From Octopus sinensis (lineage: Eukaryota), in contig NC_042997.1 of assembly GCF_006345805.1 (NCBI RefSeq), positions 140,802,001 through 140,866,000 on the forward strand: a DNA stretch of 64,000 nucleotides, read 5' to 3'. Positions within the stretch are counted from its first letter, which is position 1. Each line of letters starts with the position of its first letter. This document shows positions 1 to 64,000 of this stretch, in pieces. A program made the position numbers and the translations under genes. A model generated the notes under the pieces. That model saw nothing but the letters and a program-made list of their open reading frames with translations, made no database searches and was not told the origin of the DNA.

Positions 1-102
1 TTGGCACAAAGTCAGCTGTCTTTTGGGAATAAGCAATTCAATTACATCAGCCATTAGTGCTCAACTGGTACTTATTTTATTGGTCTCTAAAAGATGAAAG
101 GT

Positions 103-355
103 GGAGGCATGTGGCGTAGTGGTTATGTCAGCATCATGATCGTAAGATTGTGGTTTCAATTTCTGGACTGGGCGACACGTGTTCTTGAGCAAAACACTTC
201 ATTTCACGTTGCTCAAGTCCACTCAGCTGGCAAAAGTGAGTAACGCTGCGATGGACTGGTGTCCCATCCAGCTGGGGAACACATATGCCTTGGAAACCGG
301 GCCCATGAGCCCTGGCTTGGCTTTAAAAAAGGGCGCATTTATTTATTTTTTTTTA
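103..355 (+). mobile_element. tRNA-head SINE (family E) inserted into a family B SINE, 14-bp TSD
   Basis: AAAAGATGAAAGGT at 89-102 and 356-369. Head has A/B-box-like sequence (TGGCGTAGTGG..GGTTTCAATT) and the tail is T-rich. Degenerate relatives near 1110-1280 and 42365-42560. Confidence 0.75.
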
Positions 356-2019
356 AAAAGATGAAAGGTAAAGTTGACCGTGGCGGAATTTGAACTCAGA
401 ACGTAAAGACAGATCAGATGCTGCTAAGTGCTTTACCCAGCATGCTAATGATTCTGCCAGCTCACCTAAATGAACAGATATTTAGAAATGTACAGTTTAT
501 AACTTAAGAATTTGAAAGAAAATAAATTAAAACTAGACCCCAAATTTGATACATAAGTAACACTTCTAAGCTAATAATTTAATTAGTTTTCTGGCTCAGT
601 AACTTGACTGATTAAAGAAATATATCTTTAATATTAAGAGTGGTGTAGTCTGATGTATCTAAGTTATGTAAATATATAAATAAATAAATATATGAATAAA
701 ATGTAATTCAATTTTGAATGTAAAACAAAACCTAGTTAGCATACTGAGATGCTGACTTTTCATTTATTTTTTATAGGGCAAAGGGGAAAATATTTAAATT
801 ATGGTTAGAAGCCTGATTTATAGTGTCATTTACAGGAAAATTTTATTCATATTTTCAAATTAACAGCATAGCTTTCTGACAAGTTCTACACCCAGTAACT
901 TGAATATAGAATTGAACGTGTAAAATTTCTATTTGGGATCTCAGAATTTTATCTTGGTATCTTTGACTAAGCCATTTGCTGCAGGAGAGGACATTAGCAC
1001 TTACAGTCACAAGGTTTTCATTTGTGTGTGTGTGTGTGTGTGAGAGTGAGAGAGAGTATGTATATTAGTTAACCAAAGTAGGAAGGCATGTTGCCTAGTA
1101 TTTAGTATTTAGTGCATTGCACTCATAATCACAAATCATGGTTTTGGTTCCTGGGCCAAGTGGTGCATTGTGTTCTTGAGCGAAACACTTCATTTCACGT
1201 GGCTCTAGTCCATTTATCAGTAAATGAGTAACCCTGCAATGGACGTGTATCCCATCTAGGGAGATTGCTGTGTTCTCAGTCACTTACAAGTTTTGCCATG
1301 AAATCTGGCTCCATGAGTTGCCATGTAAGCTGGCTCCATGAGTTGTTGGGTTCAAGACGGTAAGGTCCAAGAGTTGATGATGAAAGTAGGACGTGTTTGT
1401 GACCTTTTGCAGGCCCACACAGACTGTGTCAGTAGGTGTTACTGATGTTTGCTTTAAACATCTCTAGGTTGTTAGTTGATGAAAGGCCAAGAGGTGGGTG
1501 TGCCTGGTTTCTGGGTGGAGGATCTATGCAGCTTTCTAATTCAGAATGACAGAGACTGTTGTAGTAGCAGTCCAATAAACAGAGAGGACAAACAGTGCAT
1601 CTGTGGGTCAATAGTTGTTGAATATTAGTGAATGAACATTTACCATGCAGCTAAAATACTTTATTTTGAACATAGCCAAAGAAGTGTATGTATTTAACAA
1701 GTAACACTGTTCCTGGTATATAGGCAGTCCTTCGTTGTGTAATATGGATTATTGTTATTGCATAGAGTAATAATATCAGGTAGCTGAAAGAATGGCCACA
1801 TGTCAGGGGAGAAGCAGAAAGTGAGAGGTCTGCTAATGTTCTGTAATATGAGGATCAGAGGTGTGAGGTATTTTGGTTGCAAAGCAGTGTGTAAGTATGA
1901 ATCAAGATGTCATTTGTGAGAATTCTCTTTGTAATCTTAGTGAACTGATTCACCCTCAGTGATTCCAGGAAGAAGGAAATATAAAAATGTTATGAGAGGT
2001 TAGTGAACGAGAAAATGCT

Positions 2020-2042
2020 AGAGAAAGAGTGAGAGAGAAAGG

Positions 2043-2074
<32 letters not shown>

Positions 2075-2235
2075 AGGGAGATAGATAGAGAAAGTGAGAG
2101 ATAGAGAGAGAGAAAGAGAAAGAGAGATAAAGAGAGAGATAGAGAAAGAGAGATAGAAAAAGAGAGAAAGGGAGATAGATAGAGAAAGTGAGAGAGATAG
2201 AGAGAGAGAGAAAGAGAGAGAGAGAGGGAAGCAAC
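2020..2235. repeat. Polypurine (GA)n compound tract; representative of many microsatellites (TATG, CA, TA, GAT, TAA, CAC), e.g. 4734-4870, 9850-10120, 17240-17560, 27550-27645, 28625-28850, 34650-34895, 47115-47340
   Basis: Direct reading; these tracts generate most ORFs in the supplied track. Confidence 0.95.
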
Positions 2236-2337
2236 TACAAAGGTTTCAAACTGACATACTAAATTATGAAAGTAATGGAGAGAGTTATAAATAATTAGGA
2301 AGTAAAATTAGCTTATTGAAATCAAATTTGATGACTG

Positions 2338-2727
2338 GCATCCGTGCTAGTGGAGCACTAAGAGCACCATCCAAGCATGATCGTTGCCTGAGCAGCTAAC
2401 TGGCATCTATGCTGGTGGCACGTAAAATGCACCATTCGAGCGTGATTGTTACCAGCGTTGACTTACTGGCACTTGTGTTGGTGTGCAGGTGGCATGTAAA
2501 AAAAACACCATTTGGGCATGGCTGTTGTCAGAACTGCCTGACTGGCCCTCGTGCTGGTGGCACATAAAAGCACCCACTACACTCACTGAGTGGTTGGCAT
2601 TAGGAAGGGCATCCAGCTGTAGAAACTCTGCCAGATCAAGATTGGAGCCTAGTTTGTTAGTCCTCAGGCAAATCGTCCAACCCATGCTAGCACGGAAAGC
2701 GGACGTTAAACGATGATGATAATGATG
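2338..2727 (+). mobile_element. Family C repeat (CAGCTGGATGCCCTTCC core, (GAT)n tail), probably an RTE-LINE 3' end or derived SINE
   Basis: At least 15 copies in the window: ~13690-13935, 19908-20190, 22000-22760, 22925-23080, 26490-27030, 28465-28630, 34010-34350, 39958-40115, 42611-42860, 52085-52720, 54660-55025, 61738-62045. Copies are variably 5'-truncated with a constant 3' end. Confidence 0.75.
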
Positions 2728-2769
2728 TTGAAACGTAGTTTGGATTTGAACCGGGAAAGATTCAAATCC

Positions 2770-3600
2770 AAACTGAAGTACTCTTTCTTGTGAGGCAACT
2801 ACAGGAGAATTCCTTAGGTACAAGCAAATTACTATTCCTAACATTTGTTGTGTTGAGAAGGTTTTGATAGGCCACTATGTTCTGTGATTTGGTAGTTGCT
2901 AAGAAAATACATGTAATTTGAAGACCTTGTGAAAACAATGCTTGGCACATAGGTGATGCTGTTAGACAGGTGAGAGCTAATAAGTTTGGTAAAGAACACA
3001 GGTAGGGCTCCATTGATGCTCAACTCTCAACCCTTTGGGGCTATAGCAGAATTTTGAGACTAGCTGCTCATGGGAGCTTCTGTGTACTTATGACCTAGTT
3101 CTCATTGCTGAAACCATTGAAGAATTAGGGTACAAATTGCAAATGGGGAAGTAAACCTCGAAGTGAGAGGTATCAAAGTGAATTTAGCAAAGATAAAAGT
3201 TTTAGTCAGCAAGAAAAAAGTAAGAATTTAGACTGCCATCTGGGAAATGGCTTTGCTTAACATGCAAAAATGAGTAAGTAGGAGTGCCATAAAGTGTGCC
3301 TGTTGTAAATTATGGGTGCATAAGAGATACTGTGGAATCACAAGCTGGCTAACAGAAAAGATGGACTTGATATGCAGCAGATGTGCAGGAGCAATTAGAA
3401 AATTTCTTTAATATGCCCAGAAGGTTCCCTAAAAGTAGTTGTTAGCTTCTGTTATTTAGGTCACTAAATTTACAGTGGAAGAGGGAATTCAGAATGCATA
3501 AGTATTTTTAAGTTTAAAGAGCCATTATATCTGCAGGCAACAAAGAGATTCTTTTTCTGATTAAAGAACAGATTGCATGATGTGGCTTGATAGTGAAATA
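2770..3600 (+). mobile_element. Degenerate RTE-clade LINE reverse transcriptase fragment
   Basis: Broken translations include FLVRQLQE, NLAKIKVLVS, CKLWVHKRYCGI..LICSRCAGAI and SLKVVVSFCYLG, with many stops and frameshifts. Confidence 0.7.
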
Positions 3601-4744
3601 TTGGCAGTAAATGCAGATGTGCAAAAGTTGTAAAGATATGAGGTGAGCTTGCTCTACTGAATATGTGATGCTAATATGTATGAATAACGGAAGGCAGTGA
3701 GCTGGCAGAATCATTAGTACATTCTGAGTTCAAATTCTGCCAACATCAACTTTGCCTTCCATCCTTTCAGGCTCGATAAAATAAGTACCAGTCAAGCACT
3801 GGGATTGATGTAAATGACTAACCCTCTCCCTGAGCCTGATTTCAGTGAATGTTAAAGGGGTGCCGAAACTCACACTGAACTGCTATGACAGACTTGTTAT
3901 TCTTCACATCACTTTTATAGGCAAACACATGATGCTCTATCATCCACAGCATCATAGCTTCACCTGAAAAGAAAAAAATGCTAAGACACCACCGACCGAA
4001 AGGTACCTGTTGGACATATGTCCCTCCCACTGGGGCTGAGTAAATAGCCCTTTCAAAAACGTTCATACTCTTTGCCCCACCCTGTGCTATAACCCAAGTT
4101 GACCAAAGTCTTGTGAGCAGATCTGGAAGCCTGAAACTGAAGTAAGCCTGTGGTTATGAAGTTAAGATGCTGGTCAATTAATTACAACTTAAAATCTTGC
4201 ATCTGCAGTCATTGTATTGTGCTGTTGAATAAAAACACATCACTCAGCTGTTTGTTTCATTTTGCCTGACTGAATGGAAAACAGGTTCCAGCTGAGTGGC
4301 TAGTTAGGTGTAGCAAAGAGATTCAGCTGTATAAACAATTGCTTTCACAAACAAACCATCTTAAATGCATGCGCAGTACTGTACATGCATGCACGTGGAG
4401 GAAACGGTTGTAAAAACAACATCCCATCCCACACTCACCTAAAAACACATCTCTTGTTTTATCTACAACACACCACTTCTGTAAATATTGGCACATGGCC
4501 AATGTTTACAGGGATGAGCTTACTGTCATAAAACAAAAATTAACAGAAAACAAATGAATAATTGTGACAGACGTGGCTGTGTGGGTAAGAAGTTTACTTA
4601 GCAATCGCAAGGTGCTAAGTTCAATCAACACCATTGTGCAGCATGAGGAGCAAGTGTCTTTTATTATTATTTCATGTTGACCATTGCTTTGTGAGTGAAA
4701 CTTGGTTGGTGGAAAATTGTCAAGTGCAAGTGTGTGTATGTATG

Positions 4745-4775
<31 letters not shown>

Positions 4776-4776
4776 G

Positions 4777-4807
<31 letters not shown>

Positions 4808-5730
4808 GTATGTATGTATGTATGTGTGTATGTATGTAAATATGCATGTATATATGTGTATGCATATATGTATGCATGTGTGTATATATATATCTATCCA
4901 TCCATACATCCATCTTTCTATCCACTGTCTGTCTGTCTGTCTATCTACTAATGCCTTTTTTTCCATTATGGGGTTTTATGTGCCATAATATTAGACTATT
5001 TTCTAGAGTCAGTATACAAACTTATAATTCTATTTACTAAATTTTCACTTGCCGCCATTTACTAATTCACCCCCCCCCCACACACACATACACATTTTAT
5101 CCTTGTTTCAGTCATTGGGTTGGAGCATGCCTTGAAGGGTTTAGGTGAATAAATCACTCCCAGAATTTATTTTTTGAGTCTGCCTCTTCCTCCTCTTTCT
5201 CTTCATGCTTCTCTTTCTCTTTCTCTTCCTCCTCTTTCTCTTCCCCCCTCCTCTTTCTCCTCCTCCTCCTCCTCCTCCCTCTTCCTCATCATCAACACCA
5301 CTGCCACTTCCACCACCACCACCACCACCACCACCACCTCCATAAGGCTATAGCAGAAGACACTTGCCCCAAGGTACCATGGTAGTGGGACTGGATCCAA
5401 AACCATGTAGTTGGGAAGCAAATTTCTTACCACACTCCACACTTTAAAAAATTTTTGTTTTAAATTTTTAATGTACCTCTCTCTGATATGTTTAAAATTC
5501 CATTTTCCATGGTTGTGTAACCATACTTCCCTATAAAAGCATGGATGAAATGGTTTAAGAAGTTTTAGATATTTTTCTTATGAATTATAGGATCTTATGT
5601 TTTACAGTTGGCTAACTACCTTCACCAGTAGTAGAAGTAGGTATTTCTTTTTTAGTTAAGTTCACTGGGTCAGACAAAATCGTGTACCTTGTCCAGTGGC
5701 ACAATGCTATAGTGATACCAGTCATGGCAT

Positions 5731-6433
5731 TTAACCCATTTCTGTTCATATTACTCTGTCAAATGTAATGCTTATTTTATTCACATTATTTTGAATTAAT
5801 TACTGTAAATCTTTGAGTATAATCCACATCTTTTCCCCAAAATTTAAAGGTCAAAATCCCTAGTGCGTACTATATACGAGGTTAAAAATGAAAATTATTT
5901 TCTAAGCAATGTCCGAGTCTCTATTTGTTGTCCGGCAATGTTTATTGAGACACATTTTGTGATGTCGGGCGCGAAAATACCTTAAATCATCCATAACTTG
6001 CAGTTAGCAACATTTATTAAACATTATTACTGTTATTTCTTTATTTTCTGCAAACAAAATGCACAAAAAAGCTACACATTTGCATAATGTTATATATACA
6101 ATAATAATAAGGGACGTTACCATATACAGTTTTACAAACCAAGGACGTTATATAGACTTCTTTGACTCAAGTTAGAGAAGGGGTGCATATTATACACAAG
6201 GTTTAGGTTTTTCAGAGGTACAGCCCCCTAAAAATCCCCTGCGTATTATACTCAAGGGCGGACTATACTCGAGGATTTATGGTATTCATTATCTTGTAGC
6301 TTTGAAAGTTTGGTTGTTTATTCTTAGAATGACATTGTAGGGTAGGTGTGACAAGTCAGGCCAGGCCAGTTTGAACATAAAGCAGATAGAATACTTGGGC
6401 TGGATACGGTCAGTTTAAATGTTAAAGGCTTAA
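5731..6433. mobile_element. piggyBac-like TTAA MITE (TTAACCC...GGGTTAA family 1) interrupted by a TA-TSD MITE
   Basis: TTAA at 5731 and 6430. Uninterrupted or differently interrupted relatives at 41385-41813 and 62680-62907. Confidence 0.65.
5803..6282. mobile_element. TA-TSD MITE (Tc1/mariner-pogo-like) with ~23-bp imperfect TIRs
   Basis: TA|CTGTAAATCTTTGAGTATAATCC ... GGACTATACTCGAGGATTTATGG|TA. A second copy lies in opposite orientation at 10380-10921. Confidence 0.8.
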
Positions 6434-6524
6434 ATTTCTATCAGGTTAGTAGGTCACTATCATTAGTAATGTAATGTAGCTTACTGGATATCAATGTTCT
6501 GAAAGTGGAAGATTCTTTCACTTA

Positions 6525-6556
<32 letters not shown>

Positions 6557-7027
6557 ATTAAGTATTAACACTTTCCAAGAAACAAAATTATTTTACAATA
6601 TGCACATTCATTTATAGTCTTAAGACTACATACATAAGTACATATGTACATACATATCTATATACACACTCACACATATACATATATACCTACATGCATA
6701 CATAGATAGTGGGTTCAAATTTTGGTACAAGGCTAGCAATGTTGGGGTAGAGGTTAAGTCAATCATATTGACCCTAGTGTTCAACTGGTACTTGTTTTAT
6801 CAACCTTGAAAGAACGAAAGGCAAAGTTGACCTTGGTGGAATTTGAACTCAGAACACAAAGATGGACAAGATGCTAAGCATTTCGCCTGGTGCACTAATA
6901 ATTCTGCCAGCTCACTGCCCTGCATGCACATATATAAATATTAGCATCCATAAATAAACATGTACATGCATTGTAGGATTAAAAATCTAGATTGCAGATC
7001 ATACGGTGTTAAATTAATAATAGTTGT

Positions 7028-7060
<33 letters not shown>

Positions 7061-7064
<4 letters not shown>

Positions 7065-7245
7065 CATATTTTTAACACATATAACATACAGAAAATTGCA
7101 CTACTAGGCACTGCACACATCCTACGCAGAACACTTTCCGTACAATAACCATCAGAGCATCACAACAAATCACAGCACATACCCAAGGCACACAGAGCTG
7201 TGCTCGGTAGTGAAGTGAAAGCACGATATAAAAAATATACTACTG
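7061..7245 (+). mobile_element. R4/Dong-like LINE 3' end within (TAA)n
   Basis: [24 protein letters not shown] plus a 3'UTR matching 32840-32991; flanked on both sides by TAA repeats. Confidence 0.8.
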
Positions 7246-7828
7246 AATAATAATAATAATATAATAATAATAATAATAATAATAATCTCTGTAGATGAAC
7301 ATCATCAGTTACTTGTATCCTGAATTCCTTCTCTTGCATTGCTCTTGGTGGATCACTCTTCAGTAGAGCAGATTCTTCAATTAGTTGATCAATAAATGTT
7401 CTGGCAGGATAACCCCTCAGGGCACTTTCCATGTGTTGATTCCCATATCAGCATTTGACTCACCATTTCATTCACAGAATCCTTTCAGGGCCGATAAATT
7501 AAATACCAGTTATGCACTGGGGTCGATGTAATCAACTGGTCCCCTCTTCCAAAATTTCAGGCCTTGTGCCTATAGAAGAAAGGATTATTATTATTATTAT
7601 TATTATTATTAAGGCGGTGAGCTGGCAGAATTGTTAACATGCTGGGCGAAATGCTTAGCGGTATTTCATCTGTTGTTACATCCTGAGTTCAAATTCCACT
7701 GTGGTCAACTTTGCCTTTCATCCTTTCAGGATCGATAAAATAAGTACCAGTTGAACACTGGTGTTGATGTAATTGACTTGACTTATCCCCTTCTCCCAAA
7801 CTGCTGCCCTTGTGACAAAATTTGAAAC

Positions 7829-7866
<38 letters not shown>

Positions 7867-10379
7867 GAAAACTCACAGCTTATTTTGCTGGATATGATGA
7901 AAAGTGTCAGCTGTCCACAGCCAGCAGAGTAAGGTGACACTTGTTTACTGGTCATGCTTCAAGAACCCTGCAAAGAATTCTTGCAGTTCTAAACAATACT
8001 GATTTTTGTAGGTGTTCTGCCTTCACACTTGCACCAATCTGTTTAACCCATGTCTGTCTGTTGAAAATGGGCATAAAACAAACAAATGAATGAATATGTA
8101 CATGGCTTCCTTGTCTATATTCTTCCTAATGTATCTCTTTCAAATTGCTTAATCCTGCACATTTAGGACCAAGCCCTCTGTATCTCTATACAAAATTTCT
8201 TTCTGTAACCACTGGAATGACTTCTCATCATGACACACTTCCTCTGTTTTGAAAAATACTTTCACTGTAAAGGTTTTCTCTTCATATTCTTACTTTTTAA
8301 CTCTGAGGACTTCTTTCTCTCATTCTTTCAGCAAACATCTCTCCTCTTTCTGCTATCAAAAGCACCTCATCACTGTCAGCAATGTGCTTCCTTAAACTCT
8401 CTATCTGTATTCTAAAACAGTTTTCTACACTTATCAGACCTTACCCGCCAACTCTTCCGTTAAAATGTAATCTATCAACATCTGCCTGTGAGTGTAAGGC
8501 TTTGTAAATTATCTTATTTTCCTATCTCAATATCTTCCTCAATATCTTCTTTGTCCATTTTGTCTTTTTTCTTACTCTGTATCTGATAAAAGATACTGCT
8601 CTTGAATTTATTTCAAAAGTGGTATTTATTCCAGTGAATTTTGATTTTAATTTCCTCTTTACGCTTTAGAAATATTCTTTCATGATTTTGTCTTTTTTCA
8701 TTCCATCCTTTTCACCATCAGATTTCAAACTCCCTGATATTTATGTCCATCATCTGTATTGTACCAAACTCTTGTATCTTCTCATTTGCTAGATTTATTC
8801 CGTCACTTTTATGGCATTTCCCATTTCTTCATCAAAAGGATCACTTGCCTGGAAATACCAAATTCTATTTTGGTTTCATTATTAAAGATTTTCACTTAAT
8901 TGATAAAAATATCCAGTTCTTACTTAGCCTTTTTGTTTTCACCCATTCAGTTTCATTTAAACCCCTGTAAATTAAGTGCCCCCTCAGCTGCCATCTTGGT
9001 GGAAAATAAAAGAAATCATCATCATTGTTGTCGTCACCACCACCACCACCACCACCAATAAAATGCATGTAGTACACTGTGTAAAATGTTTAGTGATAAA
9101 CAAGGAATCCATCTGAGAGGAACATCCCCAAAATGGAATATACAAGTAAGATGTGATCCCTTACCCATCTTGGTGGGAAATAGCTCTGTAGACAAGAACT
9201 GGTTTGGTTTGTGACAAGCCATCCACTCATGTCAGCAGGAAACGCTCTTGATGATGGTGGTGGTGGTGGCAATGGCAGTAATGGTGGTAATAGTGGTGGT
9301 GGCGGTGATGACGATGATGATGATGATGATGATGTCACTGTCACTACTGCAGCTGCAGCTGTCACTACTGCAGCTGCAGCTGTCACTGCTGATGAAATGG
9401 TTTCAAATCTAGCTGCGGGACTGACTTTACCTATCATTCATTTTCAGAGTTGATAAAATTGATACCAGTCATACACTGAGATTACATTCAGATCGATTTT
9501 ACTTACACTGTCTCCTTGTTTCCTTGTACCAGAGTAAGAAATTAGTTGTCACCAATACCATTCCCACCAGCACCACCACCATCATAACAGTGTCATTCTC
9601 ATCATCAGACCATCGTCATCCCTATTGCCACAGCGATTCCATCACACCACTTTCACACCCCCTACCACACCGCTATCACTCTCATTACCACTGTCATTAT
9701 TATAATTATTAATTGGTGAAAAATAGACGTGAAGCATGTCTGTGTGTCTGTTGTCATAAGTGATATGTGGGAATATATGTCATAACTTTTATATATTTTG
9801 CTCTAAGTTATATATGTGTTTATTGCATGTGTATGTGCGTGTGAGTGAGTGCACACACGTGTGTGTGTGTGTGTGTGTGTAAAAGAGAAGGCTAGGGATT
9901 TGGAGAAAGCAGCTATTATAGTTAATTAACCAGGATATTTGAAATATTGTGTATTCAACATCTACTCTCTGCTTCCCATCTCCTTCTCCATAAACATAAT
10001 TAAACACACGCACATCTGTATGTACATTCATGCATGCGTACATATATGCATACACACATACATACATACATACATACATACATACATACATACATACATA
10101 CATACATACATACACACACACTAGCTCATTTGTCTGCATGCTGAATATGCATATACTTTCTCACACACATGTGCACACACATGTACTAACACACATACAC
10201 ACACTAACTCATATATTGAGATACTCTCATGTATACATATATACTGATAAATATACATACCAATGTATATTCTGACCCACATTGTTATTATTATCAATTA
10301 CTTATATTCACCACACATAATGTTAACAATACTGTCTTTCTTCGAGTGTTTACATTTGAATTTTACTCATAAATATATA

Positions 10380-10921
10380 CCATAAATCCTCGAGTATAGC
10401 CCGCTCTTGAGTATAATACGTAGGGGATTTTTAGGGGGCTGTACCTCTGAAAAACCTAAACCTTGTGTGTAATACCTAAACCTTGTGTGTAATACCTGAA
10501 AAACCTAAACCTTGTCTAACTTGAGTCAAGGAGGTCTATATAACGTCCTTGGTTTGTAAAAACGTATACGGGAACGTCCTTTATTATCATTGTTCATATA
10601 ATATAATGCAAATGTGTAGCTTTTTTGTGCATTTTCTTTTTGCAGAAAATAAAGAAATAACAGTAATGATAGTAATAGCGTTTAATAAATGTTGTTTACT
10701 GCAAGTTATGGATGATTCTTTTATGACTTCATTGCATTCAGGCTTAGCTTAAAGTATTTTCGCGCTCAACATCACAAAATGCGTCTGAATAAGCATTGCC
10801 AGACAGCAAATAGAGACTCAGACATTGCTTAGAAAATGATTTTCATTTTTAACCTCATACGCACTAGGGATTTTGACCTTTAAATTTTGGGAAAAAAATG
10901 CGGATTATCGAGGATTTACGC
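10380..10921. mobile_element. Second copy of the TA-TSD MITE, inverted relative to 5803-6282
   Basis: TA flanks at 10378-79 and 10922-23. Contains an internal tandem rearrangement of AAACCTAAACCTTGTGTGTAATACCT at ~10452-10515. Confidence 0.8.
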
Positions 10922-11039
10922 TATATAATATACATATAAGTCCTGGGGTCGATTTTTTTTTTGACTAAAAGCGGTGCTCCAGTATGGTTGCAGTCAAATG
11001 ACTGAAACAAATAAAAGAATATATACACACACACAAATA

Positions 11040-11140
11040 TATGAGGAGTACTCAAAAGTTCCTAGCTTTAAGGGTATCACAAAAGGCCTGGCTGGAAGTC
11101 CAAACTTCCAAGTTCTTTTACAGGGCGTAGAAAGACAATA
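11040..11140 (+). mobile_element. Mariner-like left-end fragment
   Basis: TATGAGGAGTACTCAAAAGTTCC resembles the reverse complement of the right end of the mariner relic at 46045-46070. Confidence 0.45.
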
Positions 11141-11156
11141 AGTATGAATATATATA

Positions 11157-11196
<40 letters not shown>

Positions 11197-11440
11197 CTTT
11201 TATTCTTTTATTTGTTTCAGTCATTTGACTGTAGCCATGATGGAGCACCACCTTTAGTCAAGCAAATCGACCCCCCACCACCCAGGACTTATTCTTTGTA
11301 AGCCTTGTACTTATTCCATCAGTCTCTTTTGCCAAACTCCTAAGTTATGGGGTTTTAAACACACCAGCATCGGTTGTCAAGCGATGTTGCGGGGAACAAA
11401 CACAGACACACAAACATATATACACACATACATACATACA

Positions 11441-11476
<36 letters not shown>

Positions 11477-11664
11477 TATCATCATCATCATCATCATTTA
11501 ACGCCTGTCTTCCACCGTGCATGGGTAGGATGGTTGACAGGAGACAGCCAGGTAGAAGACACAGAAGTCTGGTGCAGGGTCCCTGACTGACCAGCTCCTG
11601 TCAAACCATCCAACCCATGCCAGCATAGAAGGCAGACATTAATCGATGATGATGATGATATATA

Positions 11665-11698
<34 letters not shown>

Positions 11699-14600
11699 AA
11701 TGTACAAGTCCACTAATAATGTGATCCTTAAACTGGAAAATAGCAACTCCCTGCCATAAAATGAAGCGAAACTTACCCTCCCACATGACTCCCACTTTAT
11801 AAATTAAAAGACAAGACTGAGTCTGCATCTGTACCATTCCCTTTACTTTACCATGGTGTTGGACAAATTTAAAAGTTTCAAGCCATCTTAATTGTTATTA
11901 AGCATGCCGATTTGTCTGTCCCCACCACCACCACCACCAGTTTTTCAGTCCTCGTTTTCCCCTTCCCAGTCTAATGCAAACATTGCACTAATAGACTTTT
12001 GTATAGCTACTTGGCTTGCAACAATGTTGTAGACACATTTTCCTCAATTAAACTCCTCTCTCGTTTGCGTTTTAAAGTAAGGACCATAGCATGGGGTGTG
12101 TGAAATACATAGATTTTCTTATTACATGGCTCTCCTATATTAGCCAGCTGTTGCACTGGCTTGGCTACAGCTTGAGTGTCAAGCAAAGGAGGAAGTGTCT
12201 TCTGAAGTTTGGTCTTATTTGTGGCGGTGGTGGTCTTAAGAAATGATTCATATCAGTAAGTGTGTATGTGTGTGTGGGAGTTGAGAGGGATAGAGTGGAA
12301 GAAATTGAGGTGAAGTGCAATCAAAGGGATGACTGTTCTGCACCTGCTATAATGACTTATTCACAGCTACTCTGCTACGTTCACCAATGACAGAGTCTCT
12401 AGGCGATCACTCAGCCAGCTAGAAATAACAGTTGAGTCTCCCTCAAATCACACCCTATTGCTCTAAATAAAGAAAGAACACTGCATTAAGTAATGTAGAT
12501 CTATGCACCCATAATTTCACTGGATGGATGCCTTTCACAATAGGTTTCCTTGATCAGGGTTGAGCCATGTGTTGAATCACAAAACAGTAACAACGCCCTA
12601 TGTCAACATTAACCAGCATGGGAGACTTTAGGTTAGTCGTAGGCAAATTGTGGCTCACGGGACTTTCTGAATGGCATATCTAACAAAGAAATGACCATGA
12701 ATTCTTAGTATTGTGGCCTACTTGAAAATGAGGCAGCTCTTGTGCATCCTACTTCTCAAGAAAGGTTGCTCATGCTTGCTCTAGATAGTTGCTCTGTTTG
12801 CCAGAAATAGCAGCCAAATTTCTTTCAGATCATACCCTATTGTCTTAAAAAAAATGATTAGACTGTCACCTTTGCAATGCTTTTGTTTCTATGTTTGCAC
12901 TGACAGATGCTGTTGCTGGTTCAGCACCATCAACAGCATTTATCACATGCAGCTGTTAATCACCCTCCGCTCTACCTTTCGCTGTTGACCAGTTACTCTA
13001 CTTCTATCATGAGTATTACTGCCACCACTGCCAGCACCTCCACCACCAGTGCCACCACCTCTGCTGCTTCCACCACCACCACTGCTACTGCTGCCGTCAT
13101 AGTTTTAACATCCACTTTTTCAAGCTTGCATGGGTCAGATGAAATTTGTTGAGGTAGATTTCCTATGGTTTGATGCTCTTCCTGTGACCAACCTTTACTT
13201 CTTTCCAAGTAAGGTAATATTTTCCCGTCACCAGACATGTTTTTATGGAAAACTGGAAATGATGTTGACTATTCATTTACAATGCAATAACAATATGCAT
13301 GATGGTGAGGTAGTCATGTACATCTATTCCTTTTTTGTTTTAGTTTCATTGCTTACTTTGAATAGGAAGCGACATGGTGCCTACCTTGACTTTTTGCTGG
13401 TGGTAGTGGTGGTGGTGGATTGCAACAGCTGGATTGTTGGGATAAAGGTATATTTTTGTACAACTGACCATTATGGCATTGATGTGTTATCAGTTCCCTT
13501 TTTTGGCAGATTTATGACCAGCCTCTAGGCAGCCCCATTTAGTTTTAAATTTTAAGTGAAATTTCATAAAGGAACTACAAATATATATATTTGTGTGTGT
13601 GAGTATAATATACATATATATATTGGCACTCGGTCGGTTACGACAATGAGGGTTCCAGTTGATCTGATCAATGAAACAGCCTGCTCGTGAAGAGTTTCTA
13701 CAGCTGGATGCCCTTCCTAACGCTGACCACTCAGTGTAGTGGGCGCTTTTATGTGCCGCTGGCACGAAGGCCAGTCTGGTGGTACTGGCAACGGCCACAC
13801 TCGAAATGGTGTTTTCTACATGCCACCTGCACAGGAGTCAGTCCAGTGGAACTGGCAATGACCTCACTCGAATGTTTAGTTCATGTGCCACCAGCACAAG
13901 TGCCAGTAAGGCGACGCTGGTAACGATCATGCTCAAATGGTGCTTTTTATATAATATATGTGTATTTATATATAATATAATATAATATAATATATATATA
14001 TATATTACACACACACACATGTATATATGTATATATAAATAAAGGGTGCAAAATAGCACCAGTGATTGCTCTTTTTGTGAGTTTATCTCACAAAGGAAGA
14101 ATCATTTAGCTTGCTGTGCCCGCTTCCACCAAATATAATGAGGTTAGTGTTCTTTGTGGTTTAGAATTAATTTTGACTCTTATTTTTAGCAATCACTGGT
14201 GCTATTTTATTTATTAATTCCTTTTGGGTTTTTTAATTGCTAGCAAACCACTTATACTGTAATGTGTTTAATATATCTTAATATATTAATATATCAATCT
14301 AGCATTTCTTTGTATTGATATATATATATATACATATATAAAACACGAGATTGCTTATAAGTTATTGAGTTACACCATCTTATATATATATTTCATTAAT
14401 GTTGGCTAATTGCATAATCAAGATTTAATGTCAAATCACCAACGATATGTAACCTTTATGTATAATACTATGGCATTGAAAAAATATTGACATTATTCTC
14501 TATCATGGAGGTGGCTAGCAATTGAGCTATGCACACACACACACACATGCACACACATGTGTATATATATATATATATATAATTATATATATACTGCTTC

Positions 14601-15960
14601 TGAGTTAAAGTTGTTGTCCACAGGTTATGAGGTGTAGAGCGAGGGAAAGAATATAGTGATGTCGATTATGAACATGGCCAAGGGAGAAACCCCTGAGGTG
14701 TCTCCTATATACAAATGTACTAGTTTCCACTTGTTATTTTTGTTGAGTTGTTCCGTGCAGGCCTGAGAATTTGTGGACGAGTTGGCTAAGTGATTACAAA
14801 GTGGTTCCTCTTCCCTTCTGCTCCAAATGTTGTGTTGAGAGACTCTTATAACTGAAGGGTTGCTAAGATTTTTGTTGACAAGTTCCTCCTTAAAGGATTG
14901 ACAGGGAATGTGAAAGTCATTCCCTGAAACAATTCCTGAGATTGATATCTGCGTTGAAATTTCATCCCATTTCACCATTTATGTCACTTTTCATATTAGT
15001 TTGTCTTTTTTTATTTCTCATTTTTCTTATTTATTATTATTTTTCGTTTTGGATTTGTTGATTTTTGATGAGTGGATTGGATGAAGTGATAGAGCATTGG
15101 ATACTATTTGGTTACACCCTTTTATGTTCTGAGTTCAAGTTCTGTGTCAGTGAGTTTTGTCTTTTATCCTGATGAGCTTGATATAATAAAGCACTACACA
15201 AGTGCTGGGGTTGATTTAATCATGCAATCCCACAAATTTTTGGCCTTGTACCTGATTAACAAATGAATATTGTTAACCCATTAAGGAGAGACGACTGATG
15301 AATAAAGAATTGGTACCTCAATTCATGTGTCATTAATCAATAGTTATTGTAGATATTCCATTGTAACTTTTGATGTAACACTTAATTTTATGTCACCCTT
15401 CATCTTGAGTGAGCTTCAATATAGCTGCCCAGTCTGCTAGAAATAGCAACCAAATTTCTTTAAATCACATACTGCTATTTTAAAATAGGAAGGGTCTATT
15501 GGATAATGTAGTCCTAGGTAGAGCAGTCAAAGCTGGAAAGCTTTTGATCATAGTTGTGCTCAATATGGGTTGACTTGGGGGCTAAACAACAAGGGCCAGG
15601 CATTTTCAGAAATCTTTATTTGTGACAGGAATTTGTTGGGTGTTTTCTACTACAGCCTTGGGCTAGCCAAAGCTTTGTAAATGGGTTTCATAGACAGAAA
15701 CTGAAAGAAGCCCATCACGCGTGCGCGCATGTGTGTGTGTGTAAGTGAGCATCACCCTTGTACAAGCATTGTTTCTAGCTCTTCATGAAAAATATATTTG
15801 GCCATGGGAAATATTACCTTCCTTGGAAGCAGGTGAAAGTTAGTGACAGGAAGGGCATCTAACCATAAAAAAAGTCTTCCTCAGTAAATTGTGGCTGATT
15901 CATGCAAAATGGACATTAAATGTAATTATTAGTGGCAGTTTTTGTTTACTAATTAGTTAT

Positions 15961-16190
15961 CTTTTATCTTTTACTTGTTTCAGTCATTAAATTGTGGCCA
16001 TACTGGGGCACCACCTTGAAGAATTTTAGTCAAATGAATTGACCCCAGTACTTAATTTTTTTTAAAGCCTGGAACTTATTCTAGCAGTCTTTTTTGATGA
16101 ACTGATAAGTTATAGGGATGTAAACACACCAACACCAGTTGTTAAGTGGTGGTGGGGGAGACAAATACAGACACAAAGACATACACACAG

Positions 16191-16289
<99 letters not shown>

Positions 16290-16449
16290 TATGGGGTTCT
16301 TTTAGTTTCTGTCTAACAAATCCACTCTCAAGGCTTTAATCAACCTGAGACTATAGTAGAAGGTACTCATCTAGGGTACCACACAGTGGGACTGAACCTG
16401 GAACCATGTAGTTGGGAAGCAAGCTTTTTACCACACAGCCATGCCTGCA
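15961..16449 (-). mobile_element. Family A tRNA-head SINE (near full length, expanded TA tract)
   Basis: Similar along its length to 36535-36947. Confidence 0.8.
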
Positions 16450-17316
16450 CTTAATCAAAGTTAATCAAAAGTCTTTCAACTCATTATATTACATACGTGA
16501 GGCTCAACTATTTGTATTTCATATAAAAAAAGACAAAAGCAACACCCTGAGGTATTTTCCTTTTGGTCATGGTTTATAATGGTCTGTGCCACCAAGAATC
16601 AAATTAAAAACAAAAACACAAACACAAATGAAAATGAAATAACCAAAACAAACAAACAAACAAATAAAAAACAACAAAAAGGCAAGCAATAATAAATAAA
16701 GCTAAAGGATGTTGGCATCCATGATATAAAGTAGAGACTAATATTTCAGACTGGTGCCTCTCATTGAAGAAGAAAGGATATCTTCTGGTTTATAATCTCT
16801 TTAAGCTTCTTAATCTTTAAGTTTGTCTTTCCGTCCGCCCTCTCTCTCTCTCTCTCTCTCTCTGTATATATATATGTTTATATATGTGTTCCACTCTCTT
16901 TGTGTTTTGCTTTTTCCTCATTCCATTCTCCCATGTTGTTCTTTATCTACTGTTTGTACTGACTCTGTGTAACTCCCTTAATGTGTCTATGTCTACCTCT
17001 TTTAATCATTTCCTCCTTGTACTCTACTTCATTATCATTCCCTCTCTTTCTCTGTCTGTCTCTCTGCCTCTCTCTCTCTCTCTTTCTATACATCAGTCTC
17101 CTCAACCATTTCCTTCTCTGTAAAATCACATCGCAAACTGACATCACATCCTCTATTGTTTCAAGTGTGTGTATGTGTGTGTGTGTGTGTGTATGTGTAT
17201 ATGTGAGTACATGTTTGAGTATATATGTATCATCATCATCCTTAAATATCTGTGTTCCATGCTGGCATGTGTTATACACACACACGCACACACACACACA
17301 TATACATACACACATA

Positions 17317-17366
<50 letters not shown>

Positions 17367-17484
17367 CATTTATAATTATTACTATAATCCTGCTCTACTT
17401 AGAATTGGCTAAGTTTGGTATTTTAGCAACAGCAGTTCAAAGAAATCATGTTGAGTCTCATGTAAGAGAGAAAGAAAGAAAGGA

Positions 17485-17548
<64 letters not shown>

Positions 17549-17689
17549 AGCAGGCCTCCGTTGTGTGTGTGTGTAGTGGTGATGGGGAAGAATATCATTT
17601 TGCTGATATAATCAGGGGTTCTAGGTTCAGTTTGTGAATAAATAGTCTTATCAAGCCATCTTTTTCTCTTCCATTTGCCTTTCTTCTAC

Positions 17690-17739
<50 letters not shown>

Positions 17740-18112
17740 TCAGTTCTTTCCTGACCCCTTCATATGAAACCAAAACATCTGTTTTAATAATTGTGTTTTC
17801 CCCTCTTATTCCCATCTGTTCATCTTGGAACTGATCACACACACACACACATGCATGCACACACACATGCATGCACACATACACACATAAATGTTCATAC
17901 TAGTAATAAAAAGCAACTTATTAAAATGCACAAAACACATACAACACAAATGCATATAGTCAAACTCATACATTTATAGTTTATAAATGTTAAACAAAAT
18001 TGAACCAAGGGAAATCCCTCAAATCTACCAATGCCATGGATAAAACAAATCGTATACTGAGAAACTGAATAATGAAGTTCAAAATTCATTATCATTTTCA
18101 TTATAGGTTTAG

Positions 18113-18313
18113 GCATAGCTGCGTAGTAAGAAGCTTGCTTACCAACTACATGTTTCCAGGTTTAGTCCCACTGCATGGCACCTTGGGCAAGTGTCTTCGA
18201 CTATAGTCATGGGCTGACCAAAGCCTTGTGAGTGAATTTGGTAGAGGGAAACTGAAAGAAGCCCGTCGTATATATCATCATAAACGATGATGATGATGAT
18301 GATACATATATAT

Positions 18314-18348
<35 letters not shown>

Positions 18349-18672
18349 TGGCATTAGAAAGGGCATCCAGCTGTAGAAACTCTGCCAGATCAAGATTGGA
18401 GCCTGGTGCAGCCATCTTGTTTGCCAGTCCTCAGTCAAATTGTCCAACCCATGCTAGCATGGAAAGTGGACATTAAACGATTAGACGATATATATATATA
18501 ATATATATATATATCATCATCATCATCATCGTTTAACGTCCGCTTCCATGCTAGCATGGGTTCATCATCATCATCATCATCATTTAGAGAACGGACGCTA
18601 AATGATGATGATGATGATGATGAACCCATGCTAGCATGGAAAGCGGACGTTAAACGATGATGATGATGATGA

Positions 18673-18753
<81 letters not shown>

Positions 18754-19000
18754 GTATGTGTATGTGTGTGTATGTATGAATGTGTGTGTGTGATTGTGTA
18801 TGTGTGTGTGTTTGCCCCCCCCCCATCACTTGACACCGATGTTGGTGTGTTTACATCCACGTAACTTAGCGGTTCAGCAAAAATGACCAATAGAATAAGT
18901 GCTAGGCTTACAAACAATAAGTCCTGGTGTTGATTTCTTCAACTAAAGGCAGTGATCCAGCATGGCTGCAGTCAATTGACTGAAACTAGTAAAAGAAATT
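18113..19000 (+). mobile_element. Family A SINE split in its microsatellite by family C tails and a fold-back palindrome
   Basis: Head at 18113-18270, 3' half at ~18780-19000. Confidence 0.7.
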
Positions 19001-21658
19001 GTTTTTTAATGTCCATCTTTTCTGCTGGCATGGATACTGGCATGGGTTAAGTGGTTTGACGGGACCTGAGGAGTGCTACATTGTACACATTGGTATGGTT
19101 TCTATGGCTGGATACCTTTCCTAATGCTGATCACTTTAGAAAAAAGTGCTATGTCCTTTTTAAGTGGCATCAGCACTGATATTTGTTGGTTTGAGTGCTA
19201 CGGTAGGAGGTCAATAGACTAAGTAGCAGTAATGGTCTGAAGTTGTTTAATACCAGGTCAGCTCAGATCAAGCTTCTTAACCACACAGCCATGCCTGCTG
19301 CTGTAATATAGATGCAAAAGCAGGGTCTTGTAAAGAAAGGGAAGGTGGTGGTCTGGCATAATTGTTAGCTCACCAGAAAAAACAATTGCTTAGCATCATT
19401 TTACCCATCTCTACATTCTGAGAGGATCGACTCTGCCTTTCATCCTTTTGGAGTAAATAAATTGAGTACCAGTTGTGTACTGAGGTTGATCTAATCGACT
19501 GGACCCCCTCCTCAAAAATTTAAAGCCTTGTGCCTAGAATAGAAAAGATTTATCCTTTCAAGATTGATGACGTAAGTACCAGAAATGCACTGGGGTTGAT
19601 GTAACCAACTACCCCCTTTCCTAAAAAACAAAATCACTTACACTCTGTTGTACATGCACACCAACATTACTCATCCAGTGGAGTATGTGGGCTTCATTTC
19701 TTTCAAGCCTTCATATGTCCTCAATAGTCACAGCCCATGTCTCACTACAATGTGGCATAGCTGTTTGTACACAGGTATTATACAATCTGCCTTTCACTCT
19801 GAGGAAGAGGCCCTTTGTTACTAACAAAGGTAGTAGCTCTTTGAATTTGCTCAGTTTTGGTCAATAGACTAAGTAGCAGTAATGGTCCGAAGTTTGATTC
19901 AAATATGTGCTGGTGGCACGTAAAAAGCACCATCTGCTCGTGGCCATTGCCAGCCTTGCCTGGCCCCCGTGCCGGTGGCATGTAAAAAGCACCATCCGAT
20001 CATGGCCGTTTGCCAGCCTTGTCTGGCACGTAAAAAGCACCCACTACACACACGGAGTGGTTGGCGTTAGGAAGGGCATCCAGCCATAGAAACATTGCCA
20101 GATCAGACTGGGCCTGGCTTCCCAGACCCTAGTTGAACCGTCCAACCCATGCCAGCATGGAAAGTGGACGCTAAACGATGATGATGATGCCAACTTATGT
20201 GGCGGTGAGGCAGAACAATGACTGATGTAAGTATCTTACATAGATCTATATGAACCTGGGAAAACAGACATTAATAAACCATCTTCTTTATCACAGTGAT
20301 GAGGATGGTTATTGTTATGAAGTTGATAACAATGATAATAGAGATGGTACTTCTAATGTTGGTTGTGGTTGAGATGGAATGATAAGAATGACAATTAAGT
20401 TGATGATTAAAATATTACTAATACAGTAAGAAGTGCTTTTATTATTGCTGTTGTTGTTGTTGTTTAGCACATGGTTCAATCTTATGGAATCGCTTTATCT
20501 TCAAAAATAACCACAAAATTCCCTCAGATCGCAACACTACTGCTTTAAAATAGGAAAGACACATTGGACGATGTAGTATAATGCTATACAAAAGAAGATG
20601 ATATAGTTGATGCTGGTATGCCTTTAACCATGGGTCTGTTTGATCTGAGCTGACCTGATATTAAACAACTACAACCATAAGAAATACAATATACATACAC
20701 ATGCCATCATATATTTTGTCATCATCATCATCATCATTTAGTGTACACTTTTCCATTCTTGCATGACTCACATAAAATTTGTTGAGGTAGATTTTCTACA
20801 ACCAAATGCTCTTCCTGCTGCCAACTTTTATCTGTTTCCAAAGGAGGTAATATTTCCTCACAGCTAGGCATGTTTTTCATGGAAGACTTGAAGTGAACAT
20901 CTTTGCTTGTATGATGACGATGATAATGATGATGATCATGATGATGATAATGACAATGATGATGATGATGAAGATGATGAACGATGATGATGAACGATGA
21001 TGATGATGATGACTACGACAGTTATTATTATTTATATCCATGATGTCAAGACAAGGATTCATACAAGTTGGAACAGAAATTTTCAAATCCAGAGCTACAG
21101 TTGTTGTCGTCGTCGTCGTTTAATGTCCTACAGTGTCATAAGAAATACAGAGGTCTTGGAAATATATAAGAATTCCGATAATGGTAGTCATCATTAGAGA
21201 TGTTGATAAGGTGTTGAGCTGGCAGAATCATTACCGTGCTGGACAAAATGCTTAGTGGAATTTCAGCCACCTTTATGTTCTGAGTTAAAATTCCACCAAG
21301 TCAACTTTGCCTTTCATCGTTTTGGGGGGTCAATAAAATAAGTACCAGTTATGCACTGGGGTCTATGTAATTAACTTAATCCCTTTGTCTGTCCTTATTT
21401 GTCCCCCACTCTATGTTTAGCCCCTTGTGGGCAATAAATAAATAAATAAAATAAGTACCAGTTCAACACAGGGGTCAAAATAATTAACTTACCCCGTCCC
21501 CTAACCTTGCTGGCCTTGTGCCAAAATTTGAAATCATTATTAAAGGTGTTGATGTCAGTATTGCTGTTAGAGTTTTGATAATAGTAATTATCTAATTATC
21601 ATTAAAGATATTAATGATGATAATCTAAAGGTGATATCAATTTATTTTCTATTTTCAG

Positions 21659-21776
21659 ATCTGAGAAACTAAACATCTAAAAAGTCCCGTGTATGAGACT
21701 TTGAAGATGGGGCTTATCTGTGGCAGCCAGTCCCACAATTATGATAATGCTAAATGTAAAGAATTGTCAGACAATA
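21659..21776 (+). CDS. PALD1: Exon with 5'UTR (21659-21706) and start codon at 21707: [23 protein letters not shown]
   Basis: Acceptor ttttctattttcAG (21657-58) and donor GTAAGT at 21777. ATG has A at -3 and G at +4, with an in-frame TGA upstream at 21662. Phase 1 joins the next exon in frame. Confidence 0.75.
21693..21704 (+). promoter_or_regulatory. Minimal uORF (ATG AGA CTT TGA) ending 2 nt before the main ATG
   Basis: Read directly in the 5'UTR part of the exon; weak context (T at -3, A at +4). Confidence 0.5.
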
Positions 21777-24700
21777 GTAAGTATACAGAGTTCTTAGCCA
21801 AATTTCTTCAGATGTATGACTTGTTGTGTAATTCTCTTCACCACCTCAGACATGATTCTCAGTTTCTGTAAATTCTTCCTAACAGAGATTAAAATTTCAA
21901 AAACCTGTTTCCATGATGCAACTCAACCATCTGGATATGCCATTCATTAAAGAATATAGATAGCCAGTGGAATACTTTGTCTCAAAGTTTTTATCTAGTG
22001 CCGGTGGCATGTAAAAATTACCATCCAAATGTGGCTGATACCAGTGCTGCCTTGACTGGCTTCCATGCTGGTGGCACATAAAAAGCACCAACTGATTGTG
22101 GCTGTTGCCAGTCTCCCCTGGCACTTGTGCCGGTGGCACGTAAAAAGCACCCACTACATTCTCGGAGTAGTTGGCGTTAGGAAGGGTATCCAGCTGTAGA
22201 AACACTGCCAGATCAGACTGGAGCCTGGTGCAGCCTCCTGGCTTCCCAGACCTGGTCGAATTGTCCAACCCAGGCTAGCATGGAAAACGGATGTTAAACG
22301 ATGATGATGATGATGATGATGACTAGTGACTGAGACCTTTGGTGATATGCTGTGCTTGAGAAGACCCGTCAAGCCAAGTGAAATTGTAGTCATGGCTGAT
22401 GCTGGTGTCATGTAACGGGCATGTAAAAAGCACCTTTCAAACGTTGGGTCTCACAGAAGCAATGACCAAGACCTTTGACATTATATCATGCTTGAGAAGA
22501 CCCATTGAGCCAAGTAAAATCACAGTCATGGCAGATACTGGTGTCATGCAAATGGCACCCATGCTGGTGGCACAAAATTGCTCCCATTACACTCTTGGAT
22601 TGGTTGGTGTTAGGAAGGGCATCCAGCCGTAGAAACTATGGCAAATCAGACTGGGATTTGGTGCAGCCTTCCAGCTTGCCAGCCCTAGTCAAACCGTCCC
22701 ACCTATGCCAGCATGGACAATGGATGCTAAATGTTGATGATGATGATGATGATGATGATGACCTAAACTTTTTTGTAACCATATTTTTGTTGAAATAAAC
22801 CCTCTTAAAATAATTTTGAAATAATGAAGAATATAGTAAACTAATTTGTCCTTATTAAACTGATGTTTGGGACATGATTTTTCATGAAATTTTAATGGGA
22901 AATTTTAATTTAGACCAGACAGTGTCACATAAAAGCACCCAGCACACTCTCTGAAGTGGTTGGCATTAAGAAGGGCATCAACCCATAGAACCCATGCCAA
23001 ATCAGATTGGAGGCTGGTGCAGCCTCCCAGCTTGCCAGCACTGGTCAAACCATCCAACCCATGCCAGCATGGACAATGTTAATTGCTGGTGATGATGGTA
23101 TTCAATCAGGGCCTACATGTCCCTCGAAGGTTCATATAGGATATTGTTATTAAACTTTATGTGCAATATATTGCTTATGCTTCTACAATACGCGAAATAT
23201 TTTAACAATTTTTTAATACAATTTGTAATAATTTTTAATTATAAAAATGTAATGAGATTTTTTAAAGCCTCAAATGGTTATTGGGGTCCAGTAGAGTAAA
23301 ACAGGAACCAAAGGGGTCAACAGGCAAAAAAATGGTTGAGAACAACTGCTTTAGATCATCACTTGTCTGATGATGATGCTCATTTATAACCATCACATCT
23401 AGTCAAAGGTACACATAAACATTCATGTGCACATGTGTGCATATATACACATGGTGCATAGATTGTACAGCTCTCACCAATCACTCATCCATCCCTAGCT
23501 TCTGCATTGCCCACCAGATAAGGGCACAAGGGACCTTGTCAAAAGCTTTCTCCATGTCAACAGAAGGCAAATACAGAGGTTTATTTTTGGCATCAGTAGT
23601 GCTTCTTCCTGGCACAAAACCAAACTGCATCTTGTCTAGGTTAACTCTCTTCCTAATTAATTGAGCTATGATACATACTTTCTGTAACTTTCATCACCTG
23701 GTCCAGCAACTTGATACCTCTGTAACTATTTCTAGTTGGCTATAATGTTGCCACGTCAATCATTAGGAATGACTCTCTCCTGGACAACTTGATTAACAAT
23801 ATAGGTGACTTGGCTGTATCTCACTTTGTAAGATATTTTAAGTATCACAGCTGTGATTCCTGGTGGGTTGGAGTCTTTCCCTGTCTTCATATTCTTAATT
23901 ACTTTATCTACTAAGCTAGTGTTGATTTGAAAGGTTGGTACTTCTGTCGGATTCAAATTAGGCAGGCTCTCCTTCTCTCATGCATTCTCTACATTTAGCA
24001 TTTCATAGTAACACACCCAAGCCTCCTACTTTGCAGAATCACTAACTGCAAATGAGTCATCATCCATGCAAATGCAGTTCTCTCCTACAACTTCATAGCT
24101 TTCTCTTATATAGTGTCTTGCAATCCAAAACACCTCAAGCCTCTGGTCCTCATGCTGCAAAACATTGGCAAACTTCTTCCTTTCTGGCTGTCTCCTGGTT
24201 GAGTATACCTGTCTTCTTGCTCCCTGATATAGATCACTGCTGCCACCATTCACCCAGTCCTTCCAGACATTCTTCTTCACTCTCATGGCTCTGTCTACTC
24301 TAACATTCCACCACCATGTCACTCTAGGTCTAATTGGGACTTTGCACCAGCCACAGATTTGGTCTGTGACACTCAGTAACCTATCCCATAAGAAATTTCA
24401 GTTGTCCTCTATGTTACATGTCTGTAGCTCCTCCTCCTTCTCGTTAAATGCTTCAATTATGATGGCTCTAAATCTCTTATGTACGTGTAAGTGTGTGTGT
24501 GTGTGCATGCACGTGTGTTTTATGTGCATATGTGTGCATGTGAATCCTTGTCCACACATTATGTTATATTACAACTTCACTTGTATAATAAGCATCATTG
24601 TCATACGAATGAAGTTGTTCATTTCTAGTCTTCCCTGAAAAACATGTCTAGCTATTTGAAAATATTACTTTTCTTGGAAACGAAAGAGGATTGACAGCAG

Positions 24701-24938
24701 GAAGGGCATCCAGCTGCAGAAAATCTGCCTCAAGCACAGGAATGTGGATGTTAACTGATTATGAATAGTCAGGTGCGATTTGAGGAGTATTTGACTATTA
24801 TTTCTAGTAGGCTCAGTTGATGGCTTAGAATTTTGTTGATGTTGCTGCTTTTGGAAATAATTTAAATTTAAAAGTTTGAATTTGTGTCAGAACAGAGCTT
24901 GTCCTAATGAGACCACAATAACAGTTGCAGCAGCCGTA

Positions 24939-24969
<31 letters not shown>

Positions 24970-27297
24970 CAACACAACAACAACAACCACATCATCTGTT
25001 CTGTCAGTTTGAATAACATTTTGAGTTTGATACTAACTCTAGGGAATTGCATATTTTTTTATTTGTTTCAATCACTGGGCTGTGGCCATACTGGGGCACC
25101 ACATTAAAGCCTCTTTAGTCAATATAATTCATCCAGTTGTTTGTCTTGAATTTATTTCAGTGGTTTTTAATCGAGGTCCATATAGTCCTTAGGGGTCTAT
25201 ATAAGATTTTATTGTTAAATTTTATCTGTAACAAATTGGCCATACTTGTACATGCATAAAATATTTTTACAATCTTTTAATACAATTCCTAACAATATTT
25301 AATTATAAAGGCGGTGAGCTGGCAAAAACGTTAGCACGCTGGGCGAAATGCTTAGTGGTATTTTGTCTGTCTTTATGTTCTGAGTTCAAATTCACCTGAG
25401 GTCAACTTTGCCTTTCATCCTTTTGGGGTTGATAAATTAAGTACCAGTTGCGTACTGGGGTCGATCTAATTGACTGGCTCCCTCCCCCAAAATTTTGGGC
25501 CTTGTGCCTAGAGTAGAAAAGAATATAATGGACCTAGTTGTTTGTCTTGAATTTATTTTGGTGGTTCATGGTTGAGGTCCATATGGCCCTTAGGGGGGTC
25601 TATACAAGATTTTATTGTAAAATTTTATCTATAATAAATAGGCTATACTTCTACAATACATAAAATATTTTTACAGTTTAATACATTTCCTAATGATATT
25701 TAATTATAAAAGTATGTGATTTTTAAAATATCGAATGGCTAGGAGGGTCCATCTGAGTAAAATAGGAATCAAAGGAGTCCTTAGATAAAAAAAAAAAATG
25801 TTGAGAAACACTGATTTATTTGATCAGTCTTGGAAGAGTATAAGACAGAATCAACAAGGTCATAATGTGCCTGTCTCCGATGAAGCACTGGAGCATTTAC
25901 TCTTTAGCTTTTCTCCTTTGAACAACAACCTAATAATATTAACTGTGAACATCCCCTAGACTTTTGTTGTCTTTTGTATTTGACTTGCTTTATGGTTTAT
26001 GTAAGTGTGTATGGGTGTGTGTGTGCATCTGTGTGTGTGTATGTGTGTGTGTGTGTGCGAGTACGTGTGACCTTGAAATGTCAGTCTCATGCCTGCAACC
26101 ATATAGCTATAGCTATGTCCGTCTGTTTTTGTTTCATATACACATTCACATAGACACACACACACACTCACATAGACACACACACACACTCACATACACG
26201 TGCTCAAGCATACATATACACATGCTCGAGTGAACAGATTTTCTAAATACAAACGTACTGTAATACAATGGAGGTACACTAAACTTTGCTAGAGTTCATT
26301 GCGTCCAACAGTTGACTGCTGTTGCTGTTATTGTTGCGTAAATGTTTTGTTTGTTGGAGATTGACTTGGTTAACACTGGAAACACTAGAAAACGTGCAAT
26401 GTAATATCTTGTTCTTTGTATTTGTTACCATTATCATCATGATCATGATCATCATCATCATCATCATCATAATCATGATCATCATCATCAATTAATGTCT
26501 GTCTTCTATGCGGCATGGGTTGAACAGCTTGATGGGAGCTGGCAAACCAGACCACTCAGTCAAGACCTACTGTCTGTTTTGGTATGGTTTTTACAGCTGG
26601 ATGCCCTTCCTGACACCAACCACCTTACAGAGTGGACTGAGTGCTTTTGGCATGGTTTCTATGGTTGGATGCCCTTCCTAATGCCAACCCCTTTATAGAG
26701 TGGACTGGGTGCTTTTCACATGACACCCGTGACTGCCATGGTATGTTTTGGCATGGCTCTCATGGTTGGATGCCCTTCCTAATGCCAACTCTTTTATAGA
26801 GTGGACTGGAGGCTTTTCACATGACACTGAGACTGTCAAGGTCTGTTTTGACATGATTTCCATGGTTGGATGCCCTTCCTGATGCCAACGCCTTTATAGA
26901 GTGGACTGGGTGCTTTTCACAAGACATCAAGACTGTCAAGGTCTGTTTTGGCATGGTTTCCATGGTTGAATGTCCTGCCTAATGCCAGCCCCTTTACAGA
27001 GTGGACCGGGTGCTTTTCACATGACATTGTGAATGAGTTTGTCTTTGGGAGTGATTGAAATAATGATTACAACAACAACAACAAAACAACAAAAATAATA
27101 CGACAATGAAACAGATGGGTGATGGTGGTGGCAGTGGGGGAGAAGTTAAAATTGTTATAAACAAGGCATGACTGTGAGGTTATGAAGCTTGCTTCCCAAC
27201 TGTGTGGTTTTGGACAAGTGTCTTCTACCAAAGCTCCAGGGTGAGCAAAGCCTTGAGAGTGGATTTGGTAGACAAAAACTTGTGTAAGCCTATCGTT

Positions 27298-27328
<31 letters not shown>

Positions 27329-27551
27329 CCTCGTTCTGACATTATGTGATGGTTGTAAACAAGCTTCAATGTTGTACGTGTGATGTTGTTTGTTTTTAGT
27401 TTTCCATTGAGAAATATGTCTGGCCATGGGGAAAATATTACTTTGGTTGGATACAGGTGAGAGTTGGCAACTGGAAGGGCATCTTGCTGTAGAAAAATCT
27501 ACCACAACAAATTCTGTCTGAGCCAAGCAAGCATGGAAAAGTGCATGTTGT

Positions 27552-27619
<68 letters not shown>

Positions 27620-30600
27620 ATGGTGGTGGTGGTGGTGGTGGTGAAGGAAAAATAAGTCCAAGTTCAATAGACATCTATACTTATGATAGACTTCTATATT
27701 TTCAGCCTTTATACTCAGACCTTTATGAAAACCAGATGTCTGGATATAATGGCAAACTGGAATTCAGTCTGTACCTAAACATTTCTAAGGTTGGCCCAGT
27801 GCCCATTTCTGTTTGCTAGATGAAATGAAGTCATCATCACTGTCATTGTCTTTTGGTCCCATTTTTTCATGCTTGCTTGAATTGGGTGAAACTTCTTGAA
27901 GCAGTATTTTATGGATGGATGCACTTACTGATCCCAACTGTTACTTGTCTTTGAGTAAGGTATTTTATTTTGCTCGTGTTCACATGTCTAACTGCCAAGT
28001 TGTAGGGCTTATTGCTTTTGTGGAATATAAACAAACATCACTGCTGCCTGAGCTGTGTCACTGCAAAAACACATGGAGGGGGAAGGGGAAGGAAAGAAGA
28101 AAGAGAGAGAGACCCTCCACAAATACATCACACAATGCTTTTTCATGTAATTTCTGTTGACCAAATTCCACTTGCAAAGCATTAGTTAACCTTAGGCTAT
28201 GCTAGAAGACACTTTCTCCATGTGCCTTGCCATAGGATCAGGCTTAAAACCATGCAGTTGTAAAGTAAACATCTTACCCACACTGTCATTCCTGTATGTA
28301 TGTGATAATATAGAATAACTAGTTTTATAATCTTGTGTTGAAGAGTTCAGAAAGAGGATGAAATAGTACTATCCATGACTACAAGAGACTTTAAGGACTT
28401 GATCACATGAAAAAATAAAATAATTATATGGAAATATATGTATACTCTTTTCACTCTTTGCACGTAAAAAGTACTAAGTCCACTCTGCTGAGTGGTTGGC
28501 GTTAGGAAGGGCATCCAGTTGTAGAAATCCTGTCAAAATGGTCACAGAAGTCTGGTGCAGGCTTCTGCCTGTCCAGCTCTTGTGAAACCATCCCATCCAT
28601 GCTAGCATGGAAGGTGGTCATTAAACGATGATGATGACGACAATGACGATGACAACGATGATGACAACAATGATGATGACGACGATAATGATGACGATGA
28701 GCATGATGATGATGACAATGATGATGATGATGATGATGACGATGATGATGATGATGACGATGACATTGATGACGATGACAATGACGATGATGATGATGAT
28801 GATGATGATGACGATGACGCTGACGATGAAGATGATGATGATGGTGATTTCTCAACATAAGAAAACTAAACTTAGAAGTGATTTTTCTCCTTAAGTAGCA
28901 ATTCCCAGTAATTCTACCACATGCAGAGTCATGATTTTGTCCAGAAACACAAGGAAAATGCAGCAGTGGATTTGAAATTCATCCACAATGTTTACTGTAT
29001 TTGATGGCATAAAAGATGCATGGGCATATTAAATGCATCTCAATTTCAGCAACAGATATTAAGGGAAAATGGTTTTCAGTGTATTAATGAATGTAATATA
29101 GTTTCTTATAGGATCCGGGGTGATTTTTTGGGACACTTTATTGGACAAAAAGTATGTTTTTTATGCCATCAAATACAACACAAAACAACTTTGTCATTTC
29201 AAGTTAATCAGTACACATATCAGTGAAATAGTTTTGTTTCCCTATATATCTTTGTTTTCTAAATTTCAAATAATGCACTTGAAACTCTCAAAGTCCTTAC
29301 AAGCACTAGGGATTATATTACAATCTCTTGTTATCTTTCATGGCCATCCACATGTCTATAACATTACCAAAATCTCAAACTATAAACTAAGTATCTTTTT
29401 TTGAGCTATTCAATATTTGGTTCTGAAAAGCCGTTGAACCTCTTGAAACCTCAAGTGTTATTCATATTGAAGGAATGCTCATATATCTGGGATTCTGCTG
29501 GTGCTTTATAGATGAACAAACATCCTAGACAATATCAAAGAGAAGGCTGCCTTGTAGATTTGACAAAGATTCACCCACCACCAACTTGCAATGACCACCG
29601 GCACACATATGCCTTGTTTCTTATTTTTGCTTCTTATATTATACCTATAGTGTCCTCAGTTCCTATTAACTAGCAAATTCTATATCACTTCTTCCAAGCC
29701 AATCTGATGCACCAACCTTCACAAATCTTGTAACTTTTGGCAAAAATATATAGCTAGGACTACATCCCAGTGACAGGCCCTTTCCTTCAGAGCCATAAGA
29801 TCCTCCAGCCCCCAACAGCTATTGCTGCTCTACAAAGCTCAGATGGGGCTCACAATTGAATATTGCTCTCACATATGAGGCAGCATTGCTGCTGTACACA
29901 CTGGCTGCCTAGACTTCATCTGGAAAAGGGCCACCTGACTAATTGCCATAAATAGAGTTACTCACAGACATGTTTCAGCCTTAGTCTTATTGGTGTGCTA
30001 TCTCCTCTTATTGGTGAACTATGAAAATGGCCTCTGTTCATTGAATTGTTCTACACATCTCTCTTCCACACTTCATACTTATTGCATCACACTCCAGGCT
30101 CACACTAACCCTATGTTCATTCCTTCTTCCACACAACATTATCCCTCTGGAATTTTCTTCCTTTCCATGTCTTTCACCAAGGGTCTTGGTTTGCAAAAAC
30201 TCAAGAGGAACATTAATGGTGTAATCTCGCTGGCAGAGGAGGGCCTACAAGAGCCATGGGCACTACTCCATGACTGCAGCCCCCAGCAAGTGCAAAAAAA
30301 AAATGTTTGAAATTGTGGCACAAACCCAGTCATTTTAGGGATGAGGATTTTGTTGGTTACATTGACTCTCAGTACTAGTAAGCGCTTTGTCTAATGCACC
30401 AATGGTTCTGCCAGTTTGTCTGCTTAATAATAATAATAATGATTTCAAATTTTGGCACAAGGCCTGCAATTTCAGGGTGGTAAGCTAATTACGTCAATGC
30501 CAGAGAGTTCAACTGGTATTTATTTCATTATCCATGAAAGAGTAAAAAGACATAGGAGTGGCTTGCTTACCAACCACATGGTTCCGTGTTCATTCCTTCT

Positions 30601-32301
30601 GCTATAGCTTCAGGCCGACCAAAGCCTTGTGAGTGGATTTGGTAGACAGAAACTGAAAGAAGCCTGTTGTATATATGTGTATGTATGTGTATATATATAT
30701 ATATATATGTTTGTGTGTCTGTGTTTGTCCCCCAACATCACTTGACAACCGATGGTGGTGTGTTTATGTCCCCGTAACTTAGCGGTTCAGCAAAAGAGAC
30801 CAATAGAATAAGTCCTAGGCTTACAAAGAATAAGTCCTGGGGTCGATTTGCTCAACTAAAGGTGGTGCTCCAGCATGGCTGCAGTCAAATGACTGAAACA
30901 AGTAAAAGAGAGTAAAAGAGAGTATCATCATCATTGTTTAACATCCATTTTCTATGCTGGCATGGGTTGGATGGTTTGACAGGAGCTGGCTTGCCAGGGA
31001 GCTGTCCAGTCTCCAATTGTCTGCTGTGGCATGGTTTCTACGAATGGATGCCTTTCATAATGCAAAATCTAATAATAATGATAATAATGATAATAATAAT
31101 AATAATAATAATAAATAAAACCTCTCTACGGCAAATACCCAAAGAGAGCGAATAATGCAGATATCGACAAAGCCCTGACCCATCAATGGCTAATGGCCTC
31201 TGGCTTAAAATCTGAAACAGAGGGGTTTATCATAGCAGCTCAAGATCAATGCCTACCAACAAGAAACTACCAGGCCAACATATTAAAGATCAGAAGCAGT
31301 CCAACGTGTCGTGTATGCAAGCAACAAAATGAAACCATTGACCATGTGGTCTCCAAGTGCAGTCTTCTAGCGCCTACAGAGTATCTCAACAGGCACGATA
31401 GAGCTGCACAATATATTCACTGGGTAATCTGTAAAAACCTGGAGTTGCCCCATGAGAAAAACTGGTGGGAACACAAACCACCCCCAGTGCTTGAAAATGA
31501 CCACATCTCACTCCTCTGGAACTTCACCATTCAAACTGACAGGAAGATAGATGCAAATAGGCCAGACATCATATTGAAAGACTTCAAACAAAGAACATGC
31601 CTCCTCATTGATATGACTGTCCCAATCGATATAAACGTATCTGTCAGGACCTACCAAAAACTGAGCAAATATAAAGATCTTGAAATAGAAATCAGCAAAA
31701 TGTGGAAGCTGAAGACTAAAACAATACCTGTTGTCATAGGTGCCCTGGGAATGATAGCAAAGGGGCTGATAGCTACCTAACTCAGATACCAGGAAACCCC
31801 AAAATGGCAGAAGTTCAAAAGATAGTGCTCATGGGAACTGCTCATATCCTACGCAAAATACTCTCTATGTAACCTCAAGGTTTAAAACAACATAATTTTC
31901 GGTTTAAAAAAAAAAAAAAAAAAAAAAAAAACTTTTTTTTTTTTTTTTAGACATTCATTAGTACAACATCCCCACCCCCCAAATATATGGCACACTAGGC
32001 ATAACAACAACATGAACTTCCAACCCTGTTGTCTCTTGAGGTCTCTGGGTGAGACTTGGAGCCAACTTGTACAAATATAAAGCAAAAGTCAAACATAGAA
32101 TAATAATAATAATAATAATGATAATAGTAATAATAATGATAATAATAATAATGATAATAATGATGATAATCATCCTTTCTACTAAAGGCACAAGGTCTGA
32201 GATTTTGAAGGAGGGGACTAGCTGGTTACATCAACCCCAGTGTTTCACTGGTACTTAATTTATCAACACTGAAAGGATGAAAGGCAAAATCAAACTCGGT
32301 G

Positions 32302-32395
<94 letters not shown>

Positions 32396-32661
32396 CAATT
32401 TAAATTTTTATTTTATTTTAATTTTTTTTAATTTTTAATTTTTTAAAATTTTATTTTATTCATTTATTTATTTATTATTTATTTATTTATTTATTCTTTC
32501 TTTATTTATTTATTAGACATTCACTAGTACAACACCAAAAAACCCAAATATATGGCACACTAGGCATAACAACAACGTAACCTTCCAACTTGTTGTCTCT
32601 TGAGGTCTCTGAGTGAGACTTGGAGCCAACTTATACAAATATGAAGCAAAAGTCAAACATA

Positions 32662-32706
<45 letters not shown>

Positions 32707-32988
32707 TAATAAAAGAAATAGTCAAAGAAAAATCCCAGCAATGGTTGAGAAGCTCAGGACTATCATAGTAGGTGCATTAGGCATGATAAAAAAATATTCA
32801 GACAAATACATAACAAAAACACCAGGACTTACAAACACATATAACATACAGAAAATTGCACTACTGGGCACTGCCCACATCCTATGCAAAACACTTTCAA
32901 TACAGTAACTATCAGAGCATCACAACAAAACACAGCACACAGAGCTGCGCTTGGTAGTGAAGTGAAAGCACGATATAAAAAAAATCTA

Positions 32989-33022
<34 letters not shown>

Positions 33023-33347
33023 TAATAATAATAATAACAATAATAATAAAAGATCTGGAGATAGAGGTAACTTGAATGTTGAGCCTAAAAGCAGAAATAA
33101 TTCCTATTATAGTAGGTGCATTAGGTGTGATAGAAAAGCATTCAGATAAATGCATAATAAAAATGCCAGGACTTACAAGTATTATATAACATACAGAAAA
33201 TAGCACTATCAAGCATCGCACACTTTCTACGTAAAACACTTTCAATACAGTGAAAATAAGAGCACTACAACAAACCACAGCATATACCCGAGGCACACAA
33301 CCTGCGCTCGGTAGTGGAGTGAAAGCACATGATTAAAAATAAGACTA

Positions 33348-33378
<31 letters not shown>

Positions 33379-35701
33379 TAATAATAATAATAATGGTTTC
33401 AAATTTTGGCTCAAGGCCAGCAATTTTAGGATTGGGTGGTGAGTGAGTAAATAACATCATCTCTCTGCCCAACTGGTGCTTATTTAATTGACTCTGAGAG
33501 AATGAAATGCAAAGTCCAACCTTGGTGGCTTTTGAATTCAGAACATAAGATCCCAGAAGAAACGCTGCTAAGCATTTTGTCCAATGAACTAATGATTCCG
33601 CCAGGTCAAAAACAAAACCTTCTCTGAATGTTTCTTATTTCTTTATTGCCTACAAGGGGCTAAACATAGAGGGGACAAACAAAGACAGACAAAGGGATTA
33701 AGTTGATTACATCGACCCCAGTGCGTAACTGGTACTTAATTTATTGACCCCGAAAGGATGAAAGGCAAAGTCGACCTCAGCGGAAATTGGAACTCAGAAT
33801 GTAACAGCAGATGAAATACCGCTAAGTATTTCGCCTGGCGTGCTAATGTTTCTGCCAGCTCGCCTTCTCTAAATGTTTCCATCATACTGATGCGATTGAA
33901 TCTGAATATGAACATTTCCTCACCTTGCCAATCAGACAAAGCCTACAAGGTTATGGGTTCAATTCCTGCTTCACTGAAATCTCTTAGCTCACATAAAATA
34001 CACCCCCATGTGCGGGTGGCACATAAAAAGTACCATCCGAACGTGGCCGATGCCAGCGCCGCCTTTACTGGCTTCCGTGCCGGTGGCACGTAAAAAGCAC
34101 CAACTGATCGTGGCTGTTGCCATCCTCCCCTGGCACTTGTGCCTGTGACACGTAAAAAGCACCCACTACACTCATGGAGTGGTTGGCCTTAGGAAGGGCA
34201 TCCAGCTGTAGAAACACTGCCAGATCAGACTGGGGCCTGGTGCAGCCTCCTGGCTTCCCAGACCCCGGTCGAACCGTCCAACCCCTGCTAGCATGGAAAG
34301 CGGATGCTAAACGATGATGATGATGAGTATGGTGATGATGATGATGATAAATGTACAACTTATGAGCACTTATACATTTGTATCAGGTGCACACAGTCAT
34401 GTGTTTGTCTGTCTGTGTGTGTGAAAATGTACTGTACTGTTTACAAAATAACCTACATAGTTTTTTGGCTACAATAACAGGACATTACCATAACTATTTC
34501 ACCATTGTAGTACCGCAACTATGTTTCATGAGCAACAACAATAACAATAACACACTTGTTCATTTCAGTGTTTCTTTAAAGCTCTTTATTCTTTATTTAT
34601 TTGTTTAGTCACACTAGGAAATAACTAGACAACAGTTGTGCGATAGTGAGAATATCATTATCATCAGCATCATCATCATAATAATAATCATCATCATCAT
34701 CATCATCGTCATCGCCGTCGTCGTTGCTGTCGTCATCATCATCACCATCATCATCATCGTCATCATCAGCAGCATCATCAGTGTTGCTGTCGTTGTAGTC
34801 ATCGTGAATGTTGTTGTTGTAATTGTCATTCTTATCCTTGTTGCTATTCCTCCTTCCAACCGCCACTCACCACCACCACCACCACCACCACGGTGGCCTT
34901 AACCCTCTTCTTCTTCCTCCTTCTCTCCTTCATTACCTTTATTGACAGTCATAACTGTCATTACCCCTCTTCCTCCTCCTCCTCCTCCTCACCATCTTTG
35001 TCATTGTTTTAATTGGATCCCTCCTTTTCTTCCTCATTCCTTTTACTGAAATTTTTTGTCACCATCGTCATATCTTCTGCATGTCATCATCATCATCATC
35101 ATCATCACCATCACCATCATCACCATCACCAAAACTACCACTGTGGTGCAACCGTCACTGCATTTAAAATGCCTAGACGCACAGACATAAACTGCACTAG
35201 CATTATACGTGCACCACTTCACAGGCAGGTTTACATAGAAAAACAACAACAACAACAACAACAAAAATCACCAAAGTAGACTTTTGAAATGACAACGGGA
35301 CAGGAAATTATAGAGGCAGGCTTTTGACATAGTTGCAGCATAAAGAAGGGTGTAAAGGACAGGGTATATAATATAACCTTGAACTCAGGATCAGTAAGAC
35401 ACAATAAAGAGCATGGTAAACACAGCAAGTTGATTCTAGATTGTAGATGCTGTTCGTCTCTAGGGATGATGATGACAACGACAATTATGGTGGTGGTGGT
35501 GATGGTGGCGGTAGATGTGATAGCGGTGGTGTTATCGTTTACCACACAGTGGCTGTGTGGTAAAAAGCTTACTTCCCAACCACATGGTTCCGGTTTCAGT
35601 CCCACTGCAATGGCACCTTGGGCAAGGGTCTACTACTATAGTCTTGGGCCGACCAAAACCTTGTGAGTAGATTTGGTAGATGGAAACTAAAAGAAGCCTG
35701 T

Positions 35702-35741
<40 letters not shown>

Positions 35742-35752
35742 GGAATTTATAA

Positions 35753-35795
<43 letters not shown>

Positions 35796-38700
35796 ACGTA
35801 TGTATGTATGTATGTATTTGTGCATTTGCGTTTGTCTCCTCCCCATCAACCATTGCTTGACAACCAATGTTGGTGTGTTTACGTCCCTGTAAAATTAGGT
35901 TTACATGCCATCCTCCTTTATGATTTTATGCTAAAAGTCAAGAAGTTGGGAGGGATCTAGACAGTTATGTTTCAATGAAACAGTTTGGTCCTCAAGATCC
36001 TAGAAGTTCTTAAACTGAGCTTGTAGATTTGAATTGTTTGAAAATCTTGTGGATGGTGACATGGCTTGGAAGTTTCCAAATTTTAGGATTTTTCTGTCAG
36101 TTTTTAAGGAAATATCTATTCTCTCATCAAATGATAATGTCATTTTTCTAAAATATATAAAGCAACATGTAAATCAAAAATATTTAGAACGAAGCAAAAA
36201 TGGCATTAAAAACATAAAATCTAGGTTCAGTCCTACTGTATGACCTTGAGCTAACCAACCCTGTGTGAGTGGATTTGGTAGATGAAACTGTATGGAAGCC
36301 CATTGTATGTGTTTTGTACTCTTTGTGTTGATTTGTTTATGCTCTTGTAACTTTGCAGTTCATAAAAAAAAAAAAAACGAGTGATAGAACAGGTACCAGG
36401 CTTTAAAATAAAATAAATACTGGGGTTGATTTGTTTGACTAAACCTTTCAAGGTAGGGCCCCAGCATGGCCACAGTCCAGTGACTCAAACAAAAATATCT
36501 TTTAGCTTATGAAGGGACCTGCGAATAACCCATAGGCGCAAGAGTGGCTGTGTGGTAAGTAGCTTGCTTACCAACCACATGGTTCCGGGTTCAGTCCCAC
36601 TGTGTGGAACCTTGGGCAAGTGTCTTCTACTATAGCCTCGAGCCGACCAAAGTCTTGTGAGTGGATTTTGTTGGTGGAAACTGAAAGAAGCCTGTTGTAT
36701 ATATGTGTATATATATATGTATGTGTGTGTGTATATGTCTGTGTGTCTGTGTTTGTCCCCCCAACATCACTTGACAACTGATGCTGGTGTGTTTACGTCC
36801 CCGTAACTTAGCGATTCGGCAAAAGAGACCGATAGAATAAGTACTAGGCTTACAAAGAATAAGTCCTAGGGTCGATTTGCTTGACTAAAGGCAGTGCTCC
36901 AGCATGGCTGCAGTCAGATGACTGAAACAAGTAAAAGAGTAAAGAGAGGGTAACCCTGTGTATTGTGTTTCTGAAATTGGACCCTAAAATTTCCATAATT
37001 GTCAAATAGAAATTTTATATATGATGTTTAATTTGATTTCAAAATAATGATTTTTCTTGATTTTAATTTCAGAACCACATTTCAAGCGTAACAACATTGT
37101 GATCAGTTTCAAAAATAATGTCACAGAAGAATATCAAAACTTCAACATTATAGAGAGTTTGAAGTTTGGGAAGTTATGTGAACATACAAAAGAACATATT
37201 TTGATTGATGTAGGTTTTTAGTGATTTTGTTCTGCTTCTTTTTTGTCATTCAAACCCATTGATTTTAACCCACAACAGCACAGAAAAGAATTCCTGTATC
37301 TAATATGTAAGCCAGTATCTTGGACAGTTTTGGTGGTAGTGATGTTACGATGGCTTTGGTATTGTATTGATGTTAATTTTTATTCACCTTTTGAGAGATG
37401 AAAAGTAAAGTTGATTCCATGACCGTCTTTTCTATAAAGCTCATTTCAAGAGCTTATCAACATGGTTGCTCTTTGATCTAGATACATGCTCCTTCTTAGG
37501 CATGTGAACTCTCACCTCCTCCTCCGTTAATCTTGCCATAATGTAGGAAGATGTATAGCAAGGAATACATTATTATACATATCAGTTTACTTGAGCCAAG
37601 CTATGAATGCCACAAATGTCATGAAAGAGGAAGTGTTTATGTAATTGCAAAACTTGTTCAAAATATTAATCAAATCTCTCCATGTCTGCCTTACTGATTT
37701 ACATTCATAAATCATTTATTTTAAGTTTTAATTCCTAGAAATAATGATAAAATGCTTTCTTCAGTTGTTTTTTCTCCATTCCATAACTTTGTTCAATACA
37801 GGCAAACTATTACAGTCACCAGAATGATTAGTTATCTGAAATAACAGATTTTTTCCACTCCTTAAAGTAACCAAACTTCATGACTGTATGCTTGGATTTT
37901 ATAGTGCATATAATTTTGTAGAAGTACAGCTAACCTGAAGCACATATATTTTCGCTCAAGTACAGCTGACCTGAAGCACACAGCTTTACTCGATACAGAA
38001 ATCCTGAAGCCAGTCATGGCTCTGCTCAGGTACATCCAACATGAAACTCACCATAACTTTGTTCAAGCTTACAGTTAATCTGTGACATATAGAACATGAC
38101 TCAAGTGCAACTGACCTGGGCACCCAACAATAACAGCTACTCATGTGTGACTGTCTTTAGGATGGCATTGACTAAGGATTCCTAAATGCTCACTAGCTAC
38201 CATGAGCTTTGCTTATTAAAACCCTTGCTGGTCTCGGGATTGTTATCTTTGCCATATAACATTGGCACTTTAGCATTAGTGAGGTTGCGATGATGTGCAT
38301 TGGCAAAATTGAGCTGAACAGAAAAACTGGAAATGCATATGTCATGAGGGGAAGTAGAGATAAACATATTGAATTTGTCATTGTTTTCACCATTATTCTT
38401 TGATGAGTAAATGCCTTGCTAATTATGTGATGTCAGCATGCCATCTCAAAGCACAGTGACATTCTTCTCTTCAGTTCAAGTTAATTAATTTGGATAGGTG
38501 TAATCTGTACTTGGATTGTGACATGATAAACAGTAAGGTAATCCTTATTTAGATTATAAACATTTAGGTTATCCATATTTGGATTATGACATGATGAGCA
38601 ACAAGGTAATACAGGTTTAGATATATGATAATTAATAATGTGATCTGTAATTGGATAACAATATGATAAATACTAAAGTAATCTGTATTTGGATTTTGAC

Positions 38701-41700
38701 ATGATATACAATAAGATAATCTATATTTATCTGCAGTGTGTTTAAATGGTTAAATAGTCATTTTAAATTGTCACTAGATAATCATTCTTTGTGTTTATGA
38801 TATTTTTCCTTGGATGTTGTTCTAGAATAAATACTTCTTGGTGTCTGATCAACCTGTGGATTTTGAAGGAAAACCATTGAAAGAATCTGCAATATACAGT
38901 TCGTACTGGAAAGCTAATCACCTGCCTTTGTATGGAATGGCTCAGCCGAACACTGCTAACCTGAAGAAGATTCTAGAAATGCTTTTGGCACATAGTAAAC
39001 CAGTAAGTTTGAGATTGTCTCATAACAGATCTTTCATCGTTTACATTTAACTTTTTACTTTGTTTCAATCATTGGACTGTGGCCATACTGGAGCATTGCC
39101 TTGGAGGGTTTATTAGTCCAGCAGTTCTCAACCATTTGTTATCTATGACTCTACATCGAAGAGGCCAAGGAACAGAAGAAAGAAAACATGCACCCAACAT
39201 GAGAGCTGAAGACACCTCCGAAAGTGGGTGGGGCATGCCACATCAAAACGGTAGAGGAGTAGGGGCCGAAACCAGACGGGGTTCCTCTTGATGATGTCTT
39301 GAGCTAACTGGATCCTATAAAGGAGCTGTTGTGGTAGCAGACCATGAAACACGGTTAAAATTCCTCCTATTCTGTTCTTGTGGACCCTCTTATTTTGTTT
39401 TCCACATGTTCACTTGTGTAGGTTTGCAATAGCATTCTCTGAAAGAACAAGCTCCAGTGGCTGGAAACTTGTTGAACTATGTAAAATGCTTGAGAAACAA
39501 CTTATCTGTCTCTTGCAATAAATACATCTCAAGCAAAATTTTTTCCTGGACTCTTAAAATACTATTGTCGGTCCTCTATTTACTAGTTTACTTAGTTTAT
39601 TTGTGTGGACCCCCAAAATTCTTATATGGACCCCCATAGCTCATATGGACCCAAGTTGAGGACCACAGGTTTAGTTGAATATATCAACCCTAGTACTTAT
39701 TTGTTAAGTTTGGTACATATTCTGTTAGTCCTTTTTGCCAAACCACTTAGTTACTGGGTTGTAAAAAAAACAATTGCTGTTGTCAAGCAGTGGTGAGGGG
39801 ACAAACACAAACACACACATATACATACATACATACATACATACATACATACATACATACATACACACACATACACACACACACACACACGTATGTATAT
39901 AGATATTAATATATGATAATAATGATGATATATATATATATATATATATATATTATCATCATCTTTTAACGTCTGTTTTCCATGCTAACATAGGTTGGAT
40001 GGTTCGACTGGGGTTTAGGAAGCCAGGAGGCTGTGCAAGGTTCCAGTCTGATCTGGCAGTGTTTCTACAGCTGGATGCCCTTCCTAATGCCAACCACTCT
40101 GAGTGTAGTGGGTGCAACACAGTTTCCATCTACCAAATTCATTCACAAGGCTTTGGTTAGTCCAAGGCTGTAATAGAAGACACTTGCCCAAAGTGCCATG
40201 CTGTGGAATTGAACCTAAAATCATGTGGTTGCAAAGTGAGCTACTTAATCGCACAGCCTTGCCTCTGCCTACCTACATTATCTAAGGGGAAAAGACTGAA
40301 AAGGAAAACAATAATAATCAAACATATCGTGTTGTGAAGGGAACTGCACCAGCCTCCACTGTCCTGTTTTGGCATGGTTTTTACAGCTGGCCATCAACAA
40401 CTTTTCTCCAATGTTCTTGACTCTGAGTTGTTTTTGTCTACTTCCCTCAGTTGGATCCCTGTGTCTTCAGTTCTGCCTCTGTATCATACCTCATATATTT
40501 CCCTGAGGGAAGGCCTTCCTCTCCCTGGTCTTGTTGACTTTGAATTGTCATTAATGCTTCTGTAACTCTTTATTTTTTCTGGGTAGGGCTGTTGGCCTTG
40601 CACAACCCTGTTTTTACCTCTGGGAAGGGATGAGGTGATCCATATTAGTATGGCCTCTACCCTTTGACCTGTCCGGCATGGGAGGCTCTACCAAGAGTTT
40701 GCACTCTGTTGGTGTAGACCTCAGGGTCAGTGATATGCACAAGCCATCACACTGCAACAAGGACTGAATCTGGTGGTGGACCCATTCATTTTGGTATTGT
40801 TTTCTACTTGTTTCAGCCATTAGACTGCGGCCATGCTGGGGCACTGCCTTGAAGAATTTTTAGTTGGAGGGATTGATCCCAGTACTAAATTTTTTAAGCC
40901 TGATACTTATTCTATCAGTCTCTTTTCACTGAACTGCTAAGTTACAGGGGAGATAAATACACCAACACCAGTTGTCAAGTGGTGGTAGGGGACAAAAACT
41001 GACAGAAAGACACACAGACACGCACACACATACGCATGAACACACACATGTACACACATATATATGACAGTCTTCTTTTCAGTATCTATCTATCAAATCC
41101 ACTCACAAGGTTTTGGTCAGGCTATAGTAGGAGTCACTTGCACAAAGTGAGGTGCATACAGTGGGACTGAACCCAGAACCATGTGGTTGAAAAGCAAACT
41201 TCATACCACACAGCCATGCCTGTAATTTATTAACATTAGGGTAACTCTTTCTACGGATTTACAAAAGGAAAAATAGTAAAATGTACACTCTTGAGAATGT
41301 GACTATTGATGCTGGTATGGTATGTGGTGAAGAAGGTCACTTTGTACTCACAAGGTGTTAGAATCAGTTCCATTGCATGGCACTTTAACTCTTTAGCATT
41401 CAGATTCTTTTCTACTCTCGGCGCAAGGTCCGAAATTTTTGGGGAGGGTGCCTGTCAATTAGATTGACACCAGTACACAACTGGTACTTAATTTATCAAC
41501 CCTGAAAGGCAAAGTCGACCTCAGCAGGATTTGAACTCAGAATGTAAAAACAGACAAAATACTTCATGCTAACATTTCTGCCTGCTCGCCGCCTTTAGCA
41601 TTCAGATTATCCAATCAGATGTAATTTTTATATATCAACATCATTTGAATTAATCATGCATTATCTTGTAGTTTTGAGATTTTGATAATGCAGTTGTTTA

Positions 41701-42824
41701 TCTTTAGAATTACATTCAAGGGTAGGTGTGAGAGGCGGGATATGGACAATTTGAACATAAAACAGACAGAATATTTGGGTTAGATATGGTCATTTTAAAT
41801 ATTAAAGGGTTAAGTAAGCATCTGTACTGTAGTCCCTGGCTGACCATTGGCTTGTGAGTGAATTTGATTGAGGGAAAATGCTGGAAGCTTTCAAAACCCT
41901 GGGGGATATATAAAAAAAGGCAAAAAATCCTCTGTCAATTGAAAAGTAGATAAGGGTTGGTATAGAAAGTGCATCCAATCATAAAACCTTGCCTTAAATC
42001 CTCTGTCTAACCCATACAAACACTGAAAAATACACATTCAAATGAAGGAATGACTGATTCTTGAGAAAAGAAAATAACTGCTTCAATTCAGAGTATATGT
42101 GATGTCTTCTGTTGTAGGTTTTGCTACTTAATCTGAGAGAAGAACCAGTTTTTGTACTGGCAGTCAACCAAAATGCTGAAAATGCTGTGTCTTATTCAAT
42201 TCGGACAAAGGAGGAAGTGCATGATTGCATTGTTTCAGGATTAACTGAGAAAGAGGCCAATGAACAGGAACTGACACTTCGCAAACAGGTATCTCACTTT
42301 GCTTTTCTAATTATGTTGATGTCTCCTGTTAATTTTGAATATTATGATCATAATGTATGTTAGTTGAGGGATCATGACCTAGTGGTTAGAATGTTGTGCT
42401 CAAGATTGTGAGATCATGTTTTTAATTCCTGGATTGGGTGGTGAGTTGTATTCTCAAGTAAAACACTTCATCTCAAGTTGCTCTGTAATCGCTTCAACTC
42501 CTGACATGTGGTACAATGTGCACCTGTTCAGGTGATGCTGATTTGATGGAGAGAGTGAGCTAATGTACAGCATAAACATTTAACCCTTTTGTTACTGTAT
42601 TTATTCTGAGGGTGGCACATAAAAAGCACCATCCGACTGTGGCCGTTTGCCAGCCCTGTCTAGCACGTAAAAAGCACCCACTACACTCATGGAGTGGTTG
42701 GCGTTAGGAAGGGCATCCAGCTGTAGAAACATTGCCAGATCAGACTGGGCCTGGTGCAGCCTTCTGGCTTCCTAGACCCCAGTTGAACTGTCCAACTCAT
42801 GCTAGCGTGGAAAGCGGACGCTAA

Positions 42825-42860
<36 letters not shown>

Positions 42861-45800
42861 CTTTGTGTTTCTTTTGATTACTTTAAGTATAACAAAGAAT
42901 TTAGTAAAATAACTTAGTTATCTTTCAGCTAGTGTTAGGAACATAAATTGTGACTAAGGTTTGGTGGAAGATTTTAATTCAAAACTTATGAAAACAATAC
43001 ATTTGTACTCAGAGCCAGAGCTGATTTCAGCCAGGTTGGTAATGAAAGGGTTAATCAACCACTATAAACAAATCATTTGTGCAGGTTGCTCAGCAAGAAA
43101 ATGCAGAACTGGTTCTATCATTGGAATATGTGAGAGAGACTATCGATCTATGTATATGAAGGAAATCATGATTTCATTCCTTCACACACGCATACATGCT
43201 AACATGCATGCACACATACATACCTACAACAAATACATGCACACATAAACAGAAGATAGTTATTAAATACCTGATCAACAGGTGAGATAAGGTAGGATGC
43301 CTCTAACACAGGGGTTCCCAACTGGTGGTTCCCGACCCCCCAGGAAGTCATAAAGTCTCGGTAGGGGGTTCACATAGCCTTGATCAGTCAAGTGGCCTTA
43401 ACATGTATAACTCAATACTGGTTTCAAATTTTGGTACAAAGCCAGCAAGTTTGAGGGAAATGGGTAAGTTGATCCCGGTGCACAACTAGTACTTATTGTA
43501 TCAACTCTAAAAGGATAAAATGCAAAGCTGGCCTCAGTGGTATTTGAACTCAGAACATAAAGAGAGAAGAAATGCTGCTAAGCATTTTGCTCAGCATGTT
43601 TACCACCTTAATGCATAACTCAGTATTGGTTTCGAATTGTGGCACAAGGCCAGCAAGATCAGGGCTAGGGGTTAAGTTGCTTACATCAACCCCAATACTC
43701 AACTGGTTTTTATGTTATCAACCCTGAAAAGATGAAAGGCAAAGCTGACCTTGGTGGAATTTGAACTCAGAGCATAAAGACAGACACAATGTCACTATGC
43801 ATTTTGCCCATGTGCTAACGATTCTGCCAAGCTCACCATCTTAATGTTTAACTCAAAATTAATATGACATATATAAATCAATGTAAATGCTAAAATTTTT
43901 GGATTCTTTCACAGGTTTTAAGATATGCTGCAACAAATGACAGCTTTGATTTCCCCTTTTACAACTGCCCAACTAAAGAACCATACATTTACAATGTACA
44001 GTATGAAGATTTCCTCATAACATCCAATGAAATGTATTCCAGGTTACAGTTTGAATATGCAGGTCTCAGGTAAGCATAATGTGTGCCCAGTAAACTTAAA
44101 CAGTACTACCTACTTGTTATAACCATTTACTTGGAATTTCTCTTCGTAGTTGCTAAACATGCTAGAAAAAGCAGCCAAATTTCTACTAAAATCACACTGT
44201 GGTCATGACTGTGGCCGTTGATGTGCTCATGCTTGTGCTCATGTTTGTGTAAGTGGTTGCGGTTGTGGTCGTGCATGTGGTCATGCAGTGGATGTCTTTG
44301 AGGTAGTTGTAGTTTTGTTCTTACTGGTGGATGTTCTCCTCCTCATCTTCGTGCTCATACTTTTATCTAAAATTATATTATTAGATAATATTATATACAT
44401 ACATGAAACCTGAGAAACAAAGGCTGGATGGTCATAGCTGGAAGTTACCAATCATAGATCTGTTCAGAGAGAGAGCTGTCATGGGGCTAAACAGCAACAC
44501 TCTTTTACAAATTGTGAATTGTAACATGCACTTATACACACACACTCACACACAAATATATATCCTCCTTCTCATCCATATTGTTGTCTTCCTCCTCCTC
44601 CTCCTCATCATCATTATCAGCAACAGCAGCCACCCTTCCATCCTTCACCTCATCTTCCTCCTCTTCCTCCTCTTCCTCTTCCTAGAGTGCACTCAGAGTC
44701 GTGTGCTTGTGCAACATTCTGTAGCTACTATAGCTTCCTCCTACATCTTAAAGCAAAAAGAGCTGTAAGCTATCAAAATTGATTACATGATTCCTGTTCC
44801 CTTGTCAAATCATTAATTAATATTATGCTCTGTACTTGCCTAACACTTTACTGTAAATCATATGTCTATTGAGTTCTATTATTAGTATTGCTATGCCTAG
44901 AGACTGAAAGAGAAGAAAAACAGAAAGTTTGACTCATACTGTCTTTCTTCCTCAACTGTATATGTGTTTACTTCTGTCAGTACTGCTATGTTTCAGCTTT
45001 CTGTCTCCAATTCTTTTTCCTTAACATGGTGTGGTTTGAGGGAGATTTGACTGCTGTTTCTCAGAATGGGGAAGGGGGAGTCTTCAAGATGACACAGCGT
45101 TTGGATGTCTTGCAACTGCCACCATTGGGGAAAACATTGATCATGTTCACCACATGGTGATGGATGAGAGGCGATTGACTATAAATCAAATAGCCAATGC
45201 TATTAGAATATCCTGTGAGAGAGTTGAGAATATTTTGCACAATGAACATTGCATGATGAATGTTTTTGCTTAGTGAGTGCCACGTTTTCTGATACCTGAT
45301 CAAAAACCTAGTTGATCACACCGTGGGAAAATCTGACGTTGTTTGAGGCAGATCCAGCTTGTTCCCTTGAATGTTTCTTAAGCCTAGATGAGTGTTGCCT
45401 TCATCACTTTGAGCCAGAGATAAAGAGACAATCCATGCAGTAGAAACACTCTTCCTCACCTACTCCAAAGAAGGTCATGGTTGTTTTATCTGCGGGGAAG
45501 GTGATGGCCACAGTTTTTTGGGATGCAAAAGGCATTGTATTTATCAACTATCTTCAAAAAGGCTACACAGCAACACTCTTTTACAAATTGTGAATTGTAA
45601 CATGCACTTATACACACACACTCACACACAAATATATATCCTCCTTCTCATCCATATTGATGCTGAGGCAGTTATGAAAAGTAGTCACCTGGGTCTTGCT
45701 TTATCTGGACAATGCTCCAGCACACAAGTCATTGGTTTCAATGGCTATTGTGTATGTCTGTGTCTTTGAACTGATTGATCACCCTCTCTATTCTCCTGAT

Positions 45801-46648
45801 TTGGCCCCATCTGACTATCATCTGTTCCCCAGTATGAAAAACATTTGGCTAGGAAGCAGTATCACAGTGATGATGATGTCATATCTGCTGTTGATGACTT
45901 TTCTGACCGACAGGATGAAAGCTTCTTCACCAATAAGATCCAAGCACTGCAACACTGATGGAAGTAGTGTGTGGGCCACAAGGGGGACTATGTTGAACGA
46001 TAAACCTTATTTGATCACATTCCATGAGAATACCTTGATCTACTTTTGAACTTTTCAACCAACCCTCATACAATGTGCACTGGGGCACTTTTCTTGTGTT
46101 ATTACCACCAGTAAGGTCATCAAGTAACTTGCAAGACTAATAATGTTTGGAACATAAATTAAAATGGAAATTTGTAGGAAAGTTTTAATGTTTGATCAAT
46201 TTAAACAGGAAGATTGTATGATAGAACTAGTGGCAGTCTTGAGTGGATCTGTGCAAAAGGGTTAAAATAAGAGTGGATTTGTGTCAGAGAACAAGAAGAG
46301 ATTTAACATAAGAGAGTTAGCATACCAGTGGCGGTGCCCCAGCATGGCCGCGACCTTCGGGCTAAAACAGTTTTAAGGATTTAAGGATAGGTTCATACCA
46401 AATGAGTTAAACTTCAGAGTATATCTGATACTCTTTACTCTCTTTTACTCTTTTACTTGTTTCAGTCATTTGACTGCAGCCATGCTGGAGCACCGCCTTT
46501 AATCGAGCAACTCGACCCCAGGACTTATTCTTTGTAAGCCCAGTACTTATTCTATCGGTCTCTTTTGCTGAACCACTAAGTGATGGGGACATAAACACAC
46601 CAGCATCGGTTGTCAAGCAATGCTAGGGGGACAAACACAGACACACAA

Positions 46649-46693
<45 letters not shown>

Positions 46694-48093
46694 CACACGC
46701 ACATACATATATCCGACGGGCTTCTTTCAGTTTCCGTCTATCAAATCCACTCACAAGGCTTTGGTCGGCCCGAGGCTATATAGTAGAAGACACTTGCCCA
46801 AGGTGCCATGCAGTGGGACTGAACCCGGAACCATGTGGTTGGTAAACAAGCTACTTACCACATAGCCACTCCTGATGTTTTATTTGTTTTTACTTTCAGG
46901 TATTTCAGATGGTGTATGCCATTATACTCAGCATTATCAGAAGAACAATTCGATTCTTTCATTTCATTTATGAAGGTAAATTTAAACTTTCAAAAAGTAT
47001 TCTTTTCAACATTTAAATTTAATTTGTCAAAATATTTTCGTCACATTGAGACCGCGACCTGTTCACTGACAAAACTTTGTGCTGCATCTGAGAAAGTAAC
47101 AGTTAGTTCATGATATATATGTACGTATGTATGTGTGTATGTATGTATGTATGTATGTATGTATGTATGTATGTATGTATGTATGTATGTGCGTATGTAT
47201 GTATGTGTGTACATGTATGTGCACATGCATGTGTGCATGCCTATACGCATGTATGTATGTATGTACTTATGTACTTACGTATGTATGTGAGTATTTAGGA
47301 GATGTGTAGACGTGTTTGTGTGTGTGTACATGTGTATGTACCTGTGAATGTATGTTTATGTACTGATATGTGTCAGTTCAAGTTGTATACATGACTGTTA
47401 CCTTGTTGAAGGTTGTATATATACACACATATACATTTATATAGACACACACACATATATATATGTTGAAGTGAATCTAACGGTTTTTGTGTATTTCTTA
47501 AATGGCTTATAAACACTTTCCATGCTGCAATTATTTTCATTCCAGCACACGATCTCAGATCAGGTCACTTGCTATGCAAGTACAACTCCAGTAATTTTTT
47601 GTTTTTGTGTTTATACTTCATTGTCTTTCTTTCAGTTAAGATCTCTTTATAGCTGAATAATATTTACTTTCTTTGTATCTTTTCTTCTTCCTTAAATTTT
47701 CTAACAGCCATACGTCTTTGATGTGAAGCAAACCTGCATTATTCCAGCTATACTTATTGCTAAGGACAAAAGAGATGAGCGATGTACAACTGCAATGGTT
47801 CTGTGCAGTCTCCTCTATGGCAACGTTTTTGGGTTTCCACATGAAGCCAAGTAAGTTCTAGAAAGATATATCTTTTATCGTTTAGCATTAAGACTGTGGC
47901 CATGCTGGGGCAAATGCCTTGAAGAATTTTTTTAGTTAAATGAGTTGACCCTATTACTTACTTTTTGTTAAGCCTGGTACTTATTTCATTGGTTTCTTTT
48001 GCCAAACTGCTAAGTTACAAGTATGTAAACACACTAACAAGACTTGTCAAGCAATTGTAGGGAACAGACAAAGACACACATGCACGCACACAT

Positions 48094-48130
<37 letters not shown>

Positions 48131-48963
48131 TAGAGAGAGGCCTCTTTCAGTTTCTATCTACCAAATCGATTCACAAAACGTTTGTTTGCCTGAAACAATA
48201 CTACAAGATATTTGCCTAAGGTGTCATGAAGTGGGACTGAATCTAGAACCAGGTGGTTGGGAAGTTTGTTAGTGAGGTCAGAGCAAGGCAGAAAAACAGT
48301 GGGGTCAACGAGTCTCTTTTGACTTGTAATTCATTTTCCAGTATTACATGGTTTTATTTTTTTAATGACGTGTGATTCATTTTTCAGTGTTATGCTGGTT
48401 TATTATTATCATTATTATTATTATTATTATTGAATGAGAGAGCAGTGCATGCCATCAAAGTGACACTGGGGTAAAATACACGAAGCCCAGTATACTCATC
48501 ATGACTACCCGTCTGATGAGGGTACACTAGGCACATGCATCACAACCATTTGTGCGTGACATGGTGATCTCATATTAAGATAAACAGCACACGACCTTGC
48601 AGGTGGGGTCCAGTTAGAATTTTCTTCTGGTCGAGTAGCCCATCCCACTCAAAAGGTCCCTGAATAAGGGTTACTTAAGGATGTTGAACGAAACACCCAT
48701 GTTTCCAGAGGTGAATTATTCAAACCCCAAAGAATCCCTCTCAACACATGGCTATGATGCTCCCCCACTATTTCTGCCCGTGATCAGAGATGCACATATC
48801 GTCAGCCACTAAGGGACATGCTCAACTGGTTAGGTCAAACAACTGACAAGCAAATCTGTGGTATTGAGCAGAATATTTGCTGTAGCCCATCTTTTATACC
48901 AAGACAAAACAATGTACAGAATAGCACTTCCAATCAGTTAAGATCATATTATTATTATTATTA

Positions 48964-49013
<50 letters not shown>

Positions 49014-52000
49014 GCCTTTAACTTTCAGCTCTTCACCAGCCAAAATCAATCCAAAGAAGCCATGCTATGAAAAAGGAGAATTCCAAGCAATTAGATCCTT
49101 GGTGTCTTTGTTACCAGATGGTTTGTTGCGAAAACAACAGGTAAATGGAACCGACTTCTACTTTATATAAAAATAAGGCCTTCAGTTTTAGCAGGCAGGT
49201 GTTAGTCAGTTTCATGCTTCCAAGGACTTGAATGGTACTTTATTTTATCCATCCTGAAAGTATGAAAAGCAGAACTATTATGGATGAGTGCCTGTTAAAT
49301 GTAAATGTAACATTGGTACTTTGATTGTTTTTATTTTGTGTGTTTATTACAAATTAATTATAGTCAGACAAATCCTTAGCACACAATAGCAAATGTGTCT
49401 TTAGCTATTTACATATAGGAACAGAAATTCCAACTGAGGTTGAATGACTGAAACACTGAGGAGGCTTAATCACATTGAAACATGTGTGCATGTGTGTGGC
49501 CATCATCTAACGTTATTCAGTCTGGTTTGATGTGTTTTTACACACAAAGTCTATAAGGAGAACCTTTTCTCTGAGACAACAATCTTGTAGCAAATATCTT
49601 CACTAGCATGTGATAAATATTAATGTACACATTGTTAAATTTTCAACAGTTTCAGGGAAGTTTTTAATGCCCCACCAGTACCATACATGGAAACATAGAA
49701 TTAAATCAGTGCATTAGATTTGATCTGCAAGTTGTAGCTTGTTAAACCCTGATTTATAAGAAACTGTTGTTATTGCTATTATATTTAAGGTGGGCTGGCA
49801 GAATTGTTAGCATGCTGGACAAATGCTTAATGATATTTCTTCCAGCTTTCTATGTTCTGAGTTCAAATTTTGCTGAGGTTGACTTTGCTTTTCACCCTTT
49901 CAGGGTTGATAAAATAAGTACCAGTTGAGTACTGGGATCAATTGTAATTGACAATCCTCTCCACCAAAATTTCCACCTTATGCCTACACTAAAACGAATT
50001 ATAACATTTTCAACAGATTTTTGTTTTTTTGGTGGATTTCTATTACATTATCAGTTGTATTGCTGTGCTCCTGAGATCTGTACAGCATTGTCTTTCAGGA
50101 ATGTAGATCTTTGTATATTATGTGTTGCAACCTTTTGATCCCGGTCTGGCTTCTGTTCAAAAGATAAATTCCTCCCTTCATTATTCAAGTTTATGAGGCA
50201 CTCAAAAGGGTCCTCAACTCATTATGACATTAAGAAAAAAAAAACCCAGAGTAAGAGATGACTAATTCAACTATGTACTGGGTAACCAACACAAAAATCA
50301 ATAATTGTATCCTGTCACCAACACCATGATATTGGTGAAAGTTTTAGTAATAATATTCAGTCTACTCTAACCAGTGAGTGAATATCATTTACTTAACTTA
50401 AGCCCTTTGTTCCCTATGGAGCATGGGCTGTTGATGACTTTTCTCCTCTGTTCTCGACTCTGGGGATGTTTTTTTGCTTCTTTTCAGTTGCTTCCCTGCT
50501 TTTTCAGCTTCACCACAGTATTTTACATATATTTCCCTGAGGGAAGGCCTTCATTTCCAAAGTTATGCTGGCTTTGAATTGTCATCAATGATTCTGTAAC
50601 TTTACATTTCCTAGGTAGGAATGTTGGCCCTATGCAAACCCATTTTTACTTCTGAGAAGGAGTGAAGTGAGTCATATTAGTTTGGCCCCTGTTCTTTGAC
50701 CTGTCCAGCATCGAAGGCTCTACCAGGATTTTGCACTTTGCTGGCATAGCTCTCAAGGTCATTGAGGTACACAAGCCACCACATTGCAGCAAGGACTGGA
50801 CTTTGTGCTAGAAATAGAGTGAGTTGCATAGGTAAATTGATGAGTCTTTTTTTTTTAGTATGTAGTGCTGATTAAAACACCTCCTGTAACATAAATTGGT
50901 ATATAAAGATGACATCTTAATATTTCAGCAAGTAGTTAGAGGATTCACCCCCCACCCCCAAGAAACCCCAGGAAATTATTTTTGCACATTTCTTGAATAT
51001 TCTGTCTGTTTCAGGTTGATGTTGTCATAGATATGTGTTGTGCTGAAGGACAAAATCTACGATTTTGTATACTACATGCTAAAAATTTGGTTTCTAAATT
51101 GTTAGAAAACCAGCAAGTAAGTTTGTTTTATATCTAAAAATTTTCTTTTTAAAATGTTTCTTGAAATTCCAGCCTATGATGCCATGTGTTTATGTGTCAT
51201 GCACATGTCTTATAACTAGTGCACAAAGGGTAAACAATTTGTGCTCAAGGCTTCCAAAATTAAATATTTTTTGTTAATTCAAGTTGGTTATTCTCATGGC
51301 TGTACACATACTTTGTGGAGAAAGACAAAATTTTCACACCACGAAATTTTTGTCTGTATACAAAATTAGTAGGAACATTAGTTATGAATAATGCGGGGGT
51401 TGAAACGATCATAATGTAAACTTTTGATTAAAAAATATATAAGTTATAGACACAGGTGTGGCTGTGTGGTAAGAAGCTTGCTCCTCAATCACATGGTCCC
51501 TGGTTCAGTCCCACTGTGTGGCACCTCGGCCAAGTGTCTTCTCCTATAGCCTCCTGCTGACCAAAGCCTTGTGAGTGGATGTGGTGGACAGAAACTGAAA
51601 GAAGCCTATCGTATATATATTAGGGTGGAGTGAAAAATGCAACTTTCGAAATTGGTAACCAAGAATTAATATTTTGTTGTGAATTAGGGTTAAAAGAAAG
51701 GTGTATAAAGAACTTTGCAGTCAAATATTTATTTCAGGCTCCACAACGCAATTGAAAATTTTTTAAATCGCTATTTTAGGTTGAATTTTGGATTTCATGG
51801 ATGACAAGTCATAACAAATACATATTTCTACATAGCAGAATGCAAAACAGTAAATATAGTATCCTTAAGAGGTTGCATACCAAGTTTCAATAAAATAGAC
51901 TATAAAGAGAACAGGAATGTGAACTTCTCTCCAGGGTCACTGCAACGGTCATTGTATGTGAATGTACATCGTACATGTGTGAAGTTTTCTGCTTTGTACC

Positions 52001-53815
52001 TTGACATTAGGCTATTGTATTAAAATTATTGATCATGTTAAATTTAGCCTTGTTTACATTTAGTGATGACTCAGAAGCCAATAATCATCATCATCATCAT
52101 TTAATGTCTGCTTTCCATGTTAGCCCTTCCTAATGTCAACCACTCTGAGAGTGTAGTGGGTACTTTTTACATGTCACTGGCATGGGGGCCAGTCAGGCGG
52201 TACTCTCAATGACCTCGCTCGAATCTTTTTACACATGCCACCGGCACAGGTGCCAGTAAGGCGACATTGGTAACGATCACGCTCAAATGGTGCCCTTTTA
52301 CGTGTCACGGCATGGGGGCCAGTCAGGCGGTACTGGCAATGACCTCACTCGAATCTTTTTACTCATGCCACCGGCACAGGTGCCAGTAAGGCGACGTTGG
52401 TAACGATCACGCTTGAATGGTGCCCTTTTACGTGCCATGGGCACGGAAGCTAGTTGGCTGCTCTGGCAACAATCATGCTTGAATGGTGCCCTTTTATGTG
52501 CCACAGGCACGGAAGCTAGTTGGCTGCTCTGGCAACGATCATGCTTGGATGGTGCGCTTGGCACCCTACTAGCACGGGCACAAGTGCCAGTAAGGCGACA
52601 CTGGTAACGATCAGACTCGAATGGTGCCCTTTTATGTGCCACTGGCACGGAAGCTAGTTAGCTGCTCTGTCAAACAATCACACTCATATGGTGCTCTTTG
52701 CACCCTGCTAGCACGGATGCCAAAGCCTAATATTTGGTACTCCATATGATCTTAGTGAGCAAGTTTTGCCAACTTACATTGATGTACTAAAATGTGTTTT
52801 ATTTGAATGAGAAAAAGATAAGAATGTAGTTTAGAAAGATCCTTCAATTAAACAAATTATCAAGATCATAGCAGAAAAAATAATTCTTCTTGGCAAAATG
52901 CATCCAGCCCTTGTGTTATGATTGAGTTAGTTAAACCGAAAATCTTAAGCTTTTATCTAAAGTACCAAGCATTACTAAAATCTGTGTAAAATAGAAAAAA
53001 ATGGGCCATCATTTCAAACAAAGTGTAATGTGTTTGAAAACAATGCAACAAAAGATTTATTTGATATTTCCTGTTGCAAATGCAACTCCTTTAAAAACAG
53101 CAGTTATAGTAGAGACAAAAATGTACTACAGAGAGAACAAGATTTTTTACAGGATCAACAGACAAATAGAAAATTGATCATTGGTGGAATAGATCAAGCA
53201 GTATCTAAACGGAACATTCTGAGGTTGATTAGAAAGAATCAAGCCAGATCACAGTCACTTTTCTATGTCAGCAAAGGAAAATTTAAGATTTTGGTTTAAC
53301 TGATTCAATTGTAACACAAGGGATGGATGCCTTTTGTCAAAGAAAAATTATCTTTTCTGGTACAATCTTGACAATTTGTTTAATTTATTTTAATGTGTGT
53401 GTAATCTAGACCTCATGTAACACATATATTTGGTTACCGGGTATTAAAAATAATAATGAAAACAAAGTCGAAAAGTATATTTATTTCATATAATTTTGAA
53501 ATTTCAAGTGTGTTGCGGAGCCTGAAGATAGAAATTTTAGAGCTTGAGATTTTAACACTCTTGTTTTTAAAGGATTTCGCAAAAGGAAACTGATTCGTAA
53601 CAATGAATGCAAAAAAAATATGAGGAGTGGCAAACATGTTATAAATTGATTTTTCACTCATTATTCAAAATTTCAAGTGGGCTATGGAGCTGAAGATGTA
53701 AATTTAAGAACTTCAGACTTTAACACAGTTGTTTTTAAAGGATTTCACTATAAAAAATATATTCTTGAACACATATTTTGAAAACCTGTTTAAAATGTAT
53801 CTTTTGCACTCCACC

Positions 53816-53865
<50 letters not shown>

Positions 53866-54625
53866 ATATATATACATGTATATATATATATGTATGTATA
53901 TATCTATATGTGTGTGTGTATGTGTTTCTCCCATCACCACTTGACAACCAGTGTGCATGTGTTTATGTCCCCCATAACTTAGCAGTTCAGTTAAAAGAGA
54001 CCGATAGAATAAGTACCAGGCTTTAAAAAAGAAATAAGTACTGGGCCAATTTATGCGACTAAAAACCCTTCAAAACAGTGTTCCAACATGGCAAAAGACC
54101 AAAATATATGTATGTATATATCTATATGTGTGTGTGTATGTGTTTCTCCCATCACCACTTGACAACCAGTGTGCATGTGTTTATGTCCCCCATAACTTAG
54201 CAGTTCAGTTAAAAGAGGCCGATAGAATAAGTACCAGGCTTTAAAAAAGAAATAAGTACTGGGCCAATTTATGCGACTAAAAACCCTTCAAAACAGTGTT
54301 CCAACATGGCAAAAGACAAAAATATGTATGTATGTATGTAAAGTCATACTGTCAAGAGGTATGAAAGGTGAATATATATTCAACCAAGTAACTCCCCATA
54401 GGATCATGACTGTTTCACAGCCTTCTTCATGTTGTATTAATTTTGGTATGGTAAAAATGATGTTAGCATTTATATCTATACACAGTATTATACAATACAA
54501 TTGTATATTCACAAATTAATTCACATAAAGAAAGCCAGCTCATCAGATGACTGGAACATTATGGTTACCATAACTATTCAACTCCAAATATACACACAAA
54601 ATTTCCTCTTTGAATATATATATAT

Positions 54626-54660
<35 letters not shown>

Positions 54661-55027
54661 CATCATCATCATCATCATCATCGTTTAACGTCCGCTTTCC
54701 ATGCTAGCATGGGTTGGACGGTTCAACTGGGGTCTGGCAAGCCCGAAGGCTGCACCAGGCCAGTCAGATCTGGCAGTGTTTCTACAGCTGGATGCCCTTC
54801 CTAACGCCAACCACTCCGAGAGTGTAGTGGGTGATTTTATGTGCCACCGACACAGGTGCCAGACGAGGCTGGCAGACGGCCACGCTCGGATGGTGTTTTT
54901 TATGTGCCACCGACACAGGTGCCAGACAAGGCTGGCTGACGGCCACGCTCGGATGGTGTTTTCTTATGTGTCACCGACACAGGTGCCAGACGGGGCTGGC
55001 GGACGGCCACGCTCGGATGGTGTTTGT

Positions 55028-55090
<63 letters not shown>

Positions 55091-56524
55091 TATATATAAA
55101 TCTAATTTTGTCTGGTTCCTGCCTTCAATACATTGTGTATATATATGCAATGTATTGAAGGCTGGAACCAGACAAAATTAGATTGACTTAGTATAACTAA
55201 AGATATATTGCTTCTTATTAATTAAGTGCTAGAGAGAAATTTAAGCAACTGACTATCCTTAATGTAAATCTGTATCTAATTAAGTGTGCATATATGATGG
55301 ACTTCTGCATGGTTTCCATCAACTAAATTCTATTCACAAGGCATTGATCAACACTGTGCTATACTAACAGACACTTGGCAATGGTATCACATTGTGGATC
55401 AAACTTGGATTCATGTATTCTTTTCTACTCATGGCACAAGGCCCAAAATTTTGGGGGAGGGGGGGCCAGTCGATTAGATCAACGCCAGTATGCAACTGTT
55501 ACTTAATTTATCGACCCCCAAAAGCATGAAAGGCAACGTTGACCTTGGTGGAATTTGAACTCAGAACATAAAGACAGATGAAATACCACTAAGCATTTCG
55601 CCTGGCATGCAAACTTTTCTGCCCGCTTGCCTTGGATTATGAATCCATTTGTAAAGCTAACTTCTTTATCATATAGCTATGCCTGTGCCTATACTTAGAG
55701 AAAAATTATCCTTTTGTTTTAATTTGCTAGCATTTTGTTTAATATAGGGTAACATATTTCTTCTGATTATTTGATAAAGAGAGCATTGATGTCTTGAGGT
55801 GACAGGGTGTGGAACAACTAGTAAAGAGGTCACTTGATGATGGTATCTTACCTCTGGTACTGCAATGCTTACGAGACTTATCAAACGGCTTTGGGTTCTG
55901 TCCCACTGCATGTTACTTTGGATAAGTATCTCCTACTAAAGCTCCAGGTCAACCAAAGCCTTGTGAGTGGATTTAGTTGATGGAAACTGAAAGAAGTTCA
56001 TTATATATATATGTTCATATTTTAATGTTCTGCTTAGGTATAGTGATACTAATAAGTGTTAGTTGAGTATAGAGTACAATATGAGATTAAATAAATGACA
56101 AAGGAAAGGGAAATTCTGCAATAAGATGAGGTGCATCACCTTATAACTTCCTTGGAGCTTCTAATATGAAGGAAGCTATAAGGTGATGTACATGCAGTCA
56201 GCTCTGAGTGCACTGCATCTTATAGCAGAAACAGCTGTAAGCTAATGAAGCCCATTGCATAATTTCCTGCTCCTTTGTCATAAATTTGAGTATATATATA
56301 TATATATGGAGGCGCAATGGCCCAGTGGTTAGGGCAGCGGACTTGCGGTCGGAGGATCGCGGTTTCGATTCCCAGACCGGGCGTTGTGTGTGTTTATTGA
56401 GCGAAAACACCTAAAAGCTCCACGAGGCTCCGGCAGGGGATGGTGGTGATCCCTGCTGTACTCTTTCACCACTCTAAAGGCGGTGCTCCAGCATGGCCGC
56501 AGTCAAATGACTGAAAACAAGTAC

Positions 56525-56558
<34 letters not shown>

Positions 56559-56625
56559 TTACATATATATATATAATATATATAATATATATATATATAT
56601 TATATATATAGTATATATATATATA

Positions 56626-56657
<32 letters not shown>

Positions 56658-56839
56658 ATAATATATATATATATATATATTATTATATATATATATATAT
56701 ATATTACATATATATATATAATATATACATATATATATATACAATATATATATATACATATATATATATATACATATATATATATACATATATATATATA
56801 CATATATATATTATACATATATAATATATATATATATAT

Positions 56840-56883
<44 letters not shown>

Positions 56884-59800
56884 ATATATATATATATATT
56901 ATATATATATATATATATGTACATGTGTGTGATAAGGAGACTTTGAACTTGCCTTGTTGTTCTGTCTGTTTGCTGGTTGTAAACAATGGCTCACTGAAAA
57001 TATCAGATGTTGTCATTTGCTTGCAGTCCACTGTGAAAGCAAGTTCGGGCTTCTTGACATGTTTTGACATGCTGTGTGATCTTTGTAAGTAAAAAGGCTT
57101 TTTTATATAGTCATCAGTTCTCTTTGTAAACATGTCCTGGCTGTTTGCCTATCAAAAGGGTGTAAGGATATTGCTGGGGGTAGGTATTAGGAAGGGTGTT
57201 TGGTTGTAGAAAACTCTGCCCCAGGCTATTCACATCTGGCCCATGCAAGCATGGAAAAGATGGCATTAACACAATGACGACCATGATAGTTATAGCATTC
57301 ATAGTTGTAATATTAGTAGTTATGATAAGGTGGCGAGCTGGCAGAATTGTTAGCACATCAGACAAAGTGCTTAGCAACTTTTTGTCCATCTTTATATTCT
57401 GAATTTAAATACTGCCAAGGTCAGCTGCCTTTTGTCCTTTTAGGGTTGATGAAACAAGTACCAGTTGAACACTGTGGTCAATGTAACTGACTTACCTCCC
57501 CCCCCACCACCACTCCTTGGCAGAATCGTTAGCACACTGGGCAAAATGCTTGCAGCATTTCAACTGTCTTCTATATTCTGAGTTCAAATATTGCCAGGGT
57601 TGGCTTTGCCTTTCATTGTTTTGGGATTAATAATATAAGTATCAGTTGGATCCTGGGGTCAATGTAATCGACTTACCCCTACCCCCAAATTGTTGGCTTT
57701 GTGTGAAAATTTGAAGCCAGTATTTGTAGATATGATTTGTAGTTATGATATTGATAGTAATGATCTTCATATGAGGCACCACTAGCTATAATAAAAATAT
57801 TTATGATATTGATACATGTGATGTCTTATGATGTATTGTCAGAATGTAATAAAGTTGTTTACTCTCTACAAACAGATCAAAGAATCTCAGGAGGCAGCAA
57901 ACAAAGCACTTCAGTATTTAGATCGTTATTTCTACCTAATTTGTTTCAATGCATATCTTGCTGAACAGGTATGTATTTTTCCTTCATATTCAATAAACAA
58001 TATATTGTGTATTATCATGCATTATTTTGTGTCCCAACATCAAATTTTCAAGTCACATTAAAGTCAATAAAAGTTTGTGCTTGTTACTTTAAAAAAGAAA
58101 TAAATATTCCTTATATAAAAATAATTAATGTTTACAATGAAAGAATGAAGAACTGCCTGTGTGCTCACTCAGCCTGCTAGAAATAGCAGCTTAATTTTCT
58201 TCTTCATATTCTTCCTTCTTAAAAATAGAAGGATGAGTCACAAAAAAAAAAAAAATTAAAATACAAGTTGATTATGGTTGAAAAGAACGTTTGTATCATA
58301 GAACCAGGGGTGGTCCCTGGTGGTTTGGTATCAAAAGGGTTAAGAATATTGTGCAATACCTGTTGCAGAGTTAAACAAATAATTTTATAACAAAGACATC
58401 ACTATCAAGCAATGAACTTGCAGAATCAATAAAATATTTTTTCTGACTGTCTGCCTTCTGTGTTCAAATCCCACCAATGTTAACTTTGTCTTCCATCCTT
58501 TTTGGGTTTAATTGGATAATTTGAAAGGTAGTTTTCTGTTGTAACAAGATGGAATCATAGAACAAAACTTATGTTGCTTGTTTGAGTGGGTGGGGGAACC
58601 CTCACATCCAGGATATTATTAAATCTAATTTTTTTTAATTACCTATTCTGGAGTAGATAATCTATTTACTTTGCATGCTCTATTTTCCTTCGCTTCAACA
58701 CATTCTAAGGTTCAATTTCTCTTTCGACTTTTCTATTTATATTTTTACATCATAAATGGTTGGTTATCTAGAGAAAAGGACAGAAAAAACGCTATGCATA
58801 AATATTTATTTGACTAGCAGAAACCAACACTAGCAACTTCCAATAGTTCACTTGTATGATAATCATAACAATTCTTCATACTGCCATGTTGGATGAAAAC
58901 CACAATAGTTCTTCAAGCCAACACAGTAGCCTAAAGATTTGTTGTGGCTCTCATACAAGGAAACTTACATAAGTATTATATATTATATTACTAATGCCCA
59001 GACCCCTATTCAAATGTGTATAATGACTATTGTGATGCTGCTTGTTTTTGTACATCTCAAATTGGTGCTTATAGTGTTTATTTTCATATTTTCTTAGTGA
59101 TTTCATTTTATAATCCTAAATTATATAATATTGTAACTGAAAATCTGTTGAGCTCTTAGATCTGCCATTGATAAAATATAAACAGGGATTTATATGTTCA
59201 TCTCACCTTCATCACTATCACCAGCTTAATATGACCTCTGTTGTTTTGACATTTCAGGCTCGTCAGGCATTTAATATCAGCTTTAGTGCATGGATGTTGA
59301 AACATCCGAATCTTTATCGTATCCAGGAACAACTGAATCTGTTTCCCAAGAAGGGCCAAGCATTGCTGAATGAATGCATAATGGTATGTTCTCCATTGGA
59401 TAGTGTATTCCTCACTGTGTGTTAAATGGTTATGTATTTTGAATTGGGTGACATTGTTTATTGCATGGTACGTTGTGAGTTATATTTTGCATTGTATAAT
59501 ATTGACATGGCTTGAAGGTTGTTGGTCTGGTCTGTGGTGATGACTGGTTGAGTCAATGAATGAAAATTTTTGCTAAATGATATATCTCCATTTTCTTATT
59601 TTCTTTATATGTATGTGTGTGTGTATGTGTGTGATATAGACTTAGTACACTTGAAGATGGCTGGAGAATATGCAAAATAAAATCTATTGTAGGCAGGAAC
59701 AGAAAAGACGAATTCTTTCACATTACTATTGACAGGATGAATTTTTCTGTAAATGTTCATACTGTTGAAATGATTAGTTTTAAAAGCTGGACAACCTCTC

Positions 59801-60400
59801 CATTTTAATCATTCAACAATGGAGCTAATTGCCAGCCAGGTAGACTGAGGTAAGTTAGGATGGAGTTTATGTAAGAACATAATATGATGGCTGTAGTTAA
59901 TATTTAACTTTAAGTAAATGTGGTCAGTACTCTCAGCATCTTAACCCTTTCGTTACCGTATTTATTTTGAGATGTTCTGTATTTCTTTCAATTACTTTAA
60001 ATATAACAAAGAATTTAGTAAAATAACTTAGTTATTATTCAGCTAGTATTATGAGCATAAATTGTGACTAAGGTTTGGTGGAAGATTTTTATTCAAAATT
60101 TATAAAAGCAAGACATTTGTACCCAGAGCCAGAGCTGGTTTCAGCCGGGTTGGTAACGAAAGGGTTAACAATGCAAGCACTGTACCTGATTTCCATTAAT
60201 TAATAAATCTGAAAGTTATCAATCATTAAAATATAGACAGCATTGTACTTATGAAAGTAAGTCTTTCTCTCTAAATCTAGGTTGAAGACACCATCAGTCA
60301 GGAAGAGCGTTTGAGTTCAATACAGAATTTAAGTGTAGCTAACTTTCAAAAGGTCACTGGTCATCTTCCTCTTTATGGTATGGCACAACCTGTTTCTCAG
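21707..60400 (+). CDS. PALD1: Paladin-like (PALD1 family) tandem phosphatase-domain protein, 5'-partial spliced CDS, 12 coding exons, 494 codons; continues beyond window
   Basis: Exon lengths 70+137+177+171+155+76+143+112+102+93+126+120 = 1482 nt. All introns are GT-AG and phases are compatible (1,0,0,0,2,0,2,0,0,0,0). Motifs are collinear with vertebrate paladin as recalled from memory: [66 protein letters not shown]. Confidence 0.88.
23380..24330 (-). mobile_element. Degenerate RTE-clade LINE fragment (linker plus RT start)
   Basis: [16 protein letters not shown]..., [29 protein letters not shown] and [20 protein letters not shown] on the minus strand. Confidence 0.8.
25155..25812. mobile_element. 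hAT-like MITE pieces (CAG...CTG ends), partially duplicated around a family B SINE (25309-25520)
   Basis: Ends resemble CAGTGGTTTT... and ...GTTGAGAAACACTG. A related copy lies at ~23100-23350. Confidence 0.5.
26645..27027. repeat. ~100-bp minisatellite (about 4 units) derived from the family C core
   Basis: TTTTG(G/A)CATG unit starts at 26645, 26746, 26846 and 26946. Confidence 0.85.
29400..30200 (+). mobile_element. Very old CR1/L2-group LINE 3' fragment
   Basis: Remnants such as [16 protein letters not shown] and NYENGLCS...MFIPS...LQKLKRNIN resemble CR1-group C-termini recalled from memory. Confidence 0.4.
30552..30922 (+). mobile_element. Family A SINE
   Basis: Head GGAGTGGC...GGTTCC and tail GACTGAAACAAGTAAAAGAG. 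Confidence 0.85.
31118..32098 (+). mobile_element. 5'-truncated R4/Dong-clade non-LTR retrotransposon (CCHC knuckle plus restriction-like endonuclease) in (TAA)n
   Basis: KPLYGKY...[40 protein letters not shown] and KYKDL. One frameshift near 31760, then [11 protein letters not shown]...[12 protein letters not shown] (TAA 31870-72). TAA repeats flank both ends. Confidence 0.92.
32513..33350 (+). mobile_element. Three further R4/Dong 3' fragments separated by (TAA)n: 32513-32662, ~32720-32991, 33048-33350
   Basis: First is a repeated 3'UTR of the 31118 element. The other two encode IVGALG..K..DKYI...[19 protein letters not shown] and share a second type of 3'UTR. Confidence 0.85.
33627..33866 (-). 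mobile_element. Family B tRNA-head SINE (AAGGCGGCGAGCTGGCAGAA head), representative copy
   Basis: About 20 copies, e.g. 3692-3840, 6713-6900, 7612-7830, 21210-21535, 25309-25520, 41407-41595, 43420-43840, 49790-49990, 55425-55635, 57328-57720, 60460-60858, 63504-63735. B-box-like GAGTTCAAATTCC. Confidence 0.85.
36535..36947 (+). mobile_element. Family A tRNA-head SINE, full length
   Basis: A box TGGCTGTGTGGT, B box GGTTCAGTCCC, central TA/TG microsatellite and AGAGTAAA tail; many copies in the window. Confidence 0.9.
37073..37209 (+). CDS. PALD1: Coding exon 2: (K)[45 protein letters not shown]
   Basis: AG at 37071-72, GTAGGT at 37210. Resembles paladin VVITYNCKEEF...LGRLSDNTPEHYLVQ. Confidence 0.85.
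38826..39002 (+). CDS. PALD1: Coding exon 3: NKYFLVSDQ...[29 protein letters not shown]
   Basis: ctAG acceptor, GTAAGT donor at 39003. Contains YFLV and YGMAQP paladin motifs. Confidence 0.92.
41385..41813. mobile_element. TTAA MITE family 1 containing a family B SINE (41407-41595) with 13-bp TSD
   Basis: TAGCATTCAGATT at 41394-41406 and 41596-41608; TTAA ends at 41385 and 41810. Confidence 0.8.
42118..42288 (+). CDS. PALD1: Coding exon 4: [14 protein letters not shown]...EQELTLRKQ
   Basis: tgtAG acceptor, GTATCT donor. Contains the LREEPV motif. Confidence 0.92.
42580..43054. mobile_element. TTAA MITE family 2 interrupted by a family C element (42611-~42860)
   Basis: Flanks rejoin to match the intact copy at 59941-60168. 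Confidence 0.8.
43915..44069 (+). CDS. PALD1: Coding exon 5: [51 protein letters not shown](R)
   Basis: ctttcacAG acceptor, GTAAGC donor. Open frame; phase 2 matches the next exon. Confidence 0.85.
45062..46070 (+). mobile_element. Degenerate mariner (DD34D-type) transposon
   Basis: [42 protein letters not shown] and [17 protein letters not shown]. Right TIR ends ...AACCCTCA|TA at 46070. Confidence 0.9.
46431..46874 (-). mobile_element. Family A SINE, full length, ending 25 nt upstream of exon 6
   Basis: Reverse complement matches 36535-36947; CpGs are largely retained, suggesting a young copy. Confidence 0.9.
46900..46975 (+). CDS. PALD1: Coding exon 6: (R)[25 protein letters not shown]
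   Basis: actttcAG acceptor, GTAAAT donor. Matches paladin YRYHRLPL...EAQLDAFVSVLR. Confidence 0.87.
47708..47850 (+). CDS. PALD1: Coding exon 7 (P-loop exon of domain 1): [47 protein letters not shown](N)
   Basis: Long pyrimidine tract plus ctaacAG acceptor, GTAAGT donor. It is the phase 0-to-2 exon needed to bridge exons 6 and 8, and aligns to PALVFSCQMGVGRTNLGMVL. Confidence 0.85.
48432..48946 (-). mobile_element. ~515-bp non-coding interspersed element flanked by (TTA)n on both sides
   Basis: Complex sequence embedded in a TAA/TTA microsatellite like the Dong fragments; no convincing ORF; family not assigned. Confidence 0.55.
49029..49140 (+). CDS. PALD1: Coding exon 8: [37 protein letters not shown]
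   Basis: actttcAG acceptor, GTAAAT donor. Contains the GEF..I..LV..LP.G motif typical of paladin. Confidence 0.9.
51015..51116 (+). CDS. PALD1: Coding exon 9: [34 protein letters not shown]
   Basis: tttcAG acceptor, GTAAGT donor. Contains the VD..ID.C motif. Confidence 0.9.
51621..53818. mobile_element. 2.2-kb TIR DNA transposon relic inside the TA tract of a family A SINE, itself interrupted by family C (52085-52720)
   Basis: TAGGGTGGAGTG at 51621 and CACTCCACCCTA ending 53818. SINE head at 51471-51620 and SINE 3' half from 53819. ORF remnant LFDISCCKC...[17 protein letters not shown] at 53030-53299. Confidence 0.75.
53887..54322 (+). repeat. 218-bp tandem duplication of a SINE 3' half
   Basis: Units 53887-54104 and 54105-54322 differ at two positions by eye. 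Confidence 0.9.
54839..55024. repeat. 3 x 63-64-bp tandem repeat within a family C element
   Basis: ATGTG(C/T)CACCGACACAGGTGCCAGAC... starts at 54839, 54902 and 54966. Confidence 0.9.
55099..55184. other. 86-nt hairpin: 37-bp arms, one mismatch, 12-nt loop
   Basis: 55099-55135 is the reverse complement of 55148-55184 except for T55120/T55163. Confidence 0.95.
56308..56541 (+). mobile_element. Chimeric SINE: family D tRNA-like head fused to family A tail and poly(A)
   Basis: GGAGGCGCAATGGCCCAGTGGTTAGG...GGTTTCGATTCC head to 56475, then AAAGGCGGTGCTCCAGCATGGCCGCAGTCAAATGACTGAAA (family A 3' end). Confidence 0.7.
56542..56920. repeat. ~380-bp almost pure (TA)n compound tract
   Basis: Direct reading. 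Confidence 0.95.
57876..57968 (+). CDS. PALD1: Coding exon 10: [31 protein letters not shown]
   Basis: aacAG acceptor, GTATGT donor. Contains the hallmark L.RYFYLI.FN.YL.EQ. Confidence 0.95.
59258..59383 (+). CDS. PALD1: Coding exon 11: [42 protein letters not shown]
   Basis: atttcAG acceptor, GTATGT donor. Contains the SFS.W...HP.LYR motif. Confidence 0.93.
59941..60168. mobile_element. Intact piggyBac-like MITE family 2 with perfect 13-bp TIR
   Basis: TTAA|CCCTTTCGTTACC ... GGTAACGAAAGGG|TTAA. Confidence 0.9.
60281..60400 (+). CDS. PALD1: Coding exon 12 (start of domain 2): [40 protein letters not shown]
   Basis: ctAG acceptor, GTAAGT donor. Matches VANFRRVPRMPIYGTAQP and repeats the exon 3 motif [10 protein letters not shown], showing the internal domain duplication. 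Confidence 0.93.
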
Positions 60401-60459
60401 GTAAGTCAAAGAAGATTATGTTGTTTTACTGTTGATTTCTTTAAAGTCATACTAATATT

Positions 60460-60858
60460 CTTTTCTATTCTAGGCACAAGGCTCAGAATTTTTTTTTTGT
60501 GGGGGGCAATCAATTAGATCGACCCAGTATGCAACTGGTACTTAATTTATCAACCCCGAAAGGATGAAAGGCAAAGTCAACCTTAGTGGAATTTGAACTC
60601 AGAATGTAAAAGACTGATGAAATACCTATTTCTTTACTGCCCACAAGGGGTTACACACAGAGGGGACAAACAAGGACAGACACACGGATTAGGTCGATTA
60701 TATCGACCCCAGTGTGTAACTGGTACTTATTTAATCGACCCCGAAAGGATGAAAGCAAAGTTGACCTCGGTGGAATTTGAACTCAGAACGTAGTGGCAGA
60801 TGAAATACCGCTAAGCATTTCAACCGGCATGCTAACGTTTTAGCCAGCTTGCCGCCTT
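60460..60858 (-). mobile_element. Dimeric family B SINE with a single 17-bp TSD
   Basis: AAAGTCATACTAATATT at 60443-60459 and 60859-60875; one head and two bodies with different tails. Confidence 0.8.
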
Positions 60859-62679
60859 AAAGTCATACTAATATTACATATACCAAAGTAATGGTTTGGC
60901 ACAATTATTAGAGCCTTGCAAGAAATATCTTGCAGTATTCTTTTTTCTACATTCTATAGGTAGAGGACTCCAAAAGGGGTCTCAAGGAGTAGCGTCTCTG
61001 CCTTCCTGAGCTAGTTTTCCACCACATTTCTTAAAAATCTTAGTAGAGGCCTTGGTCTTGGGACCACTCATGTCTAGAAACTGAGGTTAGGGATAAGCAG
61101 CGGCATACTTCCCATAGAAAATCCAGCTCCAAAAAAGCTTTATGATAGCAAGGCAGAATGGGCACCAGCCAGCACAAAGGTTGAGGTGGGCTGCACCTGT
61201 CTGCCTCAGTTGCTATGCCATTGAGGTAGATCTGGCCACCCCCTGGTAACAGGGACAAAACCTGGATTTAAAACACTGGATGATGATGATGAAGATGAGG
61301 AAGTTCAAATCCTGCTAATGTCAACTTTGTCATTTGTCTCTCCAGTCAACTTCTGGGATTGATTTAATTGACTAACCCCACCTTTGAAATTTCACATCTT
61401 GTGCCTATCTTAGAGACTGTTATTACATCATCATCAATCCTCTGAACATCACTGTCTTGAATCCTAGGATTCAAAGGGCTCATTGCCTGGTTTCTATTCT
61501 ATAACATATAAGAACCTGAGCTCACAACATTCCTCCTGAATGGGATGCCAGTTTGTAGCAGGGTTACCTACTTACAGCTGAGTGGACTGATGCAGTATGA
61601 AGTGAAGTGTTTTGCTCAAGGACACTTTGCATCACCTGGTCTGGACATCAAAAACACGGTTGTGCAACCACGAGTGCAACATCATCACCATTAAGCCACA
61701 TGCTTCCTCCTCCTCCTCCTCCTCACCACCACCACCATCATTTAACGTCCGTTGTTCATGCTGGCATGGTTTGGATGGTTTGACCAGGACTGGTAAGCTG
61801 GAGGGCTGCACCAGACTCCAGTCTGGTTTAGCATGGTTTTCTATGGCTGGATGCTCTTCCTAACACCAACCCCTCCGAGAGTTTAATAGGTACTTTTACA
61901 TGCCATTGGCATGGGTGCCATTTGCATGACACTAGTATCTGCAACAACTGTGGTTTTACTTGGCTTGATGGATCTTCTTCACAAGCACGACATAATGCCA
62001 AAGATTTCGGTCATTTGTCATTGCCTCTGTGAGGCCCAACACTCAGTTCATACTAATATTACATATACCAAAGTAATGGTTTGGCACAATCATTAGAGCC
62101 TTGCAAGAAATACCTTGCAGTATTTTTACTGTTTTTTTTCTTTCTTTCTACAGTCTGAAGTTCAAATCATGATAATGTCAACTTTGTCATTTGTCTCTCC
62201 AGGGTCTATCGACTAAAGTACCAGTCAACTTCTGGGGCATTGATTTAAATGACTAACCCCCACTTTTGAATTTTATTTCACCCCTTGTGCTTATCTTAGA
62301 GACTATTATTACATTATCATCCACCAGCATTGGCCACTTTGCCTCTGTGAGGCCCATTATTAATATACCTACTATTTTGCTTTTACTTATACCAATATTG
62401 TACTCTAACTTATACCAACTCTTCTATAACATATCAAAGGCACAATCACAACTCTATAACTTATACCTACTATGATAATATAATTTATACCAAGCATAAT
62501 GCTGTGATTTTTCTGAATCATGGCAGTAAAATTTATAAATATAGAATACTGTAATTTATATAAACCTTTTTAATACTTATGTGATCTGTAGTACTGTAAC
62601 TTATATTAACCATTGTAAAAGCTCTGTTGTCATTCACATGAGAATATCCTTTGGCAACATGCACCATTTGTTTTTCTTT

Positions 62680-62907
62680 TTAACCCTTTAGCATTCAGAT
62701 TATCTTATAAAATGTAACATTTATTTATTCACATTGTTTTGAATTTATCTTGCTTTATCATGTAGCTGTGAGATTACAAGTATGTGACTGTATATTTTTT
62801 AGACTGACATTGTGGGATAGATGTTAAATGCCTGATCTGGCCAGTTTGAACATCAAACAGAAGAATATTTTGGTTGGATGGGGCTTGTTTAAATACTAAA
62901 GGGTGAA
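62680..62907. mobile_element. TTAA MITE family 1, uninterrupted copy
   Basis: TTAACCCTTTAGCATT ... AATACTAAAGGGTGAA. Confidence 0.75.
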
Positions 62908-64000
62908 ATCCCTCACTCCCAATGGAGCATTGGCCATAAACAATTTTTGTCTCCTGTTCACAATTCTGGGCTGTCTTTTCTGCTTCCCTTAGTAAATGAT
63001 TTCCTTTCCTGATCTTTGTTTTGAATTGTCATCAATGTGTCTGCTCTTCACAAACCTATTTTTACTACTTGGAACCATGGTCTATATCAGTCTGGCCTCT
63101 ATCCTTGACCTGTCCAGCACAAGATGCCCTACTAGGAGCTTGCACTCTGTTAGCATAGCTCTCAGGTGTATTGAGGCATACAGGCCACCACATCACAATG
63201 AAGACTAGACCTTGTGGTGGTAGCATGCACCATGTTTTCACTAATTGTTTTTGGTGTCTATGTACTTACATGCCGATATCGACATCCTCTTGGTTCCCTT
63301 CCCACCCTTGACACAGTGGAACATCCAGGTGATTTATATAGCATAATAAATGGTGTAACCCAGATGCTGTTATTGTAATATTTGTCTTTGTGGTGTTCTA
63401 GTATGACCTAAACTGTAATAAGAGCTTAAATGTTTCAAAGAAGGGTCAAGGATACAGAACTTAAATGTTTCAAAGAATTATTAAACCTTTCATTATTGTA
63501 TTGCTTATTTCTTTATTGCCCACAAGGGGCCAAACATAGAGGGGACAAACATGACAGACAAATGGATTAAGTCGATTACATCGACCCCAGTGTGTAACTG
63601 GTACTTAATTTATTGACCCCAAAAGGATGAAAGGCAAAGTCGACCTCGGCGGAATTTGAACTCAGAACGTAAGTAAAGACGGACGAAAGCCCGTTAAGCA
63701 TTTCGCCCGGCGATCTAACGTTTCTGCCAGCTCGATTTCTGTTGAAATAAATTGCCTTTGTTTCAAATAATTTTGAAAATAACAAAGAATTTAATGTAGC
63801 TGTTAAGCTGCTGCAAGGCAGCAAGCTGGCAGAATCATTAGCACACTGGGCAAAATGTCTAGCAGCATTTCCTCTGACTTTACATTCTGAGAGTTCAAAT
63901 TCTGCTGAAGTCAGCTTTGCTATTCATCCTCTTGGGGACAATAAATTAAGTACCAGTTAAGCACTGGCAGCCATGTAATTGACTTGCTCCCCCCTCACAA

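What the first reader, a model, noticed from the sequence alone, without database searches (positions are those of the whole stretch)
47762..47782. Paladin domain-1 P-loop is KDKRDER, not CX5R: an apparent cephalopod pseudophosphatase domain
Seen: exon 7 encodes [20 protein letters not shown]. Established: cysteine-based phosphatases need the CX5R nucleophile, and vertebrate paladin has PALVFS-CQMGVGR-TNLGMVL here (recalled from memory). The flanks align without gaps and the invariant Arg is kept, but Cys is replaced by Lys and the Gly-rich loop is now alternating charged residues. The frame and splice sites are intact, so this is not a pseudogene. Inference: domain 1 is catalytically dead and repurposed, for example as a scaffold or phospho-ligand binder, or this is a divergent paralogue. 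A Cys directly follows the Arg but is in the wrong register to act as nucleophile.
Basis: partly seen in the sequence, partly recalled or inferred. Interest (0 to 1): 0.75.

Follow-up and report, generated by a model that had tools for sequence, protein, structure and literature searches.

The report
Octopus paladin lost its catalytic cysteines
The window holds the first half of the Octopus sinensis paladin gene, and in octopuses (not squid-like cephalopods) its first phosphatase domain has swapped the essential cysteine for lysine yet is still conserved, so it is a real but fairly ordinary "dead enzyme" domain.

Summary
Window 47762-47782 (+) encodes KDKRDER where paladin domain 1 normally carries CX5R. 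It lies in exon 7 (47708-47850), which has AG/GT splice sites.

The window matches Octopus sinensis chromosome CM016859.1 exactly over 44,294 bases. My 12-exon model equals the first 494 residues of RefSeq "paladin".

The exon is used in every O. sinensis, O. vulgaris and O. bimaculoides protein model. It is also used in an assembled octopus RNA-seq transcript. No alternative CX5R exon exists nearby.

The loss is not general among invertebrates. A gastropod, two bivalves, a chiton, a coral and cuttlefish-type cephalopods keep Cys. It is also not cephalopod-wide. All four octopods have [KR]DK[KR]DER-C, and cuttlefish-type transcripts have C[SN]NG[QH]ER-S.

Domain 1 remains under purifying selection (omega 0.15-0.25 for the domain, 0.09-0.23 for exon 7).

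Outside the window, domain 2 of O. sinensis and O. vulgaris has also lost its Cys (GSSGIER), as has Argonauta independently. All octopods have Asn at the putative acid-loop Asp. This species' paladin is therefore probably wholly non-catalytic.

It is a new member of a known kind, the pseudophosphatase. Similar domain-1 losses occur in flukes and a tunicate. Interest is moderate.

The parts
21707..21776 (+). Exon 1 of paladin. It holds the start codon and encodes [23 protein letters not shown], with Gly2 for possible N-myristoylation.
   Evidence: GT donor. Identical to O. sinensis XP_029635182.1.
37073..37209 (+). Exon 2.
   Evidence: AG/GT borders. Matches P0196.
38826..39002 (+). Exon 3, the start of PTP-like domain 1. 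It encodes ...[17 protein letters not shown]. The usual NFR motif reads YWK here.
42118..42288 (+). Exon 4 ([10 protein letters not shown]...). The Pfam PTPlike_phytase match begins here.
43915..44069 (+). Exon 5.
46900..46975 (+). Exon 6, the domain-1 'acid loop' region [17 protein letters not shown]. There is no Asp at the columns where vertebrate domain 1 (PVDG) and domain 2 (PDF) carry one.
47708..47850 (+). Exon 7, the strand, P-loop and helix of domain 1.
   Evidence: It is 143 nt in Octopus and Argonauta alike. Omega is 0.09-0.23.
47762..47782 (+). P-loop heptad K281-D-K-R-D-E-R287, replacing CxxGxxR. The changes are Cys to Lys and the conserved Gly to Arg. The Arg is kept.
47783..47785 (+). 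Cys288 (TGT) at the position after the P-loop Arg, which is normally Ser/Thr. It is Cys in all four octopods and Ser in decapodiforms.
49029..49140 (+). Exon 8.
51015..51116 (+). Exon 9 ([17 protein letters not shown]...).
57876..57968 (+). Exon 10. The second of two candidate acceptors is the one used, as shown by the annotated proteins.
59258..59383 (+). Exon 11, the end of domain 1.
60281..60400 (+). Exon 12, the start of domain 2 (…[23 protein letters not shown]). The domain-2 P-loop exon lies beyond the window end.

Best explanation
**What it is.** The window carries exons 1-12 of the single-copy paladin orthologue of Octopus sinensis. Exon 7 encodes the phosphate-binding loop of the first PTP-like (PTPlike_phytase) domain.

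**The change.** In the octopod lineage, after it split from the decapodiform cephalopods, this loop changed from C-[SND]-N-G-x-E-R-S to [K/R]-D-K-[K/R]-D-E-R-C. The nucleophilic Cys, the loop Gly and the Ser/Thr after the Arg are all gone. Domain 1 therefore cannot carry out the cysteinyl-phosphate chemistry of this enzyme class.

**Selection.** The new loop and the whole domain have since been held under purifying selection. Domain 1 is a maintained pseudophosphatase domain, not decaying sequence.

**Domain 2 (outside the window).**
- All octopods have Asn where other invertebrate paladins have the putative general-acid Asp.
- O. sinensis and O. vulgaris have additionally replaced the domain-2 Cys by Gly.
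- Argonauta made the same replacement independently.

**Inference.** Octopod paladin works without phosphatase catalysis, as a membrane-associated scaffold or binding ('antiphosphatase'-type) protein. The first domain's charged loop probably serves as a structural or binding surface.

**Shown:** gene identity, exon use, residue changes, their phylogenetic distribution, and purifying selection.

**Inferred:** loss of activity and the non-catalytic mode of action.
For: **Sequence and splice sites:**

**Identity with O. sinensis:**
- 44,294 bp overlap with the O. sinensis locus, 0 mismatches.
- 494/494 residues identical to RefSeq paladin P0196; 493/494 to O. vulgaris.

**Family:**
- Pfam PTPlike_phytase reaches the P-loop, E = 1.3e-14.
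- The AF2 model has strand 276-281, a loop, then helix 286-303, mirrored in domain 2.
- The best fold match is the tandem PTP-like phytase 3F41, followed by other PTP-like inositol phosphatases.

**Exon use:**
- Every annotated Octopus isoform contains KDKRDER.
- The RNA-seq contig from an octopus metatranscriptome has KDKKDER in frame.
- There is no CX5R-bearing open segment of paladin type in 44070-51015.

**Distribution:**
- Octopods carry K/R at the Cys column.
- Decapodiform-type transcripts (13 cluster members; one cluster contains a Sepia/Acanthosepion pharaonis protein), Haliotis, Mytilus, Sinanodonta, Liolophura, Porites and vertebrates carry Cys.

**Orthology:** the cephalopod clade, the octopod clade and the decapodiform pair are each at 100/100 NJ bootstraps.

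**Selection:**
- Domain 1 omega is 0.15-0.25.
- Fisher p = 7e-17 to 4e-38 for pN < pS.
- Exon 7 p = 7e-4 to 9e-6.
- The heptad shows only K<->R changes.

**Domain 2:**
- The codon at the Cys position is GGC in O. sinensis, TGC in O. bimaculoides, TGT in the other octopus and GGA in Argonauta.
- The change is polarised to the O. sinensis branch.
- The acid-loop Asp is Asn in all octopods.
- The acid position is anchored by the DUSP23 alignment.

**Literature:**
- Paladin's catalytic status is disputed, and Cys-independent function has been reported in chick (as summarised in PMC8299082 and PMC7857541).
- The plant PTP-C domain carries Ser in place of Cys.
Against: - No enzyme or binding data exist, so loss of activity is predicted from residues only.
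- The general-acid assignment rests on alignment, not on a paladin structure. Even Cys-bearing molluscan domain 1 lacks a clear Asp there.
- The AF2 model is of moderate quality (mean pLDDT 65, pTM 0.47; 65 over residues 281-290). It says nothing reliable about the pocket.
- dS to Argonauta and between the decapodiforms is saturated (above 1.3), so those omega values are rough.
- A conserved Cys sits right after the Arg (C288), and an unconventional mechanism cannot be excluded.
- The domain-2 findings lie outside the window. For Argonauta they rest on a single assembly.
- No RNA-seq reads of O. sinensis itself were examined.
Confidence: 0.8

Rival explanations
1. Gene-model or assembly artefact. 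The real transcript skips exon 7 or uses another exon carrying CX5R, or the Lys codon is a sequencing error.
For: O. sinensis reads were not inspected. RefSeq models are predictions.
Against: - The same loop occurs in three independent Octopus assemblies and in Argonauta.
- An assembled octopus RNA-seq transcript contains the orthologous exon in frame.
- No alternative CX5R exon is present.
- Cys (TGY) to Lys (AAG) needs three base changes.
Confidence: 0.02
2. It is a divergent paralogue. A canonical paladin with CX5R exists elsewhere in octopus genomes, and this copy is free to diverge.
For: Octopod sequences are only about 46% identical to decapodiform ones and evolve faster (omega about 0.2-0.35 against 0.08). 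Whole octopus genomes could not be searched here.
Against: - The profile-plus-word search seeded with decapodiform and octopod sequences returned a single Octopus cluster.
- The gene tree follows the species tree with 100% support.
- Shared lineage-specific features link the two groups as orthologues: the MG(L/M)ICGS N-terminus, the Ser-rich insert before the domain-2 loop, and FNPAYCFF.
Confidence: 0.03
3. Domain 1 is functionless and simply decaying. The loop is drift, not a maintained feature.
For: Domain-1 catalytic motifs are labile across animals: flukes, Styela, lamprey (CRSGTGC) and a sea snake (CQTGVGT). Octopod omega is higher than decapodiform omega.
Against: - Domain 1 omega is 0.15-0.25 with very small p-values.
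- Exon 7 omega is 0.09-0.23.
- The heptad shows only K<->R exchanges across lineages whose synonymous sites are saturated.
- Frame, exon length and splice sites are conserved from Octopus to Argonauta.
Confidence: 0.05
4. Domain 1 is still an enzyme with a rearranged active site. For example, the octopod-conserved Cys288 just after the Arg could act as a relocated nucleophile, or the site could use a non-Cys mechanism.
For: - Ser to Cys at the position after the Arg is fixed in all four octopods.
- By established PTP structural knowledge (my own recall, not tested here), the side chain at that position lies next to the nucleophile site.
- The loop is conserved rather than random.
Against: - The loop Gly needed for the P-loop backbone cradle is Arg/Lys.
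- Three acidic residues in the loop should repel phosphate.
- No acid-loop Asp is present.
- No precedent is known to me for a nucleophile at R+1 in this fold.
- The model is too weak to support it.
Confidence: 0.05
5. A-to-I RNA editing, which is widespread in coleoid cephalopods, restores a functional residue at the protein level.
For: Coleoids recode many transcripts by editing (general knowledge). The loop codons are A-rich.
Against: Editing of AAG can give only Glu, Arg or Gly codons, never Cys (TGY). The domain-2 GGC has no A at all. Editing could at most toggle K/R.
Confidence: 0.01

Closest known systems
Vertebrate paladin (PALD1/KIAA1274)
   Same: - It is the orthologous gene. Both have an N-terminal MG start and two tandem PTPlike_phytase domains, each followed by a helical region.
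- The exon-7 region aligns without gaps and the P-loop Arg is kept.
- Its catalytic status is itself debated. It has been called a pseudophosphatase or antiphosphatase, and also a PI(4,5)P2 phosphatase.
   Different: Vertebrates keep CxxGxGR-T in both domains. O. sinensis has KDKRDER-C in domain 1 and GSSGIER-T in domain 2. Octopod domain 2 also has Asn at the acid-loop Asp column.
Plant PALADIN PTP-C domain (rice PALD, PMC8299082)
   Same: It is a paladin-family PTP-like domain that has lost the catalytic Cys within a multi-domain protein. It has been proposed to act through protein-protein interaction rather than catalysis.
   Different: - In plants the dead domain is an extra third domain and carries Ser.
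- PTP-A, the first domain, is the one whose Cys is genetically required.
- In octopods it is the first domain that died, with Lys/Arg and a fully recharged loop.
Membrane-distal D2 domains of receptor PTPs, and STYX/MTMR-type pseudophosphatases
   Same: A PTP fold is retained, catalytic residues are substituted, and the domain is kept by selection for binding or regulatory roles (general knowledge; PMC7320164 and PMC9640194 appeared).
   Different: They belong to a different PTP subfamily. Usually a partner domain or partner protein stays active. In O. sinensis both tandem domains lack the Cys.
Paladins of trematodes and the tunicate Styela clava
   Same: They show independent loss of the domain-1 Cys (and Arg) while domain 2 keeps CX5R.
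   Different: Their loops are different (G[RH]K[IM].D.., GLTGEGP) and the Arg is lost too. Octopods keep the Arg, gain a Cys after it, and go on to lose the domain-2 Cys in two lineages.
Tandem PTP-like phytase PhyAmm of Mitsuokella multacida (PDB 3F41)
   Same: It is the best structural match to the model: two PTP-like inositol phosphatase repeats in one chain.
   Different: It is a bacterial enzyme with 12-14% identity, and both repeats keep CX5R. The match shows fold and architecture only.

Membership tests
Paladin (PALD1 orthologue group) | Tandem PTPlike_phytase (PF14566) domains | tested here: met
   - Pfam hit on the window-encoded domain 1: E = 1.3e-14, profile positions 1-157 of 158.
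- PF14566 is precomputed on the Octopus protein.
- The fold search's top hits are tandem and single PTP-like inositol phosphatases.
Paladin (PALD1 orthologue group) | Orthology: the gene tree follows the species tree, and the gene is single-copy | tested here: met
   NJ tree with 100% bootstrap for cephalopods, octopods and the decapodiform pair. Only one Octopus cluster was recovered. Whole-genome absence of a second copy was not testable.
Paladin (PALD1 orthologue group) | N-terminal Met-Gly start (membrane anchoring by lipidation) | tested here: met
   MGLICGS is encoded at 21707. The lipid modification itself cannot be tested with these tools.
Catalytically competent Cys-based PTP (CX5R) | Nucleophilic Cys six residues before the P-loop Arg | tested here: not met
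   Domain 1 has K281 (AAG, window 47762-47764). Domain 2 of the same species has G686 (GGC, outside the window).
Catalytically competent Cys-based PTP (CX5R) | P-loop Arg | tested here: met
   R287 (CGA, 47780-47782). Domain 2 also keeps R692.
Catalytically competent Cys-based PTP (CX5R) | Conserved loop Gly (CxxGxxR) and Ser/Thr after the Arg | tested here: not met
   Domain 1 has Arg284 at the Gly column and Cys288 after the Arg. Domain 2 keeps Gly and Thr.
Catalytically competent Cys-based PTP (CX5R) | General-acid Asp in the preceding loop | tested here: inconclusive
   - Domain 1 reads CMPLYSA with no Asp. Other molluscan domain 1 sequences also lack a clear Asp.
- Octopod domain 2 reads PLPLNY, against decapodiform PLPSDY.
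- The column is anchored only by alignment to DUSP23 (IPDFC).
Catalytically competent Cys-based PTP (CX5R) | Measured phosphatase activity | not testable with these tools
   This needs recombinant protein and substrate assays.
Pseudophosphatase domain | Phosphatase fold retained | tested here: met
   Pfam match across the domain. The strand-loop-helix is predicted at the P-loop. Foldseek probability is 1.0 to PTP-like phytases. Model confidence is only moderate.
Pseudophosphatase domain | Essential catalytic residue substituted and fixed in the lineage | tested here: met
   K or R at the Cys column in O. sinensis, O. vulgaris, O. bimaculoides, a further octopus transcript and Argonauta.
Pseudophosphatase domain | Maintained by purifying selection (not a pseudogene) | tested here: met
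   Omega is 0.15-0.25 for domain 1 and 0.09-0.23 for exon 7. Fisher p is as low as 4e-38. The 20-exon structure is intact in three genomes.
Pseudophosphatase domain | Demonstrated lack of activity together with a non-catalytic function | not testable with these tools
   This is an experimental question.

The most novel reading that the evidence does not exclude
The octopod domain-1 loop [KR]DK[KR]DER-C is not merely dead but a new functional site. One option is an active site with a relocated nucleophile, the conserved Cys just after the Arg. The other is a newly evolved charged binding site that took over paladin's role. If so, catalysis in domain 2 became dispensable, which would explain why its Cys was then lost twice (O. 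sinensis/vulgaris and Argonauta).
Probability: 0.08. Interest if true: 0.75.

Novelty: new member of a known kind. Interest (0 to 1): 0.4.

Why it matters
**The open question.** It is unsettled whether paladin acts as a phosphatase or as a non-catalytic 'antiphosphatase'. A PI(4,5)P2 phosphatase activity has been reported in mouse. In chick neural crest the Cys appears dispensable. In rice the first-domain Cys is required.

**The natural experiment.** Octopods offer a graded series under continued purifying selection:
- cuttlefish-type cephalopods keep both cysteines;
- O. bimaculoides keeps only the domain-2 cysteine;
- O. sinensis, O. vulgaris and Argonauta keep neither.

If confirmed biochemically, this shows that a conserved paladin function does not need catalysis. 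It also gives matched natural variants for testing which domain does what.

**Limits on interest.** The gene is already annotated as paladin, pseudophosphatase domains are a familiar theme, and domain-1 loss has happened elsewhere (flukes, a tunicate). The surprise to a specialist is therefore moderate.

Tried and rejected
**Searches and submissions that failed**
- The word-indexed protein search with exon 7 alone found nothing.
- The same search with a concatenated exon translation found only two vertebrate paladins.
- Octopus paladins are nevertheless in that collection. Those empty results reflect the index, not absence.
- An alignment of separate exon peptides to vertebrate proteins was badly misaligned and was discarded.
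- I therefore searched with a two-vertebrate profile.

**Gene model correction**
- My first model for exon 10 used the upstream acceptor (57843). The annotated proteins showed that the downstream one (57876) is used.

**Arguments downgraded**
- I first treated loss of the acid-loop Asp in domain 1 as evidence for inactivation. Other molluscan domain 1 sequences with Cys also lack it, so this was downgraded.
- I tested for extra relaxation of domain 2 on the O. sinensis branch after its Cys loss. Polarised substitutions are equal on the O. sinensis and O. bimaculoides branches (17 against 18), so there is no support.

**Dead ends**
- Sequence search of the PDB found no paladin structure, only a weak DUSP23 match.
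- A literature search for cephalopod paladin found nothing relevant.
- The Roffers-Agarwal 2012 paper is not held.
- The species of the Logan transcripts in the P0018 cluster (SRR27666067-80, SRR24189504) could not be identified.
Full report
**What is at the coordinates.** Window 47762-47782 on the + strand reads AAG GAC AAA AGA GAT GAG CGA, which is K-D-K-R-D-E-R. It lies inside an open segment that starts after an AG at 47708 and ends at a GTAAGT donor after 47850. The exon encodes [47 protein letters not shown].

**Gene model and source.**
- I pieced together 12 exons on the + strand: 21707-21776, 37073-37209, 38826-39002, 42118-42288, 43915-44069, 46900-46975, 47708-47850, 49029-49140, 51015-51116, 57876-57968, 59258-59383 and 60281-60400.
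- All internal borders are AG/GT. Together they give an uninterrupted 494-codon frame.
- The window overlaps the locus of RefSeq 'paladin [Octopus sinensis]' (GCA_006345805.1, CM016859.1) over 44,294 bases without a mismatch.
- My translation equals the first 494 residues of that 878-residue protein. It is 493/494 identical to O. vulgaris and 472/494 to O. bimaculoides.
- The full gene has 20 exons, and the window ends in the intron after exon 12.
- Pfam places PTPlike_phytase (PF14566) on the window-encoded domain, ending exactly at the loop (E = 1.3e-14).

**Is the exon really used?**
- All five Octopus sinensis/vulgaris protein models and the O. bimaculoides model contain KDKRDER. This includes shorter O. 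vulgaris isoforms that differ elsewhere.
- A 2.8 kb assembled RNA-seq contig (SRR3401912) encodes a full-length 878-residue orthologue with the equivalent exon in frame and the loop KDKKDER. A paper describes that run as an octopus metatranscriptome.
- A scan of all + frames from the end of exon 5 to the start of exon 9 found no CX5R in an open, paladin-like context.
- tblastn with vertebrate paladins hit only exon 7 for this region.

**How general is the change?** A profile search of 1.84 billion representative proteins, followed by cluster look-ups, gave named paladins across animals. The domain-1 loops are:

| Taxon | Domain-1 loop |
|---|---|
| Vertebrates | CQTGVGR-T |
| Porites (coral) | CHVGQGR-T |
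| Liolophura (chiton) | CHSGIGR-S |
| Mytilus | CNSGQDR-A |
| Sinanodonta | CQMGFGR-S |
| Haliotis | CDNGKER-S |
| Decapodiform-type cephalopod transcripts | CSNGQER-S, CNNGHER-S |
| O. sinensis, O. vulgaris, O. bimaculoides | KDKRDER-C |
| Second octopus (SRR3401912) | KDKKDER-C |
| Argonauta hians | RDKKDER-C |

- One decapodiform 90% cluster contains a Sepia/Acanthosepion pharaonis protein. All 13 members inspected keep both CX5R motifs.
- Against Haliotis the alignment is ungapped, from a shared Pro-Ala four residues before the Cys column to the Glu-Arg. Lys therefore truly occupies the Cys column.
- A neighbour-joining tree recovers cephalopods, octopods and the decapodiform pair, each in 100 of 100 bootstraps. 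These are orthologues, not a paralogue pair.
- The loss is therefore neither general among invertebrates nor cephalopod-wide. It arose on the octopod stem.
- It is not unique. Three trematodes (G[RH]K..) and the tunicate Styela (GLTGEGP) have lost the domain-1 Cys independently. A lamprey (CRSGTGC) and a sea snake (CQTGVGT) have lost the Arg.

**Selection.** I rebuilt full coding sequences for three genomic loci and three transcripts. Each translated exactly to its protein. I then computed Nei-Gojobori estimates.
- Domain 1 (residues 70-454) has omega 0.24-0.25 among Octopus-type sequences and 0.15-0.17 against Argonauta.
- One-sided Fisher tests for pN < pS give p from 7e-17 to 4e-38.
- Exon 7 alone has omega 0.09-0.23 (p = 7e-4 to 9e-6).
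- The heptad shows only K<->R exchanges and synonymous changes, across lineages whose synonymous sites are saturated.
- The decapodiform pair has omega about 0.08, so octopod paladin is less constrained but clearly not neutral.
- Caveats: dS above 1.3 is unreliable, and these are pairwise counts, not branch models.

**Domain 2 (outside the window).**

| Species | Domain-2 loop | Codon at Cys position |
|---|---|---|
| O. bimaculoides | CPSGIER | TGC |
| Second octopus (SRR3401912) | CSTGIER | TGT |
| O. sinensis and O. vulgaris | GSSGIER | GGC |
| Argonauta | GRTGIER | GGA |

- With the other octopus as outgroup, the Cys-to-Gly change maps to the O. sinensis branch. The Cys was therefore lost at least twice.
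- All four octopods have Asn (PLPLNY) where decapodiforms (PLPSDY) and other invertebrates have an Asp. That Asp lies in or next to the column that aligns with the general-acid Asp of DUSP23 (IPDFC).
- Domain 2 shows omega near 1 between O. sinensis and O. bimaculoides (0.52 downstream of a fast-evolving Ser-rich insert). The replacements are split evenly between the two branches, so I cannot claim extra relaxation after the Cys loss.

**Structure.**
- An AlphaFold2 model of the O. bimaculoides protein, built from a 9-sequence alignment, is of moderate quality (mean pLDDT 65, pTM 0.47).
- It predicts strand 276-281, a short loop and helix 286-303 around the domain-1 motif, and the same arrangement at 680-708 in domain 2.
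- Foldseek's best PDB match is the tandemly repeated PTP-like phytase of Mitsuokella multacida, followed by some thirty PTP-like inositol phosphatase chains.
- The fold and tandem architecture are therefore retained.
- The model is not good enough to judge the pocket.

**Mechanism.**
- Cys-based phosphatases of this class form a cysteinyl-phosphate intermediate. The Cys sits at the base of a loop whose backbone amides and Arg hold the phosphate, and a Ser/Thr after the Arg assists hydrolysis. This is established knowledge of the PTP superfamily.
- Domain 1 of octopods lacks the Cys, the loop Gly and the Ser/Thr. It places three acidic residues in the loop. I therefore consider it unable to act as a conventional phosphatase (confidence about 0.9).
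- The new loop is conserved and the domain is constrained, so it is a maintained pseudophosphatase domain rather than debris.
- For O. sinensis, with both cysteines gone and Asn at the putative acid position, the whole protein is probably non-catalytic (about 0.75).
- The likely mode of action is as a membrane-associated scaffold or binding protein. This fits the 'antiphosphatase' idea proposed for chick paladin, as summarised. This last step is inference (about 0.5).
- A-to-I editing cannot recreate Cys from AAG or GGC.

**Rivals.** The following are each addressed in the rivals section, and none has more than about 5% support:
- artefact or alternative exon;
- paralogue;
- neutral decay;
- relocated nucleophile (Cys288);
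- RNA editing.

**Comparison and novelty.**
- This is the paladin orthologue, already annotated as such.
- The kind of event, a tandem phosphatase domain turning into a pseudoenzyme, is well known from receptor PTP D2 domains, STYX/MTMR proteins and the Ser-bearing PTP-C domain of plant paladin.
- Three things appear undescribed (no relevant literature found): the octopod-specific timing; the conserved recharged loop with a new Cys after the Arg; and the stepwise, repeated loss of the second Cys.
- I rate it a new member of a known kind, with moderate interest (0.4). Its main value is as a natural experiment on whether paladin needs catalysis.

Noticed in passing
L009:48776-48778 (O. sinensis locus, about 4.5 kb beyond the window end); L007:46283-46285; L010:23016-23018: The domain-2 catalytic Cys codon is GGC (Gly) in O. 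sinensis and O. vulgaris and GGA in Argonauta. It is TGC in O. bimaculoides and TGT in another octopus. That makes two independent losses of the second nucleophile.
   Followed up: yes
Domain-2 acid loop, outside the window (residues about 604-612 of P0196): All octopods read PLPLNY / PLAANY where decapodiforms read PLPSDY and other invertebrates have Asp. The preceding YxR is YxH in octopods.
   Followed up: partly
window 46976-47707 (intron 6): Intron 6 is 732 bp here but only 139 bp in O. bimaculoides. Much of the extra length is microsatellite: (TATG)n at 47114-47288 and a TA/CA-rich repeat at 47416-47463.
   Followed up: partly
window 31115-31777 (+), in intron 1: A 221-codon open frame has a zf-RVT match just below the Pfam cut-off (E = 1.6e-5). 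It is probably the C-terminal remnant of a non-LTR retrotransposon.
   Followed up: partly
window 45040-46046 (+), in intron 5: Broken frames carry a mariner/Tc1-like transposase signature (…[16 protein letters not shown]…). The Pfam DDE_3 hit is only weak (E = 0.002).
   Followed up: partly
window, many places on both strands, e.g. 19369-19491 (+), 60513-60650 (-), 63579-63923 (-): A short interspersed repeat translates in one frame to …[14 protein letters not shown]…. It recurs throughout the introns and flanks.
   Followed up: no
P0193 (O. vulgaris CAI9716055.1, 851 aa): This annotated isoform lacks 27 residues (GFPPGTLPGEQERISLFDAEQSMGNFP) just after the domain-2 helix. That corresponds to skipping of exon 17.
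   Followed up: no
P0001 (Laticauda laticaudata) and P0004/P0179 (Petromyzon marinus): The domain-1 loops are CQTGVGT and CRSGTGC. The P-loop Arg is replaced while the Cys is kept, so domain 1 is evolutionarily labile in vertebrates too.
   Followed up: no
The word-indexed homologue search missed the Octopus and Argonauta paladins when queried with window-derived peptides. They are in the collection, so an empty result from that tool is not evidence of absence.
   Followed up: yes
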